Below, in pieces: positions 1 to 64,000 of a stretch of 64,000 nt of DNA. Each line of letters opens with the position of its first letter. Within the stretch, counting starts at the first letter, position 1. The notes below the pieces were generated by a model. That model was not told the origin of the DNA and did no database searches. It saw only the letters and a program-made list of their open reading frames with translations. Origin of the DNA: a virus. The position numbers and the translations under genes are program-made. The DNA is taken from IMG/VR virus record IMGVR_UViG_3300035181_001974; one strand, written 5' to 3'.

Positions 1-47
1 TTGCATGAACTGCGGAAACAGCAAATGCGGGTGAGATACTTACCTGC

Positions 48-470
48 ATGAGAATCACGCCTCGGCAGGCCGTCCGAATCAACGAGATCATTCAGGAAGA
101 AGTGCAAACGGCGCTGGAAAAGCGCCGTGAGCCCTCGTTCAAGGAAATGGTCAGTGGATTTGACACCGACACGCAGTTGGTCATCCAGGAACGTCTTTCG
201 CAGCTTGTCTTCGAAGAGGCGACCTCGGCGGTCGAGAATTTCCAAAAGAAGGCCTACGCAATCATCGCGGAGGAGACCTACCGGAAGTCTGATGGGTTGA
301 ACCGCATCACTCCTCGGACCCTCAAGGAATCGCTGGAGTACGTTGATGATCTCGAAGATCTCCGCGCAAATATTACCGTTGAGATCAGCTCGCGGTTGAA
401 CGACCTGTCAGACGGCATCTACGAGGCCGTGGCTTCTGTCATTGACCACAACGATTCAGAGGAACTGTGA
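48..470 (+). CDS. hypothetical protein (may begin upstream of window)
   Basis: 140-aa ORF in the co-directional gene array; no recognisable motifs. Confidence 0.3.
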   Translation: MRITPRQAVRINEIIQEEVQTALEKRREPSFKEMVSGFDTDTQLVIQERLSQLVFEEATSAVENFQKKAYAIIAEETYRKSDGLNRITPRTLKESLEYVDDLEDLRANITVEISSRLNDLSDGIYEAVASVIDHNDSEEL

Positions 471-826
471 TGAAGATCAAGTTGGGAACCCTACGTCGCC
501 TGATCCGCGAAAGTGTCATCTCCGAAGTCGGACTGTCGCCGGCGCTCTTTCGTGCCGGCAACACTGCCGTCAAGGATCCTCTCGAGTCGCAGAACATTTC
601 GCAGGCCTTGGGCAACCTCGAGCGCCACTTCAGTAATTCTGTGATGCATGCACTGCTGTTGGCACACGCCGACAAGTACGACGAGGGCTCACGTGAATTT
701 GACGATGCGACCTACGAGCAGTTGAAGCAGGCCGCCGAGGGCGCGACTGAGACCATGATGTCGCAGGTCGGTAGCGCGGTCAAGGGCGCCTGGGCTCGTG
801 CTCTGAAGGGCAAGTCGGAGTCCTGA
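467..826 (+). CDS. hypothetical protein with conserved N-terminal leader motif (MMKIKLGTLRRLIRES)
   Basis: 119-aa ORF; start overlaps upstream stop (ATGA); N-terminal motif shared with 826, 16120, 35035-38094(-), 50223, 52683, 42213. Confidence 0.45.
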   Translation: MMKIKLGTLRRLIRESVISEVGLSPALFRAGNTAVKDPLESQNISQALGNLERHFSNSVMHALLLAHADKYDEGSREFDDATYEQLKQAAEGATETMMSQVGSAVKGAWARALKGKSES

Positions 827-1089
827 TGAAGGTTCGTCTGGGAGATCTGAGGCAGATCATCTGCGAGGAGTTCATGCGCGGCGTCCCAGAGTTCATGGTG
901 CGTCAGGCGACGGACGACTGCACTGATCGGATCCGCCAGCACGTCAAGCGGTTCATCCAGCTTCGCGCTGAGAATCCGTCACAGGCCCGTGAGTTGATGC
1001 AGATCGCCAACAAGACACTGGCTGAGCTCGACGAGAAGATGTACGCTGTGGCTGAAGACGCCCTCTGGCAATTCATCCAGCAGACGTGA
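826..1089 (+). CDS. hypothetical protein with conserved N-terminal leader motif (MKVRLGDLRQIICEEF)
   Basis: 87-aa ORF, start overlaps previous stop; same N-terminal motif family. Confidence 0.45.
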   Translation: MKVRLGDLRQIICEEFMRGVPEFMVRQATDDCTDRIRQHVKRFIQLRAENPSQARELMQIANKTLAELDEKMYAVAEDALWQFIQQT

Positions 1090-1407
1090 GTTGAAACAGT
1101 CGACCTAACGTAGGTTATACTTCTTTCTCGTGGAGAGGGAATACTACGAGTGCCAGTGCGGTTGTGCTGAACACACGTTATGTATTGCAGTTGACACTGA
1201 AGACGGCCTCGTGACGACCGAGGTCTTTCTGTCGCACTATCATCCGTGGTATCGTTGCCTTTGGATTGCGGTGAAGTATGTTTTCGGCTTTCAGAGCAAG
1301 TCGGGCGCCTTTGGCGCCGTTCTGCTGCAGCCCGTGGATTACCCATGTCTCCACAATCTGTTCGAGTGATCTGAGGCCATCATCGATGCCAAGAAAGAGG
1401 ACACAGA

Positions 1408-2172
1408 ATGAAGCAGAAGAAATCCGCAAAAACCAGCAAAGGTTCTCAGCCCCAAGTTGAGGTGCCGACTATTTCTTCGCCTCCTCCGGAGCCCATCAAG
1501 ATCAAGGGCAAAGGCGCTGGTCCCAACACCGTCGAGCTGGTCGGCATCTACGGTGGCGATCAGAGCCATGCCATGTCAGCCTGGACCAGTACCTCGCGGG
1601 ATCTGACCGACGAGAAGCGTGCCCGACTTCCGAAGTTGTTGAAGGACCTCGCTTCTGCTGGTCACGAGACGCCTTTCGAGAAGTCGTCTCTGCACTTCCT
1701 GGTGACGACTGACATTGCCACGCACATCCACCTGATCAAGCACCGCATCGGCGTTTCTGTCAATGCAGAATCGGCTCGATATAAGGAGCTGAAGGACGAC
1801 AAGTACTACGTGCCATTCGATTGGGACGATGAAGAACGTGCTCGTTACATCGATCACATGGAACAGGCGATGGAACGCTACCATGAAACGTTGGAGCGAC
1901 TCGTGACCAAGGGAGTGCCACGCAAGCGCGCCAAGGAGACCGCGAGGTTCTATCTACCTTACGGCAATCAGATCACGGCTGACGTGATGTTCAACTTTCG
2001 AAGCTTCGTCCACTTCCTGAGGCTGCGCTACTCGAAGCACGCTCAGGTCGAAGTGCGGCACATCGCGGAAGCGATGCTGAAGCTCGCCCAGATGACCGGA
2101 CAATTTCAGGCCAGCCTCGAGGCGTTCGAGCTGGTGATGCCTGACGGCAATCTCCGCGCACTGTACGTCTGA
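1408..2172 (+). CDS. thyX: flavin-dependent thymidylate synthase ThyX
   Basis: ThyX signature RHR...S.R present (HLIKHRIGVSVNAESARY); 254 aa, typical size. Confidence 0.85.
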   Translation: MKQKKSAKTSKGSQPQVEVPTISSPPPEPIKIKGKGAGPNTVELVGIYGGDQSHAMSAWTSTSRDLTDEKRARLPKLLKDLASAGHETPFEKSSLHFLVTTDIATHIHLIKHRIGVSVNAESARYKELKDDKYYVPFDWDDEERARYIDHMEQAMERYHETLERLVTKGVPRKRAKETARFYLPYGNQITADVMFNFRSFVHFLRLRYSKHAQVEVRHIAEAMLKLAQMTGQFQASLEAFELVMPDGNLRALYV

Positions 2173-2180
2173 GGAAACAC

Positions 2181-2762
2181 ATGGCCAAGTTGATCGTCAT
2201 TGAGGGCCCTGACAAGGTGGGCAAGGAGACGCAGTCAAAGCTGTTGACTGCATATTTGAAGCACAATGGTCACCGCGCAACTCTCGTTGAAGTACCATTC
2301 AACGACAACTTTACGCACAAGGCCATCTACTGGATGTTGAGAAAAGGTATTGCCAAGTCGATGCCCAATCTCTTTCAGTGGACGCAGTACATCAACAAGC
2401 GAATCTTTCAAACCTATCAGCTGCCCGAACTCGAGGCCGACAATGACTTTGTCGTGCTCGATCGTTGGGCGCTGTCGGCCATCGTCTACGGTTGTGCAGG
2501 CGGGGCAAATCCCCAATGGACCCGTGAACTGTGTTCACGCCTCCGTAAGCCCGACCTGACAATCGTATTGCACGGTCGATCTCACATCGATCGCAAGGAT
2601 GACGTCTATGAGAAGGATGACACCCTCCAGGCTCGTGTTCGAGTCCTTTACGCAGATCACGGGAAGCATGATCCCGACACGGTGCTAGTGTCTTGTGAGG
2701 GCACTCGCGTCAATGTTCATGAGCGAGTCATTGAACAGGTCAAGAAGCACGGCCTTCTTTGA
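2181..2762 (+). CDS. tmk: thymidylate kinase-like dNMP kinase
   Basis: P-loop IVIEGPDKVGKETQ resembling Tmk IEGxxGxGKTT; DRWALSAIVYG resembles the Tmk DR..S..AYQ motif. Confidence 0.65.
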   Translation: MAKLIVIEGPDKVGKETQSKLLTAYLKHNGHRATLVEVPFNDNFTHKAIYWMLRKGIAKSMPNLFQWTQYINKRIFQTYQLPELEADNDFVVLDRWALSAIVYGCAGGANPQWTRELCSRLRKPDLTIVLHGRSHIDRKDDVYEKDDTLQARVRVLYADHGKHDPDTVLVSCEGTRVNVHERVIEQVKKHGLL

Positions 2763-2783
2763 TCACCCGTCAGATGAAGGAGT

Positions 2784-3044
2784 ATGATACGAACCATGAG
2801 CCACAAACTGAATGACACCGTTATCGCGCGTATTGCCCAGATCGTCCAGGAGGGCATGATCCTTGGCATTGACGTCGTCGATCTGATGCGCCAGATCGAG
2901 GTTGAACCTGCCGGCGATGGCGAGACGTTGACCTTGACCCCCGCCTACGTGGCATCCATCAAGCAGATGCACGAGAAGTTGCTCGCGGAAGCGCAGGAGC
3001 ATCAGCAGGCCCGTCAGGGTTCGAGCGTCATCTTCAAGAGTTGA
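2784..3044 (+). CDS. hypothetical protein
   Basis: 86-aa ORF, co-directional, no motif. Confidence 0.3.
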   Translation: MIRTMSHKLNDTVIARIAQIVQEGMILGIDVVDLMRQIEVEPAGDGETLTLTPAYVASIKQMHEKLLAEAQEHQQARQGSSVIFKS

Positions 3045-3119
3045 TCGTGGAAGAGTTGTCTTGGTGGCAGATCCTGTTCATCGGAGTGATGCTCTTCCCG
3101 TGCATGATGTTCAGAGAGG

Positions 3120-3488
3120 ATGACCTACCCGATGAGTGATCCCGAGATCATCAAGCGCCTCAACGCCGGTTCTTGGATTCAACACTTCACGGCCGGCCAA
3201 CGCTACATGCATCACAGTCAGGTCAATGATCTCTTCCGAGAGCTCAGTGACGTCCTCGACTGGATGAGTTACACTGACATCGTCCTGTTCCAGGCCGGCG
3301 CTGATCCACACATCAATGACCCGTATGGCGGGTGGATGACAACGGAACAGTTGCGACTCCGAGACGCAATGGTCTTCGATGACCTAGCCAAAAGTCGCAC
3401 TCCAGTGGCCTGGACCTCGCAGGCGGCTATCAGACTGAGAAGGATGGTAGCATCCCAAAGGTGCTCGAGATCCACGATAACACGATAA
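3120..3488 (+). CDS. hypothetical protein
   Basis: 122-aa ORF. Confidence 0.3.
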   Translation: MTYPMSDPEIIKRLNAGSWIQHFTAGQRYMHHSQVNDLFRELSDVLDWMSYTDIVLFQAGADPHINDPYGGWMTTEQLRLRDAMVFDDLAKSRTPVAWTSQAAIRLRRMVASQRCSRSTITR

Positions 3489-3503
3489 CACGATAACACG
3501 ATG
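3473..3503. repeat. direct tandem repeat (CACGATAA) x ~4
   Basis: read directly: cacgataa cacgataa cacgataa cacgatg, ending 6 nt before the ATG at 3509. Confidence 0.7.
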
Positions 3504-3508
3504 CGCGA

Positions 3509-3895
3509 ATGCGTGAGGGTGTACGGATGACCGATCGTTTGCAGATGCTTTGGGACCAACAGGAGTCGTTCATGAGGCTCCTGCAGAAGAAGCGCGGTTT
3601 CCCGGACTTCCCGACTGACATTACGTCGAAGCAAGGGCAGAAGTTCCTGAAGGACATTCGCAATCACATCATGGAGGAACTGTTTGAGGCCGGGCAGCAT
3701 CTCAAGAATGCAAAGTCACACCGGGCGACTGAACTTCCTCACGTGGACCGCGAGGAATACAAAGAAGAGCTAGTCGATGCTCTGCATCTCTACCTCGAGC
3801 TCGTCATCGCCTCAGGTATCACATTGGATGAACTGTTCGAGGCTTACCTCGAAAAGGGTCGCACCAACGTGGAGCGCATCGAAAATGGCTATTGA
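3509..3895 (+). CDS. all-alpha NTP pyrophosphatase (MazG / dimeric dUTPase / dCTPase-like)
   Basis: 128 aa, helical, acidic EE..E pattern (IMEELFEA, VDREEYKEELVDALHLYLELV) typical of the MazG/dimeric dUTPase superfamily to which T4 gp56 dCTPase belongs. Confidence 0.5.
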   Translation: MREGVRMTDRLQMLWDQQESFMRLLQKKRGFPDFPTDITSKQGQKFLKDIRNHIMEELFEAGQHLKNAKSHRATELPHVDREEYKEELVDALHLYLELVIASGITLDELFEAYLEKGRTNVERIENGY

Positions 3896-3910
3896 CTGAT
3901 ACGGTTTATC

Positions 3911-4372
3911 ATGCTCTCTCAATTTCTCGAATTTTTCAAGCGGACCTTCTGGTCACCCAAACCTCAGGCTCGAGTCATCGAAGTCAAGCCAGAGGATGAG
4001 AAGTTTCGCCCGCAGCGCAGAAATCGATGGGTCCTTGCAATCGAAGGTCTGGACACGTTCCTCGTTAAGAGCGCTCAGCTGCCGATGCTTTGGGCCGCAG
4101 CAGACCGCCAGTCATTCTTGACAGCGCAGTTTTACGAGATCGAAGGGCAATCGATCTACTCACAGTTTCAGGAGTGGTGTCAAGAGAAGAAGTCGCGCCA
4201 AGCCGTCTTCAAGTTCATCAATGCCGCCGGCAGCGCGACTGAAGTATGGACCATGACAGTCAAGCCACTGCACGCCACACCGCAGTTTCTTGACTACGGC
4301 GACCCGTCTCCCGTTATCACTGAGGTGGTGATGCAGGTCGAGAACATTCGCGTCGAAGTCACTGACGCTTGA
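3911..4372 (+). CDS. hypothetical protein
   Basis: 153-aa ORF. Confidence 0.35.
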   Translation: MLSQFLEFFKRTFWSPKPQARVIEVKPEDEKFRPQRRNRWVLAIEGLDTFLVKSAQLPMLWAAADRQSFLTAQFYEIEGQSIYSQFQEWCQEKKSRQAVFKFINAAGSATEVWTMTVKPLHATPQFLDYGDPSPVITEVVMQVENIRVEVTDA

Positions 4373-4628
4373 ACTTGATGCCCTTCATCACAAAGTAGGT
4401 TGAGATCAAGTCAAGCGCGTCAGACCAGTCGTTTTTGTCTTTGGCCTTTTCGACGGCAGTGTCGACCTCTTCCTGAGTGGCCTGCATCTTCTCGCCTGCC
4501 CATAGCAACATGTCGATGAATGCGTCGGCCTGCTTCTTGTCCTTGGGGACCTGCAGGTTGACAGGCGCCTCGCTCAGCATGATTTCGCTGATGAACTCAC
4601 GAAGTAGCGCGAGGGTGGATTTCGACAT
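4359..4628 (-). CDS. hypothetical small protein (only clear minus-strand gene in this region)
   Basis: 89-aa ORF, not overlapped by a stronger plus-strand ORF; convergent with 3911..4372. Confidence 0.35.
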   Translation of the reverse strand: MSKSTLALLREFISEIMLSEAPVNLQVPKDKKQADAFIDMLLWAGEKMQATQEEVDTAVEKAKDKNDWSDALDLISTYFVMKGIKFKRQ

Positions 4629-4720
4629 GACTATAAGTAGGCCTTTCGGGCCCGCGAGTGCCTGTGCACAATCGTTACTCGTTGGGGTAGGATGAAAGTA
4701 CCCTTACGGGAGGTGAAGAC

Positions 4721-5677
4721 ATGGACTTTGACGTCAAAAAGCGCACAATCCTCTACGTTCGGCACGGTTCTCACGCCTATGGCCTGAACGTCGCCACCTC
4801 TGACGAGGACTTCAAGGGCGTTGCCATCGCTCCCAAGGAGTACTACTTGGGCTTCATGAAGACGTTCGAGCAGGCGGAACACATGGGTTCCAAGAGCGAC
4901 GGCGTCGACTCGGTAACCTATGCCCTCAACAAGTTTGCTAGGCTCGCTGCCGACTGCAACCCGAACATCATCGAGATCCTCCACGTGGCCGACAGGCACG
5001 TGTTGAAGATCGACGAGTTCGGCGAAGAGTTGCGCAGCATCAAGGACGAGTTCTTGTCCAAGAAGGCGAAGTTCACCTTCTCGGGCTATGCCCATGCCCA
5101 GCTGCAGCGCATCAAGACGCATCGCTCGTGGTTGCTCAACCCGCCCAAGGAAGCTCCTTCGAGGAAGTCATTCGGACTTTCCGAGACGAGCAAGGTCTCG
5201 AAGTCGGAGTTGGGTGCCTACGATGCGGCAGTCGCCGACGGGATTGAGCTGGACCTGCCCAAGGACGTGCTGACCCTGTTCACGCGGGAGAAGCAGTATC
5301 AGGCTGCGAAGACGCACTACGACCAGTACGTCAACTGGCTCAAGACTCGGAACCCAGCTCGTGCCGAGCTTGAGGCCAAGTGGGGTTTTGACGTGAAACA
5401 TGGCATGCACCTGATTCGCCTCAAGACCATGGCCGTTGAAATCCTCGAAGACCATAAGGTCTACGTGGACCGTCAGGAACGTGGCGACCGCGAAGAGATC
5501 CTGGCGTATCGCCGGGGCGAGCACGACTACGATGCCCTGATTGAGCGTGCCGATGCACTGGAGAAACGTGCCAACGAGCTCTATGAGACCTCAACCCTGC
5601 GTCGAGAGCCCGACCGTAAGCTCATCGACAAATTCGTGGTGTCGATGACGGAGCGGTACCTGACGCTCCACGGCTGA
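4721..5677 (+). CDS. Pol-beta superfamily nucleotidyltransferase (RlaP-like, RNA-repair associated)
   Basis: N-terminal YVRHGSHAYGLNVATSDEDFKGV fits the nucleotidyltransferase GS...D.D fold motif; sits next to pnkp and near an RNA ligase. Confidence 0.5.
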   Translation: MDFDVKKRTILYVRHGSHAYGLNVATSDEDFKGVAIAPKEYYLGFMKTFEQAEHMGSKSDGVDSVTYALNKFARLAADCNPNIIEILHVADRHVLKIDEFGEELRSIKDEFLSKKAKFTFSGYAHAQLQRIKTHRSWLLNPPKEAPSRKSFGLSETSKVSKSELGAYDAAVADGIELDLPKDVLTLFTREKQYQAAKTHYDQYVNWLKTRNPARAELEAKWGFDVKHGMHLIRLKTMAVEILEDHKVYVDRQERGDREEILAYRRGEHDYDALIERADALEKRANELYETSTLRREPDRKLIDKFVVSMTERYLTLHG

Positions 5678-5693
5678 CAACAAACGCAGCGAA

Positions 5694-5723
5694 TCAATGC
5701 GGGTCAGAGACGGCCCGCATTGA
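5694..5723 (+). terminator. hairpin downstream of 4721..5677 (possible intrinsic terminator)
   Basis: tcaatgcggg / cccgcattga 10-bp perfect inverted repeat with a 10-nt loop, followed by tgttgtg (weak U tract). Confidence 0.35.
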
Positions 5724-5763
5724 TGTTGTGCAAAACAACCATCACAGAGAATAGAGTCAAGGT

Positions 5764-6768
5764 ATGCGTACTCTCGTGATTTTCAAGGGCCTGCCGGGTT
5801 CCGGTAAGTCGACCGAAGCCGCGGCGCTGGTGAAGCGCGAGCCCAAGCGTTGGGTGCGCATCAACCGCGATGATTTGCGCGGCATGTGCGTGGGCCCTGG
5901 CAACAACCCACACGCTCGTGACAACTCTCGTGAGGACCTTGTTCGCTCAATGAAGGAAGCGCTGATGCGTCAGGCCTTCGACGCGGGTTACGATGTCATC
6001 CTGGATGACACGCACCTGGTGCCGATGACCGTCAAGAAGCTGCACGCTGCGGCTGCGAGCTATGGCGACGTCAAGGTCATCGAGAAGGGTGTCAATGTTG
6101 ATGTCAAGACCTGCATCGCTCGCGATGCACAGCGCACCGGGTTCGCTCATGTGGGTGAGAAGATCATCCTTGACATGGCCCGTGGCGCTGGCCTCGACAA
6201 GGGGCGCAAGCTCTCCGACAAGGAGTGCTACTACGAACCGCGGCCGGACTCGTTCCGAGTCATCATCCAGGACGAGAGCCTGCCGAAGGCGATCATGTGT
6301 GACCTCGATGGGACGTTGGCCATCATCGGCAACCGCACGCCATACGATGCGTCGAACTGCGACGAGATCGACAAGCCCAATTGGCCGGTGATCCGAACAG
6401 TCCTGGCGATGCACGCTCAGGGCTACAAGATCATGTTCATGTCGGGCCGCGACCAGAAGTACCGTCCCGAGACGCAGCGCTTCATTGAGAAGTACTGCCG
6501 CGTCGCCAACCCAGCATTCACGCAGGACATGGTGGAGACATCTGCGACCATGCCTATCCCGTACGAGCTGCACATGCGTGGCGAGACTGCGCCCGATCCG
6601 GGAAAGCTCGACCAGCGCAAGGACGCCGTCATCAAGCAGGAGCTGTTCGACAAGTTCGTGGCCGGTAAGTACCACGTGGACTTCGTCCTCGATGATCGCA
6701 ATCAGGTCGTCGACTTCTGGCGCAGCATCGGCCTGACCTGTTTTCAAGTAGCCCCAGGTGCGTTCTAG
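5764..6768 (+). CDS. pnkp: polynucleotide 5'-kinase / 3'-phosphatase (T4 PseT-like)
   Basis: N-terminal Walker A FKGLPGSGKST; C-terminal HAD phosphatase motif MCDLDGTLAI; two-domain layout like T4 Pnkp. Confidence 0.8.
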   Translation: MRTLVIFKGLPGSGKSTEAAALVKREPKRWVRINRDDLRGMCVGPGNNPHARDNSREDLVRSMKEALMRQAFDAGYDVILDDTHLVPMTVKKLHAAAASYGDVKVIEKGVNVDVKTCIARDAQRTGFAHVGEKIILDMARGAGLDKGRKLSDKECYYEPRPDSFRVIIQDESLPKAIMCDLDGTLAIIGNRTPYDASNCDEIDKPNWPVIRTVLAMHAQGYKIMFMSGRDQKYRPETQRFIEKYCRVANPAFTQDMVETSATMPIPYELHMRGETAPDPGKLDQRKDAVIKQELFDKFVAGKYHVDFVLDDRNQVVDFWRSIGLTCFQVAPGAF

Positions 6769-7175
6769 GAGGATTTACGGGTCATCTTCTGGTGGCTGGG
6801 TTCACCGTACTTCGAACAGCGATGAGATTTTCGCATCTTTGCGCGAGTTTTATCGCTGTGTCGTTTTCCTAACATGGGCCGTAACTTGCTGAAAGTAATG
6901 CGTTGTTCACGTGCTTTCTGTCGATCTTCTTCGCTAAAATTGTATGTCAGACCGCGCATGCCTTTGTTCCACTGAGTCTTTCCTTTCCGACTCTCACTGA
7001 TTTTGCGGGTTTCCTCGCTACACTGACAACCTTCACGCTGATCACGAAACCGGCGCCGGTCACTGTGGATCAACTTGCACCAAATTGTTGGCGGCAAAAG
7101 TTCGAGATCTCGAAGAACGACTTGCTTCGCTTGAAGACTGGCGACATCGATGAGTCCTGAAAACTGCAAGCGCAT
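6765..7175 (-). CDS. NUMOD3-repeat DNA-binding protein (homing-endonuclease-like remnant?)
   Basis: three NUMOD3-like repeats (CSEETRKISESRKGK, FSEEDRQKAREQRITFSK, GKRHSDKTRAKMRKSH); no catalytic nuclease motif recognisable. Confidence 0.4.
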   Translation of the reverse strand: MRLQFSGLIDVASLQAKQVVLRDLELLPPTIWCKLIHSDRRRFRDQREGCQCSEETRKISESRKGKTQWNKGMRGLTYNFSEEDRQKAREQRITFSKLRPMLGKRHSDKTRAKMRKSHRCSKYGEPSHQKMTRKSS

Positions 7176-7381
7176 CCAGGAAGCCGTGAAGGAGGCGGGA
7201 GCCCACCTCGACGGGAAGCTTCCGCTTCATCCCGGACTCGCGAAGCGTAACTCTTATGCTCACCTCTGGGAACGCATCAAGTCAACGAAGGGGAAGAGCT
7301 ACAAGGACTGCGGAGACGATGAGGTCGATGAGATCCTCACCATTGTGAAGCATTACCGCGACAACCCCTGCTGAGGATGCC

Positions 7382-7711
7382 ATGCCGAAGAAGTACATGG
7401 ACGATTACAACTACCACGACTGGACGCAGTTCATGGTCGATCGTCCTGAGAAGAAGCCCAAGGGTCCGCATTTCGCTGCCGTCCTGTTCGACACCCGGAC
7501 GGAGTGGATGCCGGCCTACGATTCTCACGATAGCGATTCATCGTCGACGGTGCCTGACATTCACTACTTTGCCTTCCCTGACAAGGAAACGCTCGGTGAG
7601 TGGGTCCTACGTGCGGCCAGGGACAAGAAGAACTTTTTCTTTTTCGAGGTCAGACAGTTGGGTAATGCACAACTGCAGGTCAGCGTCGACCTGGGTCTCG
7701 GTAGCTCGTAG
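7382..7711 (+). CDS. hypothetical protein
   Basis: 109-aa ORF; overlapping 7377..7847 frame is low-complexity and likely spurious. Confidence 0.35.
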   Translation: MPKKYMDDYNYHDWTQFMVDRPEKKPKGPHFAAVLFDTRTEWMPAYDSHDSDSSSTVPDIHYFAFPDKETLGEWVLRAARDKKNFFFFEVRQLGNAQLQVSVDLGLGSS

Positions 7712-8450
7712 ACCACGTGCTACGGCAGCGGCTACGATCCCTACAAGTGAAATCGAGGATGAGGCTCTTCGCGATCTTCTGCTAGGGACAATACGTGTAG
7801 GAAGCACGCAGTTCCTGGTCGGGTGGCGGCCTCGCGTGGATGTCTGATCACAAGCGCGCTTGGCTCTATACGACAGAGCAAGAATACAAGCGTCACCTTG
7901 GAATGGCTGCGAGCACCTGTGACGACTAGGGACCCTGGCCGGAGATCCACGAGTTCGAGATCACCCACGTCCAGACGATCGACGTCTCCGAGAGGCTGGC
8001 AAAGAATCGCTTTCGCTATCGAAATGCCGAGGCGACACGCAATGCCTATCGGCAGAAGCTCCGGCAGTTTGAGGATGCTCAACGCGTGGCATTCCTCGAG
8101 GATGAACTACGTTGGGCAAAAGAGTGCGCGGGTATGTAACTTCACGATTCAGTGGAATAGAATTGTAACATGTTGAAGTGCGGTGACCAGGTCAAGATGA
8201 CCGAGGAGTTCAAGGTGATTCTTCGTGGGCAGTGCACTCCGTGAAATCACAAGGGACTTCGAGGTCCTGCCGATTCAGAGCTGCCCGACGAGGGCTGCAT
8301 TTCCTGCTCGACCTCACGCGTAGATGAGTTCGGCGAGTGTCTTGGCATCGTCGGTGACTTTACGTATGAGGATGCGAAAGACTTCGTTGACGTTCGCTTG
8401 CAATCCAGCGGCCTGCGCTACGGATACGAACAGAAACATCTGGTGAAGCT

Positions 8451-9338
8451 ATGAGCGAGATGAAAAAGTTCCCGCGCACAAGACACATTCGTGGTTCGCG
8501 GTTCCAACATGGGGACGACGACCTCGAGGCCGTCCCGTGGGAGGAGCTCGCCGGCAAACACCTCCTCATCGAGGAGAAGATCGACGGTGCTAACGTCGGC
8601 ATTTCCTTCGTCGACGGTGAGATGAAGCTACAGTCGCGTGGGCACTACCTTCATGGAGGTCCCCGTGAAAAGCAGTTCGAACTGTTGAAACAGTGGGCAG
8701 CGACACATGAGATGGGTTTGTACGAGATGCTTGGCGAACGCTACGTGATGTACGGTGAGTGGATGTTCGCCTGTCACACGATCTGGTACGACAGGCTACC
8801 ACACTACTTCATGGAGTTCGACGTCTTCGACAGGGAGACCGACACGTTCCTGTCGACACCCGCCCGTGACGAGTTGCTGAGACGCACGTCTGCACCCGTC
8901 AGGATCGTGCCTGTGCGGGTGATCGCAACTGGCCTTGTGTCGGGCGTCGAAGAGCTGAAGTCTATGATCGGCCCGTCTGCGTTTGTGAGCGAGGGAAAGT
9001 CACGTCACAACGACTCGTTGCTGTCGTGCGAGTCTTCGTGGTACGATGCTGTTGTTGTGTGTAACGTCCTGGGTAAGAGGGGACACTACGTGTTCCAGCA
9101 GGACGAGTGGATCGCCAGATGTGAAGAGCTGCGAAAGAAGTACTACGTCGGTCCCACGATGGAGGGCCTCTACGTCAAGTGGGAGAAGGACGGTATCGTG
9201 AAGGGCCGCTACAAGTTCGTGCGTGACGACTTCGTCAGCCACATCGCGGGGCAAGACGAACACTGGCACGACAGACCCATCTTGCAGAACGGCCTGATTC
9301 CAGGTGCGCTGGAGCACATGTTCAGGAGCGACACGTGA
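8451..9338 (+). CDS. rnl: ATP-dependent RNA ligase (Rnl2-like)
   Basis: ligase motif I KxDG in LLIEEKIDGANVGISF; motif IV-like YGEWM; size ~295 aa. Confidence 0.75.
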   Translation: MSEMKKFPRTRHIRGSRFQHGDDDLEAVPWEELAGKHLLIEEKIDGANVGISFVDGEMKLQSRGHYLHGGPREKQFELLKQWAATHEMGLYEMLGERYVMYGEWMFACHTIWYDRLPHYFMEFDVFDRETDTFLSTPARDELLRRTSAPVRIVPVRVIATGLVSGVEELKSMIGPSAFVSEGKSRHNDSLLSCESSWYDAVVVCNVLGKRGHYVFQQDEWIARCEELRKKYYVGPTMEGLYVKWEKDGIVKGRYKFVRDDFVSHIAGQDEHWHDRPILQNGLIPGALEHMFRSDT

Positions 9339-9880
9339 TGAAGAACAAGCAGGAACCCAACCTCAACGATGTGGCCCGGTTCATCGGAGCCGCGCTGCGG
9401 TATCCCGTGCCGCGGTGCAATGGCTCGTGGTACACTGACGGGACGCAACCGTGGACGTCGACCATTATGGTCTACCAGCACAAGGTCAAGTTCGCAGACA
9501 TTCGAATCTACTGCACGTTGGCTGATCAAGCTCTCGTCACAGAACGTTGGTTGAAGACGGGGCACACTGGCGACCCTGACCAACAATTCATCGACGAGTG
9601 TTACATGTTCGATGCGCGGCACTACCGCGATTGCTACCTGTCGATGCTTGCACTGCTCCCCGGCCCCGTCGCGCAGTACGTCTGCGAGTCGGCTGACTAT
9701 TCGCTGTTGCTCGTGGCTGACCTCGAGGAACTTGATCGGGCCATCGCCTGGAACGCGGAGAAGTGGGAGAACGGCAAGTACCCGCAGTATCTGACGCACC
9801 TGTGCAGACGTTACGGGAACGGAAAGACGTTCGACGACGTGCGACAGTACGTGGCCAATGTCTGTCGCTTCAAGCTCTGA
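9335..9880 (+). CDS. hypothetical protein
   Basis: 181-aa ORF, start overlaps rnl stop. Confidence 0.4.
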   Translation: MMKNKQEPNLNDVARFIGAALRYPVPRCNGSWYTDGTQPWTSTIMVYQHKVKFADIRIYCTLADQALVTERWLKTGHTGDPDQQFIDECYMFDARHYRDCYLSMLALLPGPVAQYVCESADYSLLLVADLEELDRAIAWNAEKWENGKYPQYLTHLCRRYGNGKTFDDVRQYVANVCRFKL

Positions 9881-9912
9881 TCCAACAACCCACTTTGAAG
9901 TAAAATAAGATC

Positions 9913-10761
9913 ATGCCGAAGCTTGCATGGGCCACTGACGTTCACCTTGATTTCATCGCTGAAAGACCGGGGGCTCTTGTGGCTTTTGGCCAGGCGCTGA
10001 TCAAGGACAATCCTGACGCCGTCCTCCTGACGGGTGACATCTCGATCGCTCGTGATCTGACGTATCACTTGTCGGCCGTGGAGAAGGTCGTCGGCCGTCC
10101 GGTTTACTACGTTTTGGGCAATCACGATTACTACGGTGGCACTACCGAGACAGTCCGCAAGGAGATGAAGGATGTCAGCAATATGTCGCAGTTTCTGCGA
10201 TACCTGCCGACCACGCCTTACGTGGCGCTCTCGCCGGCGACGGCATTGGTGGGCCACGATGGATGGTACGATGCCCTCTACGGCGATGCTCGAAACTCGC
10301 GGTTCATCATGATGGACTGGCACCGGATCGGTGACTTCGTCAGCGAGGGCGCGATGGGCGCAGCGTCGATGTACGGCGGCCGTTCACCCAACTATAGCAA
10401 GATCATCTCGGTCTCGCGGAAGTTGGCTCACGAGGGGGTGACCCACGTGATGAACGGCATCAAGGCAGCTGCTCGCTACCACACGGTCATCCTGGTGGCA
10501 ACGCACTTCCCACCTTTCGAGGAATCGCATATCTTCGAGGGGCAGAAGGGCGACGCGGCGCACCAGCCTTGGTACACGTCGAAGATGATGGGCGACATGT
10601 TGAGGCAGGCCGCGCAGGCCTACCCGAAGGTTCGCTTTGAGGTCTTCGCGGGTCACACCCACGGGAAAGCAGATCTGCAGATTACGAACAACATGTTTGT
10701 TCACGTGGGCGGCGCTGAATACTACCAACCGCAGCTTCAGACGGTCATCAACGTCCCGTGA
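9913..10761 (+). CDS. calcineurin-like metallophosphoesterase
   Basis: motifs LLTGDISIARDL (GD), VLGNHDYY (GNHD), ATHFPPF (GH-type). Confidence 0.7.
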   Translation: MPKLAWATDVHLDFIAERPGALVAFGQALIKDNPDAVLLTGDISIARDLTYHLSAVEKVVGRPVYYVLGNHDYYGGTTETVRKEMKDVSNMSQFLRYLPTTPYVALSPATALVGHDGWYDALYGDARNSRFIMMDWHRIGDFVSEGAMGAASMYGGRSPNYSKIISVSRKLAHEGVTHVMNGIKAAARYHTVILVATHFPPFEESHIFEGQKGDAAHQPWYTSKMMGDMLRQAAQAYPKVRFEVFAGHTHGKADLQITNNMFVHVGGAEYYQPQLQTVINVP

Positions 10762-11015
10762 GCTACACCTTCAGGCACAGTCACACGGCCTCGGGGAAGC
10801 AGCACGTCTTCCAAGGCCCAGGACTGAGTCAGCACGGTTCGAGCGTTCATCTGCAACAACACAACAACGAATGGGCTATCAAGTGCCTGAACGACGATAA
10901 GGATCGTCATGATCTTGCGGCGGACGTCATCTGTCACATGTTGGACCATGCTTACGAGGCCGGCCGTGAGGTGGCCCGGTTCGAGATTAGAGAGACATTG
11001 AGGATCATGAAATGA
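10758..11015 (+). CDS. hypothetical protein
   Basis: 85-aa ORF overlapping neighbours by 4 nt. Confidence 0.3.
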   Translation: MSYTFRHSHTASGKQHVFQGPGLSQHGSSVHLQQHNNEWAIKCLNDDKDRHDLAADVICHMLDHAYEAGREVARFEIRETLRIMK

Positions 11016-11803
11016 AAATCGAAAAGTTCACGGACGGCCTAGCAATTCAAGCCGACTGTACCGACCTCGTGACCGTCCTGGCGACGGTCGAGGCCACCGG
11101 GAAGGTCGGTTTGATCATTGCGGATCCGCCATACGGAAACGTGGTCCGTGAAAAGTGGGACCGCGTTCAACAATCCGATAAGGCATTTGCATCGTGGATG
11201 ATCGATTGGACGCTGCGTTGGACGACCCACGCACTTCACGATGGGGGCGCGTTCTACGTCTGGGGTGGCATTGGGCAGCCGAGCTTCAGGCCGTTCATGC
11301 GCTACCTGTGCGACGTGGAGATCAAGGACCAATTTGAGCTGGCGAACCTGATCACCTGGAAGAAGCGCCGTGCCTACGGCGTGCAGTGGAACTACCTTTT
11401 TACTCGCGAGGAGCTTGCTTACTTCGTCAAGGGTCCCATGAAGAAGCCTAGAAAGTTCCATGTGCCTCTCTTGGATGAGAAGCGTGGTTATGCGGGCTAC
11501 AATGCGAAGTATCCGGCCAAAAGCGAGTTCTATCGACGCTCCAACGTCTGGACTGACATCACAGAATTGATGCGGGGCAAGGTCCACCCGACGGAGAAGG
11601 TTCAACGCCTTCACGAGGTCATGATTGAGGTTCACACAGACCCAGGCGAGTGGATCATCGATCCCTTCGCGGGCTCAGGCGTCACGGGCTTCGCGGCGCG
11701 AAAGCTCGGTCGTAGGTTCGCGTTGGTCGAAAGTGACCCAACGATCTTTGATGACATGGTGAAACGCCTCCGTGTAAACGAGCCACCGCCCGTTGTATCC
11801 TGA
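11012..11803 (+). CDS. DNA methyltransferase, beta-class (N6-adenine or N4-cytosine)
   Basis: motif IV IIADPPYGN precedes motif I IIDPFAGSGVTGFAA (IV then I order = beta class). Confidence 0.75.
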   Translation: MKIEKFTDGLAIQADCTDLVTVLATVEATGKVGLIIADPPYGNVVREKWDRVQQSDKAFASWMIDWTLRWTTHALHDGGAFYVWGGIGQPSFRPFMRYLCDVEIKDQFELANLITWKKRRAYGVQWNYLFTREELAYFVKGPMKKPRKFHVPLLDEKRGYAGYNAKYPAKSEFYRRSNVWTDITELMRGKVHPTEKVQRLHEVMIEVHTDPGEWIIDPFAGSGVTGFAARKLGRRFALVESDPTIFDDMVKRLRVNEPPPVVS

Positions 11804-11815
11804 AGCAGAGGACAC

Positions 11816-12124
11816 ATGGATACCAAGACAGCACCCGTCACGGAAGAAGAAGTCAAGGAAATCGAAGAGAATGCTGAGCACCTCAAGAAGGTTCTCAAGA
11901 CGTTCGAGAACCAGCACGCCTACGCTGGCCCACGTCGAGCTCGATTGGAGGCGCTGATGAAGCGCAAGATCACTCGCAAGTGGAAGCCCGAGAAGACGGC
12001 GAAGATGGTCAGACGTTTGATCGCAGCTGGCCGCGATGATGAGCAGGCCGTGAACGCCATTGATCACATCAAGCACCGCCTGGAGCAGCTGGGGCGCAGT
12101 GATCGTGAAGCTGACTCGCGATGA
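11816..12124 (+). CDS. hypothetical protein
   Basis: 102-aa basic/acidic ORF. Confidence 0.35.
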   Translation: MDTKTAPVTEEEVKEIEENAEHLKKVLKTFENQHAYAGPRRARLEALMKRKITRKWKPEKTAKMVRRLIAAGRDDEQAVNAIDHIKHRLEQLGRSDREADSR

Positions 12125-12531
12125 GGTGGTCGAGGCCCACTGAGAGTGGGCCGCCAACCATCACAAGCTAGAGGTCACATGCGAAGTTGAGGTGACGGTG
12201 ATCATCAAGTCAAACCCCAACCAGGTGTACGAAGCTAAACAGATCACCGTCACCTTCCCGGAAGCCGCCGGTCAACCCTACGACCGCGAAGGCGATCAAT
12301 ATCGCTGATGCCAACGTGGATCCAATATCAACCAGGGACTTCCTCCTCGCCAAAAGAAGGATCTGCTCGAGCGACTGAAGCCATTGCGGGTCCTTGAGGC
12401 CGAACTGAAAAGGTCGACATGCTGCTCGATGCTCTCGATGGCAAAGACCAAAGTCGCTGGGGCTACGATAGAGGGTGATGCTACTCTCAATGCGACCTAT
12501 CATGGCGACGTCATCGTAGTAAGATCGGCCA

Positions 12532-13314
12532 GTGAACAGTGTTCATCTGGCCGATGCCTTTTCTGTGATCCAGTCGCTGCCCGAGGAGAGCATCGATCTG
12601 GTCTATACCGATCCACCTTTTGGAACCGGCACCGTCCAGCGGGCTCAAAGACGCGTGGGCGATCAAGTATTCCCGGAAATGGGCTATAGTGACAGGTTTG
12701 AGGATTACGTGGGTTTTCTCGTGCCTCATCTGGCGGCCCTACACAGGGTCTTGAAACCGACAGGAACTCTCTACTTGCACCTGGACCCTCGTTGGGTTCA
12801 TTATGCCAAGGTGGAGCTCGATAAGATCTTCACGCGGGATAACTTCCTGAACGAGGTCATCTGGGCCTATGATTTCGGAGGCCGCGGCAAGGATCGCTGG
12901 CCCGCTAAACATGATACGATCCTGGTCTATGCCAAGGAACGTGGCAAGCACGTCTTCAATTGGAACGACATCGATCGCATTCCGTACATGGCACCGGGGC
13001 TTCAGAAGGACCCGGCACGGGCCGCTGCTGGAAAGGTGCCGACCGACGTGTGGTGGATGTCGATCGTGGGAACCGCGTCCAAGGAACGCACGGGTTATCC
13101 AAATCAGAAACCCGTCAAGTTGATCGAGCGAGCGATTCTGGCGTCTTCACCGCCGGAAGGAACAGTCCTCGATCCTTTCTGCGGATCGGGAACAACTGCC
13201 GTGGCGAGCGCGGGTCTTGGTCGTCAGTTCGTAGTAGGTGATGCCAACCCGCAGGCAATCGCAATAACAAAGGCTCGGCTAGATGCGTTGAGTGTCCACT
13301 ATATTTGTACTTAA
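12532..13314 (+). CDS. DNA methyltransferase, beta-class (N6-adenine or N4-cytosine)
   Basis: motif IV VYTDPPFGTG then motif I VLDPFCGSGTTAVAS. Confidence 0.75.
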   Translation: MNSVHLADAFSVIQSLPEESIDLVYTDPPFGTGTVQRAQRRVGDQVFPEMGYSDRFEDYVGFLVPHLAALHRVLKPTGTLYLHLDPRWVHYAKVELDKIFTRDNFLNEVIWAYDFGGRGKDRWPAKHDTILVYAKERGKHVFNWNDIDRIPYMAPGLQKDPARAAAGKVPTDVWWMSIVGTASKERTGYPNQKPVKLIERAILASSPPEGTVLDPFCGSGTTAVASAGLGRQFVVGDANPQAIAITKARLDALSVHYICT

Positions 13315-13340
13315 AGTATAAAGCTTGGTAGTATGTAGGC

Positions 13341-14501
13341 ATGCAACACCATGCCTTGACGTTCAAAGCGCCGATCGTCGAACTGCTCTATAACGCAGGC
13401 GTTCTGAATGAACGCACGAGTTGGCTGTTGGGCAAGGTGCACGAGCACGGTGGCTTCATTGCTGGTGGATTTGCGACTAAGATCGCCTCGATGCAGCTGG
13501 TTCATGGTGGACCAGAGCACTGGTTGAAGACCAACAAAGAGTTGATCGCGGCGGGCATTAAGCGGGCCGCAGTCCACCTTGGTACAGATGATCCGTTCAG
13601 TTACCTCAAGGTCGCGGCAAGCGAGAAGTCCCTAGTGTCTTCGTGCCAATGGTACGATCGACCCATCGAGACATACGAGATGTCCGAGCGACCAGTCATC
13701 AATGAGTTGAAGCGTTACATGGGCATCGGGATGGGCTCAGCCGGGCTCGACTTCAACAACATTCACCAGACAAGGCACTTCTGGAAGAAGAACATGGGTG
13801 ACATCGATGTCTGGTTCCGGAATCGCTACTGCCTGGAGACATTCCTGTTCGAGGTCAAGCAGTCGCCGCAATACCTCGAGCCTGCACGCATCGTCAACAA
13901 CATCACCCCAGCCGGCTTTGGTGAAGAGTTCATCTGCTTTGCTCAGGGCGGATTGGATGGGCAGTTGGTGCAGACGATTACCAAGTTCCTCGGATCTCCA
14001 GAAGAGATCGTGGACGGCTTTGACATTTACAACGCCGCCTGTTACATCGTCAATGACCAACTTTTCATTCCCGAGGGGTGGGAGTGGCTCTTCCAGAACA
14101 AGATGATTCACATTCACACCTGGAAGCAAAACTACATGATGTCACGGTTGGCCAAGTGGGTCAAGAAGCACGGGTACGACAACGGCCTGACGCCCGCTAG
14201 CCTGCAGATGTTGAACGACAACATCGATCAGGTGATCCAGGATATCGAGGCCGGCGGTTATGCTCCGGTTTACCGTGAGAATGCACCGCCGCGGAAGCCA
14301 TACGATTTCATCTTCAACTACCTGCATCCGATCATGCGATGCTTCTCGTCTGAAAACCTGATGAAACTCAGCATGTACTACCCGCCTGAGGCCTACAATT
14401 ACCCGATGAAGGAATTGTACAGGCGGACCTCGGCGTCGCTGCAGCCGACAATTGAGAAGCTTACGAATCCCAAGTCACAGGTCGAGACGGATTTGAATTG
14501 A
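13341..14501 (+). CDS. hypothetical protein
   Basis: 386-aa ORF; upstream contains tacttaaagtataaag. Confidence 0.4.
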   Translation: MQHHALTFKAPIVELLYNAGVLNERTSWLLGKVHEHGGFIAGGFATKIASMQLVHGGPEHWLKTNKELIAAGIKRAAVHLGTDDPFSYLKVAASEKSLVSSCQWYDRPIETYEMSERPVINELKRYMGIGMGSAGLDFNNIHQTRHFWKKNMGDIDVWFRNRYCLETFLFEVKQSPQYLEPARIVNNITPAGFGEEFICFAQGGLDGQLVQTITKFLGSPEEIVDGFDIYNAACYIVNDQLFIPEGWEWLFQNKMIHIHTWKQNYMMSRLAKWVKKHGYDNGLTPASLQMLNDNIDQVIQDIEAGGYAPVYRENAPPRKPYDFIFNYLHPIMRCFSSENLMKLSMYYPPEAYNYPMKELYRRTSASLQPTIEKLTNPKSQVETDLN

Positions 14502-14505
14502 TGTT

Positions 14506-15477
14506 TTGACATACTTAAAGTCGATGTACCTGACGCCCCGGAAACTGCGTAGAGGCGCCAAGATCGCGCTAGTGGCTCCGGCCTCGCCGTTCAAGACGGA
14601 TGAGGTGACGGAGGGCATGGATATCATGCGTGAGATGGGACTCGTTCCTGTCTTGGGTCCCTGCGTTCGCAACCTACGCAGCGACAACATCCACGCGGGC
14701 AGTCTTGCAGATCGCGCCGCAGAGCTCAATTGGGCATTTTCGGACCCAAGCATCAACGGCGTGCTCGCCGTTTGCGGCGGCATGGGTTCAGCTGCAATCC
14801 TTCCCTATCTCGACTATCGAATGATTCGAGCCTCGAGAAAGGCCCTGTTGGGCATGTCTGACATCACGGCGTTGAATGCGGGCATCCTGGCCCGTGCCGG
14901 GCTCATCTCTATCAACGGTCAATCGCCGTCGATTCGTCTCGATAAGGGCGAGGCCATTCGCCGAGCCGATTCCGACTCGTTTCGATTGACGTTGCGCCTG
15001 ATGATGTCTGACGAGCCTTGGGGAACTCAACCCTTTGATTTTTCTGAATATTTTCCGAGGACCGTGTGCCCTGGCAAGGCCACTGGTAACGTGATTGGTG
15101 GAAACGCTGACACCTTCGTGCACCTGCTCGGGACGCCGTACATGCCTGAACTTACGGGCACGATCCTTTTCATCGAAGACGTCCACAAGAGCGGTGAGAT
15201 TCTCGGCCGCGAGTTCCTTCACATGCGTCTTTCGGGCATGTTGAACATGGTCAATGGCATCGTCATCGGAGAATTTGCCGAGGTCCCTAAGCGGACTGAG
15301 GAACGTGAACCGTCCATTGAAAACTCGATCGAGGAGTACTTTCGAAATGGTCCTCCCTGCACGTATGGTTACCCATTCTCACATGGGCCGCTGACCGGGC
15401 CGGTACCGATCGGCGCGCAGTGTGAGATTGATGCTGACGTTGGACACGTCAGCTTCGACTTTGCGATGGCGCGCTAA
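14506..15477 (+). CDS. LD-carboxypeptidase (peptidase S66, LdcA/MccF family)
   Basis: N-terminal AKIALVAPASPF, catalytic-serine motif LLGMSDITALNAG, length 323 aa. Confidence 0.7.
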   Translation: MTYLKSMYLTPRKLRRGAKIALVAPASPFKTDEVTEGMDIMREMGLVPVLGPCVRNLRSDNIHAGSLADRAAELNWAFSDPSINGVLAVCGGMGSAAILPYLDYRMIRASRKALLGMSDITALNAGILARAGLISINGQSPSIRLDKGEAIRRADSDSFRLTLRLMMSDEPWGTQPFDFSEYFPRTVCPGKATGNVIGGNADTFVHLLGTPYMPELTGTILFIEDVHKSGEILGREFLHMRLSGMLNMVNGIVIGEFAEVPKRTEEREPSIENSIEEYFRNGPPCTYGYPFSHGPLTGPVPIGAQCEIDADVGHVSFDFAMAR

Positions 15478-15530
15478 GGCCTGCGTAAATCGCTGTTGAA
15501 TCGTTCAGTGCTCAACAAAGAGCACGGACG

Positions 15531-16106
15531 ATGCAATTCTTGGTCACGACTAGTTATAGTGGTCCTACGAGGTTTCTCATGAAGAGAGCCCTTCTACTCA
15601 ACGCCGACTACTCGCCGCTCCATTTCCTATCGGACGTGGAAGCATTTATCATGGTCTACAAGGGCATCGCCGAGATCGTCGATCTCAGTGGTAAGCCTTC
15701 CATCTGGGAAGGTGAACAGCTGACGAGTCCTGGACGTACTTGGGACGTGCCTGCCACGATCCGCGTTCTTGAGCGCGTTCACAAGCGCTGGAAGGTTCCG
15801 CGTTTCCGGAAGAAGGTCCTCTTCAACCGCGACAATTGGCAGTGTCAGTACTGTCATGCGCCGCTTCACTGGAGCAATGTGACGATCGACCACGTGCAGC
15901 CCAAGTCGCGTGGCGGCGGGACGAGTTGGAAGAATTGCGTGGCTTCTTGTAAACCATGCAACAAGAAGAAGGCCAACAAGACGCCCGTCGAGGCCGGCAT
16001 GCCTTTGCGAAAGGCTCCAATGGAGCCGTCTCCATTGCACTTCTGGGACGTCGCAAAGGGCAATGATTGGCATCCCGATTGGGAGATGTTCCTTCCTCAA
16101 GGCTGA
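15531..16106 (+). CDS. HNH endonuclease
   Basis: CQYCHAPLHWSNVTIDHVQPKSRGGGTSWKNCVASCKPCNKKK = canonical HNH/zinc finger pattern. Confidence 0.75.
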   Translation: MQFLVTTSYSGPTRFLMKRALLLNADYSPLHFLSDVEAFIMVYKGIAEIVDLSGKPSIWEGEQLTSPGRTWDVPATIRVLERVHKRWKVPRFRKKVLFNRDNWQCQYCHAPLHWSNVTIDHVQPKSRGGGTSWKNCVASCKPCNKKKANKTPVEAGMPLRKAPMEPSPLHFWDVAKGNDWHPDWEMFLPQG

Positions 16107-16119
16107 ATAGTTACTCTTC

Positions 16120-16371
16120 GTGAGTAACGACAAGCGAATCTCGCGGATCACTGTCGGACAACTCCGGCGGTCGATCCGCGAGGAGTTTAAGCGGTTGTGC
16201 GAAGCACGTGACTGTTGGGGAGGCTCGCAGCCTGAGGAGACGTACGACCAGTTGCTGGTCGACGATCCTGTTTACGCCGAGCGCAGCGTATACGTGCCTG
16301 ATGATATCAAGGACGCCATCAAAAAGTGGATGGTGGCCATGGGGCTCGATGGCCGCAAACGCTCGCGTTGA
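16120..16371 (+). CDS. hypothetical protein with N-terminal leader-like motif (ITVGQLRRSIREEF)
   Basis: 83-aa ORF. Confidence 0.4.
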   Translation: MSNDKRISRITVGQLRRSIREEFKRLCEARDCWGGSQPEETYDQLLVDDPVYAERSVYVPDDIKDAIKKWMVAMGLDGRKRSR

Positions 16372-16407
16372 GATTGTGTACAATACTTAGAGCGTAGGAG
16401 TCACTTC

Positions 16408-17559
16408 ATGCGATTGAGGCTGCAAGAGCTACAGAGGGTCGTCGATCGGACCTTGGCCGAAGAAAAGGCTGTCGATGCCCTCCGTCAGGAAGTGTCCCGG
16501 GTGCTAGGTCCATCCGTTCTGACGAACGTCAAGTTGGACCAGCTGGCCGAGGGCGCCAACGATCGGATCAGCGTGCTGGAGCGAACTGGCCGTGAGTCAC
16601 AGATCAACTTCAAACCTGCTGTGATGTTGAAGTTCGCTGATAGCGCGTCAGTCGAGGCCCGCGTGCTTGCGGCCAGGACGCTGCCGGAGCGGTACGTTGC
16701 TCGGATGCGCGGTGACAAGAGCGCCGCTGTTCGTCACGCAGTCGCTCGCCGGTTGCCTGCGAGCCTGGTCAAGGAGATGCTGAAGCGCACGCCCAATGAC
16801 GATGCACTTCGTGTCATCTTCCACGACAAGAAGTTGACAGAGGCCGGCCTGGCCACTCCCGACAAGAAAGACGAACCGTTTGACATGTACGGCGAAGAAC
16901 CGTTGGGCGACACCGTCAAACAGGACGGCGCGGCCACTGACGAGGGCCTGAGCGACGCCTGGTACGAGACAACGGCACACAAGTTCATTCAGGACTATGG
17001 CGGCAATATCGAAGGACAATGGGAAGAGCCTGTCGTTCACAGGTTCTGTGCTTCGTCGAAAGCCACGTCAGGCGTGGAAATCGACGAGAAGAAGCTCTAC
17101 AAAGAGATCATGAAGCAGCTTAAGGAGAAGGACGATCGGACTCTGGAACGCTATGCGTTGAAGGAGATCGCCCAGTCACTTCGTGAAGGCCTCGAGCCTG
17201 AGCTGCCGCAGCTCTTCTCAGAAGCGGTTGACCCGTTGGAAACGCTGCTGCACTCAGACGTCTCGGCCGCAGAGTACGTCAAGCAGGCCAACAAGCTGTT
17301 CAATGTCCGCGAGTCAGTGATGCCCAAGTCGCTACGCAAGTTTCGCGTTACGGAAGGACTCTCGGGTGATATCAAGATCCCATGCTTGGCCCGAGTGCCT
17401 GGCAACGGCAACGTCTCGCGGTTGGCGGAACGTGCCCTCGACCTCTACGTCAAGAACTGGAACATGCTTCAAGCGATGAACGGCGAGCCCGTCAGGATCA
17501 ACTGGTCGACAAATCCTACTAAGGCAGGAATGATTTCGTTCAACGCTGAGTTGAGGTGA
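16408..17559 (+). CDS. hypothetical protein (helical repeats)
   Basis: 383-aa ORF, N-terminus MRLRLQELQRVVDRTLAEE weakly resembles leader motif. Confidence 0.4.
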   Translation: MRLRLQELQRVVDRTLAEEKAVDALRQEVSRVLGPSVLTNVKLDQLAEGANDRISVLERTGRESQINFKPAVMLKFADSASVEARVLAARTLPERYVARMRGDKSAAVRHAVARRLPASLVKEMLKRTPNDDALRVIFHDKKLTEAGLATPDKKDEPFDMYGEEPLGDTVKQDGAATDEGLSDAWYETTAHKFIQDYGGNIEGQWEEPVVHRFCASSKATSGVEIDEKKLYKEIMKQLKEKDDRTLERYALKEIAQSLREGLEPELPQLFSEAVDPLETLLHSDVSAAEYVKQANKLFNVRESVMPKSLRKFRVTEGLSGDIKIPCLARVPGNGNVSRLAERALDLYVKNWNMLQAMNGEPVRINWSTNPTKAGMISFNAELR

Positions 17560-17563
17560 GACG

Positions 17564-18118
17564 ATGAGGCGCCTCGCAGAAACACTTGAGGTGCAGGTGG
17601 TCGTCTCAGACCCGAACGTCTCAATCGTCCTCGACAACATGTGTTCAGAGTGGGGCGCGCTGCCCTACCCGCAGCTTTCGGTGTTGCTGGTCCACCTGAA
17701 GTTTCTAGCGATGGTTCACCAGAATCATCACTGGACCTCGAAGGGTGATTTGTTCTACGGTGATCATCTGTTGTTCGACAGGCTGTACACTGCCGTCGTT
17801 GAAGAGGTCGACTCGATCGCTGAAAAGGCAGTTGGCCTGGGCACGACGGAGAATGTCAACTTGGCGTTGCAGACGTCGCAGATCATGCGACTCGTGCAGG
17901 GTTACGGGATGTCGCAAATGATCCCACAGCCGACGGAGCTGGCCAAGCGCAGCCTACTGGCTGAAATGAACTTTCTCGTTGTCGTCAAGAATCTGGTCGA
18001 CTCCATGAAGGAGGCTGGCACCTTGACGCGTGGCCTCGACAATTTGATCGCTGGCATCGAGGACAAGCACGAGGGCCACGTTTACCTGCTGAAACAGCGA
18101 ATCGCCACCGGAGTCTAA
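17564..18118 (+). CDS. Dps / ferritin-like protein
   Basis: LSVLLVHLKFLAMVHQNHHWTSKGDLFYGDHLLFDRLY...EEVDSIAEKAVGLG mirrors the Dps pattern LYV.YVKLHNFHWNVKG.NFF.LHE.FEE.Y.E...D..AERI..LG. Confidence 0.6.
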   Translation: MRRLAETLEVQVVVSDPNVSIVLDNMCSEWGALPYPQLSVLLVHLKFLAMVHQNHHWTSKGDLFYGDHLLFDRLYTAVVEEVDSIAEKAVGLGTTENVNLALQTSQIMRLVQGYGMSQMIPQPTELAKRSLLAEMNFLVVVKNLVDSMKEAGTLTRGLDNLIAGIEDKHEGHVYLLKQRIATGV

Positions 18119-18119
18119 C

Positions 18120-18347
18120 ATGAAGAAGTTGTTGGCAGCGCTGATCCTGGCGCTCGGACTCAGCGGTTGCGTGGTGGGCCACGGTGGCTATCCAGTTGCG
18201 TACTACGATTATCCGCCCGGCGCGATTTACGTGAGTCCTGGCGTCTACTATCATATGGGCGTCTACTACACTTGGCATTCGGGTTACAGGCGCTGGTACC
18301 CGCATCCTGGGTATGGACATCCTCACAGTGGCTTCCGCCGTCACTGA
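18120..18347 (+). CDS. small lipoprotein, Tyr/Gly/Pro/His-rich
   Basis: signal peptide with lipobox LSGC; mature part low-complexity YY/PG/H rich. Confidence 0.5.
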   Translation: MKKLLAALILALGLSGCVVGHGGYPVAYYDYPPGAIYVSPGVYYHMGVYYTWHSGYRRWYPHPGYGHPHSGFRRH

Positions 18348-18400
18348 GCGGTCATTCAAAGGCCCGTAGAATATTCAAAAGAATGTCGTGGCTGTGGCCA

Positions 18401-18943
18401 TCACTTGGCCGAAGGCCATTTGCCGGTTGCCTTGTGTTGCATCCAGGCCGCGAGTCCCTCAGGATTTTTGGCGCCAGCCTTCTTCGCCTTGGTGACCTTG
18501 TCCTTGAACTTCTTGGTTCCATTGATCCAAGACTTTGCGGCCTTCTTTGATGGGCCATTGCGCTTCTTGGCCTCGTTCACATCAGGCGTATAAGTTGCGC
18601 CGCAATCGTGGCACAGCAACTCGCCCGGCACGTCGGTCTCAATTGCGTACTGACCTCCACACTCAGGACAGGTCGGGAAACCGCCGGCCTCGAGCGCCTC
18701 GTTTCTCTCGTCTGGGACGCCTGGGACTGCGGGCGCATCACCGATGGGCTCGCCGAAGCGTTCAACTAGGATTTTGAACATGCGGCGCGCTGTCTCATCG
18801 AACTGTTGCTTCTTCATTGAACTAAATATCGCTTCCTGTGTTACATTGAGGGCATGGACAAGGCGAAGAGCAAAGCAGAACTCCTCATTGAGATGGCTAC
18901 AATCCTCTACGAGGTCGATCCGATGGGTCTTCACTCTCCGCAC
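18401..18943 (-). CDS. zinc-ribbon protein, hypothetical
   Basis: CPECGGQ...CHDCG zinc ribbon; 180 aa; convergent with the lipoprotein gene. Confidence 0.45.
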   Translation of the reverse strand: MRRVKTHRIDLVEDCSHLNEEFCFALRLVHALNVTQEAIFSSMKKQQFDETARRMFKILVERFGEPIGDAPAVPGVPDERNEALEAGGFPTCPECGGQYAIETDVPGELLCHDCGATYTPDVNEAKKRNGPSKKAAKSWINGTKKFKDKVTKAKKAGAKNPEGLAAWMQHKATGKWPSAK

Positions 18944-19195
18944 GATGACGAGTACGAGAGTGAGGCGTTGTCAATCCTGGCGCGCTTCAACGAGGCGGGT
19001 TTTCAACTCGCAGATGCCGAGGAAGCAACGCCCATTGCGGTTCAAATGGTCTCCGACGTCTTTCAGTTTTGGTTCGACGAAATGTCTCGCGGAAGCGCCG
19101 GCATTGATTGGGAGCCCGTGTCAAGACGCTTGTTGATTGCGTATCTCGAAAGCTACCCGCGTAAAGGCAGTGTAGAGCACGTGACGATTGGATAG
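18854..19195 (+). CDS. hypothetical protein
   Basis: 113-aa ORF partially overlapping the minus-strand gene; uncertain. Confidence 0.25.
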   Translation: MDKAKSKAELLIEMATILYEVDPMGLHSPHDDEYESEALSILARFNEAGFQLADAEEATPIAVQMVSDVFQFWFDEMSRGSAGIDWEPVSRRLLIAYLESYPRKGSVEHVTIG

Positions 19196-19204
19196 AATGG
19201 ACGC

Positions 19205-20227
19205 ATGAAGACTGTCCTCGTCACGGGAGCCGCTGGTTTTCTGGGTTCGCACTTGATGCTACATCACTTGAGGGCGGGTGACAAGGTCCTCGGCCTCGAC
19301 AATTTCTGTTCGTCGAAGCCGGAGTCGATTCAGGTCGATGAGATCAAGAAGTTTCCGCTGGCGACGTTGATGTACTGCGATATCGCTGACGTCCATGGAG
19401 ACAGTCGCTTTAGTCGCGTGATTCACGATTACGACACCGGGTCGATGCACTCGGTACGCTTCGACATCATCTACAACTTCGCCTGCCCAGCATCGCCGCC
19501 CATCTACCAGCGCATGCCCGTGGAGACCATGATGACCTGTACGCTAGGCGTCCAGAACGTCCTGGAACTGGCGGCATCGCATGGATCGATCGTGGTCCAC
19601 GCTTCGACTTCTGAGGTCTATGGTGATCCCGAGAGTTCGCCGCAGGTCGAGTCATACCGAGGTCGCGTCAACTCCTACGGGCCCAGAGCCTGTTACGACG
19701 AGGGAAAACGTGCGGCAGAGGCCCTGTGCTATGACTACCTACATACCCACGGTGTCGACGCTCGCATGGTCCGGATCTTCAACACCTACGGTCCGCACAT
19801 GGACCCATACGATGGCCGGGTCGTCAGCAATTTCATCGTCCAGGCCTTGAAGGGCGAGAAGTTGACGATCTACGGTGACGGTCAACAGACACGTAGCTTT
19901 TGTTACGTGGACGACCTGATCAAAGGCATTGTGACCTTGGGCGATCTGGGCAACAACCCGCGGATGCCCATCAACCTCGGCAACCCGCACGAGTTCACGA
20001 TGAATCAGTTGGCGAAGGAGGTCATTCACCAAATCTACGGTGGGCGCGAGGCACCTCACCGCGATGTGGCCCGTTGGTTTGACTACAAACCGCTGCCTGT
20101 CGATGACCCGACGCAGCGTCGGCCCGACATCACCCAAGCCCAGAATCGTCTAGGGTGGGAGCCCAAGGTGCAGCTCGCAGAAGGCCTCAAACGTTCCATC
20201 GATTACTTCCGGAAGGTCATCGCCTAG
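19205..20227 (+). CDS. uxs: UDP-glucuronate decarboxylase (UDP-xylose synthase, UXS)
   Basis: Rossmann VLVTGAAGFLGSHL; UXS-diagnostic blocks ASTSEVYGDPE, GPRACYDEGKR, RIFNTYGP, DGRVVSNFIVQALKGEKLTIYGDGQQTRSFCYVDDL, INLGNPHEFT, RRPDITQAQNRLGWEP, YFRK. Confidence 0.85.
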   Translation: MKTVLVTGAAGFLGSHLMLHHLRAGDKVLGLDNFCSSKPESIQVDEIKKFPLATLMYCDIADVHGDSRFSRVIHDYDTGSMHSVRFDIIYNFACPASPPIYQRMPVETMMTCTLGVQNVLELAASHGSIVVHASTSEVYGDPESSPQVESYRGRVNSYGPRACYDEGKRAAEALCYDYLHTHGVDARMVRIFNTYGPHMDPYDGRVVSNFIVQALKGEKLTIYGDGQQTRSFCYVDDLIKGIVTLGDLGNNPRMPINLGNPHEFTMNQLAKEVIHQIYGGREAPHRDVARWFDYKPLPVDDPTQRRPDITQAQNRLGWEPKVQLAEGLKRSIDYFRKVIA

Positions 20228-20301
20228 ATGTAAAACTGATCGCTTCCGGTTTACCATGACGACATGGTTCTTGCAGACATTGCTGCCGAGGTTGCCGCTG
20301 G

Positions 20302-20622
20302 TTGCATCGTTGTTTCATAGCTCGTCACCCAGCTGAAGCCCACCTGGAACAAGCTGCCCAAGTGGCTCCGCGTGCTGATACCCATTGGTATGGCCACGTT
20401 GCCGCAGATCGCCGACATGGCCGGCTTGGTACACACCAGATTTTCGTTCACGATGAAAGCGTGTACTACGAAATTAAGGGAAGGTGGTCTGACAAGGCGT
20501 GCTATCAGCTTGCACTGATGCGAATCAAGTTTCCTGAAGTGACTATCGTGGTCATTGACGGTGTCCAGTACCGTCAATTGGGTCTACAGTACCGTGACAA
20601 GGTAAGGTGGGAAGGTAAATGA
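20302..20622 (+). CDS. small PD-(D/E)xK-like ORF upstream of dnaE (possible homing-endonuclease relic)
   Basis: IFVHDESVYYEIKGRWSDK...TIVVIDG resembles the nuclease cores of HEG at 22907 ([12 protein letters not shown]...VVVASG) and the relic at 29868 (VYVEVKGWWRDD). Confidence 0.35.
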   Translation: MHRCFIARHPAEAHLEQAAQVAPRADTHWYGHVAADRRHGRLGTHQIFVHDESVYYEIKGRWSDKACYQLALMRIKFPEVTIVVIDGVQYRQLGLQYRDKVRWEGK

Positions 20623-20676
20623 CGCAGCAAGGAAAGGAGGACGCCAAGGGAAGCTCGGTGCGAGTGCCCCGACGAT

Positions 20677-22362
20677 TTGTCGGTTTGCACAACCACACGG
20701 GCTTCTCGTAATGCGCCCTTCGATGGTTTGGGCTATCCCGATGAACACTTCAAGTGGTGCATGGAGAACGGGCTCGATGGCCATGCCATCACCGAGCACG
20801 GGAACATGAACTCCTATGCCCACGCTCAACTGTGGGTCGAGGAGTGGGCCAAGGCCAATAAGGGAAAGTCGTTCAAGTACATTCCCGGCGTCGAGGCGTA
20901 CTACCATCCCGACCTGGAGCAATGGAAGAAGGACGTCGAACTCGCAGAGCAGGCGAAGGGAGACAGGAGGGTTGCGGCCAAGCTTGCTAAGGAGCAGGAA
21001 AAGCTGCAGACCAAGATCATCGCCACCATCGATGAAAATGATGAGACTGAGGACATTGAGATGTCCAACGCCTTGACTGTCGAAAACGAGGAAGAGTCCA
21101 AATCGACCAAACACTTCAATCCCGTCAACCGACGGCATCACCTAGTCATTCTGCCCAAGAACCAGAAGGGCCTGTTGGCGATCTTCGCAGCATGTTCGAA
21201 GGGATTCTTGAAGGGCTTCTACAAGTTCCCGCGCATTGACCATGCTGTCCTCAAAGAGGCAGCCAAAGGCGGCGACATCATCGTCAGCAGCGCTTGTATC
21301 GGCGGCATGCCGGCGTACTCCATATTCCAGGAAATCCAACAGTACAAGTTTGACGAGCTCGACGCACGGTTGCTCAGTGACCCTGTGCTGCTCGAGAAAT
21401 GCGTTGTCGCGGTGGGCAATACCTACCAGCACATGGTCGATGCAGTCGGCGAAGGAAACTACTTCCTCGAGCTGCAGTTCAATCGCCTACCGGCGCAGAA
21501 CCTCGTCAACCGCGCGATCCTGGAGTTCGCTCGTCGCAATGGGCTCAACAAGCAGCTGATCGTCACCGGCGATGCTCACTACTATAATCCCGATCGTTGG
21601 AAGGACCGTGAGCTCTACAAGCGCCTGGGTTGGATGAACTACCAGGAGATCAATCCTGACGCGATTCCGAAGTCGAAGGATGAGCTGAAGTGTGAGCTCT
21701 ATCCGAAGAACGCCCAACAGATGTGGGATGAGTACCAGCGCTCCAAGGAAGGCACCGACTGGTATGACGATGAAGTCGTCTGTGACGCCATTGAGCGGAC
21801 TCACGATATCGCACACAGTGTCATCGGGGAGATTCCACCCGATCGTTCGCCCAAGTTTCCGACGAGGTTGTTGGTGCCCGAAGGCACGACCTCGTTCAAT
21901 CACCTCATCTCGCTTTGTAAGGTGGGCATGGTGAAGCGTGGTCTTCAAGACAAGCCAGAGTATATCGCGCGCCTCAAGGAGGAACTCGGCGTCATTAAGG
22001 TGATGAAAAACTCTGACTACTTCATTTCCTACCAGAAGATCATGGAGCTGGCACGCAATGTGTGCCTTACCGGCCCAGCCCGCGGTTGTTTCGTTCCTGA
22101 GACGCGGGTTCTAATGGCTGACGGCATGCATGCTCCCATTGGCACCATCAAGGTGGGCGACGTTATCAAGGATGCATATGGTGTTGATCAGATGGTGACT
22201 CAGATCTTCAGGTATCAGGTTGATGAGGAGCTGCTAGAACTCGAGTTTGATGACGGTAAGAAGATCAGGTGCACCAAGGAGCATAAGTTTCTGACGAAGA
22301 ATCGTGGGTGGATTGAAGCACAACACTTGACTGAAGATGATGACCTAATCGAGGTTGAATGA
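20677..22362 (+). CDS. dnaE: DnaE N-terminal extein (PHP + palm start) fused to N-intein 1; true start at 20618 in another frame (frameshift)
   Basis: frame A 20618..20710 encodes MTQQGKEDAKGSSVRVPRRFVGLHNHTGFS* (PHP motif), frame of ORF continues NAPFDGLGYPDEH...; N-intein 1 = 22087..22359 (CFVPETRVLMADG...LIEVE). Confidence 0.8.
   Translation: MSVCTTTRASRNAPFDGLGYPDEHFKWCMENGLDGHAITEHGNMNSYAHAQLWVEEWAKANKGKSFKYIPGVEAYYHPDLEQWKKDVELAEQAKGDRRVAAKLAKEQEKLQTKIIATIDENDETEDIEMSNALTVENEEESKSTKHFNPVNRRHHLVILPKNQKGLLAIFAACSKGFLKGFYKFPRIDHAVLKEAAKGGDIIVSSACIGGMPAYSIFQEIQQYKFDELDARLLSDPVLLEKCVVAVGNTYQHMVDAVGEGNYFLELQFNRLPAQNLVNRAILEFARRNGLNKQLIVTGDAHYYNPDRWKDRELYKRLGWMNYQEINPDAIPKSKDELKCELYPKNAQQMWDEYQRSKEGTDWYDDEVVCDAIERTHDIAHSVIGEIPPDRSPKFPTRLLVPEGTTSFNHLISLCKVGMVKRGLQDKPEYIARLKEELGVIKVMKNSDYFISYQKIMELARNVCLTGPARGCFVPETRVLMADGMHAPIGTIKVGDVIKDAYGVDQMVTQIFRYQVDEELLELEFDDGKKIRCTKEHKFLTKNRGWIEAQHLTEDDDLIEVE
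22087..22359 (+). other. N-intein 1 (91 aa), followed by stop
   Basis: C1 after GPARG; block A CFVPETRVLMADG..GTIKVGDVI; block B TKEHKFLT. Confidence 0.8.
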
Positions 22363-22446
22363 AACTCAACTAAGTTTACCTGATCCTCGTCAAATGTCTA
22401 TTAGACAGGGATCTCAAGGCTTACATGAAGAGAGCGAACGCATATC

Positions 22447-22944
22447 ATGAAGCTCAGAAGTAAGACTGTCGTACCGTATAAGGGTGAGGTCGTAGACCTG
22501 TGTGTGGAAAACAGCCACACTTACAACGTGGAAGGTATTGCAGTCCACAATTCGGGCGGTGGCTCTCTGGTCGCCTACGTCCTATACATCACCGACTTGG
22601 ACCCGTTGTTCTGGGACCTGCCTTTCGCGCGATTCCTTAGCGTTCACAGGTGTCTGTCGCCAGACACAAAGGTATTGATGTCAGATGGTTCGTCGTCCGC
22701 GCTTCGAGACGTGAAAGTCGGTGACAGCGTTGTCTCACAGGATGGCTCACACCGTAAAGTTACGTTCACCATGACCACAAAACATGAGAAGACGTACCGC
22801 GTGAAGGTGAATGGTACTACGTTCACGTGTTCTGAAAATCATGTGTGGTTGACAGTGGGTCCTGATGGACAACCTGTGAAGAAGTATACATCTGAGCTGT
22901 CGACGAGTGACGAGCTGTACACGTACCACTATGAGCATCATTGA
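22447..22944 (+). CDS. dnaE: C-intein 1 (22447..22551) + extein 2 (22552..22650) + N-intein 2 (22651..22941)
   Basis: [35 protein letters not shown]|[33 protein letters not shown]|[13 protein letters not shown]... Confidence 0.8.
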
Positions 22945-23872
22945 GAAACAGTGTAAACACTGTGGTATTATGTTTCAGTTCAACTATGAGCCCAACTGCA
23001 AGGGTTCTGGTAGTAGGCTCCATCGCCCGTACTGCACTGATGAGTGTGCCGTCGCTCACAGGAAGCTGATGTCACACGCTCCCATGCCCTCGAGGCTTGT
23101 GAAGACGTGCGTCGAGTACGGCGATGAGTTCTACGTTCCAAAGTGTCACAACAACAGAAAACTATGTTCGAATGCGTGCAGGCACAAGTACACTGCGAAA
23201 GCGCTGACAAAGAATGAGCTCCGTACACTGACATGTGTACAGTGTCTAGGCACTTTCTCAACGAAGAACGTCAATCGCAGGTTCTGTTCACCCAAATGTT
23301 TCGCTGCATCGAGGTTTGACCGCCACACGTTGGTATGCGAAGTTTGTAGCGAACCGATCGTCACCAAGAAGAGCTACGTGCCGCGGTTCTGTTCCAAACG
23401 GTGCACCCGCGAGGCACAGTCACGTGATATGGTTGCTTCACATGTGAACGGACGCTCGTGTTTTCGTTCCGACATCCTAAACAGCCCGTACTTCAAGAGC
23501 TCGTTCGAAGCCGACTACTACAGATATTGCTTGCACCTCGGTAAGATGCCATTCTATGAACATAGGTCTTTCCATGTTGTCATCGATGGCAAAGAGAAGT
23601 GTTACACTCCAGACTTTTGGTTCAGTGATGAGGACCGATACGTGGAGTTGAAAGGTGTGCGAGAAGGCAAATCGCGTTTCTCAAAGTTGCTTAACTCAAA
23701 CGCACGTTCACGGGAAGTCGTTGTGGCGTCTGGTCAGCGCATCGACGTCGTGTACATGAATGACTTCTATGGTGAACTTCGTCGACAAGGTTTGTACCAT
23801 ACGATTGCCAATCTAGAGCACAGGGACTATGCAGGAACCCAACATCTCATCAGCAAGCACGGCCAAAATTGA
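22907..23872 (+). CDS. free-standing homing endonuclease (multi CxxC zinc-ribbon + PD-(D/E)xK core) between halves of intein 2
   Basis: six or more CxxC pairs; C-terminal [17 protein letters not shown] = PD..(D/E)xK motif; nested between N- and C-intein 2. Confidence 0.65.
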
Positions 23873-24566
23873 AGCTATCGAGGTTGTCGATGAAAGTGTA
23901 GAACTCATCGACATCGAGGTCGAAGGCCAGCATACGTTTTGGGTGTCCAACAACGATAGCGATTGGGTGCTGACACATAACTCTGGTGCTCCTGATATCG
24001 ACTGCGTCCACGAGGACCATCTTGTCGTCATGACAGACGGCACTCATAAGCGAGCTGTTGACATCATTGTCGGCGACGTCGTCCTGGGAGGCGATGGAAT
24101 GCCACACGCAGTAACTGCGACCTATGCTAGAAATTTGCGGCCATTCGAGGACGCTGTCTGGGTCAGAGTTAGGGCCAATGATGGTACGTTGGGCCACATT
24201 TTGGTGGTGCCCGGTCACAAATTTGTCAGAGCTGACGGCGTCATCGTGTACTGCCGCGACCTTAAGGTCGGAGATGAATTGATGGCATCATGCGGCAGCG
24301 TTGAGGTCGTATCGATCGAGCACGGTGGTTGGGGCTCTTCCAACGCTAGATACGTCGACCTGACTGTTGAAGACGATCACAGATTCCACGTGGTACCGTT
24401 CAATACGTCCATTCTAAGTGGAGGTGATCCATCACATGACGTCGGTTATTGCATGGGCGTCATTCCTGGCACGTTCCTTGCGTGTGGCGAAGGAGACAAT
24501 TTTTGCAGCGATTGGTGCGCGTCTAAGAGAAGAACAGACCACAGCGAGCGCAACTATGAAATTTGA
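23829..24566 (+). CDS. dnaE: C-intein 2 (to 23981) + extein 3 SGAPDID (23982..24002) + N-part of intein 3 (24003..24563)
   Basis: ...VELIDIEVEGQHTFWVSNNDSDWVLTHN|SGAPDID|CVHEDHLVVMTDGTHKRAVDIIVGDVV...PGHKFV...RYVDLTVEDDHRFHVV then a non-extein-like tail. Confidence 0.7.
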   Translation: MQEPNISSASTAKIEAIEVVDESVELIDIEVEGQHTFWVSNNDSDWVLTHNSGAPDIDCVHEDHLVVMTDGTHKRAVDIIVGDVVLGGDGMPHAVTATYARNLRPFEDAVWVRVRANDGTLGHILVVPGHKFVRADGVIVYCRDLKVGDELMASCGSVEVVSIEHGGWGSSNARYVDLTVEDDHRFHVVPFNTSILSGGDPSHDVGYCMGVIPGTFLACGEGDNFCSDWCASKRRTDHSERNYEI

Positions 24567-24868
24567 GCTGGAGTTGGGACCGTGTCCGAGCAACGTTGAT
24601 GCGGTGCAGCTTACAGACAACGGCGATTCTGCCGAGCAGATGATGTGATAGTGTCTGGCCTGGAAAGAATAGCTCAGACGAGAGCTGCAGAAAATCCTGA
24701 ATTTCAAGATTGTCAGGTCAAACTGCGCGTTAAAGGGTTTGAGCACGATTTGGCCCCCATACTATGGGGCTACGTCGTGCGATGACGCCGACGCCGACGA
24801 GCGCACAATTGACGCCATCTTCTGGCTCAAAGAAAATGCGTCCTCAAAGTTTGACGATGACATTAGCG

Positions 24869-26602
24869 TCACGCTGTGACGTCTAAGACGTAGCGAGAGT
24901 TGCTACAGCCATAGATGCGATAAACGCCGGCAGCCTCCGCTACCTGTTTTTCTGTTAGACCTTGCTTCTTGTTGGCTCGGTACTTGAACCTGTCGTAACG
25001 ATGCATGAAGTCAGTCCACCAGAAGCGAGCGACTGTGGTACCGTTGAACTTCATGCCTGAGGTGGCATAACCGTTTCCTCCCAAGCGATTGTCTGAGTAA
25101 GACATCAACCTCGCTGCATTGTTTTCTCTTGCTATAGCTTTTGCCTTTGATAGCAATTTTGACACCCCGCCTCGTACATGTGTGCCAAGCTTGAAGCACA
25201 GGCGAGCGATCTCAATCGTCGTTCTGTCTGCCCCATTTCGTGCCCACCTAAGGCTGCAGGCGCCTACGATTTCGCCCGATGAGGTTACCAATCGCACGGC
25301 AAATTGGGCCCTCACGTGACCGTCGAGGTGGCACTGATTGATGAATTCTCGAACTTCTTCGGGCTCGCAGCGTTCTGCTTTCAACTTACGCGCATCGACT
25401 TTGGTAGAAAACCCAAGGCGATGGCGCAACATGCTTTCGATTATCGGTCGTTTGTCGCGCCACTCATCCTCAAATAACGTGAAAAGCGATACGCCGGCTT
25501 TGAGGGACAGCAATCTCTTCTTTTCCGCGTGATCGTGCTCAAATCTATTGGCGGCCTCGCTGTGCCAGTATAGGCCATTGCACTCGATGGCAAACATGCG
25601 CGATGGAATGAGTATGTCGAGCTCCATTCCGCCGAGCGTCTTACGATCGCTAAGGACTGCGTCAGGTGCCAGCGTCTGGATAAATGCGTAGACGTCCTGT
25701 TGCCACCTGCTCGTTTTGTCTGACCAAGGCGGAAAGCAGGTGGGACACTTGGCCTCGTTGTTGAACACTGCGCCAACGCAACGCTCAAATATTGTTGAAC
25801 ATATCGTGCATTCGATGCGCGCTTTGGTGACAGTATCGACATATTCGTCAATGAGTTTAAGCTGCTTTTCTTTGAGGCGTTTTTGTACCTCGTCGTGCGT
25901 CAGCAACTTTGCCTTGCGCATTTTTTCAAGCGTTACGTCGCTAAAGAATCGTCCTTTCAACGAAGCGCTGATCTTCTTACTGCGAGATTCAATGATGCTA
26001 GACGTATCCTTTGTCAGGCCAAGTGACCAGCCGCTGTGCGTTGCATAATACCTCCGCAGGCTGTCGCTGATTTTTGCCGCCTTTTGTTTAAGGCTTTCGT
26101 TGTTTTCCTTTGTCTTGTCGGAGTTGTGGTGACCGTGTTCCTTGTAGTGAGCTCGCATGTTTGCAGCACTGGCTGACATGCGTTCGTCATTGTCTTTCGT
26201 CAGGCCTTTGTTCCATGACGAGGTGCCCTTGGACGCGTATGCGTGTTTTCGGCTACAACGTGGACACCGTTCGGGGTATCCTTTTTCTTGATCGATGAAC
26301 CTGACCCAGTCGCAACAATCGATGCACGTCTTCCTGCACCCTGGGTACCTTGTTTCATACACAACGACGGGTGATTTTTGGTGCGTTTTTGTGCAGTGCA
26401 ATGTCAACTTACGCCCGCTGTCATATGACGCCTCACACCACGGACACGCGTAAGTTGACACCTGTTTGGGAGGCCTGGCGTCTTCTCGCCTGTGTCGTGC
26501 CTCGTGGATCTTCAATGCTCGTAGCGTTTCGTGGTTTCGACCACAACGAGCGCATGTAAATTCAACTGTAGTTGAGTTAGGATTCATGTGATGGTCGTTC
26601 AT
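24869..26602 (-). CDS. homing endonuclease: C2H2 zinc fingers + NUMOD3 + Vsr-like (DUF559/EDxHD-type) nuclease + C-terminal GNAT-like domain; inserted antisense inside intein 3
   Basis: FTCARCGRNHETLRALKIHEARH and YACPWCEASY..HCTKTH fingers; NUMOD3-like GHHNSDKTKENNESLKQKAAKIS; nuclease core ELDILIPSRMFAIECNGLYWHSE...D; C-terminal RGGVSKLL...RFWWTD shared with 27288..29087. Confidence 0.7.
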   Translation of the reverse strand: MNDHHMNPNSTTVEFTCARCGRNHETLRALKIHEARHRREDARPPKQVSTYACPWCEASYDSGRKLTLHCTKTHQKSPVVVYETRYPGCRKTCIDCCDWVRFIDQEKGYPERCPRCSRKHAYASKGTSSWNKGLTKDNDERMSASAANMRAHYKEHGHHNSDKTKENNESLKQKAAKISDSLRRYYATHSGWSLGLTKDTSSIIESRSKKISASLKGRFFSDVTLEKMRKAKLLTHDEVQKRLKEKQLKLIDEYVDTVTKARIECTICSTIFERCVGAVFNNEAKCPTCFPPWSDKTSRWQQDVYAFIQTLAPDAVLSDRKTLGGMELDILIPSRMFAIECNGLYWHSEAANRFEHDHAEKKRLLSLKAGVSLFTLFEDEWRDKRPIIESMLRHRLGFSTKVDARKLKAERCEPEEVREFINQCHLDGHVRAQFAVRLVTSSGEIVGACSLRWARNGADRTTIEIARLCFKLGTHVRGGVSKLLSKAKAIARENNAARLMSYSDNRLGGNGYATSGMKFNGTTVARFWWTDFMHRYDRFKYRANKKQGLTEKQVAEAAGVYRIYGCSNSRYVLDVTA

Positions 26603-27445
26603 TCATTTTTGGCGTCCAACAAGAGCGTCGTTGTTCACAACACCGATCTTGCCAGGCGAGATGAGGTTCTTGATGAACTTCGAAACTTTTTTGGGTGGGA
26701 AAACGTCGTTCCCATCAGCAATTATAACTGTTTCAAACTAAAAACGCTTGTAAAGGATATCGGCAAGTTCTACGGCATCCCATTCGAGGAGACCAACGCT
26801 GCCACGCGGACCGTCGAGGACGAGGTCCGTAAGGCGACGATGAAGGAAGGCGACGACAAGAATCTGTTCGTCTTGACCTACGATGAGGCCATGGCCTTCC
26901 ACTGCAGGGCTCCTAAGGGCCCGGAGTCGAAGTCCATCTGCCAGGGCTGTAGCCCAGAGTGTAAGCAGCCGGTCAGCCCGTCGTTTCGCGGCTTCATTGA
27001 GAAGTACCCGGTCGTCGCCGAGTCGATCAAGATCCTCTTCAAGCAGAATCGTAGTCTCGGTCGTCACGCGGGTGGTGTGCTGATTGCAGACGATTTGCCC
27101 AACAAGATGCCTTTGGTGACGTCCAAAGGCAAGGCCGGCGTCCGCGAGCCACAGTCACCTTGGGTCGAGGGCGTAAATTATAAACACCTTGAGAAGATCG
27201 GAGAGTTCATCAAGTACGACCTCCTAGGTCTAGAAACGATGCGGCTCATCGAGCGCGCCATCGAGCTCATCATCAAAAAGGAACGACATGAAAGAGGGTG
27301 GTTTGAGATCCAACTCGACGATGGAACGACACGAGGCGTCTACGGCGACCAACGAATCGTCACCAGCAACAGGGGCACCATCCTTGCGAGGGAGCTCGGG
27401 CCCGGCGATGACATCGTGTCCTTCGAGGTGCCCACAGTGCAATGA
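26588..27445 (+). CDS. dnaE: very short C-part of intein 3 (at most 22 codons, ..HSFLASNKSVVVHN) + extein 4 (DnaE palm/fingers segment)
   Basis: VVVHN|TDLARRDEVLDELRNFFGWENVVPISNY..KTLVKDIGKFYGIPFEE aligns to E. coli [48 protein letters not shown]; later RHAGGVLIA, KYDLLGLETMRLIERAIELI; in-frame stop 3 codons upstream of the first listed start. Confidence 0.75.
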   Translation: MMVVHSFLASNKSVVVHNTDLARRDEVLDELRNFFGWENVVPISNYNCFKLKTLVKDIGKFYGIPFEETNAATRTVEDEVRKATMKEGDDKNLFVLTYDEAMAFHCRAPKGPESKSICQGCSPECKQPVSPSFRGFIEKYPVVAESIKILFKQNRSLGRHAGGVLIADDLPNKMPLVTSKGKAGVREPQSPWVEGVNYKHLEKIGEFIKYDLLGLETMRLIERAIELIIKKERHERGWFEIQLDDGTTRGVYGDQRIVTSNRGTILARELGPGDDIVSFEVPTVQ

Positions 27446-29087
27446 TCCATTGCGAAAAGCTAGCCTAAATTCGCTCCGCGCACATCTCCTTAAAAAGCAC
27501 GGGCTCAATGCGGAGGCTGCGTACCTTCTTTTTCGAGAGCACCCTGGACCGTGCGTTCAGTGTTCAGGGCCGGTCAAGTTCATGACCTTTCAAACGGGAT
27601 ATGAACGTCTCTGTGGAGTTTGTAGCAAGAAGAACTCTCAAGTAAGAGGTGCGCTTAGCCGGAAATCAAAATCATTGCCTGCATGGAACAAGGGGCTGTC
27701 AGAAACAACGTCTGAATCGGTTCGAAGGGCCGCACAAGGTTGTCGTGATTTCATCAAAAAACACGGGCACTGGAGAACAGGACAAACTAAAGAAAATAAT
27801 GAATCTATCACAAGAGCTGCGCATAACATCTCTCGAGCATTGACTGAAAAATGGCAAGTAGAAAAACACTGGACGCAGCACGGTCAGACGTCAGAAACTG
27901 ACGATAGGATCAAACGGCGATCAGAACGGATCGGCGAAGGCGTTCGCTTGAATCATTGGTCTCGGAACGCTAATTCTGAAGATATCAAACGTTCGATCAT
28001 CGAGACTAGAAAACGCCTTATCGAGAACGGCACTAACTCTCCTTTTCGGTTGTCTCTCGAAGAGGTCGAACGGCGAGTTGATGCACTGCGGTCGAGGTGG
28101 AACATCGAAAAATTTGAGTTTGCTGGATACTCAACACCGGTGCATGTGACATGCGTCAGTTGTAACGTACCTGATATTGTTCCCTTTAACGTCCTTTACA
28201 AGGGAAAGGTGTGTTCAACGTGCTACCCGGCTAATTTCTCTCGCTGGCATCGTGAGGTGTTCGATTTCTTCGTCAAGCTCGATTCGAACGCCATCGCCAA
28301 CGACAGACAGTCAATCGCGCCTTATGAGCTGGACATCGTGTCAGGTAACGGAAGGATTGCCATCGAGTGCAACGGTGTCTATTGGCACAGTGAGGCGACC
28401 GGTACTCCACCATCGTATCACCAAGACAAGTCGACTCGCGCTCTTGAGCGTGGTGTGTCGTTGCTACATATCTTCGACGATGAATGGCACCATGATGTAA
28501 AGAAAAACATCATCAAAAGCATGATCAGGGTAAAGCTTGGTCTTGCTACTCGCGTGATGGCACGAAAGCTACATCTTCGCAGCGGTCGTCCAGCCATCAC
28601 CGCTCAGTTCATGGCGAACAATCACCTCGATGGAAACACTCCTTCGTCGCATTCGTTCTGGCTAGAGGACATTGCTGGAAACATTATTTGTGCATTGACA
28701 TTGCGAAAACCGCACCAGCAGACTAAGTGGGGATCTAAGACAATTGAATTGGCGCGGGTTTCAACGGCCCGCGATACCATCGTCGTTGGAGGCATGTCGC
28801 GGTTGATCAACGCTGCCAGGGATTGGTCACGTGAGCATGGTTACCAAAAAATGATCACATACCGTGACATGAGGTTGGGTGGCACTGGCCGGGCGTATGA
28901 ACTATCTGGTTTTAGATTTGATCACATGACGCAGCCTAGGTTTTGGTGGACGGACGGACAAAATCGTATCGATAGATTTGCTGTCAGGGCGATTCCGGGG
29001 ATCGCATCACAAGAAGAGATGGCGATGGAACACAGGCTTTTTAAGATCTTTGGTTGCTCCAACGCGGTGTACGTTATGGACCTGTGA
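27411..29087 (+). CDS. homing endonuclease (paralog of 24869..26602) inserted directly in the dnaE extein; ORF track start 27288 is probably an overlap artefact
   Basis: Zn-finger/NUMOD3-like N-terminus, Vsr-like core ELDIVSGNGRIAIECNGVYWHSE, C-terminal GGMSRLI...RFWWTD...FGCSNAVYVMDL domain. Confidence 0.65.
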   Translation, partial: TSCPSRCPQCNDPLRKASLNSLRAHLLKKHGLNAEAAYLLFREHPGPCVQCSGPVKFMTFQTGYERLCGVCSKKNSQVRGALSRKSKSLPAWNKGLSETTSESVRRAAQGCRDFIKKHGHWRTGQTKENNESITRAAHNISRALTEKWQVEKHWTQHGQTSETDDRIKRRSERIGEGVRLNHWSRNANSEDIKRSIIETRKRLIENGTNSPFRLSLEEVERRVDALRSRWNIEKFEFAGYSTPVHVTCVSCNVPDIVPFNVLYKGKVCSTCYPANFSRWHREVFDFFVKLDSNAIANDRQSIAPYELDIVSGNGRIAIECNGVYWHSEATGTPPSYHQDKSTRALERGVSLLHIFDDEWHHDVKKNIIKSMIRVKLGLATRVMARKLHLRSGRPAITAQFMANNHLDGNTPSSHSFWLEDIAGNIICALTLRKPHQQTKWGSKTIELARVSTARDTIVVGGMSRLINAARDWSREHGYQKMITYRDMRLGGTGRAYELSGFRFDHMTQPRFWWTDGQNRIDRFAVRAIPGIASQEEMAMEHRLFKIFGCSNAVYVMDL

Positions 29088-29105
29088 AAGTACCTTTACA
29101 AAGAC

Positions 29106-29582
29106 ATGGCAAAAGTCGTTGCTAACGTTGACGCACATACAAATGCGGTATCATTCAATGACATCAAGACCTGGTTCGAGCAGCACATGCACCCGGCCGT
29201 CATTGATTTCACCGATCCCAAACCTTACGAGGTCTACGAGAAAGGCAAGTGGGCAGGCATCTTCCAGTGCGTCGACCAGGACACGGCAGTGCTGATGGGC
29301 GATGACTCGTACAAGTTGATCAAGGACGTCCATGTCGGTGACGAGGTGACGGTCTTCGATGAAGTCAAGCAGCAGTTCACCACATCAGTCGTCGACGTCG
29401 TTTACGACCAAGGACCCAAGGAGTGCATCGAGCTCGTGTTCGACGACGGCAAGAAGCTTGTCTGCACCGCTGATCATCCCATCTTGACGAAGAATCGCGG
29501 GTGGGTTGAGGCACAGCACCTAACCGAAGACGACGAGTTGATTGGGTCTAGCAGTGGTTACGAAGCTCGTGGATTGACGTGA
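29106..29582 (+). CDS. dnaE: extein 5 (29106..29267) + N-intein 4 (29268..29579)
   Basis: AVIDFTDPKPYEVYEKGKWAGIFQ|CVDQDTAVLMGDDSYKLIKDVHVGDEV...; N-intein 4 tail (LVFDDGKKLVCTADHPILTKNRGWVEAQHLTEDDELI) is paralogous to the N-intein 1 tail. Confidence 0.75.
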   Translation: MAKVVANVDAHTNAVSFNDIKTWFEQHMHPAVIDFTDPKPYEVYEKGKWAGIFQCVDQDTAVLMGDDSYKLIKDVHVGDEVTVFDEVKQQFTTSVVDVVYDQGPKECIELVFDDGKKLVCTADHPILTKNRGWVEAQHLTEDDELIGSSSGYEARGLT

Positions 29583-29666
29583 GGCGGGCGTTTTGGTCGC
29601 AGGTTTCGCCGCGACCGTGGCCATGTCGCCTTACAGAGACGCAACAGGCCCACGACTCCGCAACAT

Positions 29667-30056
29667 GTGATTGTACGGACGCGCTCCGCTCATCGTAGCG
29701 CCCCTTTGTACTTTCTGCACTCAGCGGGCAACGGGAACGGAAAGAATGGCGTCGTCGACCTGTATGACAACTGGCGTCATTGCATGGACGAGGGCTTCAG
29801 CGAGGAGGAGATCAGGATCCAGCTCACAAGAGAGGCGTACATGATCTTCCATCGTCAATGACCGACGTTGGAGCTCTTTAAGCGGGTGTACGTGGAAGTC
29901 AAGGGCTGGTGGCGTGATGATGCTAGGGAGAAGTTTGACGCATTCGTAACGTTGCATCCGACGCTCAAGTGTGCACTTGTCAGTGGATATGACCTACAGT
30001 TGCTAGAAAAGAAGGAGACGACGCTTGAAGCTTGTGTCATCACGCAGCGTGGGTAA
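29667..30056 (+). pseudogene. decayed homing-endonuclease relic (PD-(D/E)xK core) between halves of intein 4, with in-frame TGA at 29859..29861
   Basis: ...MIFHRQ*PTLELFKRVYVEVKGWWRDDAREKFDAF resembles [15 protein letters not shown] of HEG 22907; far too short for a functional HE. Confidence 0.5.
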
Positions 30057-30624
30057 GCGCCACGTCTACGACATCGAGGTGCGAAATCATCATAATTTCG
30101 TCGCTAACGACGTCGTTGTTCACAATTGCACGGGCCAGGGCGCTCAGCGACTCTTTGTCAAAGGCAAGCCCAAGAGCATCATCGACATCGCGACGCTGAC
30201 CAGCATCTATCGCCCGGGTCCCTTGGCCGCCAAAGTCGATCGACTGTACTTGGAGGCGAAGAATGACGGCAAGGAGTTGGAGTGGGGCGATCACCGCGTC
30301 AACGACATCCTGAAGAAGACATACTCGTGTTTGACGGGTGACACACATATCCTTACTGAGCAAGGTGAGGTTCCCATTAGACAAATCGTTGAACAAGGAA
30401 TGGTGGGAACTAAGCTTCCGTCATACAATGAAATGACGAAGACCGTCGAGATGGACGAAGTTGTCGCTGTCGCCTCAAACGGCGTACGTGACATCATCGA
30501 GGTTGAGCTGGAGGGTGGAGAAACTTTGTCTTTGACTGAAGATCACCTTGTCATGACGCCTCGTGGTTGGGTGCAAGCAGGTGAACTGACGTCTGAAGAC
30601 GAGATTTTGGGAATGAAGTACTGA
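30025..30624 (+). CDS. dnaE: C-intein 4 (30025..30126) + extein 6 (30127..30327) + N-intein 5 (30328..30621)
   Basis: MKLVSSRSVGKRHVYDIEVRNHHNFVANDVVVHN|CTGQG..IATLTSIYRPGPLAAKVDRLY...KKTYS|CLTGDTHILTEQGEVP...; IYRPGPL matches DnaE ALFRPGPL. Confidence 0.8.
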   Translation: MKLVSSRSVGKRHVYDIEVRNHHNFVANDVVVHNCTGQGAQRLFVKGKPKSIIDIATLTSIYRPGPLAAKVDRLYLEAKNDGKELEWGDHRVNDILKKTYSCLTGDTHILTEQGEVPIRQIVEQGMVGTKLPSYNEMTKTVEMDEVVAVASNGVRDIIEVELEGGETLSLTEDHLVMTPRGWVQAGELTSEDEILGMKY

Positions 30625-30630
30625 AACCAG

Positions 30631-30830
30631 GCTACTTCGTCGTGCCATCACTCAACCTCATCATCGAGTACGACGGCGACTATTGGCACAGTAACCCAGC
30701 GAAGCATGAACTAACACCTGCGATGAAGAAGCAATTTAGGCTTGATCAATTATGGACGCTTGCCACAAGAACTTGAGGCTTCACGGTGTACCGCGTCTGG
30801 GAGTCTGATGCCTTGAACTATCACCTCAAA
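30631..30830 (+). pseudogene. Vsr-like (DUF559/EDxHD-type) nuclease-core relic with in-frame stop, between halves of intein 5
   Basis: YFVVPSLNLIIEYDGDYWHSNPAKHE...RLDQLWTLATRT*GFTVYRVWESD matches only the catalytic core of HEGs 24869/27411/31990; no DNA-binding region. Confidence 0.5.
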
Positions 30831-30847
30831 TTGAGGACAATTTAGAC

Positions 30848-31093
30848 ATGAAGATTGATGATTTTGAAGAGGAGTTGCTTACGTCGTTCAAGAACTTTAT
30901 CAACACGATGAAGTCACATACGGCATTTGGAAAGCGTGATGATCTCACGTATGCCGACTGGTTCGACACATTTCGAGCTTATGAAGAGGTCGGAAATGAT
31001 ATGGAGCTCGAATACCATGGTCAACGTGTTTTGAGTGTTGATGGACCAGTGTGCCAACTCTGCGCATCATCATTGAACATGAAAGAAAAATGA
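30848..31093 (+). CDS. hypothetical small protein inside intein 5 gap
   Basis: 81-aa ORF. Confidence 0.35.
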   Translation: MKIDDFEEELLTSFKNFINTMKSHTAFGKRDDLTYADWFDTFRAYEEVGNDMELEYHGQRVLSVDGPVCQLCASSLNMKEK

Positions 31094-31094
31094 T

Positions 31095-31412
31095 ATGAGC
31101 GCAGATCTTTACACTAGCGAGATCGATGACGATGTTTATGGATCTCTAACGCTAGAGATGAACGTTCATGGGAATTTGCGAATCATTGCATATGATCCTG
31201 GGACTAGAGATTTGGTAGGTTGCTGTCAGTTTCCACCCTCGCATGAGGGTTTCAACGAAGCCCAACGATTGATCAACGCTTTGCAAGAATGGATGCGTCA
31301 TGTGGGGGAAAATCTCAACCCTTGCCGAGTCGTTCTAGGCAGTGATGCTTTGTCGCGCTCAATGTCATTACACATTGTTTGTCAGACTCATCGTGAAACG
31401 GAGCGTAAGTGA
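31095..31412 (+). CDS. hypothetical small protein inside intein 5 gap
   Basis: 105-aa ORF, start 1 nt after previous stop. Confidence 0.35.
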   Translation: MSADLYTSEIDDDVYGSLTLEMNVHGNLRIIAYDPGTRDLVGCCQFPPSHEGFNEAQRLINALQEWMRHVGENLNPCRVVLGSDALSRSMSLHIVCQTHRETERK

Positions 31413-32110
31413 TGCCTGACGTAGTTCCCGTCAAGATCCGTGCGATCAAGCGTGTTCCTGCACAGCCTGTGTACGACATCCAGGTCAAGAAGAACAACAA
31501 CTTCTTCGCAAATGGCCTTCTCGTGCATAACTGCATAATTTTTCAGGAACAGGTGATGGAACTCGCCGAGAAGGCTGCCGGCTTCCCGAAGGACAAGTGT
31601 GACGAGGTCCGTCGCGCAATCATGAAGCGCAGCATCTCGGGCGGTGAGGCGGCAAAGAAGGCAGCCCAAGAGACCCGTGACGGGTTCGTCAAGGGTTGCA
31701 TCGCCAACGGTTATACCGAGAAGGTGGCCAACAACCTCTACGACAAGATTCTGTACTTCGCGGGCTACGGCTTCAATAAAAGTTTGTACTTTTCGGAACC
31801 AGTAAATACCTTTTTTTCAGACGGCACGTTCAAAGAGACAAAGCAGCTTCAACACATCGAACCCGGCGACCTGGTCATGTCTCGTGATGAGAATTCAGGT
31901 AAAAACATCCTCGTCCCTGTTGTTGCAAAACACGACCACGGTGAGCTAGACTTGGTAGAAGTGGAGTTGGTGACCGGAGAGAAGGTAAAGTGCACGTGGG
32001 ATCACAAGTTCAGGACGAAGGAGACAAACGAGATGTTGCCCCTGTGGATGATTGCCGAACGGGGCCTCAGCATCGTTGTGACCGATGTAGCAGGCTCTTC
32101 GTCTACCTGA
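31409..32110 (+). CDS. dnaE: C-intein 5 (31409..31531) + extein 7 (31532..31780) + N-intein 6 (31781..32107, Ser1)
   Basis: ...PVYDIQVKKNNNFFANGLLVHN|CIIFQEQVMELAEK...KILYFAGYGFNK|SLYFSEPVNTFFSDGTFKE...TWDHKF; extein matches E. coli GIILYQEQVMQIAQ...VEKFAGYGFNKS. Confidence 0.8.
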   Translation: MMPDVVPVKIRAIKRVPAQPVYDIQVKKNNNFFANGLLVHNCIIFQEQVMELAEKAAGFPKDKCDEVRRAIMKRSISGGEAAKKAAQETRDGFVKGCIANGYTEKVANNLYDKILYFAGYGFNKSLYFSEPVNTFFSDGTFKETKQLQHIEPGDLVMSRDENSGKNILVPVVAKHDHGELDLVEVELVTGEKVKCTWDHKFRTKETNEMLPLWMIAERGLSIVVTDVAGSSST

Positions 32111-33039
32111 AGGCCTACGAAAAACACCAAGCTAGGTGCCAAGGATTCATACTCGGTGACAGTGAGAGTGTCACATGCCAAGTCTGTGGCTTCACGGGTA
32201 AGGCACTGGCAAAGCACTTGTCGGGGACGCATGGTATGAGCAAAGAAGAATACCTGAAAGCGTACCCGACTGCCGCAATCACATCGAAAGTCTCGACAGC
32301 GCGTTTCAAGCATCGTGGGCAGAATTTCGCCTGGCTCAAACGAGCGAAGGCACGCGGTGATGATTTGACTGCCTACAAGGAAAAGATGGGCCGTGCGGTC
32401 AGTGAGGCCATCACGAGCAATCCGGGCGAGAGGAAACGTCGCTCTGAACTAATGGGAGAACTTAATCGACGACCTGAAGCCCGTAAACGTTCATCAGACG
32501 TTGCAAGACTAACGTCAACCCGGCCTGAGATACTCAAGGCACGTGCTGAGCGCCTGGCCCGTTGGCGTGAGTTGAACCCCGATGAGTTCTACGAAAAGTG
32601 CACAAAAGCTGCACATGCTATTTGGCATAGCATTCCGGAATTAGCGTTGTTTGATTTGTTGAAAAACGTTGAAGGTTATGATTTTGTTCATAATCAGGTC
32701 GTCAAGTCAGTTGCTTTTCCAAACAAATCTAAAAGAAAGCAAGTTGACATTGCCGATCGATCAAGACACATTTATGTTGAATTTGATGGAATCATCCATT
32801 TTAATGCACGTATTAAAGGCGAGGATAATTTTGAACGAGTGAAGTGCATGGATGCAATGCTTGATGATTACATCACTAAACATGATTGGACACTCATTCG
32901 AATTTCTTACGATCAGTTCTCATACAAGGATGGCGGTCGCTTCGAACCTGATTGCTTGAAAAAGCTTTTTGAGATCCTGAAAGATCCTCGACCTGGCGTT
33001 CATCGGATAGGAAAAGCGTATGAAAAGACCGCCGTTTGA
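31990..33039 (+). CDS. free-standing homing endonuclease (Zn finger + basic NUMOD-like linker + Vsr-like core) between halves of intein 6
   Basis: CDRCSRL..HQARCQ and CQVCGF..H finger; core HIYVEFDGIIHFNARIKGEDN...LIRISYDQF (DUF559/Vsr pattern). Confidence 0.65.
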   Translation: MHVGSQVQDEGDKRDVAPVDDCRTGPQHRCDRCSRLFVYLKAYEKHQARCQGFILGDSESVTCQVCGFTGKALAKHLSGTHGMSKEEYLKAYPTAAITSKVSTARFKHRGQNFAWLKRAKARGDDLTAYKEKMGRAVSEAITSNPGERKRRSELMGELNRRPEARKRSSDVARLTSTRPEILKARAERLARWRELNPDEFYEKCTKAAHAIWHSIPELALFDLLKNVEGYDFVHNQVVKSVAFPNKSKRKQVDIADRSRHIYVEFDGIIHFNARIKGEDNFERVKCMDAMLDDYITKHDWTLIRISYDQFSYKDGGRFEPDCLKKLFEILKDPRPGVHRIGKAYEKTAV

Positions 33040-33244
33040 AATCGCACTGAATGACATTGCCCAACGCATGGGTCTGAGTCCGATCGAACTGTTACGGGCC
33101 GCGGCACGTTACCGACGCAAAAGCGAAACGAAGGTTGAACTCCAGCCGACTGACGAGTACATTGAAGAAGAGTATGCTAAAGCAATGCTTGATGAACCGA
33201 ACGCAGGAGCGATCGAAGACCTGTTGAAGGACCTGCTCACATGA
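33020..33244 (+). CDS. hypothetical small protein
   Basis: 74-aa ORF between HEG6 and C-intein 6. Confidence 0.3.
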   Translation: MKRPPFEIALNDIAQRMGLSPIELLRAAARYRRKSETKVELQPTDEYIEEEYAKAMLDEPNAGAIEDLLKDLLT

Positions 33245-34371
33245 GTAACATCAAGTCTATCACACCCGTGGGTCGACACCAGACCTATGACCTCGAAGTC
33301 GATCACCCGGATCACCAGTTCTATCTCGCTAACGGGATACTGACGTCTAACAGCCATGCAGTGGCATACGCCATTGACAGCTTCTGGTGCGCCTGGCTGA
33401 TGACATATCACGAGGAGGAATGGCTGTGTGCCTATCTCGAAAGCATGTCGCACACTCCTGCTCAACGTGCTAAGGCGTTCAGCGAGGTAAAGGCCTTGGG
33501 CTATCAGATCGTCCCGATCGACATCAACCTGGCGGGGCTCGGGTGGACCGCGCTGCCCGGCAAGAAGTTGATGCCGTCGATGACGTCCTGCAAGGGTGTC
33601 GGCGACTCGGCGGTCGAAGAGATCATGGCCAACCGTCCCTACAACACTATCGAGGAGTTGCTGTGGGATGACAACTTCGAGTGGAAACACAGCAAGTTCA
33701 ACAAGAAGGCGATGGAGGCCCTGGTCAAGATCGGTGCCTTCGGCAGTATGGACATCGTGGGCGAAGGCAAGGTCTTCAACAACTATCATCACATGCACGA
33801 GGTCCTCTTCGGTTCTCACGTGGAGACCGTGACCAAGAAGCGCAAGGGCGTCGAGGTCACCGAAGAGGTCGACATCGATCACGGGGCGTTGATCAAGCGA
33901 CACCCGAAGTCTGACCCGCACGAGGGCCTTAAGAACTTCTACCAGTTGGTCAGGGACTACGCTGACATCGAGGACTGGTCGTCTTCTGAACGTGCTCAAA
34001 ATATGGTCGACGTCTTCGGTGCTTTGGACGTCACCGCCATGATTGACATCGAAATCTTGGCTGCCTTGGAGAAGAAGGGCGTCAATAGCATTGACGACCT
34101 GGAGCACGGTGACACGGCGGTCGTCTGGTTTGTCACGGCCCCTGTTGCTGCAAAGAAGGGTGGCAAGCCGGTGACGGGCATCAAGAAGAAGACCCGCAAT
34201 GGCAAGGAATATGTGCAAATCTTTGCGGTTGGACCCACTGGCAAGGCCACGAAGATTTCTGTCTGGGGCGGCAAGGAGCTTCCTGACCCCTTCATCCTGT
34301 GTTGTGCCGAGGTCAAGAGGGACGACTTTGGCGCGTCGACGACGGTCTGGAAGTTGAGGGAAATCACGTAA
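33241..34371 (+). CDS. dnaE: C-intein 6 (33241..33351, ends TSN) + extein 8 = DnaE C-terminal region (fingers end, OB domain)
   Basis: MSNIKSITPVGRHQTYDLEVDHPDHQFYLANGILTSN|SHAVAYAIDSFWCAWLMTYH..; LGYQIVPIDINLAG matches E. coli GLKILPPDINSG; KGVGDSAVEEIMANR matches KGVGEGPIEAIIEAR. Confidence 0.8.
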   Translation: MSNIKSITPVGRHQTYDLEVDHPDHQFYLANGILTSNSHAVAYAIDSFWCAWLMTYHEEEWLCAYLESMSHTPAQRAKAFSEVKALGYQIVPIDINLAGLGWTALPGKKLMPSMTSCKGVGDSAVEEIMANRPYNTIEELLWDDNFEWKHSKFNKKAMEALVKIGAFGSMDIVGEGKVFNNYHHMHEVLFGSHVETVTKKRKGVEVTEEVDIDHGALIKRHPKSDPHEGLKNFYQLVRDYADIEDWSSSERAQNMVDVFGALDVTAMIDIEILAALEKKGVNSIDDLEHGDTAVVWFVTAPVAAKKGGKPVTGIKKKTRNGKEYVQIFAVGPTGKATKISVWGGKELPDPFILCCAEVKRDDFGASTTVWKLREIT

Positions 34372-34564
34372 ACATAAAACCCATGTACACCTACGAACAG
34401 TTGATCGAGAAGATAGTCCGTGCCAAGGTCTCGCTGGCAACCACCGCGGGCACTCGGACTCGTGCCCAGCTGAATGCGATCACGAGGGCTACGCTCCGTG
34501 CAACTGTGGGGCCACGGCACACAACAGTCATATCTCTGCGTCTTTGGAGGACCTGAAGCTATGA

Positions 34565-35038
34565 ATGACGAGGGCGTGCCCAACGCGGACGCACTCCGAC
34601 AGTGGGCCGAGGCTTGGGAAGCCGCTGAACAACAGTGGGAAGAGACGATGGAGAGGACGGAGCGCGACAACAGGTGCCTCGAGGAAGAAAGGATCGCAGA
34701 TGAGTCGACGCGGCATCGTGATAACGCTACAGGTCTCTCTCCCAACTTGGGATAAAGAAAAGAACCAGTGGATGTTGCCTCCTCCCAGCGTTAAGCTGGC
34801 GCGGAAGCTACGCATGGCCCTCAGCAATGACATGACAGAAGCCTCGGAGGAAGAGATCGAGGCGTATGCCGTCCAGCTAGCTGAGGACTTCAAGAAAGAA
34901 GTCACGCTTGATGAGTGGAGTGGATTTTTCCGCGGGATCATCGAGCGAGTTCGTGACTATGATCGCGAGGGTCACGAGCGACGTGCTAGATTTAGCAACA
35001 TCTCCCCGGGCATCGGCAACCGCAAGGACGACGTTTAG
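34565..35038 (+). CDS. hypothetical protein
   Basis: 157-aa ORF; overlapping alternative frames make the start uncertain. Confidence 0.3.
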   Translation: MTRACPTRTHSDSGPRLGKPLNNSGKRRWRGRSATTGASRKKGSQMSRRGIVITLQVSLPTWDKEKNQWMLPPPSVKLARKLRMALSNDMTEASEEEIEAYAVQLAEDFKKEVTLDEWSGFFRGIIERVRDYDREGHERRARFSNISPGIGNRKDDV

Positions 35039-38000
35039 CCGTCAATCGGCTCCCAGATCTGGCTGTGATCCGAGTCAGCCTTCTTGACCTTGAGCTTGCC
35101 GTCGTCCGTCTTGGAAATGACTGCCTGCTCACCGGCCGAGAACTGCGTGTCTTGTCCGGCCACGTAGGCTTGACCTTTCAATCGCGTCGCGGCCGGGTGA
35201 CCTTTGAATCGGCCGTAGATTTTGTAGGTCGTCTTCGGACCCTTGGCTGCCGTGGGCTCAATCGCTGCAGCTGCGGCGGGCGCGGCAGCTGTTGCCTTCG
35301 ACGGCGGCGACTTCTTAATCGGCGGCGCCACGTTTTCTGGTGCATTTTCCTCACGGGCGCCCGAGGCCGTCGTCATCAACGGGAATGCGGTCAACAGGTA
35401 CCTGTCGCCATACTTGACCATCGCCATGTTGTACGGGTGACCACCGCTACCCGGAGCATGGACAGCCTTGACGTATGTGACCTCGGCACCGCGCTTCAAG
35501 GCAACCTGAGGTAGGTTCTTGGTGTACGTCTCACGGCCATTCGGGCTCGTGAACTTCCAGTAGACCGCGCCCTTGGTGCGCATCCTGGACGCACGGCTGC
35601 GATTCGGTGACAACTTCGTGTACTTGCCACCGCGGATGACGGGCTCGGAAGAGTAACGATTGACCTCGATCTCTTCACTTTCGATCTCGTCATTTTCGCG
35701 GCCGGTGATGTCAAAAGCCGAGACATCATTGCTGATGTAGTACGTCCTGCCCGGGCGTGCGCCGGCCGAGCCGACCTCAGAGCGCCTTGGCTCAACGCTG
35801 CCACGAACCTTGTTCAGGGCATGCATGGCAGCAGCCGCGCCCGCGGGCGTCAGCTGGAACAGCGCGCCCTTGTCGATACCCGGCGGTGCCCAGTACCAAG
35901 CTGAGCCGCTGGCATTGATGCCTCGCACGGGTTCCTTGCCGTGTTGAGTGCTCTTCCACAAATCGTGGCGTCGAACCAGGCGACCCATCCAGTCAAACCA
36001 TGCTGACTCGATTTCTTCGCGGGTGGCGTGGCCGTTGTTCTGCAGCAAGAAGATGACAATGAACTCGTCAGACTTGAGAGACTTTGTCGAGATGTCGCGC
36101 CAGGAGGGATTCATGATGTCCTGGTTCTCGTTTTCGTCGCTGAGCTCTTCCAACAAGATCCTACGCATGCCCATCGCAGCCTTGACATAGGCCTCAGCGA
36201 CCTTTAGGGACTTCAGAGTCTTGCGAGCGACCCTCCTGACGAAGTTGTCGCTGTCTTTGGTCAAGGCCTGCAGGACATCGTTGCCGACAGCGGCATTTGA
36301 CGCGGCAGCCGCGCGGATGGCGACGGCCTCATCGCGGGATAGCTGTTTCAGAACATTAACGGGCGTGTTGGGGTTAGCAGCCACCGCGGCCCGCGTAGAA
36401 GTCGACTCATCACCTGCGAGGACAGCTAGGTCCTCCTTGGGCGTGACCGGATTGTGGGCCACCGCAAAGCGGTAGGCGTGATTCTTGCTGAGGGCGAACT
36501 TGCTGGCATTTGACGCTCCGATCGACGGGTTCTGCAATAGCGCCGTCCTGATGTCGGGCGTGACCGACTTCCACAACAACTCGACAGTGTCAGAGTCGAT
36601 GTTCGACTGCTTCAACAACTTGATCAAGAACTGCGTCGACAACTTGTCACGGAGCTTAACGATCAAGGCACCTAGGTGAGCCGGTGGCAGGTTGGGTGCC
36701 TTCATGATGTTCTTCAGGTCGTATTCGTCAGTGACGGGGATCAACATGAGCTGCTCGGGCGTCAAGTTCAGTTCGTCAATGTGTCTCAACACCTGACCTG
36801 CGACGACGTGGTAATGTGAAGCAGAGCTGCTTTCCACGGCTTCCTTGAACTGCTCAAGCGTGTAGCGCCCGCTTTTGATCAAGGCCCACCATGCATCGTG
36901 TTTTGCCATGTCATTCTTGAAGTTCGGAATGACCTTAACGATCTCGTCCTTCAATGCGTCAGGAGCGCGTGGATTCTCCATGATGGCCGCGATGACGGCC
37001 TCGTTGCCGCTCTTCACCAACTGCGTGAAGTTCTCTTCTGTCAGGTTGGCATGTTCGATGGCCCGCTTGATGTAGTAGCTGTTGCCGCCATCGCCGATCT
37101 TCTGAATGAAGAACATCGCCGCATCGGGCGTCAAGTTGCCGATGTTGTCGCTGAGCGCATACATCAAGAATGAAAGCATGTACTTGTCTTCTCCGGTCTC
37201 GACCTTCTTCGCCGCGAGATCATAGACCTTCTGCACCACCCGCAACGTCATCTTGGCACTCTTGGCGATTTTTTGTAGCGCCTGCGAAGACACGTCTTTG
37301 CCCGCCATCAGGTCATTGACATGCTCCTCAACCGCGCGTTGTTCGTCCTCAACCTCACGGGTCAGTGGGACCTTCTTGACGTGAGCCTCAATCTTTGACC
37401 AGATTGCCGGCCACTCGACGCCCACGTGTTTAGCAACTGTCGATACCGGGACTCGTTTGTCAGAGGCATCGTAGGCCTCATTATTGCGGCCCGCCTCGTC
37501 ACGAATGACGATGGCGTACTTGGAACTCGGAGGCGGGGGTGTGGTCTGCAACTGCGTCTTGTCAATGACGAAGTAGAACTTGTTGTTGCTGGTTGAATAC
37601 GTCGAGAAGTAGTTGTGGCTCGTGGTCGCTGCAATGCACCACTTGGTTCCGATGCCGTACTTGCAGGAGGCTCCCATGGTGTGAGGACGGATGACCAACC
37701 AGTGATCATCATTGTAGATCACGTCAGAATCAGCCTTGGCCTGCTTGGACTCCTGGCTCTTCGACTTGCCACCCAAGGCCTGGACAGCGGTCTCGATGGC
37801 GCTGGGATCTTCATACTGGTTGATGTCCTTCTTCTCGAGTCGCTGCTTGTTGCCGTCGAACAATCGCATGTTCTGGACGACGACGTTGACTGAAAAGCCA
37901 TCGTCGACCTGCTTGGCACACCACATCAGGTACTTGTTGTTGGACCCTTGCGGCTGATTCTCGACTAGGTCATCGAAGTCCTCGTCGGAAATGTCAGGGT

Positions 38001-38094
38001 ACCGTTCACGGGCGTCTTCTATGCGGCCTTCGACGAGAATCTCAACGTAGCTTTCTAGGATTGACTCGCGCAATGTGCCCAGGGTGACCTTCAT
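35035..38094 (-). CDS. large (1019 aa) protein: N-terminal leader motif, central HEAT/ARM-like repeats, C-terminal domain shared with 52683..54134
   Basis: starts MKVTLGTLRESILESYVE; repeats such as VRAAVAANPNTPVNVLKQLSRDEAVAIRAAAASNAAV; C-terminal TYKIYGRFKG...DGKLKVKKADSDHSQIWEPI. Confidence 0.6.
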   Translation of the reverse strand: MKVTLGTLRESILESYVEILVEGRIEDARERYPDISDEDFDDLVENQPQGSNNKYLMWCAKQVDDGFSVNVVVQNMRLFDGNKQRLEKKDINQYEDPSAIETAVQALGGKSKSQESKQAKADSDVIYNDDHWLVIRPHTMGASCKYGIGTKWCIAATTSHNYFSTYSTSNNKFYFVIDKTQLQTTPPPPSSKYAIVIRDEAGRNNEAYDASDKRVPVSTVAKHVGVEWPAIWSKIEAHVKKVPLTREVEDEQRAVEEHVNDLMAGKDVSSQALQKIAKSAKMTLRVVQKVYDLAAKKVETGEDKYMLSFLMYALSDNIGNLTPDAAMFFIQKIGDGGNSYYIKRAIEHANLTEENFTQLVKSGNEAVIAAIMENPRAPDALKDEIVKVIPNFKNDMAKHDAWWALIKSGRYTLEQFKEAVESSSASHYHVVAGQVLRHIDELNLTPEQLMLIPVTDEYDLKNIMKAPNLPPAHLGALIVKLRDKLSTQFLIKLLKQSNIDSDTVELLWKSVTPDIRTALLQNPSIGASNASKFALSKNHAYRFAVAHNPVTPKEDLAVLAGDESTSTRAAVAANPNTPVNVLKQLSRDEAVAIRAAAASNAAVGNDVLQALTKDSDNFVRRVARKTLKSLKVAEAYVKAAMGMRRILLEELSDENENQDIMNPSWRDISTKSLKSDEFIVIFLLQNNGHATREEIESAWFDWMGRLVRRHDLWKSTQHGKEPVRGINASGSAWYWAPPGIDKGALFQLTPAGAAAAMHALNKVRGSVEPRRSEVGSAGARPGRTYYISNDVSAFDITGRENDEIESEEIEVNRYSSEPVIRGGKYTKLSPNRSRASRMRTKGAVYWKFTSPNGRETYTKNLPQVALKRGAEVTYVKAVHAPGSGGHPYNMAMVKYGDRYLLTAFPLMTTASGAREENAPENVAPPIKKSPPSKATAAAPAAAAAIEPTAAKGPKTTYKIYGRFKGHPAATRLKGQAYVAGQDTQFSAGEQAVISKTDDGKLKVKKADSDHSQIWEPIDG

Positions 38095-38359
38095 GCATGG
38101 TAATTATTCCCTCCATCGTGCGGGTGCACGCCTAAGTGTAAACCGAGGGCGTACTAAAGTACTTTCATGTCATGTCGTCGAATGATGATATTGTCAAGGT
38201 CACCTGTCCTGAGTGCGGGGCACCTCACTGGGCGTTCGACCCACAAAAGTGGCACACCAATCGTGGGTTGCTGTGCAGTCCGTGTTGGGTCCGAATTCGA
38301 CCAGGAATCATCCAAACGATCACAAACTCCCTACAGGAACTCTACGACAGTAGCAAACC

Positions 38360-38929
38360 ATGAAGCAGCAGGTCCTCTTCGGCTGCGGTTGGCCGCCTCG
38401 CCCGAATCGCACGGATCCCGAGGTGCTCGAGCGCCTGCTCGATGCCCTGATGCCACGCGTCATTCAGTGGATGAAGTCCGCGGGCGATGACACCGACAAG
38501 TTTGAGAAATCCTACCTGAAGGAGATCCATGATGACCTGAGAAGTGCCGTCAGGTTCGACGACGATGCGTACGACATTGCCAAGATGTTGGACAACATTC
38601 ACTACTGGGAGGTTGATCACGAGCTCCTCCACCTCTTGGAGGATGTAGCTTACATGCGAATCAAGGCTCACAATTCTCTGATCGCGGAATGGGTAAACCA
38701 CCATGGGGTTACTCCCAAATATTCTGTGGGCCAACGTGTGACCTTTAAGCACCGTGGCAAGGACCAGGTGGGTGAGGTGTCGAAGGTTGAGGAACAGCTG
38801 GCGCAGTACGTGGTCTTCTGCGAGTCCCTGGGACACGTGCGCAAGGGCGTGGGCAGTCACGGGCTCTACGTGAACTATGAAAACGTGCAAGATGCGCCCG
38901 AGCTGAACACGCCGATTCCCACGGTTTAA
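38360..38929 (+). CDS. hypothetical protein
   Basis: 189-aa ORF. Confidence 0.4.
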   Translation: MKQQVLFGCGWPPRPNRTDPEVLERLLDALMPRVIQWMKSAGDDTDKFEKSYLKEIHDDLRSAVRFDDDAYDIAKMLDNIHYWEVDHELLHLLEDVAYMRIKAHNSLIAEWVNHHGVTPKYSVGQRVTFKHRGKDQVGEVSKVEEQLAQYVVFCESLGHVRKGVGSHGLYVNYENVQDAPELNTPIPTV

Positions 38930-39044
38930 GATAATCGGCATGGCGTAACGCGGGATAGAGTTTCGTGTAGTAACAGATGTTGATTTCCCAAGATTGTATT
39001 TGATCTTGCCCGTCAAGATCCAGACGTAATCTGGAAGGAAGTAA

Positions 39045-39584
39045 ATGAAACAATCACTAACGTTTTTTGTCGGACCAGATCGTTGTGGTAAGACCGAGAT
39101 GGCCCGCGAGCTTTCGCGGGTAACTGGCATTCCGTATTTCAAGGCGACCTCAGAATACACCTCATTTCTAAGCTCGCGGGTCACCAAGAACGACAAATTC
39201 TTGAATCAACTGCGTTTCGCAGATCCCCGTGTATATGACCTGTTGAAGCAAACGGGCTACAGTGTCATCTTCGACCGAGGCTTTCCGTGTGAGTATGCAT
39301 ATGCAAAGGTATTTGGCCGTGAGACCGACTTGATGATGCTGCGACACATGGACGAGGCATGGGCATCATTGGGCGCTCGCGTGATCTTTGCGCAACGCTC
39401 CAATTACGCGGGTATCAAGGACGACCTCGACCCTAGCATTGGAGAAGAGCTGCTGACCAGCCTTCACAGCGCCTATGAGGAATTTGCAAGTTGGTCGAAG
39501 TGCAGGATCTTGAGGTTGAACGTTGACGACGAGAACCTCGCCCGCGAGACCGAGGAAATCATCGACTTCCTTAACAAGGACTGA
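39045..39584 (+). CDS. P-loop nucleoside/nucleotide kinase (dNK / dNMP-kinase family)
   Basis: Walker A FFVGPDRCGKTEMAREL; later DRGFPCEYAYAKVFG resembles dNK/Tmk DR...S..AY; candidate kinase for hm-dCMP. Confidence 0.45.
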   Translation: MKQSLTFFVGPDRCGKTEMARELSRVTGIPYFKATSEYTSFLSSRVTKNDKFLNQLRFADPRVYDLLKQTGYSVIFDRGFPCEYAYAKVFGRETDLMMLRHMDEAWASLGARVIFAQRSNYAGIKDDLDPSIGEELLTSLHSAYEEFASWSKCRILRLNVDDENLARETEEIIDFLNKD

Positions 39585-39585
39585 C

Positions 39586-40269
39586 ATGGCAAAACCCATC
39601 AATTACGACAGTGGCTTCTTTGACGATGGTCGGCAGTATTTCGCTCACGGGCTACCGGCGTGGAAGGATTTCGTTTTGAATGTTCTGAAGGCTGAGTCGA
39701 TTGCCGACTTCGGCTGCGGTCAAGGTGATTGGTTGGAGCCGCTCGAGGGCAGCATCCCGGTCTGGGGCTGCGATGGCTTCGCTGACGTCAATCAGCTGAG
39801 GATCGATGTCAAGAACTTCCAAAAGATCGACATTGGGACTGTGTCGCCTCAGAACCTGACGGTGGGCTCACGCGATGTCTGCATGTCGCTCGAGGCGATG
39901 GAACACGTGACTCATGACAAAGAGTCGAACTTTTTGGACTGCCTGTTGTCGCCGGATCCGAGGCTCGTAGTCTTCGGCGTGGCCTCGGGCTGGGGTACCT
40001 ATGATGCCAACTTGACGTTGAAGGTCAATCGGTTGGGCGAGCGCCTGCCGGGAGGGCCAGATTGGCACCCACAGTGGGGGCGTCACCATGTCAACTGCCA
40101 ACCGGTCGACGAGGTCATCAAGAAGATGGCGACCCGCGGGTACGTGGTCGATCCCGCGTTGTCAGCTGCATTTGCCAACCTCAAGGTGCCAGGTAAGGGC
40201 AATCGCCTGAAGTGTGCCTTTGCGAGCTTCTACCGCAAGAACACTCGTGTCTACAAGAAGGCGACCTGA
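39586..40269 (+). CDS. class I SAM-dependent methyltransferase
   Basis: motif I IADFGCGQGDWLEPL; start taken at MAKPINYD (ORF-track start 39523 overlaps upstream gene in another frame). Confidence 0.5.
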   Translation: MAKPINYDSGFFDDGRQYFAHGLPAWKDFVLNVLKAESIADFGCGQGDWLEPLEGSIPVWGCDGFADVNQLRIDVKNFQKIDIGTVSPQNLTVGSRDVCMSLEAMEHVTHDKESNFLDCLLSPDPRLVVFGVASGWGTYDANLTLKVNRLGERLPGGPDWHPQWGRHHVNCQPVDEVIKKMATRGYVVDPALSAAFANLKVPGKGNRLKCAFASFYRKNTRVYKKAT

Positions 40270-40547
40270 TGCACCCCTGTTGCTACTATGGGAAAGACAC
40301 TTCTGACTACAAGAACCACTATGGTATGGAGTGTCTTCTCATGGAAGCAAAAAGTGTGGAGGCAAGATTATTGCACCCAATGTGTTGCCTATAGTCTGTG
40401 TTCGAGACATGTCTTTTTTCTAGAGCTTCAGGTGCTTGCATAGCATTTGACGCCATAGCGATTGATCGACGTTTGTCGCTTGGCCTGATCGCTTGCCTTT
40501 TCCTTCAACCCAATACAACTTGATAAACAAGTAGTAGATACTGCTTC

Positions 40548-41885
40548 ATGGAACACAAGAGGCTCTTGATCGAGACACAGTTGAGCAATTACAATACCTA
40601 CGGTAAGTTTCTGCTCGAATGTGACTCAGGATGGCAGATGGTGATGGGCCGCGTCCGTGAAATGCTGAAGCTCAATCCTGACCTTCACATTGACGTGATG
40701 TGCCCCAAGACGGGTGATCCCGCTGGTCGTCAGGTTATCACAGATCCCCGGGATGTCAATGCTGACCTGTGGGCCAAGTACGGTGAGGATGGCGAGCGCC
40801 GTCTGAATTTCATCGAGCACGAGATCATCGCCAACGCGTTGGTGACACGGTACGACTTCAACTGGTCGGCACTCGCCAGTGCCCTTGATCTCGGAATGCA
40901 GAAGATCGGCAAAAAGCCCAAGTGGGACGCGGTCTACATCAACGACCCAATGCACCTTCGCAACTTCAAGGCGTTGTTCCACGTGACTGGTGGTTATAGG
41001 CCCAGGTTTTACGTGCACAGTCACTTCGTCGACGTACCTTCTTGTCCCAAGTTTCCGGAAGAGGCCTCGCTCTGGTTCGGCCAGCTTGAGGCAGCCATAA
41101 AGGCTGACTGGAACTTCTGGCAGTGTCCCTCGGCCTTGAAGGAGTTCGAGCGCGAGGCTGACAATGTCCTGAAGCGGGACATTGTCAATGACATCTTGAT
41201 GAAGTCGGATCCCTGGGACGATGGTTACTCAGCCGAGGAGATCAACTCTAAGCCCGACATGAGCAACGTCAGGTTTGATCCCGACCTGTTGAATCGCTGG
41301 CACGCCGAAGGCAAGGTCATCCTCTTCGTCCCGAACCGTGTCGGCGGGCGCGGTCGTTCGTCGGACTACACCAACTGTGGCAAGTTCATGTTTGACATCT
41401 TGCCGAAACTCCGTGAACTGCGCCAGGACTTCGTTGTGCTAGCGGGCAACCCCAGCCAGAAGTTCTTCAACCACGAGCTCGAGAAGGAGTGCGGGCCTAA
41501 TGGCTACGTTTCATTGGTCCCGGATGCCTTTAACCGCGACGAGTTCAAGGTCATCTGTCGTCAGGCTGACATCGCTGTCAGCCTCTATGATCAGGACACC
41601 TATGGGGGCACCGCCGCTCGAGAATGCATTGAGCTCGGGTGTATGCCTCTGTGGATCGATAACTTCGAATATTCGAGCATCGCTCAGGAGGCCAGTAAGT
41701 GGCCCTTCTTGGCGTCGCCGGACTTCAAGGATCTGCATCACATTGCTTCAGCTTTGATTCATAACATCAAGGAACGACCTGCGTACATGAAGGACTGGCT
41801 CGATCGTCTGCGGACGGTCGTCCGAGCTCGATGTTCGTACGAGGCCACGACGCCGATGGCGATGAAGCGCATGGACCTGCTGTGA
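40548..41885 (+). CDS. putative GT-B fold glycosyltransferase
   Basis: C-terminal half KVILFVPNRVGGRGRSSDY...ADIAVSLYDQDTYGGTAARECIELGCMPLW resembles the GT4-like nucleotide-sugar binding domain; weak. Confidence 0.4.
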   Translation: MEHKRLLIETQLSNYNTYGKFLLECDSGWQMVMGRVREMLKLNPDLHIDVMCPKTGDPAGRQVITDPRDVNADLWAKYGEDGERRLNFIEHEIIANALVTRYDFNWSALASALDLGMQKIGKKPKWDAVYINDPMHLRNFKALFHVTGGYRPRFYVHSHFVDVPSCPKFPEEASLWFGQLEAAIKADWNFWQCPSALKEFEREADNVLKRDIVNDILMKSDPWDDGYSAEEINSKPDMSNVRFDPDLLNRWHAEGKVILFVPNRVGGRGRSSDYTNCGKFMFDILPKLRELRQDFVVLAGNPSQKFFNHELEKECGPNGYVSLVPDAFNRDEFKVICRQADIAVSLYDQDTYGGTAARECIELGCMPLWIDNFEYSSIAQEASKWPFLASPDFKDLHHIASALIHNIKERPAYMKDWLDRLRTVVRARCSYEATTPMAMKRMDLL

Positions 41886-42212
41886 AGAACGATAAAGATC
41901 CCGATCACATGGATCAATTCATTTTCGCGAGGTGGCTCGACAGTCTACCTGCAAATAAAGAGAAAAGCGCTTCAAAGAGGTTGCTGAGGCTGCCCGTGAG
42001 AAAGAAAAGAAGCGCATCGAAGAGCTAAAGAAAGTGCCCGTCAGACCCACGGATTCTTGCGTATTCTGTGGGGGACTCGTTAGTGCTGAGTTCAAAAACA
42101 TCAATTTCGGTGGTCGTCTGGCAATTTCAAGGGCACTCTTGCGAGAAGTGTAGGCCTAGTTATAGGCCCCCTCCGCCTAAGGTAATAATTACCTGCCAGG
42201 GAGACTCCGCCG

Positions 42213-43007
42213 ATGAAGAAGTCAGAGCTTGTTCAAATGATCCGTGAAGAGGTACTCGCCGTCGTAGCCAACCTCATGGAGGCCGCTGCAGCGCCTCCGA
42301 AGTCATTTTCCGAGTTTCGCAAGGCATTTGCCATGGCGCTCGAACAGGCCGGTGCGCCGGATGATCTCGTCGACGAGGCCCTCGATGAGGATTACGAAGG
42401 TGGGCCCATCTTCGGCGCGATTTACGAGGCGTGGACCAATATCGAGGCCGAGATGTCTGGCATCCGTGATCCTGCAGAACGCCATGATACGTGGCTCGAT
42501 ATGGTCGAGTTCTACGTTCACGATGCAGTTCTTGACATGGCGGACAGTTACTTCAACGCCATGAACTATGCCCCAGGTCACAGGCCCGCAAAGTTCGATC
42601 CGAAGGCACTGGCAACGGCCGTCGTTTCCGTGATGTCGGGTTCGAAGACAACTGCTCTCATCAAGAAGGCTCCGAAGACGCTGACTGAGGTCGTCAATGC
42701 TGTGCGTGAGGCCATACGCCTCAAGGGGACGAAGGTCACCTGTTCGCCCATGCCGGATGCAAAGACGTTGAAGACGAAGTGCAGTATGATGGTTCCGCCC
42801 GAGCAGTGCATGAAAGTGTCAATATATCTTGATGAGGTCATGATAAAGCTTGGATTTGAGTCCTCGATCGAGGATCCTGCTGCGATCCTAGCAGACACTT
42901 CCGATGAGGGTTTGTTTGCCGACTACACCAGCCCGTCAATTCGTGGTGTCTTGGATGCTGACCCTGTCCGGGGTACCATCTTTTTGTCGCTAAACACGAC
43001 CCGTTGA
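42213..43007 (+). CDS. hypothetical protein with N-terminal leader-like motif (MKKSELVQMIREEVL)
   Basis: 264-aa ORF; upstream GGTAATAATTACC. Confidence 0.4.
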   Translation: MKKSELVQMIREEVLAVVANLMEAAAAPPKSFSEFRKAFAMALEQAGAPDDLVDEALDEDYEGGPIFGAIYEAWTNIEAEMSGIRDPAERHDTWLDMVEFYVHDAVLDMADSYFNAMNYAPGHRPAKFDPKALATAVVSVMSGSKTTALIKKAPKTLTEVVNAVREAIRLKGTKVTCSPMPDAKTLKTKCSMMVPPEQCMKVSIYLDEVMIKLGFESSIEDPAAILADTSDEGLFADYTSPSIRGVLDADPVRGTIFLSLNTTR

Positions 43008-43039
43008 ACTAAGGACTCTGTGAGGCATATAATGACCTC

Positions 43040-43999
43040 ATGAGAGTTTTGATTACGGGTGCCGCGGGTTTTATAGGTTCGAACCTGACGAAGGCGTGTC
43101 TAGATGCTGGGTGGCACGTCACCTGCGTCGATGACCTGAGCAACGGTCACCGCGAATTCTTGCCATCGCCCATCGCAGTGCGCTTTCAACCCAACGACTT
43201 TGCGAACTCCACGGTCCTCGATCGGATCAGGCGTCAGGAGTTTGACACGGTCATTCACCTGGCGGCGGTCCCGCGGGTCTCTTACTCAGTCCTCTATCCC
43301 TTGAGAACGCATGAGGTCAACGTCGACAAGACATTGCTCCTCCTGGAGGCTTGCAAGGGCAATGTCAATCACGTCGTCTTCGCCTCCAGCTCATCTGTGT
43401 ACGGAGGCGCTGATGTGCTGCCGACCCCTGAGACTTTTCCACGGAATCCCAAGTCGCCTTATGCTCTGCAGAAGGCGATCATTGAGGACTATCTGCGGTT
43501 GTACAGCGAGCTTTACGGTCTCGACTCAGCCTGCATGCGGTTCTTCAACGTCTTCGGACCCAATCAACTCGGCGATTCACCGTACGCTACTGCGGTTTCT
43601 GCGTGGTTGACGGCGATCAAGAAAGGCGTGCCTATGCGCTCCGACGGTGACGGCTCACAGTCCCGTGACATGTGTTACGTGGACAACGTGGTGTCAGCCT
43701 GCATGAAGGCAGCCACGTATTCTGGAAAGCTTGGAGCCGAAACATTCAACGTGGCGTGCGGTGATCGAACGACGAACAAAGAGATCCTTGAGGAGCTCAA
43801 GCGTCGTTATCCGGGCGCTTCCTATGTCGATGCCCCTTGGCGCCCGGGTGATGTGATGCACACGCAGGCCGACGTTTCGAAAGCTGAGCGTGTACTCGGG
43901 TACATCCCCGTGGTACGATTCTGGGACGGCTTGGACCGCACCATCAAGTGGTACGAGGACAACTGGTCGTGGACCAAGGTATTGAAGCTGCACACATGA
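43040..43999 (+). CDS. UDP-sugar 4-epimerase (extended SDR; candidate UDP-xylose 4-epimerase)
   Basis: VLITGAAGFIGSNL; SSSSVYGG; catalytic SPYALQK (YxxxK); RFFNVFGPNQ. Confidence 0.7.
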   Translation: MRVLITGAAGFIGSNLTKACLDAGWHVTCVDDLSNGHREFLPSPIAVRFQPNDFANSTVLDRIRRQEFDTVIHLAAVPRVSYSVLYPLRTHEVNVDKTLLLLEACKGNVNHVVFASSSSVYGGADVLPTPETFPRNPKSPYALQKAIIEDYLRLYSELYGLDSACMRFFNVFGPNQLGDSPYATAVSAWLTAIKKGVPMRSDGDGSQSRDMCYVDNVVSACMKAATYSGKLGAETFNVACGDRTTNKEILEELKRRYPGASYVDAPWRPGDVMHTQADVSKAERVLGYIPVVRFWDGLDRTIKWYEDNWSWTKVLKLHT

Positions 44000-44184
44000 A
44001 AATCATCGAAACAACACACGCTGTTACAAGCAGTAATGATCTACGCACTGCTCTAAGAGAACATGTCGACACTGCGAAGTTTGCTGGGTTTCTACCTTCC
44101 CAACAAGAACCGGTGCTCTTGGAGCTTGTGAGTCTAAAGAATGGATCGCTGGTAATCAAAACATCGAGAAGCGTGGAGGAATAG

Positions 44185-44844
44185 TTGATTCAAATTCAAT
44201 ACAAGGTTGCCGATGTTCGCTCCTTGTTTAAGGACCTCAAGGAACGCCAGGAACACGTTACTGACAAGTCTGGTTGCAAGATGATCGAGGTCGTCGGTGC
44301 TACGTTCATCGCTAACGAAACATCGATCTTCGGAACGGTCAATCAGGACTACGTGGCTCGTGAGATTGAATGGTATCGCTCCATGTCACGGAACGTCAAT
44401 GACATCCCCGGTGGAGCACCAGCGGTCTGGAAGGCTTGTTCATCGAAGAGAGGCGAGATCAACTCCAATTATGGTTACCTCATCTGGAGCGAGGACAACT
44501 ACAAGCAATATGACCACGTGCTAGCAGAGCTGAAGCGTGCTCCGGAGAGCCGGCGTGCCGAGATGATCTATACGCGGCCCTCAATCTGGAAGGAATATAA
44601 CCGCGATGGGATGAGTGATTTCATCTGCACGGACTCAGTTCAGTATTTCATTCGCAACGGTCAAGTCATTGCTGACGTTCGCATGAGGTCGAACGACGTC
44701 GTCTTTGGATACAAGAACGACAAAGCCTGGCAGGATTATGTTCACCAGCAGTTGGCGGCAGATTTGGGTCTACCCGTGGGTCCAATGATCTGGCACGCTG
44801 GGTCACTTCATGTCTATGAACGACATTGGAATCTCATTGATTGA
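44185..44844 (+). CDS. deoxycytidylate 5-hydroxymethyltransferase (T4 gp42-like, ThyA fold)
   Basis: long collinear matches to T4 gp42: KGEINSNYGYLIWSEDNYKQYD, PESRRAEMIYTRPS, DGMSDFICTDSVQYFIRNG, VRMRSNDVVFGYKNDKAWQDYV, AGSLHVYERH; TTG start. Confidence 0.85.
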   Translation: MIQIQYKVADVRSLFKDLKERQEHVTDKSGCKMIEVVGATFIANETSIFGTVNQDYVAREIEWYRSMSRNVNDIPGGAPAVWKACSSKRGEINSNYGYLIWSEDNYKQYDHVLAELKRAPESRRAEMIYTRPSIWKEYNRDGMSDFICTDSVQYFIRNGQVIADVRMRSNDVVFGYKNDKAWQDYVHQQLAADLGLPVGPMIWHAGSLHVYERHWNLID

Positions 44845-45124
44845 TCACGATCGATTAGTACGATACGTCTTGCCTTCAAGCGATAATCATCGCTTGGCAG
44901 CCATTTATTGAATCTATGATGACTTGTGCATGCATCAGGGTGACGATGGTTACGTCGGCATTGCATACAAGCATCGTTTCGCTTCAAGAATCATCGTACA
45001 CGATGTGCACATAACATTGTATGTCCACATTGCTCATTAACGTGAAGAGGACCTACGATGTTGCGATACCACTTGATAAATTGCAAAAGTACCGTGAACT
45101 CTACCAGGATTCTACATACGGCAA

Positions 45125-45303
45125 ATGAAGCGCAAGCCCGTACCTAACATTGAGGACCTCTTCGTGGCGGCGATTCAATCGTCGCTTGAGGCAGCGCACC
45201 TCCTCAAGTTGTCGCACGACCAGTTCATGGCCCTTGTGGAAGGTGCTTGGCAGGTCGATGCGGAACGTATGTCGAAAGAAACCCAAGAAGGCAAGGAGAA
45301 ATA
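45125..45303 (+). CDS. hypothetical small protein (59 aa, below ORF-track cutoff)
   Basis: ATG at 45125, ends ...EGKEK* just before 45307; located in an otherwise AT-richer intergenic region. Confidence 0.3.
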
Positions 45304-45306
45304 GCA

Positions 45307-45852
45307 ATGACCTGTATCATTGGTTTGGTGGACGGTAAGAACGTGTGGCTCGGCGGCGATCGTGCCGCGACGGGCGGCAATCTAGGTCGCACCCTCATCA
45401 AGCATCCCAAGATCTTCACGAAGAGCGGTATTGGCATCGGCGTCAGCGGCTCGTCCAAGGTCATGGATGCCATCCAACACGCCATCGAGTTCCCGAAGCA
45501 CGAGGAAGGCGTGGCGACTAAGACGTTCCTCGTTAATGATCTGATCCCGGCCTTCCGCGAGGGTCTGAAGAAGCTCGACTGCCTCGTTGAACACCACGGG
45601 CAGTGGTATTTTCACGGTGCCTTGTTGATCGGGTACAGAGGCGAACTGCACATGGTCGAGGGCAACTTCCAGCTCATTGAGAGTGCACGGGAGTTTGACG
45701 CGATCGGCAGCGGCGCCGAGCCAGCACTGGGTAGCCTCCGTGCCACGCGAAATGAGGGGCCGAAGAAGAGGATCCTCGAGGCGCTCAAGGTTTCTGCAGA
45801 AAACAATGCCGGCGTCGCACCACCGTTTGACACCCTGATGGTGAAAGGTTGA
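45307..45852 (+). CDS. HslV / proteasome-beta-like Ntn-hydrolase, paralog 1
   Basis: MTCIIGLVDGKNVWLGGDRAATGG.. compare HslV [24 protein letters not shown]; C-terminal DAIGSGAEPALGSLRA matches HslV AIGSGGPYAQAAARAL. Confidence 0.6.
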   Translation: MTCIIGLVDGKNVWLGGDRAATGGNLGRTLIKHPKIFTKSGIGIGVSGSSKVMDAIQHAIEFPKHEEGVATKTFLVNDLIPAFREGLKKLDCLVEHHGQWYFHGALLIGYRGELHMVEGNFQLIESAREFDAIGSGAEPALGSLRATRNEGPKKRILEALKVSAENNAGVAPPFDTLMVKG

Positions 45853-45855
45853 ACC

Positions 45856-46401
45856 ATGACCTGCATTGTCGCACTGGAACACGAGGGTACTGTCTGGGTC
45901 GGTGGTGACTCTGCAGGCATCGATGGTTTGAGCATCTGCAACCGGGCCGATGAGAAGGTCTTTATCAACGAGAACCTCATCATGGGGTTCTGCGGGTCCT
46001 TCCGCATCGGTCAGTTGCTACGCTACTCGCTCGAGGTCCCCGAGCAATCGGTGAAGCAGACCGACGACATGGAGTACCTGGTCAATGACTTTGTTGATGC
46101 TGTCAGAGAACTCCTGAATGAGAAGGGCGCGGCGAAGAAGGAGAACGAGCTGGAAGAGCATGAGTCGTCCTTCATCGTTGGCTTCAAGGGTAAGATTTAC
46201 GTGGTTGAAGAGGACTACCAGGTGGGTCGACCCCGTGAGAACTACGCGGCCGTGGGCTGCGGCGCCCAGATCGCTCTGGGCGCCCTGTACGCTACGAGGA
46301 ACAGCAACATGCAACCCCAAGATCGTCTCCGCGTGGCCCTCGAGGCCGCAGCAGAGTACAGCGCGGGCGTTCGAGGACCCTTCGCCTTTTTGAGCCTCTG
46401 A
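45856..46401 (+). CDS. HslV / proteasome-beta-like Ntn-hydrolase, paralog 2
   Basis: MTCIVALEHEGTVWVGGDSAGIDG..; AAVGCGAQIALGALYA. Confidence 0.6.
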   Translation: MTCIVALEHEGTVWVGGDSAGIDGLSICNRADEKVFINENLIMGFCGSFRIGQLLRYSLEVPEQSVKQTDDMEYLVNDFVDAVRELLNEKGAAKKENELEEHESSFIVGFKGKIYVVEEDYQVGRPRENYAAVGCGAQIALGALYATRNSNMQPQDRLRVALEAAAEYSAGVRGPFAFLSL

Positions 46402-46413
46402 CACAGGAGAGAG

Positions 46414-46989
46414 ATGCAGAACCCTTCCTTCACCGTTTTCTGCGGTCCGATGTTCTCGTCAAAAACATCGCGACTGTTGATGGAACTGGAGCGTTGCAAG
46501 TTCCAGCACAAGTCCGTCGCGGTCTTCAAGCCGCAGATCGACACTCGTTATGCAGTCGGTGACATTGTCAGTCACAGCGGCTGGCGAGCGCAGGCTGTGA
46601 CGGTGAAGGAAGGCGCCGACCTGTTGCAGCACATCCTCGACAGCGACACCGACTACAAGGTCATCGCTGTCGACGAGGCCTTCATGATTCACGGGATCGC
46701 TGAAGTGCTAATTTTCTTGTATCGCTCGGGTTTCTCGATCATCGTCTCCACGTTGGACATGGCCGCCAATGGGAAGCCATTCCCGGAAGTCACCCAACTG
46801 TTGCCTTGGGCGACCGAGGTCATCAAGTGTACCGCTGTCTGCACTGTTTGCGGCCGTGATGCTCATTATACGCATAAGAAGGTCACGGGCGGTGATGAAC
46901 ACACCGTCGAGGTGGGCGGCGACGAGCTCTACGAGCCGCGGTGTTGGGAGCACCACTTGCTGATCAACAACAAGCACAAGATGCCTTGA
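46414..46989 (+). CDS. tdk: thymidine kinase
   Basis: P-loop VFCGPMFSSKTS; zinc motif CTAVCTVCG...C..H; size 191 aa. Confidence 0.85.
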   Translation: MQNPSFTVFCGPMFSSKTSRLLMELERCKFQHKSVAVFKPQIDTRYAVGDIVSHSGWRAQAVTVKEGADLLQHILDSDTDYKVIAVDEAFMIHGIAEVLIFLYRSGFSIIVSTLDMAANGKPFPEVTQLLPWATEVIKCTAVCTVCGRDAHYTHKKVTGGDEHTVEVGGDELYEPRCWEHHLLINNKHKMP

Positions 46990-47004
46990 CAAATACATCA
47001 TCAG

Positions 47005-47457
47005 ATGACGCTAAAATCACTCATTACCGAGGCGGTACGGGCGCACCTGTTTGAACAGGTCCGCAAGAAGTTCAACATGCACCTGCCCGATGATCTCAGG
47101 CAGTTGGCGACCCTCTTCAAGAGCGCTGGACACCAGCTCTACGTTGTCGGCGGTTCAGTCCGCGATGCTTTGCTGGGCAAGGAGCCCAAGGATTACGACG
47201 TTGCGACTGAGGCGACTCCTGACCAGGTTATTTCGCTCCTGGAGACTGATCCCGGCCTCAAGATCCTGCCCATCGGCAAGTCATTCGGCGTCGTCAAGGT
47301 GATCACTCCCGAGGGCGGTGAATATGAGATCGCCACCTTCCGCAAGGAGACGTATGCTTCTAATACTAGGGATGACTTTGTGAAGTTTATCCGCGCAAAG
47401 GGACCAGAGTATGAGAAAAGGCTTCGTCTGTTCATTGATCGATCCGATCACGCCTAA
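47005..47457 (+). CDS. cca: CCA-adding tRNA nucleotidyltransferase, N-terminal piece (head domain) - gene interrupted
   Basis: LYVVGGSVRDALLGKEPKDYDVATEATPDQV...GEYEIATFRKETY is the class II CCA/polyA polymerase head; the continuation motif (RRDLTINA) is found only in the downstream ORF 47654..48529. Confidence 0.75.
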   Translation: MTLKSLITEAVRAHLFEQVRKKFNMHLPDDLRQLATLFKSAGHQLYVVGGSVRDALLGKEPKDYDVATEATPDQVISLLETDPGLKILPIGKSFGVVKVITPEGGEYEIATFRKETYASNTRDDFVKFIRAKGPEYEKRLRLFIDRSDHA

Positions 47458-47614
47458 AATTCGTTACGTTGGTATAACTGTAGGACCGTGGAATAAAGGT
47501 GTTCTGGCAACTCAAGAACACAAACGTAAATTGGGTGTTCCCAAGCCCCTAGAACAAAAGAACATTCAGAACGTATTGCTCAATCAAAACGTGAAATGTG
47601 GGCAAAAGGATTGA
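47411..47614 (+). pseudogene. GIY-YIG homing-endonuclease-like relic inside the CCA gene interruption
   Basis: KGFVCSLIDPITPKIRYVGIT mirrors I-TevI GIYQIKNTLNNKVYVGSA (GIY...YIG spacing); ORF only 67 aa. Confidence 0.4.
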
Positions 47615-47653
47615 CCGGTCGACTTACTACAACTTCTAAGAAAGACGTAACAG

Positions 47654-48529
47654 ATGACGTGGCAAAAGATAGCAAAGGAAATATTTCCTGAAGAATTCAA
47701 GCAATTTGAAAGACTTAATGGTCGTCGGCCCGACGCGGTCGAGTTCACTGACATTGCTTCGGACGTGCAGCGCCGCGATCTGACGATCAACGCCTTGTTC
47801 TACGACATCGACAAAGGGGAGATCGTCGACTTCGTCGGCGGAATCGACGACATCCAGAACGGGATCGTCAAGGCAGTTGGAGACCCAGGTGCGCGATTTG
47901 CAGAAGACAGGTTGCGCATCCTGCGGGCCCTGCGATTTGCGACACGCATGGGGTCACAACTTGACCCTGCGACGGCTCAGGCCATCAAAAATGACAATAA
48001 GTTGAGCGGGGTTTCCCCTGAACGAATTAGAGACGAGTTTTTGAAGGGCATTCTAGCGACCCGATCTGTGCCGTCGTTCCTTGACATGATGGAGGAGTAC
48101 GACCTCTGGCCACAGGTGTTCCCGGGTCTTAACGTTGCGCGGGTTCCGATCGACACGAAGAACGTGCCGGTGGTTCTCGCCCGATTGTTGTGGGGTAACG
48201 CTCCCGATCTTGTGGCAAAGCGCCTTAATGCGTTGAAGTACTCTGCCGACGAGGTAGCGCAGGTGACGTTTCTCCTGCGATTCAAGGACTTGACTCCCGA
48301 GAATGCCTTCAGGCTACGCAAGGCTTACCTGATCAGCAAGCTGTCGGACAAGGACTTGATTGAGTTCGCTGCAATGAAGAGCACGCCTGAACCGCGCTTG
48401 GTTCGAGCCTTCCTGAAGTACAGGCCCACCATCACAGGTGATGAGCTAATGGCACAAGGATTCACGGGCGCTCAGTTGGGCAAGGAGATGGAGCGCCGTG
48501 AGACGGAGCTCTTCAAGGAGTTACTGTGA
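47654..48529 (+). CDS. cca: CCA-adding tRNA nucleotidyltransferase, C-terminal piece
   Basis: GRRPDAVEFTDIASDVQRRDLTINALFYDIDKGEIVDFVGGIDDIQNGIV...AVGDPGARFAEDRLRILRALRFATRMG = canonical continuation of the head plus neck. Confidence 0.75.
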   Translation: MTWQKIAKEIFPEEFKQFERLNGRRPDAVEFTDIASDVQRRDLTINALFYDIDKGEIVDFVGGIDDIQNGIVKAVGDPGARFAEDRLRILRALRFATRMGSQLDPATAQAIKNDNKLSGVSPERIRDEFLKGILATRSVPSFLDMMEEYDLWPQVFPGLNVARVPIDTKNVPVVLARLLWGNAPDLVAKRLNALKYSADEVAQVTFLLRFKDLTPENAFRLRKAYLISKLSDKDLIEFAAMKSTPEPRLVRAFLKYRPTITGDELMAQGFTGAQLGKEMERRETELFKELL

Positions 48530-48984
48530 TGACCCACAATAGCGAAGAACTGCGGCCCACCTGGCCTTCGATCTGGATGGCAGTCGCCAAGACGATTGCC
48601 TTGCGTTCTTACGATCCCAGGCTAAAGGTGGGCGCCATCGTCGTCTCATACGACAATACCCAGATGTTGTCGATCGGGTACAACGGCAACTACAAAGGCG
48701 GGCCACACGAGCACGAGTCGAAGGAACCTGGCAAGTCAGGCTTTATTCACGCCGAGGTCAATGCGCTGGTCAAGTGTGACTTCAACTTTCCCAAGAAGAA
48801 ACACCTGTACGTGACTCACAGCCCGTGCAAGGACTGCGCCAAGTTGATCATCAATGCTGAGATTGCCCGAGTTGTTTATGAGATTCCCTACCGCGATCCG
48901 GCAGGGCTAAATCTCCTGCGGTCCGTCGGTATTGAAGTGCTATCGCTAGAGGATGCGATTATCAACTCAAGATTGGCCCGTTGA
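48526..48984 (+). CDS. dCMP deaminase
   Basis: zinc-binding HAEVNAL and PCKDCAKLI motifs; 152 aa. Confidence 0.85.
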   Translation: MMTHNSEELRPTWPSIWMAVAKTIALRSYDPRLKVGAIVVSYDNTQMLSIGYNGNYKGGPHEHESKEPGKSGFIHAEVNALVKCDFNFPKKKHLYVTHSPCKDCAKLIINAEIARVVYEIPYRDPAGLNLLRSVGIEVLSLEDAIINSRLAR

Positions 48985-49244
48985 CTTTTACGTCAAAAGC
49001 ATCAATACGTACATTCAGTACGACAGCGAATATTGGCACGGTCTTGACCGCTCCATCGACGTCATGATGGCATCACAAATCCACGTGACAAAGGAATCTA
49101 TCGCAACTGGCTTTCAGATCGTGCAAAGGATGAGTGGTTTACCGCTCAAAACATGACTCTATCGATAGTTGTACATGGAAGAACGAAAGCCAATCGTGAT
49201 GACCTGCGTCTCAAGCTGGAGAGAATACTTACCGCCAGGGCCCG

Positions 49245-49529
49245 ATGAAGACACTGACTGAGGCTGATGTCCTTCGCATTATGCGTGAGGAATGGGATAA
49301 CAAGGTCAATCAACTCGCTGAGACCATCGACGTCGCACTGACGGCGAAACTGGGCAAAGGTGATGAGAAGATCGTCATCTCTCCCGAGCTAAAGGTACTG
49401 CACAAGAAGAGCGGCATCCGCTACACGGTTGACTCCGTCGGGCCCCGCGATTGCATTCTCCGAACGCCGGAAGGTGAGACCTTCCTTGTTGACGCTACAA
49501 CCTTGGAGCAAGAATATGAGCTTGACTGA
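49245..49529 (+). CDS. hypothetical protein
   Basis: 94-aa ORF. Confidence 0.35.
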   Translation: MKTLTEADVLRIMREEWDNKVNQLAETIDVALTAKLGKGDEKIVISPELKVLHKKSGIRYTVDSVGPRDCILRTPEGETFLVDATTLEQEYELD

Positions 49530-50226
49530 CAAAGACACGGGCCTCGACGTCGACGGCCTTCTAAGGAAGTCCGTGAAGGAGACGATGGGCGCGGCACGCG
49601 AGCCTCTCAAGGAAGCGTACGTGGCCGAGCAGAAGCCCTTCAAACAGGTCTCCGAGCTCATCTCACAGAAGACCAAGGACGCTCACACCGCCCTCTACAA
49701 GGACTACATTGAGCAAGTGAATCAGGTCTCGTCGGAGCTCGACACCGCAGATCGTTCGGGTGCCAATTCGAAGCACAGCGACTTCAGATCGTTGAAGCTA
49801 GACGAGGCATACAACCTCAATGCCGTCTGGCTGCACGAGTTGTACTTTGCCAACTGTTTCGATCCTCACAGCGAGATCGTGATGGATTCGATCTCGTACC
49901 TGAAGCTACAGCGTGACTTCGGGACCTTCGAGGACTGGCAACGTGACTTCATTGCCTGCGGCATGGCGGCGGGCAACGGTTGGGTGGTGTGCGGTTATCA
50001 CGCCTTCTTGAAGCGCTATGTCAATGTCATCATCAGCAATCACAGCCAGGACGTCATGGTTGGGTTGTACCCTATCATCGTGGTCGACATGCATGAACAT
50101 GCCTACTACCGCGACTACCTGTCCGACAAGAAAAGCTATCTCATCTCGCAGATGCGCGAGTTCAACTGGACCGTGATCGAAGACCGCTTCAAGCGCGGTG
50201 AGGCGATTGCAGTGGCGGTGAAGTGA
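49516..50226 (+). CDS. Fe/Mn superoxide dismutase-like protein
   Basis: C-terminal NGWVVCGYH...PIIVVDMHEHAYYRDY matches SOD G.GWAWL...P.LG.DVWEHAYY; N-terminal His ligands only partly conserved; start taken at MSLTDKD. Confidence 0.55.
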   Translation: MSLTDKDTGLDVDGLLRKSVKETMGAAREPLKEAYVAEQKPFKQVSELISQKTKDAHTALYKDYIEQVNQVSSELDTADRSGANSKHSDFRSLKLDEAYNLNAVWLHELYFANCFDPHSEIVMDSISYLKLQRDFGTFEDWQRDFIACGMAAGNGWVVCGYHAFLKRYVNVIISNHSQDVMVGLYPIIVVDMHEHAYYRDYLSDKKSYLISQMREFNWTVIEDRFKRGEAIAVAVK

Positions 50227-50822
50227 TGGACAGAAAGATCAGGATCAAGGTCGGCGATCTGAAGCGAATCCTCCGCGAGGAATTTCTACGTGAGGCCGGC
50301 GGCAATGATCCCACGGCCGGTAAGGAACCTGAGCGTGAGGACGGCGAGGACTCTGTCGACGCGCAGATCGATCGTTACCTCGGAGAATACGAGAGCGAAG
50401 CCAAGTCCGCCAAGACCGAAGGCAAGGACTGGCGTCGCGCGGTCCGGCGCATTGTCGAGGCCGGCGATGACGAGGGTGACAATGAAGGTGGCGATGATGA
50501 GTTCGGCCTCGGCGACGAAGGCAGCGACGCGCCCTCGAAGCCCGGCGTCGATTCCATCGACATGGACTCTTATGCCAATTCTGTGATGCGCCTGATCGAC
50601 AACGCCGCGTCACTGTTGGAGTTGCGCAACACATTGCTCCGTCGAGCGGCCAACTTCCTGGGCAAGAACTATGCCCCAGAAGTCGTAGAGGCGTTCAAGG
50701 AGAACCTGCGTTCTGAGCACGGCATCGAGATCGGTAAGTCGCCTGAAGAGGCAGCCGACGATGAGTTCCCGGCTCCCGCCGCCGCCCGAGCTGGGGGTGG
50801 TGCCGGAGGCGCTCCCGCATGA
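50223..50822 (+). CDS. acidic protein with N-terminal leader motif (RIKVGDLKRILREEFLRE)
   Basis: 199 aa, Asp/Glu-rich middle, Gly/Ala-rich tail. Confidence 0.45.
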   Translation: MMDRKIRIKVGDLKRILREEFLREAGGNDPTAGKEPEREDGEDSVDAQIDRYLGEYESEAKSAKTEGKDWRRAVRRIVEAGDDEGDNEGGDDEFGLGDEGSDAPSKPGVDSIDMDSYANSVMRLIDNAASLLELRNTLLRRAANFLGKNYAPEVVEAFKENLRSEHGIEIGKSPEEAADDEFPAPAAARAGGGAGGAPA

Positions 50823-51160
50823 GACATGACATCTTCCAGTCACGAAAATGCATCCACGTCAAGCTGACGAAGGAAGTTCACGCAGCCCTGCGGGCGCGGC
50901 TCTTCCAACACGGCATTTCGATGCAGGATGTCTTTGACGAGTTTGCTCGTCAAGTGGCGGAAGGCTCGCCTCGGGCAATTGCCATCGTCGACGGCCTCGT
51001 CAATCGCAAGTTGCGTGAGGTGATCGACGGCAAGCCCAAAAAGCGTCGCATCGAAGGTTTCGGTGAACTGGACTCAGAGGCGTTGTACAGTTTGATCAAC
51101 AGGGACGAACAAGATGGAACTCAAGATGGAAAGCCCGACGCCAAAGAAGAGCTTGCTTAA
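50819..51160 (+). CDS. hypothetical protein
   Basis: 113-aa ORF. Confidence 0.35.
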   Translation: MRHDIFQSRKCIHVKLTKEVHAALRARLFQHGISMQDVFDEFARQVAEGSPRAIAIVDGLVNRKLREVIDGKPKKRRIEGFGELDSEALYSLINRDEQDGTQDGKPDAKEELA

Positions 51161-51416
51161 CAAGCTAATCGACAAGGCCATTGATACTTCAGCGAAGGTC
51201 ATGGACTTGAAGAACGACATCCTTGACCTGGCACACAACGTCAACATATTGACCAAGTCAGTCGTCGGAGTCGCGCAGGCGGTTCAGTCGCATCATCAGG
51301 CGATTTCGGAGCTGTACGCCATCCAGGCGCAGATTCTTAAGGTCATGAATGGCAACTCTCTTGATTCCAAGCTCTCCGAAGGCAAGAAGAAGGAGGGGCG
51401 TGACAAGCCTAACTGA
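51114..51416 (+). CDS. hypothetical coiled-coil protein
   Basis: 100-aa ORF. Confidence 0.3.
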   Translation: MELKMESPTPKKSLLNKLIDKAIDTSAKVMDLKNDILDLAHNVNILTKSVVGVAQAVQSHHQAISELYAIQAQILKVMNGNSLDSKLSEGKKKEGRDKPN

Positions 51417-51418
51417 AT

Positions 51419-51811
51419 ATGACGTGGTTGCTAACAACTTGGGCATTCGTCAAGAAGTACTGGCAGATCGGCCTCCTAGTCCTTGGAGTCATCGTCGGAT
51501 TCATCCTGTTTCGCGGGCAGGGTAGTGACTACGCTAAGCGCCTGAAGGAGATTCAGGACGCTCACGATGATGAAATCAAGCAAATCAACGCCGCTCGCGC
51601 TGAAGAAGAGCGCCAACATGATCTCGATGTCAAGCGCCTGCAGGATGCTCTGAGCGCAGTTCAGGCACAGTATGATGCTGCCAAGAAGGACCTCGACGAC
51701 AAGAAGAAGAAGGAGATCGAGGACATCGTCAAGCAGTACGGTTCGAATCCTAACGAGCTCGCCAAGCAGTTGAGCGCGGCGACTGGCTTTCAGATCGTCC
51801 TACCTGCGTGA
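51419..51811 (+). CDS. membrane protein, N-terminal TM helix + coiled coil
   Basis: WLLTTWAFVKKYWQIGLLVLGVIVGFILF hydrophobic segment then heptad-rich region. Confidence 0.4.
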   Translation: MTWLLTTWAFVKKYWQIGLLVLGVIVGFILFRGQGSDYAKRLKEIQDAHDDEIKQINAARAEEERQHDLDVKRLQDALSAVQAQYDAAKKDLDDKKKKEIEDIVKQYGSNPNELAKQLSAATGFQIVLPA

Positions 51812-51825
51812 TGTAGTATGAGGGC

Positions 51826-52341
51826 ATGTGGAAAAGACTCTTCTCCCTTATCCTCTGTTTCACATTGATCTTTAGCTATGTTCGCCCGGCGTTGGCCGAC
51901 GACAACGGCGTGACGTTGCCTGACATCACCGTCCCTGACGGTGAAAAAGACCTAGGCGCAGTCATTTCGCCGATGAAGAAGGGCGACAAGGCGCCCTTCA
52001 CTGGCATCCTCCTGTCCCCTAAGGCTGTGGCGACGGTGATCGCTCAGCTACACGCTGCCAACGATCAGATCAAGATCGAGGTAGATCGCGCGAGGGGCGA
52101 GGACAAGGCCCAGTGCGATTTCAAGCTTTTTGAAGCCAAAGCGAAGTCAGACGCAGACCAGAAGGTGTTGCAGGCTCAGATTGACGCCAAGCAGAAGGAG
52201 CTCAATGCGGCCGAAGAGCAACTCAAGAAGGCGCAGTCGTCAAACTCTTGGATGCCCGTCTACGTGGGTCTGGGCGCCGCAGGCGGGATTGGCCTCACGT
52301 TGTTGACTGTCTACACGGTGTCGAAGGTGACCAGCAAATAA
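51826..52341 (+). CDS. secreted/membrane coiled-coil protein (signal peptide, C-terminal TM)
   Basis: MWKRLFSLILCFTLIFSYVRPALA|DD signal; C-terminal VYVGLGAAGGIGLTLLTVYTV. Confidence 0.4.
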   Translation: MWKRLFSLILCFTLIFSYVRPALADDNGVTLPDITVPDGEKDLGAVISPMKKGDKAPFTGILLSPKAVATVIAQLHAANDQIKIEVDRARGEDKAQCDFKLFEAKAKSDADQKVLQAQIDAKQKELNAAEEQLKKAQSSNSWMPVYVGLGAAGGIGLTLLTVYTVSKVTSK

Positions 52342-52362
52342 CGCGAGCGTCCTATTTAGACC

Positions 52363-52680
52363 GTGCCGGACACTTCGGAGGCTCCCATGGCAGACGATAA
52401 CACAACTCCTGACCCGACTGAGGTCAAACCAGCGTGGTACTGGATCAAGGACACAAAAGGCTATGGCTCTGTCACTGTGACGATGGTTTTCGTCGCCTTT
52501 TGGGTGACGACCTTGGCCTACATTGTCTCGTTGGTCGAGAAGATCGGCGGCGTGACGATCAGACCGTTTGACGTGGCAGCATGCTCTGCTTACTTTATTC
52601 CGATCTTGACGCTGTACTTTGGCCGCAAGTTCACTGACGCCAAGTTCGGAACTGCCTCGACACCCGGTCCCAAGGACTGA
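52363..52680 (+). CDS. small membrane protein (2 TM)
   Basis: two hydrophobic stretches. Confidence 0.35.
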   Translation: MPDTSEAPMADDNTTPDPTEVKPAWYWIKDTKGYGSVTVTMVFVAFWVTTLAYIVSLVEKIGGVTIRPFDVAACSAYFIPILTLYFGRKFTDAKFGTASTPGPKD

Positions 52681-52682
52681 GC

Positions 52683-54134
52683 ATGAGCAAGGTCACAGTC
52701 ACCGAGGAGGCCATCCGTGAGATGGTCCGCGAGGTCCTTGACAACAAGGACCTTGGCCGCGTTCTGGTGCCTGAGGGCACCGGCAAAACCGATGAACCAA
52801 TCAAGGTCAATGACGTGGTCGATCCTTCGGCCGCCGTGACCAATCCCGGCAACCCAGATTTTCGGCCACACAGCCGAGCAGAGCTCAAGGTTGCTGTCGA
52901 TGCGCTTAGCGCAGATCTGCCCGATGAAAAGGTGCCCGATGTCTACGAGAAGTTGGTCGGTGCCCTTGAGGTTTCACAAGAAAAGGATGATGGGGACAAG
53001 ATGAAGAAGGACACGAAGACCGAGGCTGTGATCCGTGCTGCGGTCAGGCAGCATCTGCGTGATAACCTCGACCTGACCGAGGCCTTTCCGAAGAAACAGA
53101 AGGAGTTTGGTCCAGTCGTCGGACCTCTGCCCCCTGTCACGAAGGTCCCGACGGGCGTTCACGGTGCTGAGTACATGCGCAAGGCCGAGAAGTACCGCAA
53201 GGACCTCAGGTCGGCACTGAAGGGTCCTTTGGAGGAACCAGAAGCTGACGAGGTCGAGGCGATGGCTGACGATGACGCTCGCAAGTTCAAAACTGTCTCT
53301 GACGTGGGCGGCGCCTCCTTCCAGGACATCGCTGCCGAGCTTGGCTTTTCAGTTGCGGGCGCCAAGCAGGCCGTCGACAAGGCGATGGCGAAGGCCCAAT
53401 GGTTGGGTCAGCTCGAGGAGGAATCTCCCGAGGAACTCGAAATCCTCGTTCTGTCAGCCATAAATGACTACATCAAGCTGTTGACCAAGTCGGGCGAACT
53501 GACGGCTGCCGACGTGCAGCTGATGAAGGATCATCCAGACATCGTCCGCGAGCTCGACGGCTTCCGCGAGTTCCTCGACAAGTCGATTCGCAAGGCCCGC
53601 AAGACTAATCAGGCTATCATCAATCCTATCAGCGACGAGGGCGGCGAGGCTCCCAAAGTCACCGCCTCCGCGGCCGCATCTGCAGCGCCACCCGCGACGG
53701 CTCCCGCTGCCAAGGCCGGTAAGGACACGTACAAGGTCTACAAGGGTGGACCGAAGTACGGTGGCGCCTCCGTGGTGACGCGGTACAAGGGTAAGGTCTA
53801 CGGCAAGTCGGGCGCCTCGGAGTTCAAACCGGGTGAGACAGGTCGGGTCTCGATGGATGGCGACAAGCTAAAGGTCAAGAAGACGGGCTCTGATCACACT
53901 CAAATTTGGGATCCGGTCGGCGAGTCGAAGGTCATCAAGAAGGTGATCAAGAAGGGCAACGTCACCATCGTCCTCGAGGCCGGTGCCCGCATGGTCGGCA
54001 CCGGCGACCAGGTGACTTGCAAGTTCTGTGGGCAGCCAGTTGAGGTGATGATCGCAATTCCGGGTGGCGAGAAGTACCTCGACGACCACGGCCCGTGTCA
54101 CGGGTCAAAATCGCGAGTCGCAGCAGCTACCTGA
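52683..54134 (+). CDS. 483-aa protein with N-terminal leader-like motif and C-terminal domain shared with 35035..38094
   Basis: MSKVTVTEEAIREMVREVL; C-terminal DTYKVYKGGPKYGG...DGDKLKVKKTGSDHTQIWDPV. Confidence 0.5.
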   Translation: MSKVTVTEEAIREMVREVLDNKDLGRVLVPEGTGKTDEPIKVNDVVDPSAAVTNPGNPDFRPHSRAELKVAVDALSADLPDEKVPDVYEKLVGALEVSQEKDDGDKMKKDTKTEAVIRAAVRQHLRDNLDLTEAFPKKQKEFGPVVGPLPPVTKVPTGVHGAEYMRKAEKYRKDLRSALKGPLEEPEADEVEAMADDDARKFKTVSDVGGASFQDIAAELGFSVAGAKQAVDKAMAKAQWLGQLEEESPEELEILVLSAINDYIKLLTKSGELTAADVQLMKDHPDIVRELDGFREFLDKSIRKARKTNQAIINPISDEGGEAPKVTASAAASAAPPATAPAAKAGKDTYKVYKGGPKYGGASVVTRYKGKVYGKSGASEFKPGETGRVSMDGDKLKVKKTGSDHTQIWDPVGESKVIKKVIKKGNVTIVLEAGARMVGTGDQVTCKFCGQPVEVMIAIPGGEKYLDDHGPCHGSKSRVAAAT

Positions 54135-54142
54135 GGTGATGC

Positions 54143-54910
54143 ATGGACTTCGGGCAACCTAACGCAGTAATTGTTGCAGCAGTTCAGTTCGAGCCTAAGC
54201 TGTTCGACGTGAGGCAGAACCTCGCGACAGCGCAGCAGTTGGCCTTCGAGGCTGCTGCAAAGGGCGCTCGCGTGATCGTGTTGCCCGAGCTCTGCACCTC
54301 CGGCTATGTCTTCCGCAATCCCCGCGAGGCGATGGAGTGCGCTCAGACCCGTGATGGGTACCAAACAGAAGCGTTCCTGCCGATCGCTCGACGGTTCAAC
54401 TGTCACATCGTCTTCGGTTATCCAGAGCTCCGCGAAGGCATGCTGTACAACTCAGCGGCTACCGTGGGCCCTGGAGGCCTCGTAGGAAATTCGCAGAAAC
54501 ACAACCTATGGGGCAATGACAATCTTTGGGCGCAGCCTTCAGATGTTCAACATGAGGTCCTGGTAACTCCGGTCGGTCGCCTGGGTGTGCTGATCTGTCG
54601 GGATGCCATGAACAAGTACCGGGAATCGTACCAGTTCTTCAAGCCCGGTCACAAGTTCTATCCCAAAGGCTCAGTCGACACCATTGCACTGTTGACCAAC
54701 TGGGGCGCTGCCTTCGGTTATCCTGACTCGGCCTGGGTCGAGCTGGTCGAGGACACTCGAGCCAACTTGATCGTCAGCAACCGCGTGGGTGAAGAACGTG
54801 ACCTGAAGTGGAAGGGCGGTTCCTGCATCATTGACCGCGATCGTCGGATCTGGACCAATGGCTCTTCCTTCACAGAGTCGGCCGTCGTCGGTGGAGTGGT
54901 GTTGCTGTGA
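54143..54910 (+). CDS. carbon-nitrogen hydrolase (nitrilase superfamily)
   Basis: VAAVQFEP...RVIVLPELCTSGY (catalytic Glu), LICRDAMN (catalytic Cys). Confidence 0.65.
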   Translation: MDFGQPNAVIVAAVQFEPKLFDVRQNLATAQQLAFEAAAKGARVIVLPELCTSGYVFRNPREAMECAQTRDGYQTEAFLPIARRFNCHIVFGYPELREGMLYNSAATVGPGGLVGNSQKHNLWGNDNLWAQPSDVQHEVLVTPVGRLGVLICRDAMNKYRESYQFFKPGHKFYPKGSVDTIALLTNWGAAFGYPDSAWVELVEDTRANLIVSNRVGEERDLKWKGGSCIIDRDRRIWTNGSSFTESAVVGGVVLL

Positions 54911-55278
54911 AGTTGACGGACCTACACGAGGAGTTCATCAACGTGGCGCGAAGACCGATGCAATTCGGTCGCCTGCCCGTCAATACCCGTAGGGTTGAAC
55001 TGCCCGTGGTGCCGATGGATCGTTGGGTCAAGGAAGGCTCGCCAGCCCATCTGACGAAGACGTATAAGTTTCGCAGGCAGTCTGATCGCAATCCCTTTGT
55101 GTTGGCCTTGATGGAATACGAGGAACAGGTTGGACACCACGCGCGGTTGACCCTAGATGAGGATACCGTGAAGGTGGAGCTGCTGACGAGGGACATCGAG
55201 CAGGTCACAGAACTCGACAAGGAATTTGCTAAGTACGCTGACGACGTCTACAAGGACCTCGCCATGCGGCCCGATTGA
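54907..55278 (+). CDS. hypothetical protein
   Basis: 123-aa ORF. Confidence 0.35.
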   Translation: MKLTDLHEEFINVARRPMQFGRLPVNTRRVELPVVPMDRWVKEGSPAHLTKTYKFRRQSDRNPFVLALMEYEEQVGHHARLTLDEDTVKVELLTRDIEQVTELDKEFAKYADDVYKDLAMRPD

Positions 55279-55292
55279 TGTAAGATTGGGAG

Positions 55293-55691
55293 ATGGAAGC
55301 AAAGGCTGACACTAGCAGAGTCCTGATGAGCGAGATCCTCGAGGGTCACCTCGATGATGCGGAAAAGTCACAGCAACCCCTAGGCTTCATTATTGCCGTT
55401 ATCGGAGTCCAGGTGGGCGCTGGCATCGAGACCGTCGTCGGCTCGGTCAAATCGTATCGTGCTGAAAAGGCCGTGGTCGAGGTTCACGATCTCGAGGCAA
55501 GAGTGACGATCGAGGATGGTTACGGCCTAGTTCAAGCCGGGACTTCATTGAAGATTGCGGGCTTTGAGCTACACTTTGGCGAGGAAATCCACCGCGTCGA
55601 GGGGCCGATGATCATTCAAGGCCTCGGTCTGCAGGATCTCGATCCACAAAGAGGGATGTGCACTGTGTCCATGCAGCTGCGCCGCGAGTGA
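55293..55691 (+). CDS. hypothetical protein
   Basis: 132-aa ORF. Confidence 0.35.
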   Translation: MEAKADTSRVLMSEILEGHLDDAEKSQQPLGFIIAVIGVQVGAGIETVVGSVKSYRAEKAVVEVHDLEARVTIEDGYGLVQAGTSLKIAGFELHFGEEIHRVEGPMIIQGLGLQDLDPQRGMCTVSMQLRRE

Positions 55692-56128
55692 CCTATTTAC
55701 GACCTGAGGACGTTCTTGCCATGAAAAGCCATTGTTGCAGCTATGATTCGGGATGCTACGCTCCTAGCGCCGACTACAACTATGAAGACGTGGATTGTGA
55801 CTGCAGTTGCGAGCGCTGCGCCGAGAGCGAGCTCTACCGTGAGCCACTGGCACCGGAAGGCGCTCCTCCGTGCGGTGAATGTGGAGCGCTAGAAAACGAG
55901 CCACACGCCCCAGGCTGCCCCGCCGAGCCCGCCACGGGCCTCGCTGAATCAGCCCGTCGTCGATCGACGAGCGATCAGATCATCGGTTCGTTCGACAAGT
56001 TCATGGACGCCACCTTGATCAAGGAGGCCGCATCGCGCACCGTCGTGGCCAAGGACACGCCACAGCGCATCTACAACAAGAAGTACCGCGAGACGCCTGC
56101 AAACCGCACCCGCGTCGGAGGCAAGTGA
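55658..56128 (+). CDS. Cys-rich hypothetical protein
   Basis: CCSYDSGCY, CDCSCERC, CGECG clusters. Confidence 0.35.
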   Translation: MHCVHAAAPRVTYLRPEDVLAMKSHCCSYDSGCYAPSADYNYEDVDCDCSCERCAESELYREPLAPEGAPPCGECGALENEPHAPGCPAEPATGLAESARRRSTSDQIIGSFDKFMDATLIKEAASRTVVAKDTPQRIYNKKYRETPANRTRVGGK

Positions 56129-56721
56129 TGACACAGAAACTGAAGACAGGTAAGAGCCTCGGCGTCTTCTTCGACACGCTCGTTGAGGAGGCAGTGAAGC
56201 AGGCGCTGTACCAGCGTTCGCTGCAGGAAAAAGAAAAGCAGGATTCGTTGTCATCGTCAATGACGTCGACAGACCCTGATGAGGCGCCCGACAAGGCTCC
56301 TGACGTTGATCACTCGTCAAAGACAGGTGATGACGATGAGGAGGCGATGGAATCGGGCAAGGTCAGTGCTGACGATGTCATCGAAAAGCTCAACGCGATT
56401 CGTTCAGGCCACTCCTTCCGCGACGAGAAGGTCAAAGGCAACATGCAGCAGTACGTGGAGTCCCTGTCAGACGCAGAGAAGACCGCGCTGTTGGCCTTCC
56501 TGAAGGGCATCTCGCAGATTGTGACAGGCGAGATTGCGGCGCAGCAGGCCTCTGACCCGAGCGAGAAGCCCGCAGACGTCAAGATGAAAAAGGGCCCGGA
56601 GCCAGCGCAGGTCAAGCACATCAAGCCCAACGTCATCAAGTCGCAGCAGCCCAAGACGAGCAAGAAGCCGGGCGCTGAGGACACCTCAGGACCGGTCCCG
56701 ATCACTCCCAAGAAGAAGTGA
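56125..56721 (+). CDS. hypothetical acidic/disordered protein
   Basis: 198-aa ORF. Confidence 0.35.
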   Translation: MMTQKLKTGKSLGVFFDTLVEEAVKQALYQRSLQEKEKQDSLSSSMTSTDPDEAPDKAPDVDHSSKTGDDDEEAMESGKVSADDVIEKLNAIRSGHSFRDEKVKGNMQQYVESLSDAEKTALLAFLKGISQIVTGEIAAQQASDPSEKPADVKMKKGPEPAQVKHIKPNVIKSQQPKTSKKPGAEDTSGPVPITPKKK

Positions 56722-56753
56722 TCAATCTGACAATCTCAGTTTAGGGTACACGC

Positions 56754-56963
56754 ATGCAACCAATCATTGAAACAAGGGTGATCTCTCTGCCAAGGGGCGG
56801 CGAACTCGAGGTCGGAATGACCCAAGGGCTGATCGACAGGATCAGGTATCAGTTCGGCCTGTCACCTGACCAGAAGATCGAAGACGATCACGTGAGGATG
56901 TTCGTCTGGGGTTCAGTCAATTCGGCCGTCGACAAGGCTGAACTGGAGATGGCACATGGCTGA
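56754..56963 (+). CDS. hypothetical small protein
   Basis: 69 aa. Confidence 0.3.
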   Translation: MQPIIETRVISLPRGGELEVGMTQGLIDRIRYQFGLSPDQKIEDDHVRMFVWGSVNSAVDKAELEMAHG

Positions 56964-57225
56964 GAAGGAAACGTTGGTCGAGTACATCCAGTTGGTGGCT
57001 GAGGCCCGGATGCGTGAGGCCGACGTTTCCGATGGCACGAGGGTTCCACACGGATCAACGAAGCACATCAAGGACCTCGAGGCCCGCATTGCTGATCTGA
57101 CGCGGTGGCGTGACAAGCAACGTAAAGGTTCTGAGGCACGAGCCAACTATGCCCGCGTGGTCGCTCGCCTGAAGGCAGAGTTGAAGTCAGCGAGGCGCGC
57201 CGCAGAAAAGGCGAAGAAGAAATGA
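56956..57225 (+). CDS. hypothetical small basic protein
   Basis: 89 aa. Confidence 0.3.
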   Translation: MAEKETLVEYIQLVAEARMREADVSDGTRVPHGSTKHIKDLEARIADLTRWRDKQRKGSEARANYARVVARLKAELKSARRAAEKAKKK

Positions 57226-59342
57226 TCCTGAATGAAGGCGGTGCTGCAGGTCACCTGCAACACCTGTACGAAAATCTGGAGCTAACCTTTGGCGAGATCA
57301 AAGAGGTCATCACCAATGCCTCGGAGGGCAAACTGGAGAAGGCTTCTGAGAAGCTCGATGGCATGAACCTCGTCTTCACCTACGACGTGTCGGAGGGTCG
57401 CCTGAAGGTCGCCCGCACCGGCAGTGACATCAAGGGAGGAGGCATGGACGCGGCGGGCCTGGCGAAGAAGTTCTTCGGACGCGGAAATGTGGAGGTCGCC
57501 TTCAATTCGGCCTTTAAGGTCCTAAATGATGCCCTAGGATCGCTCGGCAAGCAGGACGCAATCAAGGTCTTTGGCGAGACGGGCACGCGGTGGTACTCAA
57601 TGGAGATCATCTACTCCCCAGAGCCCAATACCATCATCTACGATTCCAACAGCATCATTTTTCACGGGTGGCCTATCTTTCAGGTCAACAAGGACGGCAG
57701 CGTCGACCAGACCGACGATGACACCGGTGTTGAGCTGCTTTCAAGGCGCGTTGACCAGATGCAGAAGGCGATCTCGCTCCGCGACTGGCGAGTCCGCGGG
57801 CCCTCTCTGCTCAACTTGAAGCGATTGTCGGATGGCAGCGTGGCAGCCAAGGCCATCTCGCGGATTGATGCGGCAATGGCCACTGCGGGCGTCGATGATT
57901 CCAACACGGTCTATGACTACCTGCGTGTCCTGATGTCGCAGGAGGTCGCAGAGCTCGGGCTGCCCAAGTCTGCCGCCGCCGCCGTTGTTGAGAGGTCGAT
58001 CACGGCGCCCGGAGCTCCAGGCGTGCCGGAGATCAAGAAGATGCTGCCTAAGGAACAGCAAGCTGTCGCTGCTGACTTCGTCAAGCGTTCCGAAGACCTT
58101 CTGAAGCGTATGGTCCAGCCCATCGAACAGGCGATCACGGATTTTGCAATTGAGGTGCTCCGTGGTGTTGACTCGACGTTGATCTCCAAGTCTGACGAGG
58201 AGGTCGCCCGTCTCCGTGCGCAGTTGCAGAAGGCGATCAGGGCAATCGAGGCCTCAGGTAACGCAGCAGCGATGGACGTCCTGCAGAAGGAAATGTCTCG
58301 CCTGGGCCGCGTTGAAAATATCAGTGCGGCGATGGAAGGCATGGTCTTCTTCTACAAGGGCAAGGCCTACAAGTTTACGGGCGCATTTGCGCCAGCTCAC
58401 CAGATCTTGTCATTGTTCAAGTACGGACGCAAGGGCATCCCGAAAATGGACATTGGCGAGGCACGTCTACGCGCCGCTATTAGCCGCCTCCTCCGTGAGG
58501 GCGGCCATGCCTTTGACAACGTGGGCCCAATCTCACTGCAGGACTTTCGTTCTGTTTGGCCTCAGTTGAAGGCCGACCTGATGGCACTGGGCTGCACCAA
58601 GGTCGAATTTATTGGCACCACGGGCAAGAAGCAGCTGATGGGCGACATCGACCTGGCGGCAGAATATCCTGGGACCCGCGATGAACTCTACGCTGCCGCC
58701 GTCGACATGTTTGGCAAGTCTTCAGTCGAGAAGATCGGATCGAACATCGTCTCTATCAGCTATCTGGTTCCCTCGTCTGGGACTCACGTGCAGGTTGACG
58801 TGATGATGGGCAAGGTCGGCTACATGACCTGGTCCCGCTTCGGAACCTCACCTGATCCGGGCCACGTGGACTACTCGCCCGTCAAGGGCGTCGGTCGCAA
58901 TGTGTTGCTCAACGTCATCAATAGGTTCGCGGCGGCTCAGCAGTTCCCAGGCCAGCAGACCGACCTTGATCGCACGCGTTACAGTGTTGACTTCGACAAA
59001 GGCCTGTTCAAGGTCGTCCAGACCAAGCGTAACAAAACGCCCGGCAAGCCACCACTCAAGGACTGGCGCACGGTGGAGCGTGAGCTGGTCAGCGACGATC
59101 CCAACAAGATTGCCTCTGTGATGTTCGGCAAGGGCGTCAAGGCTGACGATCTCCGCCGCATCGAAGACGTGGCCGCAGCGCTCAGGCGCTCGCCGCTGCT
59201 CAATAGGCTCGCACCTGAGATTCTTGCCACGTTTGCTCAGGAAATGAGGGAGTTGGTGGCTAAGACGCCCCACATGCTGGGAGATGACCCTGATAGTGCA
59301 CTCCGCTATATCGATATGATAGCTAGTGGCAAGGAGACTTAG
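57222..59342 (+). CDS. hypothetical large protein (706 aa)
   Basis: long uninterrupted ORF, no motif recognised. Confidence 0.45.
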   Translation: MILNEGGAAGHLQHLYENLELTFGEIKEVITNASEGKLEKASEKLDGMNLVFTYDVSEGRLKVARTGSDIKGGGMDAAGLAKKFFGRGNVEVAFNSAFKVLNDALGSLGKQDAIKVFGETGTRWYSMEIIYSPEPNTIIYDSNSIIFHGWPIFQVNKDGSVDQTDDDTGVELLSRRVDQMQKAISLRDWRVRGPSLLNLKRLSDGSVAAKAISRIDAAMATAGVDDSNTVYDYLRVLMSQEVAELGLPKSAAAAVVERSITAPGAPGVPEIKKMLPKEQQAVAADFVKRSEDLLKRMVQPIEQAITDFAIEVLRGVDSTLISKSDEEVARLRAQLQKAIRAIEASGNAAAMDVLQKEMSRLGRVENISAAMEGMVFFYKGKAYKFTGAFAPAHQILSLFKYGRKGIPKMDIGEARLRAAISRLLREGGHAFDNVGPISLQDFRSVWPQLKADLMALGCTKVEFIGTTGKKQLMGDIDLAAEYPGTRDELYAAAVDMFGKSSVEKIGSNIVSISYLVPSSGTHVQVDVMMGKVGYMTWSRFGTSPDPGHVDYSPVKGVGRNVLLNVINRFAAAQQFPGQQTDLDRTRYSVDFDKGLFKVVQTKRNKTPGKPPLKDWRTVERELVSDDPNKIASVMFGKGVKADDLRRIEDVAAALRRSPLLNRLAPEILATFAQEMRELVAKTPHMLGDDPDSALRYIDMIASGKET

Positions 59343-59345
59343 ACT

Positions 59346-60731
59346 ATGCCGACGATCATCCAGAAGAAGATTCCTGAGGTGCTGCGGCACATTATTCGAC
59401 AGATGCTGGTCGAGAAGCTCATCGTTGAGGCTGACGATGAGTCACAGTCCTTGCCCACCTCAACGTTCAAGGCCGGCGAGGAATTTGACGCCCTCGAGAA
59501 GGCTGCCAAGGAGCGCTACGAGGCCGCGCAGGCTGAGCTCAAGGCCTGGGATGAAAACGAAAAGCGACGCGTCAACTTTCCGGCCGCTGTCGATGCCCTT
59601 AGGGCCTCCAAGAAGATCAGCAAGGACAATGCGCGCAAGGAGTTGATGAGCAACCCCGCGACGCGGTACGATGTCAAGCTGGCGCAGACCAAACGGCCGA
59701 CGCTTGAGAAGCAGCTCGCCAAGGCCGAGACGGAATACGCTGAGTACAATCCTGAACTTCGCGGTTACGTCCGGGCTCGGTCCGGCGGTGCCAAAACTGC
59801 GGCCGATAAGGTGATGCCCCCGAATGGGAAGGCAGTCCGCCTGTCAATCGACAGCGTCAAGCCACTGAGGTGGTACGCCTGGCCCCCGATAGGATCGTCA
59901 AAGTTGATCTACCATGATGCCAATGACAAGAACGTGGGCCCAGGCGAGCAGTGGCTGGCCTGGCTGTTTGGCGGCCAGGTCCAGGGCGGCGGCGTTCCAT
60001 TCGACGTTGTCACTCCTGACGGTCGCATTTGGGAGGTCAAGGAGCTCAAGAAATCCTCAGACACCATTCGCCCGGGCACTGAAGGTCGCAAGGCATTCAA
60101 GCGCGCCAAGAAGCGCCTCGAGGGCATCGTCCAGCAACTGCGTAACTTTTCGATCCTGGCCCGGCGCTCGGGGTTCCTGCAACCCGGCGAGCTAGATGAG
60201 ACTGACAAGCGGATCGTCGACTACGTCAACGTCTTCGTGGAAGACGACTATGAGATGATCGTCGGCAAGGGTGAGATCTCGCGGGACAGATTCATTGCCC
60301 TCCGCGGCGTGCTCAAGGCACTGCAGCAGTTCCGTCAGAAGCACGGCAACCAAACGTCAATGGAGGACCAACCTGACACGCGGGTTGCCTTGAACGACAA
60401 GGAAGTCAAGGTCGACAAGCCAACGTTCATCGACGTGGCCAAAAAGGTAGAGAAGTCCACCGGCACCAAGAACATCCTGGCCGACTTTGAGAAGATTGAT
60501 CTGCTACTGTCGACGCTAAAGGACCCTGCCTTCGAGAACCCAGCTGAGTTCTTCAATGAGTGGTTCCTTTCGGTCGACGTCAACGAGGTCTTCTCGGAGA
60601 CCGACGGCGTCATCGTTGTCAACCCACGTGGGTTCATGATGATACCCAAGTCGATGTTGAAGAAGGCCCTGCGGTTCGACAAGGTCACGCAGATGCAGCC
60701 CAGGTTTGCCCTAACGCTGCCTCACAACTGA
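59346..60731 (+). CDS. hypothetical protein (461 aa)
   Basis: long ORF. Confidence 0.45.
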   Translation: MPTIIQKKIPEVLRHIIRQMLVEKLIVEADDESQSLPTSTFKAGEEFDALEKAAKERYEAAQAELKAWDENEKRRVNFPAAVDALRASKKISKDNARKELMSNPATRYDVKLAQTKRPTLEKQLAKAETEYAEYNPELRGYVRARSGGAKTAADKVMPPNGKAVRLSIDSVKPLRWYAWPPIGSSKLIYHDANDKNVGPGEQWLAWLFGGQVQGGGVPFDVVTPDGRIWEVKELKKSSDTIRPGTEGRKAFKRAKKRLEGIVQQLRNFSILARRSGFLQPGELDETDKRIVDYVNVFVEDDYEMIVGKGEISRDRFIALRGVLKALQQFRQKHGNQTSMEDQPDTRVALNDKEVKVDKPTFIDVAKKVEKSTGTKNILADFEKIDLLLSTLKDPAFENPAEFFNEWFLSVDVNEVFSETDGVIVVNPRGFMMIPKSMLKKALRFDKVTQMQPRFALTLPHN

Positions 60732-60733
60732 CG

Positions 60734-61384
60734 TCAGCCTTTTAGGTACCGAGACACGAAGTCGCGGATCAAGGCCTCGCCCCTGACCTTTTTGCTTGTG
60801 AGCTTCTTCGCTGCAGGCTTTTTGGCAGGGGCTGCCGGGGCCTTGGGCGCCGACAAGATGTTCCAGACGGCCTCGCGGTCGATTTCTTTTGGCAGGTTGG
60901 CAATGAAGCCCTTCTTGTCTCCCGTGGACAGGAACTGTCGCATCTTGGTGCCGCTAACGTTAACCGTCTGGGTCCTCTCGATCGGCTTCAGAATAATCTG
61001 CCCATTGTGGAATAGGTTTCCAGCATACTTGTCGAGCGATTTTTCCGGGAAGTTTTGTGCAAGGTCCTCGGGATCAGCGTAGATGGTGAAGATGTCCTCG
61101 GTGTCGCCGGCCTCATTGGCCTCGCCAATGTCTTCATAGACGTTTCGGACAGGCGAACCGCCGTACGTCACGCGGACGTTGCCTGGCAGCGAGGGCTCAA
61201 TGAACCTCTTCCAGATCTGCTCCATGTCGGAGCCAAGGATGGGCAGCTCACCAGGCCGCATGCGATCGCTGAGGCTTACGTATAGGTGGACTTCATCATT
61301 TTCCTTGGCTGCCCACCGCACCAGGCCATCGTGACCTGCGTGAAATGGTTTCGCCGACATCGCGATCAGACCGATAGTTGCCAT
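60734..61384 (-). CDS. cytidylyltransferase-like nucleotidyltransferase (candidate NMN adenylyltransferase)
   Basis: N-terminal GLIAMSAKPFHAGHDGLV = (T/H)xGH nucleotidyltransferase motif. Confidence 0.5.
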   Translation of the reverse strand: MATIGLIAMSAKPFHAGHDGLVRWAAKENDEVHLYVSLSDRMRPGELPILGSDMEQIWKRFIEPSLPGNVRVTYGGSPVRNVYEDIGEANEAGDTEDIFTIYADPEDLAQNFPEKSLDKYAGNLFHNGQIILKPIERTQTVNVSGTKMRQFLSTGDKKGFIANLPKEIDREAVWNILSAPKAPAAPAKKPAAKKLTSKKVRGEALIRDFVSRYLKG

Positions 61385-61419
61385 GTCAAAATCTCCGGAT
61401 CCAGTGTAGGATAACTAGC

Positions 61420-61884
61420 ATGGGAGCAAAGAACAAGGAGCACAAGGAGCGCCGAAAGACCATCTCTTGTGGCACGCTGGTGTACAGGTTTGGAGAAACC
61501 TGGGATGACACGTGTATTTTGCTGGTGAAGCAGTTCGCTCACAAGGACTCGTGGGGCATTCCCAAGGGTCACATGCACGAAGGCGAGACACCGGAACAGT
61601 GCGCGACCCGTGAGACCCGTGAAGAAGCAGGAATTGACGTCATCCTAGAGGATCGTCTGCCTGACGCGTATGCCGGCTACAAGCATGAAGACAAGACCGT
61701 GGTCTCGTACCTGGCACAGCAATCGTGCTCACGGGTGCCTGATGCCAGCGATCCAGATTCTGAGGTCGCCGACGCGCGTTGGTTCAGGGTCGGCGAGCTG
61801 CCGATCATTCACGCCTACCAACGTGCGTTGATTGCAGAGGCCGTCAATCGCCTGCATGAGGCCTTTCATAAGGAGGAAGGGTGA
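61420..61884 (+). CDS. NUDIX hydrolase
   Basis: Nudix box GHMHEGETPEQCATRETREEAGI; start taken at MGAKNKEH. Confidence 0.75.
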   Translation: MGAKNKEHKERRKTISCGTLVYRFGETWDDTCILLVKQFAHKDSWGIPKGHMHEGETPEQCATRETREEAGIDVILEDRLPDAYAGYKHEDKTVVSYLAQQSCSRVPDASDPDSEVADARWFRVGELPIIHAYQRALIAEAVNRLHEAFHKEEG

Positions 61885-62227
61885 AGGCCAATCCACCGTC
61901 AGTCGATGAGGATTTCTATATCGAAATCAAGTACCCAGTGTCGGGTAGTGTTGACCAAGTGCAGGACGCCGCAGACATTGAGTTCCTTCGACAGAACCTG
62001 TATCGAGCTCTCAAGATCCTGTCGGAGTTGCTGAATGGACCCGAAAATAGTCGAGGCCCTTGCTGATGTCTTTACGTATGCCGCTCACGTGGATGAGTGG
62101 AAGGTCATCAATCGTGAATTGTTGAAGACGTTGCCGGCACCCCTGCGCAAGGAAGTCAACATCAACCGTTACGAACTAGCGCGACGTTGGTCTGAAATGT
62201 CGGGGCGCCCGGTGGTATTTAGTCGAG

Positions 62228-63346
62228 ATGAAGCGCCTCAAGGAACATCAGGTCCTACGTGAGTACGTCAGAACAGTCCTGAAAGAGGGGGACGACGTTG
62301 CCTCTGTGATGAGTGCTGCCTACGCGATGACGCCGTATGGCGTTCACTACACGTCGGGCGATATGCTCTACAAGGCGTTTGTTAAGCCTTTCGTTGACGT
62401 GGTCGACGTCGCCGTTGGCAAGACCAAGGAGATGAGCCAGCGCGTTCAGACCCTGGCCAAGGTCGGCTTTGAGGCAGTGGCGACGAGCCTGCTGCCTTTC
62501 TTGACGTCTGATTACAAGGAGATCTTCGACAAGGAAAAGGAAGAGCTCGACAAGATCCGCAACGAGTACAGTGAGGTCTATGCAGCGACCTGGGACGCCT
62601 TCAAGCAGACCGATGTGGCGCTGACGGCGTTCTTCTGTTATCCTGGTGCCGTCCTGACGGGCGTCATGGCCAAGAAGGCCCCTGATGTTGCGCTAAGAAT
62701 GTTGGGCATCCTGTCGGGCGGCACGCTGGACTCGTGGATCGAAAAGGTCCGTAAGGCAATCGGCGGGGGCTTTGGTACTGGCAAAAGCAGCAAGGATCAC
62801 TTCGAATCACCAGCGGGCGGCTATGGAGGTGGCGGCACGATGGGCATGGACTATATGTACGGATTCGATTATGGCGGGGGCGGAGGTTACGGTGGCACTC
62901 ACGAGAGCGTCATCCGTGAGGACGATCAAAAGAAAAACAAGAAGCAGAAGGTGGTCGACCTGATCACCTCTGAAAAAGTCGTCAAGAAGGCGCTCAGTTC
63001 GCCGGAGGCTCAGCGTATGCAGAAGAAAGCGCGGGCGGCAGTGCACAATACCTTGAAGACAGTGTTGGAACATGCTCAGGCCGTCTGCACCGCCAAGTCG
63101 GTGGAAGAGCTACAGAAGAAGATCGGCAAGCCGTTGAAGGGACTCGATAAACTACAGCAAGCCAAGCCCGAGGAACGCCAGGCTGCAGAGCAGCAGATGC
63201 TAGCAACGGTCAAGAAATCCATGAAGGAGTTCTATGTGAAGTCGTTGGAAGGCAACGTCAAGCAGGTCCTCGAGGCCGGCATTCCCAAGAACAGCGGCTA
63301 TGTTCGAGACTACGAGAGCGTTATTCAGAAGATCAAAAGCTTCTGA
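62228..63346 (+). CDS. hypothetical protein with Gly/Tyr-rich segment
   Basis: 372 aa; GGYGGGGTMGMDYMYGFDYGGGGGYGG. Confidence 0.4.
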   Translation: MKRLKEHQVLREYVRTVLKEGDDVASVMSAAYAMTPYGVHYTSGDMLYKAFVKPFVDVVDVAVGKTKEMSQRVQTLAKVGFEAVATSLLPFLTSDYKEIFDKEKEELDKIRNEYSEVYAATWDAFKQTDVALTAFFCYPGAVLTGVMAKKAPDVALRMLGILSGGTLDSWIEKVRKAIGGGFGTGKSSKDHFESPAGGYGGGGTMGMDYMYGFDYGGGGGYGGTHESVIREDDQKKNKKQKVVDLITSEKVVKKALSSPEAQRMQKKARAAVHNTLKTVLEHAQAVCTAKSVEELQKKIGKPLKGLDKLQQAKPEERQAAEQQMLATVKKSMKEFYVKSLEGNVKQVLEAGIPKNSGYVRDYESVIQKIKSF

Positions 63347-63378
63347 ACACTGAGTTCACGTGTAGTATCTTTCAGAAC

Positions 63379-63672
63379 ATGGCAAAGCGAAGCAAGGGTC
63401 CTGAGAAACAGTATAACATCGGCGAGATGATGCCGGATGAGGTTAACGCCCTACGCGCCCTCGTCAAGGAGTTCATCGGCAAGATCAACAATGTCGACAA
63501 CGAGATCGACCTCCTCAAGGAGGACCGCAAGGAAATCATCGAGGAGTACGCAGAAAAGCTCGACATGAAGACGCTGACGGCTGCCCTCCGTGTCGTCCAG
63601 ATTCAGCGTGGCGTGGCGCACAAAGATACGTTCGACTTGTTCATCGAGGCATTGACTGATCCTGCTCAGTGA
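63379..63672 (+). CDS. hypothetical protein
   Basis: 97 aa. Confidence 0.35.
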   Translation: MAKRSKGPEKQYNIGEMMPDEVNALRALVKEFIGKINNVDNEIDLLKEDRKEIIEEYAEKLDMKTLTAALRVVQIQRGVAHKDTFDLFIEALTDPAQ

Positions 63673-63686
63673 TGTAGGATTGTTAC

Positions 63687-63986
63687 ATGGACGATCGAGC
63701 GTTTGCTGATGAAGTGATCGAGCGTCTCAATGACATTGTCGTTGACCCTGACGTTGCCCAGGATGTTGGACGTCTCATCCTGTACGGAAAGACGCCTATC
63801 TCCTCGAAGGCCACGCTAAATCACAAATCAATCCAGTGCCCAACTGGTCTTTTGGGATTTCTTGGCCAGTTGAATGGTATCGTGGGAACAATCGATTCTG
63901 GCCCTCGTGAGAGTTGGGGCTTCATTGTTGCAAGATTTGAAGGCAATCGTCTGATCAAGTTCGAGAGAACCAAGGAGCAGCCGTGA
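63687..63986 (+). CDS. hypothetical protein
   Basis: 99 aa. Confidence 0.35.
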   Translation: MDDRAFADEVIERLNDIVVDPDVAQDVGRLILYGKTPISSKATLNHKSIQCPTGLLGFLGQLNGIVGTIDSGPRESWGFIVARFEGNRLIKFERTKEQP

Positions 63987-64000
63987 CTGACAAACCTGAG

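Follow-up and report, generated by a model that had tools for sequence, protein, structure and literature searches.

Split inteins with a free-standing homing endonuclease (HE) gene between their halves have been described as fractured genes, and the examples include three metagenomic DnaE loci (Dassa et al., 2009, NAR, PMC2677866). In these DNA-metabolism genes of phage-like origin, an N-extein fused to the N-terminal intein half (IntN, 88-105 aa), an ORF for a Vsr-like endonuclease and the C-terminal intein half (IntC, 33-54 aa) fused to the C-extein follow each other on one strand, and Cys1 is among the catalytic residues of the inteins. I-Bth0305I is described as a representative of a new family of Vsr-like/DUF559 HEs (PMC3239194). 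The cyanobacterial DnaE split inteins, such as those of Npu and Ssp, have Cys1 and Cys+1, and their halves are located at separate loci without an endonuclease. Other naturally split inteins, namely Neq Pol, Aes123 PolB1 (CL/CLm), PolB16 OarG, CP21 PolB1, LCGC14 PolB2 and GOM-OPS-1 PolB2, have Ser1 together with Ser or Thr at +1. These cysteine-independent inteins, several of them from phages or metagenomes, use oxyester chemistry and carry the NX motif, a histidine that is specific to Ser1 inteins and is preceded by Lys or Arg (Pasch et al., 2023). Natural split inteins that carry Ser at both splice junctions are described as very rare (Pasch et al., 2023), and the examples named above are all found in B-family polymerases.

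The locus analyzed here is a new example of the known fractured-gene type. It is located in the DnaE gene of a large, phage-like genome, of which a stretch of 64,000 nucleotides (the window) was analyzed, and it is the last interruption of a gene that carries five others. All parts are on the plus strand. The finger domain of the N-extein (31523-31780, ending in AGYGFNK) was delimited by translation, by Pfam and by tblastn of the intein-free DnaE of a homologue (L008). It is part of ORF 31409-32110, whose first part encodes the C half of the intein before it (...LLVHN|C) and which matches the Pfam models DNA_pol3_finger and Intein_splicing. IntN follows directly (31781-32107, 109 aa, Ser1 to ...GSSST) and ends at a TGA stop codon (32108-32110). 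The predicted free-standing HE ORF (31990-33039) and a 74 aa ORF, which we term ORF-Y (33020-33244), separate it from IntC (33241-33351, 37 aa, MSNIKSITPVGRHQTYDLEVDHPDHQFYLANGILTSN), which contains blocks F and G. IntC is read from an ATG of its own at 33241, in a frame different from that of IntN and with a Shine-Dalgarno-like GAAGGA 9 nt upstream, and continues into the C-extein (33352-34371), where Ser+1 is followed by HAVAYAIDSFWC... up to the C-terminus of DnaE, including a HHH_6 domain (Pfam and tblastn). Each intein half is thus carried by a separate ORF together with one extein, with a predicted HE gene in between. The half sizes fall in or near the ranges given by Dassa et al. (2009), while the Ser1, the additional ORF between HE and IntC and the five further interruptions of the gene set the locus apart from their examples. 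A previous sequence-only reading had entered a single intein at 31781-33351. Its terms "N-intein" and "C-half" anticipated the split, but treating the element as one intein does not agree with two half-ORFs in different frames and two other ORFs between them.

The splice junctions could be placed exactly. ORF 31409-32110 translates to ...KILYFAGYGFNK|SLYFSEPVNTFFSDGTFKE...KVKCTWDHKF..., where the N-extein ends in ...GYGFNK and Ser1 is encoded by AGT (31781-31783). ORF 33241-34371 translates to MSNIKS...HQFYLANGILTSN|SHAVAYA, with IntC ending in ...NGILTSN, Asn37 at 33349-33351 and Ser+1 at 33352-33354. Three intein-free homologues (L001, L003, and L013) carry GYGFNKSHAVAYA unbroken, as part of an uninterrupted GYGFNKSHAVAYAIDS(F/Y), and this unbroken site places the junction exactly at K|S...N|S. 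Excision of the intein restores the host sequence GFNK-SHAVAYA. The first Cys of the intein is residue 71, and there is no alternative junction that would give a Cys1. The junctions, Ser1, Ser+1 and the lack of a penultimate His proposed previously were thereby confirmed by translation and by the intein-free homologues, and the alternative junction with Cys1 that had been named as grounds for rejecting them was not found. Ser1 (72 of 134 unique relatives) and the ending SN both recur in related loci, and they are therefore not one-off errors.

When the two halves were fused, the closest solved relative was found to be the Npu DnaE split intein (structures 4KL5/2KEQ, E 5e-13, 36% identity), followed by Ssp DnaE (E 5e-7) and gp41-1 (E 2e-3). 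IntN had six protein homologues and relatives at more than 140 loci. Pfam HINT models matched IntN with scores below threshold only, and a single-sequence AlphaFold prediction of the fused halves, made without an alignment, had a pLDDT of 39 and was of no use. The sequence contains the motifs of a class 1 intein. A nucleophile is found at position 1 (Ser in the window; Ser, Cys or Thr in all 134 relatives), block B has the TxxH motif (Cys71-Thr72-Trp73-Asp74-His75 at 31991-32005, of which Thr72 to His75 at 31994-32005), block F (YDLEV...DHQF) has Asp at position 4 and His at position 13, and block G ends in ...TSN|S with the C-terminal Asn and Ser+1. All nucleophilic and assisting positions are thus occupied as expected, except that the penultimate His (block G position 6) is replaced by Ser36 of IntC. 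This His is usual in inteins but not obligatory according to the literature. The Npu DnaE intein ends in ASN and likewise lacks it, and among 113 related loci with an intein at this site SN is the ending in nearly every one, usually in the form TSN. What had been taken for an oddity of this intein is a trait of its lineage, also seen in its closest solved relatives, which are the split inteins studied best. The Ssp DnaE intein ends in AAN.

With a probability of roughly 85%, we read the locus as a class 1 intein of HINT fold that is naturally split in the loop that usually holds an inserted endonuclease and is located at GYGFNK|SHA in DnaE, in a fractured-gene arrangement with a free-standing HE. 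It shares with the Npu and Ssp inteins the host protein, the conserved motif, the split loop and the absence of the penultimate His. The cyanobacterial insertion site, intein|CFNK, lies four residues upstream of the GFNK|SH site used here, and on this comparison the two inteins are homologous but not allelic. Like the inteins of Pasch et al. (2023) it combines Ser1 with Ser at +1, and it differs from them in its DnaE host, in its relationship to Npu DnaE and in having one Cys away from the junctions. It probably is an active split intein that is predicted to be catalytically independent of cysteine.

The identity of residue 1 was found to vary within the family, with Ser in 72, Cys in 45 and Thr in 17 of the 134 unique relatives. 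On a tree of 87 sequences this corresponds to approximately 18 changes at position 1, of which approximately 10 are between oxygen and sulphur nucleophiles. The nucleophile covaries with position 53. A His is found here in 88 of 89 unique sequences with Ser or Thr at position 1, compared to 3 of 42 with Cys, and on a neighbor-joining tree the pattern holds in eight of nine separate Cys lineages. His51 is less specific (80 of 89 with Ser/Thr1 and 23 of 42 with Cys1). The window belongs to the Ser-type set, with Ser1 and His53, whereas Npu DnaE has Arg50 at the position equivalent to His53. The two histidines of the window are part of KHDHG (His51-Asp52-His53 at 31931-31939), identified from the covariation and from the text and supplementary alignment of Pasch et al. 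(2023). In that alignment His53 falls in the register of the NX beta-hairpin, but is preceded by Asp rather than Lys or Arg (K50-H51-D52-H53), while His51 is preceded by Lys as in the NX motif. From the register and the covariation, His53 is the likely counterpart of the published NX histidine, with His51 as the other candidate.

These observations bear on the possibility that the intein is a decaying relic, in which Ser1 is an inactivating replacement of Cys and the DnaE fragments are either non-functional or held together only non-covalently. Several inteins with Cys1 lose their activity upon the C1S change (Pasch et al., 2023), a close allelic relative (L004) has Cys1, the AGT codon of the window is a single step from TGT, and other interruptions in the same gene have an atypical look. 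On the other hand, Ser1 is the most frequent residue at this position in the family, and its codons include both AGY and TCN, a sign that Ser has long been under selection. It is accompanied by the Ser/Thr-specific His53 in the relatives and in the window, the remaining catalytic positions are all intact, and contiguous Ser1 mini-inteins exist (L079, L091, and L145) that must splice for their DnaE to be made. We therefore find a relic unlikely and favor an active Ser1 intein. Two other interruptions of the gene look atypical, and this particular DnaE copy may therefore not be assembled into an active enzyme.

A quite different nucleophile would be the internal Cys71 adjoining block B, acting in place of Ser1 much like the internal Cys of class 3 inteins. 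Class 3 is defined by the WCT triplet (Trp at B:12, Cys at F:4 and Thr at G:5) and by the lack of a nucleophile at position 1 (Tori et al., 2010). The intein does have Thr at block G position 5, and 128 of 131 family members have Cys71. An apparent invariance of C-T-x-x-H-K-F had partly been imposed by the search patterns, and loci retrieved through IntC were used to recheck it. The remainder of the signature fails, with Phe77 at B:12 and Asp at F:4, and no relative has anything but a nucleophile (Ser, Cys or Thr) at position 1. The equivalent of Cys71 is Ala in Npu DnaE and Ala, Ser or Ile in some relatives. Membership of class 3 was consequently rejected, and use of Cys71 as the nucleophile is very improbable. 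Because Npu has Ala there, Cys71 is probably replaceable, although its presence means that the intein of the window is not cysteine-less in the strict sense.

The split layout is widespread in the family, where about 60 unique loci have the two halves separated by an intervening ORF of 300-440 aa. That the locus is instead a contiguous maxi-intein with a nested endonuclease, with a stop codon and frame changes introduced by faulty sequencing or assembly, perhaps at homopolymers such as T7, is hardly credible: contiguous relatives with large inserts do occur (L051 and L147-L154, with 428 aa inteins) and the T7 run had been flagged previously, but this run lies upstream of conserved in-frame sequence, a single frame would require several indels, and the same three-frame layout (IntN stop, overlapping HE ORF and IntC with its own start) is found in dozens of independent contigs. 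The T7 run (31811-31817) had been suspected of being a slippery site or an error hotspot, which the sequence does not support. In frame, the run codes for Phe11-Phe12-Ser13 of IntN, where the sequence of relatives is NTYF(S/P)DG, and block B follows without a change of frame; a frameshift at the run was rejected on account of this conservation of the reading frame beyond it. It is the only T7 or A7 run within 64 kb, and with one observed and 5.2 ± 2.8 expected, such runs are not in excess.

The HE ORF has no ATG, and its candidate start codons are GTG at 31990 and GTG at 32044. It overlaps the 3' end of the IntN coding sequence out of frame. The encoded protein has C2HC/ROS-MucR-type zinc fingers at its N-terminus and a Vsr/DUF559-like nuclease domain (E..D-G..H...D) at its C-terminus, and it matched Pfam ROS_MUCR and the PHROG HE families phrog_559 and phrog_9084. 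No Pfam model matched the nuclease domain of the window protein alone. Across 18 HEs of the family, however, Pfam found DUF559 in nine and Vsr in one, and a profile built from all 18 matched the DUF559 structure 3HRL (E 9e-4). The invariant core residues E..D-G..H...D and the position as a free-standing ORF inside a mobile element are shared with the Vsr-like/DUF559 HEs of fractured genes. An endonuclease activity of the window protein is predicted from its nuclease domain. The composition of the region is foreign, with a GC content of 0.365 at 32600-32900 compared to about 0.55 in the exteins. A sister pair of loci differs by the presence of such a cassette. L079 has a contiguous cis-intein of 145 aa and L080 a split intein with HE, and the two are 98-99% identical in DNA outside a loop cassette of approximately 955 bp, placed by ungapped comparison of the flanks.

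By analogy with class 1 chemistry, we propose the following pathway. Two polypeptides would be made, the N-extein with IntN and IntC with the C-terminal 339 residues of DnaE, and the intein halves would associate and fold. Ser1 would undergo an N-to-O acyl shift at Lys(-1), assisted by Thr72 and His75 of block B and probably by His53 and His51, and the ester would be handed on to Ser+1. Asn37 of IntC would then cyclize with no help from a penultimate His, as it also does in the DnaE inteins of cyanobacteria, and an O-to-N shift would restore GFNK-SHAVAYA. The split state was probably created, or is probably maintained, by the gene for the zinc-finger and Vsr/DUF559-like HE in the intein loop. 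A scan of 31000-34600 for promoters and terminators gave nothing beyond chance and is silent on separate transcription of the halves.

If this reading is right, DnaE can only be completed by trans-splicing of its C-terminal third, a step predicted to use the chemistry of oxygen and not of sulphur. A family that is hosted by DnaE and homologous to the Npu DnaE intein would supply further candidates for ligating proteins under oxidizing conditions. Natural split inteins that are independent of thiols are rare, which gives the locus some practical interest. At roughly even odds, the family as a whole represents a large intein allele of phage DnaE genes that is related to the Npu DnaE intein and has switched repeatedly between Ser, Cys and Thr, each switch between oxygen and sulphur being matched by His or non-His at position 53. 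The family would then amount to a natural experiment on nucleophile choice and activation in inteins. Its Ser/Cys/Thr polymorphism and covarying His would bear on the selection of the nucleophile at position 1 and on the usual loss of activity upon C1S swaps. It would also contain natural Thr1 inteins (17 unique sequences, among them L081/P0001 with TCHF... and L126 with TLYF...), stated in the intein literature as not observed, and its split Ser1 members, including that of the window, would be mesophilic, thiol-independent natural split inteins of the Npu lineage, which includes one of the inteins most used in engineering.

A search of GenBank phages with the 3-kb region revealed no relative, the sole match being 76 nt of the C half of the neighboring intein to terminase regions of Brucella phages. 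ORF-Y matched nothing in Pfam or PHROG. Its start overlaps the HE stop codon and its own stop codon overlaps the start of IntC (ATGA). It is absent from L014, and in L004 an ORF-Y-like stretch was seen by eye at the C-terminus of the HE ORF. Judged by eye only, ORF-Y looks helix-turn-helix-like. In L016 and L157 it is conserved as a separate overlapping ORF with 58% amino acid identity.

The last interruption (31781-33351) of the phage-like DnaE gene in the window is encoded by two separate translation units, an N half (IntN, 109 aa) and a C half (IntC, 37 aa), with two ORFs between them, all on the plus strand. The N-extein and IntN are carried by an ORF at 31409-32110, which opens with the preceding intein's C half (...FFANGLLVHN↓C, the arrow marking a splice junction) and continues with 98 residues of the DnaE finger domain ending ...KILYFAGYGFNK. 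Past this extein IntN reads SLYFSEPVNTFFSDGTFKE...KVKCTWDHKFRTKETNEMLPLWMIAERGLSIVVTDVAGSSST and is terminated by TGA at 32108-32110. IntC and the C-extein are found in a different frame in an ORF at 33241-34371, which starts with ATG, reads MSNIKSITPVGRHQTYDLEVDHPDHQFYLANGILTSN↓SHAVAYAIDSFWC... and reaches the DnaE C-terminus. The first intein residue is Ser (Ser1, codon AGT, 31781-31783), the terminal Asn is at 33349-33351 and the first C-extein residue is Ser (Ser+1, 33352-33354). The statements of the sequence-only reading on Ser1, the junctions, the terminal Asn and Ser+1 are therefore correct.

Among 13 loci from a scan of viral contigs seeded with the C-terminal ORF, the DnaE genes of L001, L003 and L013 are uninterrupted and read ...GYGFNKSHAVAYAIDS(F/Y)...; excision of S1...N37 gives exactly this reading. 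The K↓S...N↓S junction is therefore proven by intein-free relatives. An alternative junction with a Cys at position 1 (Cys1) was looked for and is absent; no Cys occurs in the intein before residue 71, and placing the junction elsewhere on a Cys1 therefore fails. Other intein-free DnaE alleles have Ala at +1 (NKAH, NRAH, NCAH; L008, L012, L002, L005-L007, L009-L011), and could not support splicing if invaded.

We regard the element as a naturally split class-1 intein, Ser1/Ser+1, with a free-standing Vsr/DUF559-like putative endonuclease. The earlier interpretation is partly supported: Ser1, Ser+1 and the junctions stood, while a slippery site or error hotspot at a poly-T run and the TSN ending as an oddity did not. 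The T7 run (31811-31817) encodes F11-F12-S13 of IntN in frame, relatives read NTYF(S/P)DG at this place, and block B follows downstream in the same frame. The window contains no other T7/A7 run, against an expectation of about five. There is no indication of slippage. As for the missing penultimate His, SN precedes SH in nearly all of 113 loci with both junctions, mostly as TSN (variant endings: VSN, SSN, NSN, GAN, SAN, NRN), the Npu DnaE intein likewise lacks this His (...NGFIASN), and reviews describe its absence in several inteins. The ending is a lineage trait and no oddity.

Compared with solved structures, the fused halves match the Npu DnaE split intein (4KL5/2KEQ, E 5e-13), Ssp DnaE (E 5e-7) and gp41-1 (E 2e-3), with 36% identity to Npu DnaE over 107 positions. 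The cyanobacterial DnaE C-extein begins CFNK, which puts the cyanobacterial intein four residues before the K↓S junction. The two inteins are homologues but not alleles of each other.

The larger intervening ORF (31990/32044-33039), a putative homing endonuclease (HE), overlaps the end of IntN with its start in another frame. It contains a ROS/MucR-type zinc finger (Pfam, E 3e-6), with no ATG upstream of the zinc fingers, and its C-terminal domain matches PHROG homing-endonuclease families. In a profile of 18 family HEs E..D-G..H...D is invariant; the profile matches the DUF559 "endonuclease-like" structure 3HRL (E 9e-4), and nine of the 18 members match Pfam DUF559 and one Vsr. GC content is 0.365 in the nuclease region compared to about 0.55 in the exteins. 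The second ORF, ORF-Y (33020-33244, 74 aa), overlaps the HE stop with its start and the IntC ATG with its stop (ATGA); GAAGGA lies 9 nt 5' of this ATG. ORF-Y is conserved in L016/L157, again as an overlapping ORF of its own (58% amino acid identity; L016 5264-5425), a stretch resembling it by eye is found at the HE C-terminus in L004, and it is absent from L014. It had no family matches in Pfam or PHROG and by eye looks helix-turn-helix-like. A signal scan found no promoter-like or terminator-like signals above chance between the pieces, and co-transcription is plausible. The arrangement, split halves with a HE ORF between them, is that of the fractured genes named by Dassa et al. (2009), who also described a family of Vsr-like endonucleases and three DnaE loci from metagenomes (PMC2677866).

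The 134 unique IntN sequences at the K↓S site start with Ser (72), Cys (45) or Thr (17). Ser1 codons in relatives include AGT/AGC and all four TCN, two sets between which the only path is through a Cys (TGY) or Thr (ACY) codon. On a neighbor-joining tree of 87 unique inteins, built with the scored columns left out, Fitch parsimony gave 18 Ser/Cys/Thr changes at position 1, about 10 of the nucleophile between oxygen and sulphur, and nine His/non-His changes at residue 53. His53 is found in 88/89 unique Ser/Thr1 sequences and 3/42 Cys1 sequences (Fisher's exact test 1e-28, shared ancestry of the sequences being ignored), and His51 in 80/89 and 23/42, respectively. By eye, residue 53 is Asn/Ser/Thr/Gln/Cys in eight of nine separate Cys1 lineages, with His in their Ser/Thr neighbors. 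The window has K50-H51-D52-H53, the oxygen-type set.

C1S swaps usually kill inteins, and the evolutionary selection of nucleophiles is unclear (Pasch et al., 2023). Conservation of the NX motif histidine is restricted to Ser1 inteins, three of which require it (Pasch et al., 2023). In an approximate left-aligned reading of their supplementary alignment, PolB16 His68 falls on Npu Arg50, which corresponds to window residue 53, and in the Neq Pol and Mja RFC-2 rows NX sits, by our reading, in a beta-hairpin register to block B that suits residue 53 more than residue 51. The published requirement of a Lys/Arg directly before NX (Pasch et al., 2023) agrees with His51 instead, so that His53 is only the likelier candidate for the NX counterpart.

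The seventeen Thr at position 1 (Thr1), none of them the window's, read GFNK↓TLYF..., TLTEDT..., TCHF..., TLALFE... and others. They were seen at L029, L034, L049-L051, L081, L098, L126, L137 and L147-L154, in split and contiguous inteins (six contiguous within the set of 87). Thr1 was unobserved in natural inteins (Tori et al., 2010), and reviews from 2014 and 2020 give only Cys or Ser; a limited literature search found no later report.

The window intein is probably active in splicing, given that Ser1 is under selection across the family, that His53 co-varies with it and that Ser1 relatives exist in cis. The natural cysteine-independent split inteins Neq Pol, Aes123 PolB1, PolB16 OarG, CP21 PolB1, LCGC14 PolB2 and GOM-OPS-1 PolB2 all sit in B-family polymerases, whereas this would be a DnaE-hosted example, in which one non-junction Cys remains (Cys71; Ala in Npu and Ala, Ser or Ile in a few relatives). 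More interesting is the result for the family as a whole: the nucleophile has switched repeatedly together with a histidine, and some natural members have Thr1.

A protein search with IntN gave six homologues (53-72% identity). Scans seeded with the IntN alignment gave 62 viral loci, 143 metagenomic relatives (80 kept) and only five matches among 185,579 species genomes, all metagenome-assembled (contigs of 3-44 kb); an independent IntC-seeded scan gave 120 viral relatives (80 kept). With host contigs of up to 459 kb, the family therefore belongs essentially to large phages. About 60 unique loci are split at the K↓S site, with a gap of ~1.3-1.6 kb holding a 300-440-aa ORF; contiguous forms are mini-inteins of 134-149 aa and larger inteins of 428 aa. 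L079 (4037-4471; cis, 145 aa) and L080 (4037-5426; split) share 98-99% DNA identity in both exteins and both intein halves, and differ by a ~955-bp endonuclease cassette in the loop of L080, whose IntC start is supplied by an ACG/ATG difference. The pair shows a route by which the split state arises or reverts. A basal Cys1 clade (L053-L069) has an endonuclease of another subtype (classic EVDGDYWH...LIRFWE; NUMOD3 matches) between its intein halves, and a LAGLIDADG-like intervening ORF (LRGILDGDGSV) is probably from L063. Endonucleases have thus been swapped within a single intein allele.

The whole DnaE gene (20677-34371, plus strand) consists of seven ORF pieces with six interruptions, its extein blocks mapping by homology to 20713-22086, 22552-22686, 26639-27316, 29151-29330, 30118-30354, 31523-31780 and 33352-34368. 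Correct DnaE assembly would call for several split inteins that are orthogonal to one another within one protein. The second interruption (22660-26640) has a 3.6-kb gap with ORFs at 22907-23872 and 23829-24566 and a 577-aa ORF on the minus strand (24869-26602); the frame is open for only ~22 codons before ...VVVHN↓T, so the C half is unusually short. The third (27300-29150) seems not to be a canonical intein: the ~50-aa N part has neither block B nor a Cys/Ser/Thr at the junction, and its 13-aa C part reads MAKVVANVDAHTN↓AVSF, with Ala at +1. After the N part comes a 599-aa homing-endonuclease ORF (27288-29087; phrog_3339, E 1e-59). In GenBank phage DNA the region has a single match, 76 nt at 77.6% identity (window 31409-31522, Brucella phage Tb 3801-3876), between the preceding intein's C half and the terminase/HNH region of Brucella phages.

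Follow-up and report, generated by a model that had tools for sequence, protein, structure and literature searches.

The 64,000-nt window analyzed here (IMG/VR record IMGVR_UViG_3300035181_001974) belongs to the genome of an uncultured jumbo phage with a DnaE replicase, and its sequence derives from a short-read metagenome assembly. Exactly where an earlier sequence-only reading had placed a dCMP hydroxymethylase of 219 aa, we found an ORF of that length on the plus strand (Table 1). The ORF opens with a TTG codon that has a GGAGG ribosome-binding site 5 nt upstream and that abuts the stop codon of the preceding ORF.

Table 1. Features of the window considered in this analysis
Feature	Coordinates	Strand	Evidence
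ThyX flavin-dependent thymidylate synthase	1408..2172	+	PF02511 at 6.9e-37
Thymidylate kinase (Tmk) family protein	2181..2762	+	PF02223 at 7.6e-13; TIGR00041 at 6.8e-13, below cut-off; PDB Tmk at 1e-10
All-alpha NTP pyrophosphohydrolase (NTP-PPase), T4 gp56 dCTPase/dUTPase homologue, 128 aa	3509..3895	+	BLASTP, hhalign, PF08761, PHROGs
Second SDR sugar-nucleotide enzyme (4,6-dehydratase or UDP-xylose-synthase-like)	19205..20227	+	PF16363 at 3.7e-47; PF01370 at 9e-45
Divergent P-loop nucleoside/nucleotide kinase-like protein, 179 aa, candidate hmdCMP kinase	39045..39584	+	phrog_761 and weak PDB matches
Class I SAM-dependent methyltransferase-fold protein, 227 aa	39586..40269	+	AlphaFold2 pLDDT 89.4; Foldseek
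GT-B fold glycosyltransferase, 445 aa, candidate hmC-DNA glycosyltransferase	40548..41885	+	AlphaFold2 pLDDT 91.1, pTM 0.87; Foldseek
264-aa protein without assigned function, between glycosyltransferase and epimerase	42213..43007	+	No Pfam, PHROGs, NCBIfam, or PDB match
NAD-dependent sugar-nucleotide 4-epimerase (GalE/TviC-like)	43040..43999	+	PF01370 at 6e-51
T4 gp42-type dCMP hydroxymethylase, 219 aa	44185..44844	+	1b49, PF00303, and phrog_160 matches; active-site residues
Thymidine kinase (Tdk)	46414..46989	+	PF00265 at 5.6e-38
dCMP deaminase	48526..48984	+	PF00383 at 5.5e-19; ComEB-like at 5.7e-18

The gp42-like gene and the phage that carries it

In a phmmer search of the PDB, the top match to the ORF was T4 deoxycytidylate hydroxymethylase (PDB ID code 1b49; E = 8.3e-76), with query residues 16–219 aligned to T4 residues 17–226. 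The alignment runs collinearly to the end of the query, as the sequence-only reading had claimed, and the four peptide blocks quoted there are all found in the translation. ThyA proteins were the next-best PDB matches, at ~1e-13 (3.6e-13). The ORF also matched PF00303 (1.9e-16) and phrog_160 (1.5e-50). In a tblastn search of a phage database, all of the best matches were Tevenvirinae genes labeled dCMP hydroxymethylase (47–56% identity), the alignment to T-even phages spanning residues 1–219, and the tier below them had at most 31% identity. Judged by sequence comparison, the match to gp42 is far beyond chance. Closely related copies of the gene are abundant in metagenomes, where we found more than 100 distinct gp42-like sequences at identities of at least 63%.

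The phage genome has a GC content of ~55%, and identical copies of two of the cluster genes, those for the GT-B glycosyltransferase and the methyltransferase-fold protein, are present on a 309-kb contig. A near-identity DNA search with 40–50 kb of the window and a tblastn search with the GT-B protein (40548–41885) found no match among deposited phages, and the lineage thus offers no cultured or deposited relative from which to borrow data. A scan of GTDB genomes found no close relatives and therefore gave no clue to the host. Rfam gave no match either for the entire window or for the gap in the CCA-enzyme gene. The DnaE-type (non-T4) polymerase that had been claimed is indeed present in the window, though split into several pieces; the 1,018-aa ORF at 35035–38094, implicitly the candidate for it, encodes an LRV-repeat protein, not a polymerase. 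With this replicase, the phage lies outside the Straboviridae, whose hallmarks are gp43, a family-B polymerase, and a core genome like that of T4.

Active-site residues and the expected product

T4 gp42 has been characterized both biochemically and structurally. Comparison with it (PDB ID codes 1b49, 1b5e, and 6a9a) showed ~55% identity over a collinear alignment, identical numbering up to residue 179, and the same catalytic, cofactor, and specificity residues. The two proteins agree at K28, E60, W82, Y96, R123, R124, S144, D145, and C148 and also at T149, R168, S169, N170, D171, G175, D179, H209, and Y211. The catalytic cysteine and the dCMP-specificity aspartate previously reported to be in place are C148 and D179, numbered as in T4. 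The residues identical to T4 gp42 are 100% conserved in 123 relatives, indicating purifying selection; among them are the catalytic nucleophile Cys148 (EcC146), the general acid/base Glu60, and D179 at the EcN177 position (123/123). With this level of identity to a characterized enzyme, and with identical key residues that are invariant in the relatives, the protein has an assignment that sequence analysis could not make any stronger, and the ORF very probably encodes a functional T4-type deoxycytidylate 5-hydroxymethyltransferase with hydroxymethylase activity.

The mechanism of T4 gp42 has been described together with its missing thymidylate synthase (TS) C-terminal tail and the dCMP specificity conferred by Asp at the EcN177 position (PMC6400193). 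Across TS homologues, EcN177D likewise brings dCMP specificity, hydroxymethyl products are associated with EcL143D/E, and EcD169N is the mark of 5-hydroxycytosine (5hoC) synthases (PMC13326640). In T4, Ser94 and Tyr96 belong to a water network favoring hydration over hydride transfer; S94, Y96, and the acidic residue D145 (the EcL143 position) are invariant across the family, including the window protein. The ORF ends 8 residues past the HVY motif, is shorter than both T4 gp42 and ThyA, and lacks the extended C-terminal tail with which TS closes off its folate site. Relative to the 246-aa T4 enzyme, it stops at T4 residue 226, without the last 20 T4 residues and a 7-residue loop.

Enzymes that make 5-methyl-dC, as in Xanthomonas phage XP12, or hmU, as in SPO1, also fall into PF00303, and annotation pipelines label them all simply “thymidylate synthase”; the ORF might accordingly have been a dCMP methyltransferase or a dUMP hydroxymethylase. 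However, Asp179 specifies cytosine, the water-excluding Leu143 is replaced by Asp145, and the short C terminus is unable to seal the active site for hydride transfer. Moreover, the T4 enzyme, with the same active site, yields hmdCMP, and dTMP synthesis is already covered by a separate ThyX. We regard either activity as very improbable.

The reading to which we give the least credence of all is a flavin-dependent 5-hydroxy-dCMP synthase resembling RB69 gp48 or DLP3 gp80, with sugars ether-linked to 5-hydroxycytosine by the glycosyltransferase. TS homologues that combine N177D with L143D/E beside sugar-nucleotide and glycosyltransferase genes can be 5hoC systems, and the RB69 enzyme was long misannotated as a hydroxymethylase (PMC13326640). 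The D169N signature of the RB69 gp48 type is, however, absent here: the EcD169 position is occupied by Asp171, as in T4 and in 123/123 relatives, whereas the Mosigvirus AV114 homologue has Asn186. Identity to this 5hoC-type homologue is ~26%, less than half of that to T4 gp42, and W82, G175, and Y211 agree with T4 and not with the 5hoC enzyme. No arabinose-5-phosphate isomerase or AfhE/F-like gene was found among the window ORFs scanned. The RB69 gp48, DLP3 gp80, and RL38JI systems, which have arabinosyl or hexosyl transferases, do share with the window a TS-fold dCMP enzyme clustered with nucleotide-sugar and glycosyltransferase genes, and they need a cognate kinase, as the window pathway would (PMC13326640). 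They differ in carrying D169N, in their ~26% identity, and in obtaining a hydroxyl from FMN/O2 chemistry, whereas the window enzyme would be expected to obtain a hydroxymethyl from folate chemistry (PMC13326640). On the basis of signature residues, we reject identification of the ORF as a 5-hydroxy-dCMP synthase, a dCMP methylase, or a dUMP hydroxymethylase.

Nucleotide supply and cytosine replacement

Pfam or PHROGs matches supported the companion genes named in the sequence-only reading, namely ThyX, a Tmk-like protein, the P-loop kinase-like protein at 39045, Tdk, dCMP deaminase (for which the gene caller places the start at 48529), and the NTP-PPase. The last of these, proposed as a candidate dCTPase, aligned with T4 gp56 in BLASTP (38% identity over 61 aa, E = 2e-11), and its family profile aligned with gp56 in hhalign at a probability of 97% (E = 1e-10; 122 columns, window residues 7–128 with gp56 residues 27–170). 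The protein is MazG/dUTPase_2-like, and its PHROGs matches are phrog_12184 and phrog_173. Close relatives of 165–172 aa raised the matter of an N-terminal truncation, which we rejected: their additional N-terminal residues lack conservation, and no part of the core is missing from the window protein. By these alignments, the protein is a genuine full-length gp56 homologue and a candidate dCTPase, and its role may be no more than that of a dUTPase or of a general house-cleaning enzyme.

The supply chain had also been called complete and T-even-like. ThyX, Tmk, Tdk, dCMP deaminase, and the gp56 homologue bear this out; the gp1-type hmdCMP kinase of T4 is absent, and to that extent the description was overstated. 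BLASTP and profile comparisons of gp1 with both window kinases revealed no relation, ruling out a gp1-type identity for either. The kinase-like protein at 39045–39584, whose gene is kept near the gp42-like gene in relatives, matched phrog_761 (“thymidylate kinase”) at 1e-9 and, below the cut-off, AAA_28 at 2.6e-5; a profile of eight orthologues gave weak PDB matches to YorR, deoxyguanosine kinase, dNK, and Cmk (E ~1e-3). By analogy, this protein or the Tmk family protein at 2181–2762 could replace the gp1 function.

In common with the T-even hmC pathway, the window has a gp56-homologous NTP-PPase, a dCMP deaminase, a thymidine kinase, and a GT-B fold glycosyltransferase as partners of the hydroxymethylase. 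It differs in having ThyX in place of the ThyA-type Td of T4 and a DnaE-type replicase in place of gp43, and, unlike T4, it comes from a jumbo phage of ~55% GC with no deposited relative.

What we observed are homologies, active-site residues, protein folds, and a gene order that is kept among relatives; from these we infer a set of enzymatic activities and a complete replacement of cytosine that would proceed as follows. The gp42-like enzyme would take dCMP and 5,10-methylene-THF as substrates, with Cys148 attacking C6 and Asp179 reading and protonating the cytosine ring; the exocyclic methylene intermediate would then be hydrated rather than reduced, by water entering via the Asp145 pocket, to give hmdCMP. 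The gp56-like NTP-PPase would convert dCTP and dCDP to dCMP, feeding the hydroxymethylase and keeping dCTP from the polymerase, and dCMP deaminase, ThyX, Tmk, and Tdk would maintain the dTTP supply. Phosphorylation of hmdCMP would fall to one of the two Tmk/dNK-like kinases, both weakly assigned P-loop proteins, more likely the cluster-encoded one (39045–39584), and host NDK would then make hmdCTP. Finally, the phage DnaE-type replicase would incorporate hmdCTP genome-wide. A replicase of this type should be no obstacle, because the replication machinery of E. coli expressing T4 gp42 placed 5hmdC in plasmid DNA (PMC13326640). Incorporation of hmC in place of most or all C is, on this evidence from homology, likely.

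It is rather improbable that hmdCMP is made but replaces C only partially or conditionally, with dCTP poorly excluded and the gp56 homologue acting merely as a dUTPase or house-cleaning enzyme. The specificity of MazG/dimeric-dUTPase-like proteins is not readable from sequence, and both the NTP-PPase and T4 gp56 match PF08761 at a marginal ~26 bits. We identified no counterpart of T4 Alc and no nuclease specific for cytosine-containing DNA, the latter being a point in favor of incomplete replacement. Against it stand the full-length profile homology to gp56, the T4 dCTPase/dUTPase, and the co-occurrence of MazG/PRA-PH-like genes with TS homologues specifically on cytosine-modified metagenomic contigs (PMC8670742). 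Four-base palindromes such as GATC, CCGG, GGCC, and GCGC are not avoided in the window (observed/expected 0.98–1.02), a statistic that is compatible with C replacement, says little beyond the lack of avoidance, and lends at most weak support.

Sugar genes upstream of the hydroxymethylase

Just upstream of the gp42-like gene lies a conserved group of kinase, methyltransferase-fold, GT-B, and 4-epimerase genes, which, the kinase apart, did not figure in the sequence-only reading. PDB sequence searches with the 445-aa, 264-aa, and 248-aa ORFs returned only noise, and structure prediction was therefore needed. For the GT-B protein, the top Foldseek matches in the PDB were GlgM, glycogen synthase, MshA, BshA, and OtsA (E = 1e-13 to 1e-10), and the top BFVD match was a glycosyltransferase of Arthrobacter phage Kitkat (TM 0.72), with a “DNA alpha-GT” of cyanophage S-TIM5 also listed. 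It has 415 homologues at 57–67% identity. Pfam and NCBIfam searches with the protein gave no match, and it thus matches none of the T4 glucosyltransferase families; an hhalign comparison of its profile with T4 beta-GT likewise found no relation. The methyltransferase-fold protein resembled METTL6, DhpI, Hen1, and the sugar N-methyltransferases TylM1 and KedS8 in Foldseek (E ~1e-6), and many of its homologues carry PF13489. None of the window ORFs scanned gave evidence of a carbamoyltransferase.

The best NCBIfam matches of the epimerase were TviC and GalE (~5e-45, below the equivalog cut-offs). Those of the SDR enzyme at 19205–20227, which may help in making the donor sugar, were dTDP-glucose 4,6-dehydratase (8e-34) and UDP-xylose synthase (1e-23). 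The 264-aa protein between glycosyltransferase and epimerase is weakly or partially conserved in relatives and is, from its position, at most a candidate member of the pathway.

The order kinase–methyltransferase–glycosyltransferase–epimerase–gp42-like gene–Tdk–deaminase is kept in relatives at 58–82% identity, on contigs of 150–325 kb. In every relative examined (L003, L007, L008, L009, and L010–L013), an epimerase gene lies directly upstream of the gp42-like gene. The whole region is collinear among relatives, however, so the fact that these genes stay neighbors argues only weakly for a functional link. In L003 (67% identity), the gp42-like gene and epimerases are present, an orthologue of the SDR enzyme (57% identity) lies ~5 kb from the gp42-like gene, and no copy of this GT-B gene lies within 10 kb; the 366-aa ORF adjoining the second epimerase there has no similarity to the GT-B profile. 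At three more distant gp42-like loci (L014, L016, and L018), the neighbors had no glycosyltransferase or epimerase Pfam matches, and hhalign against the GT-B profile was negative.

Type IV restriction systems attack DNA with bare hmC, and further modification is therefore the usual outcome. Given the conserved gene group upstream of the gp42-like gene, hmC is probably a precursor for glycosylation, as in T4, rather than the final bare base. After replication, the GT-B enzyme would add a sugar to the hydroxymethyl group, using a nucleotide-sugar donor supplied by the adjacent 4-epimerase, possibly together with the SDR enzyme at 19205; the methyltransferase-fold protein could decorate the product further, and the outcome would be restriction-resistant DNA. 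That DNA is the GT-B acceptor is something we infer, and it is only a guess, since the best structural neighbors act on small molecules or glycans. For the further glycosylation of hmC taken by itself, we hold the case to be evenly balanced.

Alternatively, hmC might be made and incorporated but left unglycosylated, the GT-B, epimerase, and methyltransferase-fold proteins serving, for example, virion protein glycosylation or host envelope remodeling, and the sugar genes lying near the gp42-like gene merely through collinearity of the whole early region. This arrangement, which we consider unlikely, would fit the small-molecule and glycan enzymes that are structurally closest to GT-B, its lack of sequence relation to T4 beta-GT, a synteny that extends to all neighboring genes and not to the sugar genes alone, and the absence of this GT-B gene near the gp42-like gene in L003. 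It is at odds with the vulnerability of bare hmC DNA to type IV restriction and with an epimerase that adjoins the gp42-like gene even at 66–67% identity. Precedent also speaks against it: there are phage glycosyltransferases whose action on 5hmC depends on a partner epimerase, and GT-B pathways are preferentially linked to TS homologues (bioRxiv 10.1101/2023.12.21.572611).

Metaviromic clusters described previously share with the window an N177D TS homologue, a MazG/PRA-PH-like pyrophosphatase, a dCMP deaminase, a GT-B protein, and a sugar epimerase (bioRxiv 10.1101/2023.12.21.572611; MetaGPA, PMC8670742). The glycosyltransferase/epimerase pairs tested experimentally in the preprint, however, belonged to clusters in which a methyltransferase and a TET/5mYOX enzyme produce 5hmC postreplicatively, and the GT-B enzymes there resemble T4 beta-GT (bioRxiv 10.1101/2023.12.21.572611), whereas that of the window resembles retaining GT4/GT5/GT20 enzymes. 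With respect to T4 itself, only the window has an epimerase and a methyltransferase-fold gene attached.

Since a clear counterpart of the T4 enzyme adjoins sugar-handling genes, the gene content suggests that cytosines in the phage DNA are probably hydroxymethylated and then glycosylated. We judge this explanation as a whole, a gp42-type hmC pathway followed by glycosylation, to be moderately likely. More tentatively, the locus may specify an undescribed cytosine hypermodification, in which hmC made by a gp42/gp56 pair related to, yet distinct from, the T-even pair and incorporated by DnaE bears a sugar other than glucose (a galacto-configured hexose, HexNAc, or pentose, for example). The donor may come from the phage 4-epimerase, possibly with the dehydratase/decarboxylase-like SDR enzyme, and may be attached by a retaining-type GT-B that has no sequence relation to the glucosyltransferases of T4; methylation of the sugar might follow, by the adjacent SAM methyltransferase-fold protein.

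The locus represents a known anti-restriction strategy in a new phage lineage, clusters of a TS homologue with a glycosyltransferase and an epimerase being already documented in metaviromes. It would place classical T4 cytosine replacement, with its pair of gp42 and gp56 homologues, in an entirely different, uncultured jumbo lineage with a DnaE-type polymerase. DNA modified in this manner resists many restriction enzymes and can bias library preparation and sequencing. For metagenomic annotation, the D169N rule can tell hydroxymethylases from 5-hydroxy-dCMP synthases, and the cluster enzymes could serve as reagents for 5hmC chemistry. The kinase, methyltransferase, GT-B, epimerase, and hydroxymethylase form a compact, testable set that may encode a new glycan on hmC.

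The gp42-like enzyme

The plus-strand ORF at 44185..44844 (219 codons), the gp42-like gene of this study, lies exactly where a sequence-only reading had placed it, and all four peptide blocks quoted there are found in its translation. Its TTG start abuts the stop codon of a small ORF lying upstream, and a GGAGG ribosome-binding site ends 5 nt ahead of it; the start is credible because T-even phages align with the protein from residue 1 in tblastn. The protein belongs to the thymidylate synthase family (PF00303, 1.9e-16, Pfam) and to phrog_160 (1.5e-50, PHROGs). In a search of all PDB sequences, the top matches were T4 deoxycytidylate hydroxymethylase (1b49, 6l18, and 6a9a; E = 8e-76 to 1e-73), against 3.6e-13 at best for true thymidylate synthases and 3e-7 for MilA-type CMP hydroxymethylase. 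The claimed collinearity with T4 gp42 held in the same search, with query residues 16-219 aligned to T4 residues 17-226. By tblastn, the closest matches among deposited phages were exclusively Tevenvirinae gp42 orthologues (47-56% identity), followed by a second tier of Microbacterium phage thymidylate-synthase homologues (28-31%).

The window protein was aligned to three others: E. coli ThyA, T4 gp42, and the homologue at the gp42 position of the RB69-like Mosigvirus AV114. Residue numbers match T4 gp42 as far as 179, and K28, E60, W82, Y96, R123, R124, S144, D145, C148, T149, M167, R168, S169, N170, D171, G175, and D179 are identical; H209 and Y211 correspond to T4 H216 and Y218. The catalytic Cys and the Asp for dCMP specificity are in place, as previously read, at C148 and D179. 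In T4 gp42, C148 acts as the nucleophile, and N3 of cytosine receives its proton from D179 (PMC6400193); dCMP specificity is set by EcN177D (E. coli ThyA numbering), and hydroxymethyl rather than methyl products correlate with an acidic side chain at EcL143 (PMC13326640). Across 123 relatives, K28, E60, W82, S94, Y96, R123, R124, D145, C148, D171, D179, H216, and Y218 are invariant. The protein terminates 8 residues past the HVY motif and so has no ThyA C-terminal tail, the element that closes the active site for hydride transfer and is functionally absent in T4 gp42 (PMC6400193).

Active-site residues led us to reject a thymidylate synthase, a dCMP methylase, and a dUMP hydroxymethylase. FMN/O2-dependent 5-hydroxy-dCMP synthases, recently discovered in RB69, DLP3, and RL38JI, are diagnosed by Asn at EcD169 (PMC13326640). 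The AV114 homologue has Asn in this column, whereas the window protein keeps Asp171, and assignment as a 5-hydroxycytosine synthase was likewise rejected. Judged from its sequence, the protein is a gp42 family member on every count that can be tested, and it is very probably a working T4-type dCMP hydroxymethylase.

Nucleotide supply and proposed pathway

The window had been credited with a complete T-even-like supply chain. ThyX, Tmk, Tdk, dCMP deaminase, and a gp56-homologous NTP-PPase are indeed present, but a gp1-type kinase is absent from the window: the Tmk-like protein and the P-loop protein at 39045 are both unlike T4 gp1. The NTP-PPase matches dUTPase_2 (PF08761, 26.3 bits) and PRA-PH, and T4 gp56 also matches PF08761 marginally (25.5 bits). 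BLASTP gave 38% identity to gp56 over the last 61 residues (E = 2e-11), and a family profile of 38 sequences aligned with gp56 over 122 columns (97% probability, E = 1e-10; window 7-128, gp56 27-170). These alignments and the common Pfam family identify a genuine gp56 homologue, presumably with dCTPase activity. A PHROGs match to phrog_761 (1e-9), together with profile matches (about 1e-3) to YorR, dGK, dNK, and Cmk, puts the P-loop protein loosely in the Tmk/dNK kinase class. Since it is kept beside the modification genes in relatives, it is a candidate hmdCMP kinase.

In the pathway that we propose, the gp56 homologue would convert dCTP and dCDP to dCMP, and the gp42 homologue would convert dCMP to hmdCMP, a step that is strongly supported. 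A Tmk/dNK-like kinase and then host NDK would phosphorylate hmdCMP, and the DnaE replicase would place hmdCTP in DNA. Such incorporation is plausible, because the replication machinery of E. coli incorporated 5hmdC into plasmids in cells expressing T4 gp42 (PMC13326640). After replication, a GT-B enzyme would glycosylate the base, using a donor made by the epimerase. Genes for a parallel dTTP supply (dCMP deaminase, ThyX, Tmk, and Tdk) are present. Short C/G palindromes are not avoided in the window, which is compatible with the 5-hydroxymethyl-cytosine (hmC) scheme and nondiagnostic. Of the two tandem N6_N4-type DNA methyltransferases, adenine seems the likelier target if cytosine is hypermodified.

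Sugar genes beside the hydroxymethylase

The sequence-only reading named the supply-chain members but overlooked an upstream epimerase, a glycosyltransferase, a methyltransferase-fold protein, and a second SDR enzyme. The NAD-dependent epimerase (319 aa; PF01370, 6e-51) lies directly upstream of the gp42-like gene, and its closest NCBIfam models are the TviC and GalE 4-epimerases. Two genes above it, a 445-aa protein has no match in Pfam, NCBIfam, PHROGs, or PDB sequences. Its family consensus contains a GT4-like segment, 'YGGTAARECIELGC-PLW', and its AlphaFold2 model is confident (pLDDT 91.1, pTM 0.87; 32-sequence alignment), matching the GT-B glycosyltransferases GlgM, glycogen synthases, MshA, BshA, and OtsA (Foldseek, E = 1e-13 to 1e-10). 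Its BFVD matches are phage glycosyltransferases, the best from Arthrobacter phage Kitkat (TM 0.72); also among them are the 'DNA alpha-GT' of cyanophage S-TIM5 and proteins from SP-15 and from T4-like phages. The adjoining 227-aa protein has a class I SAM-methyltransferase fold (pLDDT 89.4), with sugar N-methyltransferases among its structural neighbours and PF13489 in many homologues. Relatives sharing 58-82% identity show the same gene order: kinase, methyltransferase, glycosyltransferase, epimerase, and gp42-like gene, then, after two HslV-like genes, Tdk, CCA enzyme, and dCMP deaminase.

Glycosylation of 5hmC-DNA by phage glycosyltransferases often requires a partner epimerase, and metavirome GT-B pathways associate preferentially with thymidylate-synthase homologues (bioRxiv 10.1101/2023.12.21.572611). 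On the simplest reading, hmC receives a sugar specified by the phage. Adjacency of sugar genes is weak evidence, however, because relatives are collinear across the entire region. Relative L003 (67% identity) has two epimerases and the kinase beside its gp42-like gene and no window-type glycosyltransferase within 10 kb; at more distant gp42-like loci (45-52% identity), neither a glycosyltransferase nor an epimerase was recognisable among the neighbours; and the window's glycosyltransferase is unrelated in sequence to T4 beta-GT. Taken together, these points leave glycosylation evenly balanced.

In two distant loci, L016 and L018 (gp42-like 45-47% identity), three conserved ORFs without Pfam match (about 330-340, 306-327, and 378-387 aa) follow the hydroxymethylase and may be unrecognised modification genes; dCMP deaminase comes next in L016. 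The window also encodes a 706-aa ORF without Pfam or PHROGs match, whose first 400 residues are ~29% identical to the 'cytidylyltransferase like protein' of Microcystis phage Mel-JY01 and, at the same level, to ORFs in two uncultured 460-480-kb phages (LR756500, LR756508). Should this ORF encode a nucleotidyltransferase, it could be relevant to the supply of sugar nucleotides.

Features other than the hydroxymethylase (window coordinates unless a locus is named)
Feature	Location	Match or remark
ThyX		6.9e-37 (Pfam)
Tmk family protein		7.6e-13 (Pfam); PDB Tmk 1e-10
Tdk		5.6e-38 (Pfam)
dCMP deaminase		5.5e-19 (Pfam)
NTP-PPase	3509-3895	
RNA-repair-like gene set	4721-10761	
RlaP nucleotidyltransferase	4721-5677	
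PNKP kinase-phosphatase	5764-6768	
RNA ligase	8451-9338	
Metallophosphoesterase	9913-10761	
N6_N4-type DNA methyltransferases	11012-11803; 12532-13314	tandem
Second SDR enzyme	19205-20227	resembles 4,6-dehydratase or UDP-xylose synthase
DnaE-type polymerase gene	20677-34371	
DnaE N-terminal piece	20677-22362	
DnaE NTPase-domain piece	26588-27445	
DnaE finger piece	31409-32110	
DnaE HHH_6 C-terminus piece	33241-34371	
Hint/intein segments interleaved with DnaE pieces	23829-24566; 31409-32110	
Homing-endonuclease-like ORFs amid DnaE pieces	24869-26602 (minus strand); 27288-29087	~580-600 aa
ROS_MUCR/HNH ORF amid DnaE pieces	31990-33039	
LRV protein	35035-38094 (minus strand)	1018 aa
HslV/proteasome-like Ntn-hydrolase gene pair	45247-46401	directly 3' of hydroxymethylase; kept in relatives
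CCA-adding (PolyA_pol) enzyme	47005-48529	
Fe/Mn-SOD-like protein and carbon-nitrogen hydrolase	49429-50226 and 54143-54910	
Counterparts of SOD-like/hydrolase region in relatives	L003 15719-16842; L007 18924-20347	
706-aa ORF	57222-59342	
Three conserved ORFs, distant loci	L016 10620-14098; L018 10656-13730	

Lineage and relation to known systems

An identical gp42-like protein is encoded on an 87-kb Logan contig (SRR11723144), and contigs of up to 325 kb carry >100 distinct relatives with 63-89% identity, most of them 219 aa long; exact copies of the neighbouring glycosyltransferase and methyltransferase-fold proteins are on a 309-kb contig. Relatives carry an intact DnaE (1176-1252 aa; PHP, DNA_pol3_alpha, finger, HHH_6) a few kilobases upstream, and GC in the lineage is ~55%. 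The window, searched over 40-50 kb, has no nucleotide match to deposited phages, DnaE is only ~25% identical to Bacillus and Streptomyces phage DnaE, and the 445-aa glycosyltransferase has no tblastn match among deposited phages. The window belongs to an uncultured jumbo-phage lineage without kinship to T4-like phages.

The window's DnaE gene is in at least four coding pieces; it is a single intact gene in the relatives' loci L003, L007, and L008 and fragmented similarly to the window in L009. Large minus-strand genes are few, and one of them encodes a protein with leucine-rich-repeat-variant (LRV) motifs; because short plus-strand genes occupy the spot in L007 and L008, this gene has the look of a lineage-specific insertion. 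The CCA enzyme, a single protein of 384-388 aa in relatives, is split into 150-aa and 291-aa ORFs with a 197-bp gap that has no Rfam intron match; the split interrupts the head domain, with the 'ATFR' segment on one side and 'GRRPD' on the other. Together with this enzyme, the RNA-repair-like set recalls the T4 Pnk/Rnl tRNA-repair system. The SOD-like and hydrolase genes are conserved downstream of the nucleotide-metabolism block, and in relatives a pterin-4a-carbinolamine dehydratase gene adjoins the hydrolase or is one small ORF off.

The proposed pathway would operate like the T-even one without being a copy of it: kinase, thymidylate synthase, polymerase, and glycosyltransferase differ, and an epimerase and a methyltransferase-fold gene are added. 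Thymidylate-synthase homologues with N177D, MazG/PRA-PH-like genes, and dCMP-deaminase genes are top markers of cytosine-modified metavirome contigs (PMC8670742), and clusters of a thymidylate-synthase homologue, a GT-B enzyme, and an epimerase are already catalogued (bioRxiv 10.1101/2023.12.21.572611). The gene set, therefore, counts as another instance of a known system type; what may be new in it is the nature of the putative sugar on hmC and any further decoration.

Follow-up and report, generated by a model that had tools for sequence, protein, structure and literature searches.

Two tandem genes in the window (the whole 64-kb stretch of viral DNA that was analyzed) encode diverged Ntn hydrolases of the proteasome/HslV superfamily, both with an intact Thr1 catalytic set, beside genes of pyrimidine-nucleotide metabolism, as a preliminary description of this DNA had proposed. 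According to the reading that we favor (probability about 0.6), the two proteins, A and B, are Thr1 peptidases with separate specificities, each able to act alone, which may also mix. Most likely they form rings, work independently of an unfoldase, and differ in their S1 pockets and pore loops. Direct observations comprise the homology and fold of the two proteins, their conserved catalytic residues, the order of the genes, and the way in which copies have been duplicated and lost; the label "peptidase" is a prediction from active-site conservation, since BPH is inactive on model substrates (PMC5777263) and AAH, PPH, CPH, and BPH have no tested function.

Organization of the locus

The two tandem ORFs pointed out in the preliminary description are both present on the plus strand, each 181 aa long (Table 1). 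For ORF A the ATG at 45307 is favored over an upstream TTG at 45247, because every ORF A ortholog starts with MTCI. Both start codons follow Shine-Dalgarno-like sequences, the one for ORF B being located within the 3′ end of ORF A. The stop codon of ORF A and the start of ORF B are separated by 3 nt, which suggests that the two ORFs are translationally coupled.

Table 1. Features of the A/B locus and their positions in the window
Feature	Positions	Strand	Basis or remark
dCMP hydroxymethylase, T4 gp42-type	44185-44844	+	PDB 1b49, E 8e-76
59-codon ORF, ends 2 nt upstream of ORF A	45125-45304	+	gene call in public annotations
Shine-Dalgarno-like AAGGAGA before ORF A ATG	45292-45298	+	sequence reading
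ORF A, A-type proteasome-like Thr1 Ntn hydrolase, 181 aa	45307-45852	+	starts MTCIIGLVDGKNVWLGGD
ORF A codon Thr2	45310-45312		
ORF A codon Asp18	45358-45360		
ORF A codon Lys35	45409-45411		
ORF A codons GSG 134-136	45706-45714		
Shine-Dalgarno-like GAAAGG, within ORF A 3′ end, before ORF B ATG	45844-45849	+	sequence reading
ORF B, B-type (AAH-like) proteasome-like Thr1 Ntn hydrolase, 181 aa	45856-46401	+	starts MTCIVALEHEGTVWVGGD
ORF B codon Thr2	45859-45861		
ORF B codon Asp18	45907-45909		
ORF B codon Lys34	45955-45957		
ORF B codons GCG 134-136	46255-46263		
Thymidine kinase, 12 nt downstream of ORF B	46414-46989	+	PF00265, 5.6e-38

According to synteny, the dCMP hydroxymethylase, which retains the catalytic Cys and the Asp179 equivalent, is the conserved upstream neighbor throughout the phage clade, and the thymidine kinase is the conserved downstream neighbor of the A/B genes. 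The pair had been placed immediately after the dCMP hydroxymethylase. It is indeed the neighbor; however, the window has a 462-nt spacer that includes the non-conserved 59-codon ORF, in contrast to a gap of ~15-30 nt in related phages. This small ORF has no family match and no tblastn match in ~125 related loci. It was considered as a partner of ORF A and rejected, as the relatives have no homologs of it, and it probably lies outside the A/B system.

A promoter and terminator scan of positions 43900-47100 returned nothing exceeding shuffled expectation, repeats in the spacer (44845-45124) are limited to short matches at chance level, and Rfam and tRNA scans of the window gave no matches. Among GenBank phages there is no DNA near-identical to the window and no isolated close relative of this phage.

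Homology and fold

ORF A and ORF B are 33% identical over 186 columns (BLASTP, E 2e-30), a similarity that far exceeds chance, and are true paralogs. Both match PHROG 1040, "peptidase HslV family" (1.6e-18 for ORF A and 1.2e-23 for ORF B). ORF B also scores 26.9 bits against Pfam Proteasome (PF00227), above the gathering score of 22.4; ORF A has no Pfam match at E ≤ 0.1, and its assignment to the proteasome-like family is made via its link to ORF B, PHROG 1040, and structure. As a single-sequence PDB search with ORF A gave no meaningful match, structure prediction was required.

The AF2 models (pLDDT 96.8 for ORF A and 95.1 for ORF B) both have the Ntn alpha-beta-beta-alpha sandwich with the element order of a proteasome beta subunit, i.e. 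a compact beta fold in which helices H1-H4 are all present. Regarding the Foldseek comparison, the best match of ORF A is BPH 5ovs (TM 0.78), and the best matches of ORF B are BPH 5ovt/5ovs (TM 0.83-0.84), followed for both by HslV and then by 20S beta subunits. More than 1100 PDB matches were obtained at E ≤ 1e-3, and the best 50 for each ORF are all BPH, HslV, or 20S subunits. For ORF B, the profile search against the PDB gives 5.7e-7 for BPH and ~1e-5 for HslV.

Active site, pocket, and pore loop

Both ORFs keep Thr1, Asp17, Lys33, the oxyanion Gly, and the G-[S/C]-G motif. Positions T2, D18, K34/35, G44/45, G134, A140, and G142 are invariant in alignments of 64 and 50 sequences, as well as in 110 A-type and 120 B-type proteins. 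The catalytic Lys is K35 in ORF A and K34 in ORF B, the equivalent of the oxyanion Gly47 is G45 and G44, respectively, a register that also holds in HMM alignments to HslV and BPH. Of the 192 family members in the loci, 187 start with M/V/L-Thr, and four of the remaining five carry Ser in place of the Thr. As for the equivalent of Ser129, the residue of the G-S-G motif that hydrogen-bonds to Thr1, it is Ser in 105/110 A-type proteins (GSG in ORF A), and in the 120 B-type proteins it is Cys in 89 and Ser in 18 (GCG in ORF B); T5-like homologs likewise have GCG.

Two motifs had been singled out beforehand. Thr followed by Cys at the N-terminus is real and nearly invariant in the A-type and B-type subfamilies; however, it is not special, as Cupriavidus BPH also starts with T-C and T5-like homologs with T-A. 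The HslV-type GSG...A.GAL motif is found in both proteins at residues 134-144 (GSGAEPALGSL in ORF A and GCGAQIALGAL in ORF B), although in the last third of the chain rather than at its extreme C-terminus.

The A and B types differ at S1-pocket positions 45 (Gly in A-type versus Ile in B-type), 21 (Thr versus Val/Ile), and 53 (Lys versus Arg). In addition, the pore loop of ORF B includes an acidic stretch, KKENELEEHE, which ORF A lacks. Judging from these residues, the two proteins probably have different specificities; for positions 45 and 53 (Gly/Lys in A, Ile/Arg in B) the pocket mapping predicts P1 preferences that differ.

Distribution, duplication, and loss

The B type is the common one, with thousands of relatives. 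Matches to the profile of the family amount to 7,850 clusters (50% identity). The gene is present as a single copy in all phage records matched (213 and 50), in 73/80 IMG/VR loci, and in every other phage or bacterium examined beyond the A+B clade. The largest group of carriers consists of T5-like phages; 154 of the 213 records are from phages of Salmonella and Escherichia. A, in contrast, is a divergent paralog restricted to one clade of phages of ~300-370 kb that carry a T4-like dCMP hydroxymethylase; the tandem copy is a lineage-specific duplication. Two apparent further cases were rejected: in PBECO4-like jumbo phages the neighboring "protease" gp097 is unrelated (E 0.21) and belongs to a different PHROG, and the "two HslV-family genes" of Aeromonas/Vibrio phages represent a single protein with a C-terminal extension, which some records divide into two ORFs, and are not paralogs.

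Within the clade, A precedes B in 26 of 38 informative A-type loci, with a gap of 6-45 nt in 22, and in all seven IMG/VR pair loci. In L117 and L119 the two are set apart by two other genes, and in L127 their order is reversed. At least eight contigs with the same synteny have A only (L090, L094, L102, L109, L110, L112, L116, and L134) and two have B only (L023 and L160). The closest relative of the window's A, with 73% identity, is A-only contig L090, where the thymidine kinase starts 49 nt after A. In the tree, A-only tips are nested among or next to A+B tips, which implies repeated loss of B. Median ortholog identity across 25 A+B phages is 54% for A and 49% for B, so both genes are constrained.

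Genomic context across phages and bacteria

The whole 8-kb block around A and B is syntenic within the clade. In the window, in its clade, and in most isolated phages examined, the homolog lies amid genes for replication and nucleotide metabolism, away from structural genes. Deoxynucleotide-synthesis genes occur within three genes of the homolog in 9 of 15 phage lineages examined, namely the window clade, T5-like, Geobacillus E3, Xoo-sp13, SCTP-2, PBECO4, PhiF1, Vibrio 166E36-1, and Tunturi_5. The homolog is directly downstream of dCMP deaminase in Xoo-sp13 and SCTP-2, and downstream of ordinary ThyA in T5-like phages. Single-copy homologs beside deoxynucleotide genes are seen in several unrelated large phages.

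In 45 dereplicated IMG/VR loci, a Pfam census of the neighbors (90 adjacent genes and 142 next-nearest ones) gives a heterogeneous picture, with no conserved partner gene and no enrichment of nucleotide genes. The 90 adjacent genes include two thymidylate-synthase-like genes and one thymidine kinase, and the window itself contributes one of each. Neighborhoods of the bacterial homologs are uninformative and unrelated to nucleotides. The linkage to deoxynucleotide-synthesis genes is thus recurrent in large phages, but not in the 45 metagenomic loci or in bacteria.

Class assignment

Both proteins belong to group I of the proteasome-like family and, judging from distribution and architecture, probably to the AAH class of proteasome homologs, which has already been recorded in phages (Fuchs, Alva & Lupas 2021; PMC8665760). 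Compared with the published description (PMC8665760), both models have the AAH architecture: a subunit of ~180 aa with H1-H4 and the Thr1/Asp17/Lys33/Gly47 set, and with no propeptide, insertions, or C-terminal S12/H5. AAH proteins are distributed over alpha-proteobacteria, actinobacteria, prophage regions of Firmicutes, and many phages (PMC8665760), and the B type matches this distribution. Identity of 44-54% links ORF B to genes on the chromosomes of Azospirillum, Rhizobium/Ensifer/Mesorhizobium, Frankia, Streptomyces, and Actinoplanes, as well as to genes in prophage-like regions of Paenibacillus/Brevibacillus; the best 80 genome matches to the B-type profile come mostly from these same genera, and the Firmicutes copies adjoin TerL. 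ORF A, however, is a divergent offshoot confined to its lineage and goes unrecognized by Pfam, and the tandem pair is absent from the AAH description by Fuchs et al. 2021 (PMC8665760).

BPH (beta-proteobacterial proteasome homolog; PDB 5ovs, 5ovt, and 5ovu) is the best match by both structure and profile. In BPH, Met1 is lost and Thr1 thereby exposed, epoxomicin modifies Thr1, and the subunits form homo-tetradecamers without an unfoldase partner (PMC5777263). A and B likewise have no propeptide and, among the genes examined, no unfoldase partner, and their Thr1 would be exposed in the same way by Met removal. Cm-BPH starts with Thr-Cys, like both ORFs, and its acidic pore loop has a counterpart in the acidic loop at the pore-loop position of ORF B. 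However, A and B are only 15-22% identical to BPH, which uses Lys37 because its S3-S4 region is longer, as is its pore loop. Moreover, BPH is a bacterial, homo-tetradecameric double ring, whereas for A and B the match concerns the predicted fold of the monomer.

The term "HslV-type" in the preliminary description holds at the level of the superfamily, but not for the nearest solved fold, which is BPH. The HslV equivalog cutoffs are missed widely by ORF B (26.9 bits versus 137 for NF003964, and 26.2 versus 157.75 for TIGR03692), and ORF A has no match to either model; by these scores neither protein is HslV proper. HslV (ClpQ, the peptidase of HslUV) shares fold and catalytic residues with A and B, and its G-F-x-G-(G/S) oxyanion segment and G-S-G-x-x-x-A segment align to them, which explains the public "HslV family" label (PHROG 1040 and JGI names). 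PPH is also a phage-borne group I member; however, it has ~140 aa and no helix H2, whereas A and B have 181 aa with H2 modeled at residues 71-89. As for 20S beta subunits, they have fold and catalytic mechanism in common with A and B, and their specialized paralogs beta1/beta2/beta5 differ at S1 positions 45 and 53, as A does from B (Gly/Lys versus Ile/Arg). Unlike them, A and B have no alpha subunits, propeptide, or evidence of co-assembly, and the two paralogs have been lost independently.

No AAA+ unfoldase was found among the neighbors of the homologs in the 45 dereplicated loci, near the homolog in annotated genomes of isolated phages (14 lineages), or among the 20 largest ORFs of the 64-kb window (the genome is ~309 kb), and no HslU-like gene lies beside the homolog in any lineage sampled. 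A partner ATPase may be encoded elsewhere in the genome, or HslU of the host may be used. In the literature, no tested function was found for phage HslV-like or proteasome-like proteins.

Alternative explanations

The preliminary description also read the two diverged copies as a hetero-oligomeric ring. Co-assembly of A and B into a proteasome-like barrel, with alternating A3B3 rings or an A ring on a B ring, would make a viral "mini-proteasome". Equal length, the 3-nt spacing with its translational coupling, the retained A-then-B order, and divergence of pore loops and S1 residues with the catalytic set intact in both all fit this reading. Proteasome subunits have diversified in a parallel way. 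However, A stands alone in at least eight syntenic relatives, including the closest one, and B alone in two, the A-only phages are nested within the A+B phages, the pair is split or reversed in three loci, and one copy is the rule elsewhere. HslV and BPH are, in addition, homo-oligomers (PMC5777263). Co-assembly as the explanation of the pair is therefore rather doubtful: an obligate hetero-ring is unlikely, and a facultative mixed particle may form. A two-subunit particle tied to the deoxynucleotide module, e.g. for targeted proteolysis, or for processing, of proteins of nucleotide metabolism from host or phage at take-over, is improbable; if true, it would account for homologs near ThyA, dCMP deaminase, Nrd, Tmk, and dCMP hydroxymethylase. 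Instead of peptidases in the general sense, A and B could be specific processing enzymes or transpeptidases with few phage or host targets, such as enzymes of the deoxynucleotide module. Connectase is a sequence-specific ligase on this fold (PMC7980362; PMC8665760), BPH is inactive on generic substrates, and the 9/15 lineages with deoxynucleotide-synthesis genes nearby point in the same direction. Connectase, however, is monomeric, lacks H1/H2, and has insertions of its own, whereas the A and B models have all four ring-contact helices and no insertions, and no conserved candidate substrate gene accompanies the family. This leaves the connectase-like role a small chance of being right.

A non-proteolytic amidohydrolase acting on a nucleotide or a DNA base-modification intermediate, a role raised in the preliminary description, would suit the flanking dCMP hydroxymethylase and thymidine kinase genes kept across the clade, as well as the homologs after dCMP deaminase in Xoo-sp13 and SCTP-2 and after ThyA in T5-like phages. 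However, adjacency within the clade reflects shared ancestry, as the whole 8-kb block is syntenic, and the largest carrier group pairs the gene with an ordinary thymidylate synthase. DNA of T5-like phages is not known to be modified. Since the homologs of bacteria and most of those in metagenomic loci lie in contexts with no relation to nucleotides (as the three such genes among 90 adjacent ones illustrate), and since the oxyanion Gly and a catalytic set of the peptide type never vary, this role is very unlikely. Characterized members of the proteasome-like family, moreover, all act on peptide bonds (PMC8665760). A prohead (capsid-maturation) protease, a context that the preliminary description would have taken as evidence against its proposal, is indeed suggested by a minority of smaller phages with a single homolog in the head module: TerL-homolog-portal in L028, TerL-homolog-(S78 protease-capsid fusion) in L041, and portal/MuF-homolog in L021, with portal in 3 and TerL in 2 of the 90 adjacent genes, and S78 and TerL in 3 each of the 142 at positions 2-3. 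L041, which was checked in detail, however, encodes a separate S78 prohead protease, and S78 proteases occupy 3/142 nearby positions. Neither ORF matches a prohead protease family in Pfam or PHROG, and A and B lie in a nucleotide-metabolism block away from structural genes; they are almost certainly not capsid-maturation enzymes.

Discussion

If A and B are two Thr1 peptidases of separate specificity, they would be made without a propeptide, and host methionine aminopeptidase would remove Met1 to expose Thr1. The Thr1 hydroxyl would then act as the nucleophile, with the free amino group of Thr1, Lys33, and Asp17 as the proton shuttle and the invariant Gly of the G-F/V-C-G motif forming the oxyanion hole. 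By analogy with BPH (2x7) and HslV (2x6), the subunits may form a barrel of two rings that enclose the active sites. The barrel would cleave peptide bonds in peptides or unfolded proteins and would need no AAA+ unfoldase dedicated to it. Co-transcription and translational coupling would place both in a pyrimidine block (dCMP hydroxymethylase - A - B - thymidine kinase), and, judging from the gene neighbors, they are presumably expressed along with it, ahead of virion assembly. A would have arisen as a duplicate of the B type within one clade of hydroxymethylcytosine-type jumbo phages, after which the S1 pocket and pore loop would have diverged.

A and B are diverged members of a catalogued family, with neither new chemistry nor an obligate two-subunit particle shown, and the locus itself reveals no new mechanism. 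Their significance concerns the family: proteasome homologs are common in phages (213 GenBank records) and, like their AAH/BPH relatives, have no assigned function. Among large virulent phages their linkage with deoxynucleotide-synthesis genes is recurrent, and the T5-like phages, which are genetically tractable, are one such group. The clade of the window represents a natural experiment, in which the gene was duplicated, both active sites were kept, pocket and loop were changed, and relatives lost either copy, and the A/B pair provides matched proteins for studies of specificity.

Sequence and fold of the two paralogs

ORFs A and B, two proteasome-like genes, lie back-to-back on the same strand in the ORF listing, and each is preceded by a Shine-Dalgarno-like sequence (AAGGAGA for A and GAAAGG for B). 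A longer reading of A from a TTG at 45247 was ruled out, since MTCI is the start of all orthologs. The tandem reported in the preliminary description is confirmed: the two proteins are 33% identical (E 2e-30), their genes are 3 nt apart, and both carry the motifs noted there, ..G..W.GGD near the N-terminus and G-S/C-G-A-x-x-A-L-G-x-L at residues 134-144.

Coordinates of A, B, and other features in the window
Feature	Position	Strand	Remarks
Unusual auxiliary genes	49429-50226, 54143-54910, 54907-55278, 14506-15477, 4721-6768
NAD-dependent sugar epimerase/dehydratase genes	19205-20227, 43040-43999
Divergent paralogous pair	24869-26602	-	~580-600 aa
Divergent paralogous pair	27288-29087	+	~580-600 aa
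1019-aa protein	35035-38094	-
dCMP hydroxymethylase	44185-44844		T4 gp42-type; PDB 1b49, E 8e-76
Spacer	44845-45124
59-codon ORF	45125-45304		non-conserved
ORF A	45307-45852	+	181 codons, starts M-T-C-I
ORF B	45856-46401	+	181 codons, starts M-T-C-I
Thymidine kinase (TK)	46414-46989
CCA-adding enzyme, first ORF	47005-47457
67-codon ORF	47411-47614
CCA-adding enzyme, second ORF	47654-48529
dCMP deaminase	48526-48984

Both proteins match PHROG 1040 ('peptidase HslV family'); the Pfam Proteasome threshold is passed by B, and A has no Pfam match. AlphaFold2 models (pLDDT 95.1 for B with 64 aligned homologs and 96.8 for A with 50) adopt a compact, insertion-free proteasome-beta fold that has four helices. 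According to Foldseek against PDB, the top match is the Thiobacillus proteasome homolog of the BPH class (TM 0.83-0.84 for B and 0.78 for A), followed by HslV and then 20S beta subunits. The B-type profile gives 5.7e-7 for BPH and ~1e-5 for HslV. Thr2, Asp18, Lys34 (B) or Lys35 (A), the Gly of G-F/V-C-G, and G134, A140, and G142 are invariant in both subfamilies, which indicates that both active sites are maintained. The preliminary interpretation is partly right: these are indeed Thr1 Ntn-hydrolase paralogs of the proteasome superfamily, but they are not of the HslV type. The HslV equivalog model, with its cut-off of 137 bits, gives B only 26.9 bits and does not match A.

Cys occupies the Ser129-equivalent position in 89 of 120 B-type proteins, and likewise in T5-like homologs. 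The Thr-Cys start is nearly invariant in A-type and B-type proteins and is shared with Cupriavidus BPH, whereas T5-like homologs have Ala after Thr; it is a lineage trait and no new catalytic feature. Ser replaces Thr after the start codon in L096:4554-5051, L142, L149, and L165 (MSTIV, LSCIVG, MSCVAG), a variant also reported for BPH outside beta-proteobacteria. The L096 B copy is unusually divergent, with 28% identity to the window's B.

Place among known proteasome homologs

The catalogue of 22 new proteasome homologs by Fuchs, Alva and Lupas (2021) lists PPH (~140 aa, without H2), AAH, and CPH as the group I classes with phage members, none of them with a known function (PMC8665760). PPH is excluded by the size (181 aa) and helix content of A and B. 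Among the matches listed (B-type profile, one genome per species), genes 44-54% identical to B belong to Azospirillum, Rhizobium/Ensifer/Mesorhizobium, Frankia, Streptomyces, Actinoplanes, and prophage-like regions of Paenibacillus and Brevibacillus. This spread is the AAH distribution, so that A and B probably belong to that class. The family is large: in an exhaustive profile search 7,850 cluster representatives pass E<=1e-3, and 626 of them pass E<=1e-30. Literature searches turned up no experiments on its phage members. BPH itself loses its initiator Met, is modified at Thr1 by epoxomicin, and assembles into a homo-tetradecamer with no known substrate or unfoldase (PMC5777263). The family and its phage occurrence are already catalogued, the new details being the A-type clade and the tandem arrangement, so the novelty of the locus is modest.

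Divergence, copy number, and the proposed hetero-ring

S1-pocket positions were mapped from alignment columns, with the register set by HMM alignments to HslV. Position 45 is Gly in A-type proteins (94/110) and Ile/Ala/Val in B-type ones, position 53 is invariant Lys versus invariant Arg, and position 21 is Thr versus Val/Ile. At the pore-loop position B has an acidic segment (KKENELEEHE) like that of BPH, and A a segment rich in His and aromatic residues. These column differences suggest that A and B differ in substrate preference.

A word-indexed search returned 4,235 B-type homologs at E<=1e-5 and only 118 A-type ones, with a sharp drop under 44% identity. Every phage record has a single copy (213/213 matched by B and 50/50 by A), and among 80 IMG/VR loci 7 have the A-B tandem and 73 one B-like gene. 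An A-specific metagenome scan yielded 46 A-type loci: B lies downstream in 26 (gap 6-45 nt in 22 of these), 8 end too early to tell, and 12 have room, yet no B within 4 kb. Mapped onto these loci, the window's neighbours form a single conserved block (window clade in the table below). In this block B is missing from L090, L094, L102, L109, L110, L112, L116, and L134, where TK or the CCA enzyme comes after A; in L023 and L160 only B comes after the hydroxymethylase. The order is reversed in L127, and A is displaced upstream of the epimerase in L117 and L119. A neighbour-joining tree groups the A-type proteins in one clade, in which A-only proteins adjoin those of A+B phages (the nearest neighbour of L090 is the window's A), indicating that B was lost several times. 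Across 25 phages with both genes, median ortholog identity is 54% for A and 49% for B, i.e. A is slightly more conserved. A is therefore a paralog confined to this lineage and well constrained, and neither copy is strictly dependent on its partner. The hetero-oligomeric ring proposed earlier is made doubtful by the at least 8 A-only and 2 B-only loci and the repeated loss of B; by these comparisons an obligate A/B ring is unlikely, and a facultative mixed particle is possible.

Genomic context

Gene order around proteasome-like homologs (PL) in 14 isolated-phage lineages and the window's clade (window neighbours mapped onto loci; p94, a window neighbour gene); the last column marks a deoxynucleotide-synthesis gene within three genes
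Lineage	Context	Within three
Window clade	epimerase - dCMP hydroxymethylase - A - (B) - TK - CCA enzyme - dCMP deaminase - p94 - SOD-like	yes
T5-like	nrdA-nrdB-DHFR-ThyA-x-PL	yes
Geobacillus E3	ThyA-DHFR-x-PL	yes
Xoo-sp13, SCTP-2	PL directly after dCMP deaminase	yes
PBECO4	dCMP deaminase three genes upstream; Sir2/Nudix/PhoH downstream	yes
PhiF1	PL overlaps start of anaerobic RNR gene	yes
Vibrio 166E36-1	nrdAB..PhoH-x-PL	yes
Tunturi_5	Tmk-LigA-x-PL	yes
Ochrobactrum OC	between MazG/HNH and protein phosphatase	no
Aeromonas 2L372X	PhoH five genes upstream, then hypothetical genes	no
Vibrio R16F	PhoH upstream, DNA ligase downstream	no
Moorella MTATph1, D'Alembert, DSL-LC01	mainly hypothetical genes	no

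Linkage to deoxynucleotide-synthesis genes, seen in 9 of 15 lineages, is recurrent in large phages. The suggested non-proteolytic amidohydrolase acting on nucleotides is nevertheless unsupported, being weakened on several sides. The 8-kb block is syntenic across the window's clade, so adjacency there reflects shared ancestry. T5-like phages are not known to have modified DNA, and the T5-like homolog is paired with ordinary ThyA. Adjacent genes in 45 dereplicated metagenomic phage loci (n=90) are heterogeneous (portal 3, NAD-dependent ligase 3, HD_4 3, thymidylate-synthase-like 2, TK 1), as are the 142 genes at positions 2-3 (Metallophos 5, S78 protease 3, TerL 3), and bacterial contexts are unrelated to nucleotides. 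The context thus argues for co-expression with the module of replication and nucleotide genes, but not for a nucleotide substrate. No AAA+ unfoldase was found beside the homologs in the 45 loci or the 14 isolated-phage lineages, or among the 20 largest window ORFs scanned.

A capsid-maturation role is also unlikely. In some small phages the homolog does lie between TerL and portal, the prohead-protease context named in the preliminary description, but L041 encodes its own S78 prohead protease. Head-module placement of a single homolog was seen in some 30-50 kb phages (L028, L041, L021, L051), ordered TerL-PL-portal or TerL-PL-(S78 protease-capsid fusion); the adjoining L051 portal gene has an intein with a LAGLIDADG domain.

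NAD-metabolism genes recur nearby: NAMPT two genes upstream in Xoo-sp13 (L002), NMNAT/Nudix and NadV within 5 kb in Ochrobactrum OC (L004), Sir2 and Nudix directly downstream in PBECO4 (L169), and an adjoining glutamine-dependent NAD synthase in Azospirillum (L228). PhoH is another frequent neighbour. Vibrio/Aeromonas phage homologs (L172:3501-4484, L253:3001-3552, L257:3001-3989) have a ~140-aa C-terminal extension (327 aa in total in 166E36-1), split off in some records as a second ORF annotated 'HslV family' or 'nucleophile aminohydrolase'.

Neighbouring genes and source phage

The dCMP hydroxymethylase keeps the catalytic Cys and the cytosine-selecting Asp (Asp179 equivalent). It neighbours A as described earlier, though not immediately: 462 nt intervene, an insertion relative to related phages that includes the spacer and the 59-codon ORF, which has no homologs among ~125 related loci and no family match. 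Downstream of B follow TK, the CCA-adding enzyme gene broken by an insertion, and dCMP deaminase. With TK and the deaminase grouped with the hydroxymethylase, the phage probably makes hydroxymethylcytosine-based DNA, and the two epimerase/dehydratase genes could serve further sugar modification. Public contigs encoding precisely these proteins extend to 309 kb, and relatives to 325-370 kb, which indicates that the window is part of a jumbo phage known only from metagenomes; GenBank phages contain no near-identical DNA.

An insertion of ~300 nt, which holds the 67-codon ORF with a GIY-YIG-like 'IRYVGIT' segment, divides the CCA-adding enzyme (PolyA_pol head plus RNA-binding domain) into two ORFs; the enzyme halves are contiguous in relatives (start-to-start ~300-350 nt vs 649 nt), and Rfam reports no intron across 47005-48529. 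The divergently oriented pair matches PHROGs annotated as homing/HNH endonuclease, and its C-terminal part matches 'Mom-like DNA modification protein'. One auxiliary gene encodes an Fe/Mn superoxide-dismutase-like protein extended at its N-terminus, and a nitrilase/CN-hydrolase gene precedes one for a pterin-4a-carbinolamine dehydratase; others code for an LD-carboxypeptidase (S66) and for an RlaP-like nucleotidyltransferase adjoining polynucleotide kinase-phosphatase. The 1019-aa protein, on the strand opposite to nearly all other genes, has only faint leucine-rich-variant repeat matches and matches to two PHROGs of unassigned function.

Proposed mechanism and significance

Most likely, A and B would be two Thr1 peptidases of the AAH class that work without an unfoldase; they would be self-compartmentalising, activated by Met removal, diverged in specificity, and produced along with the deoxynucleotide module. 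For functional work on this family, the locus offers a comparative handle.
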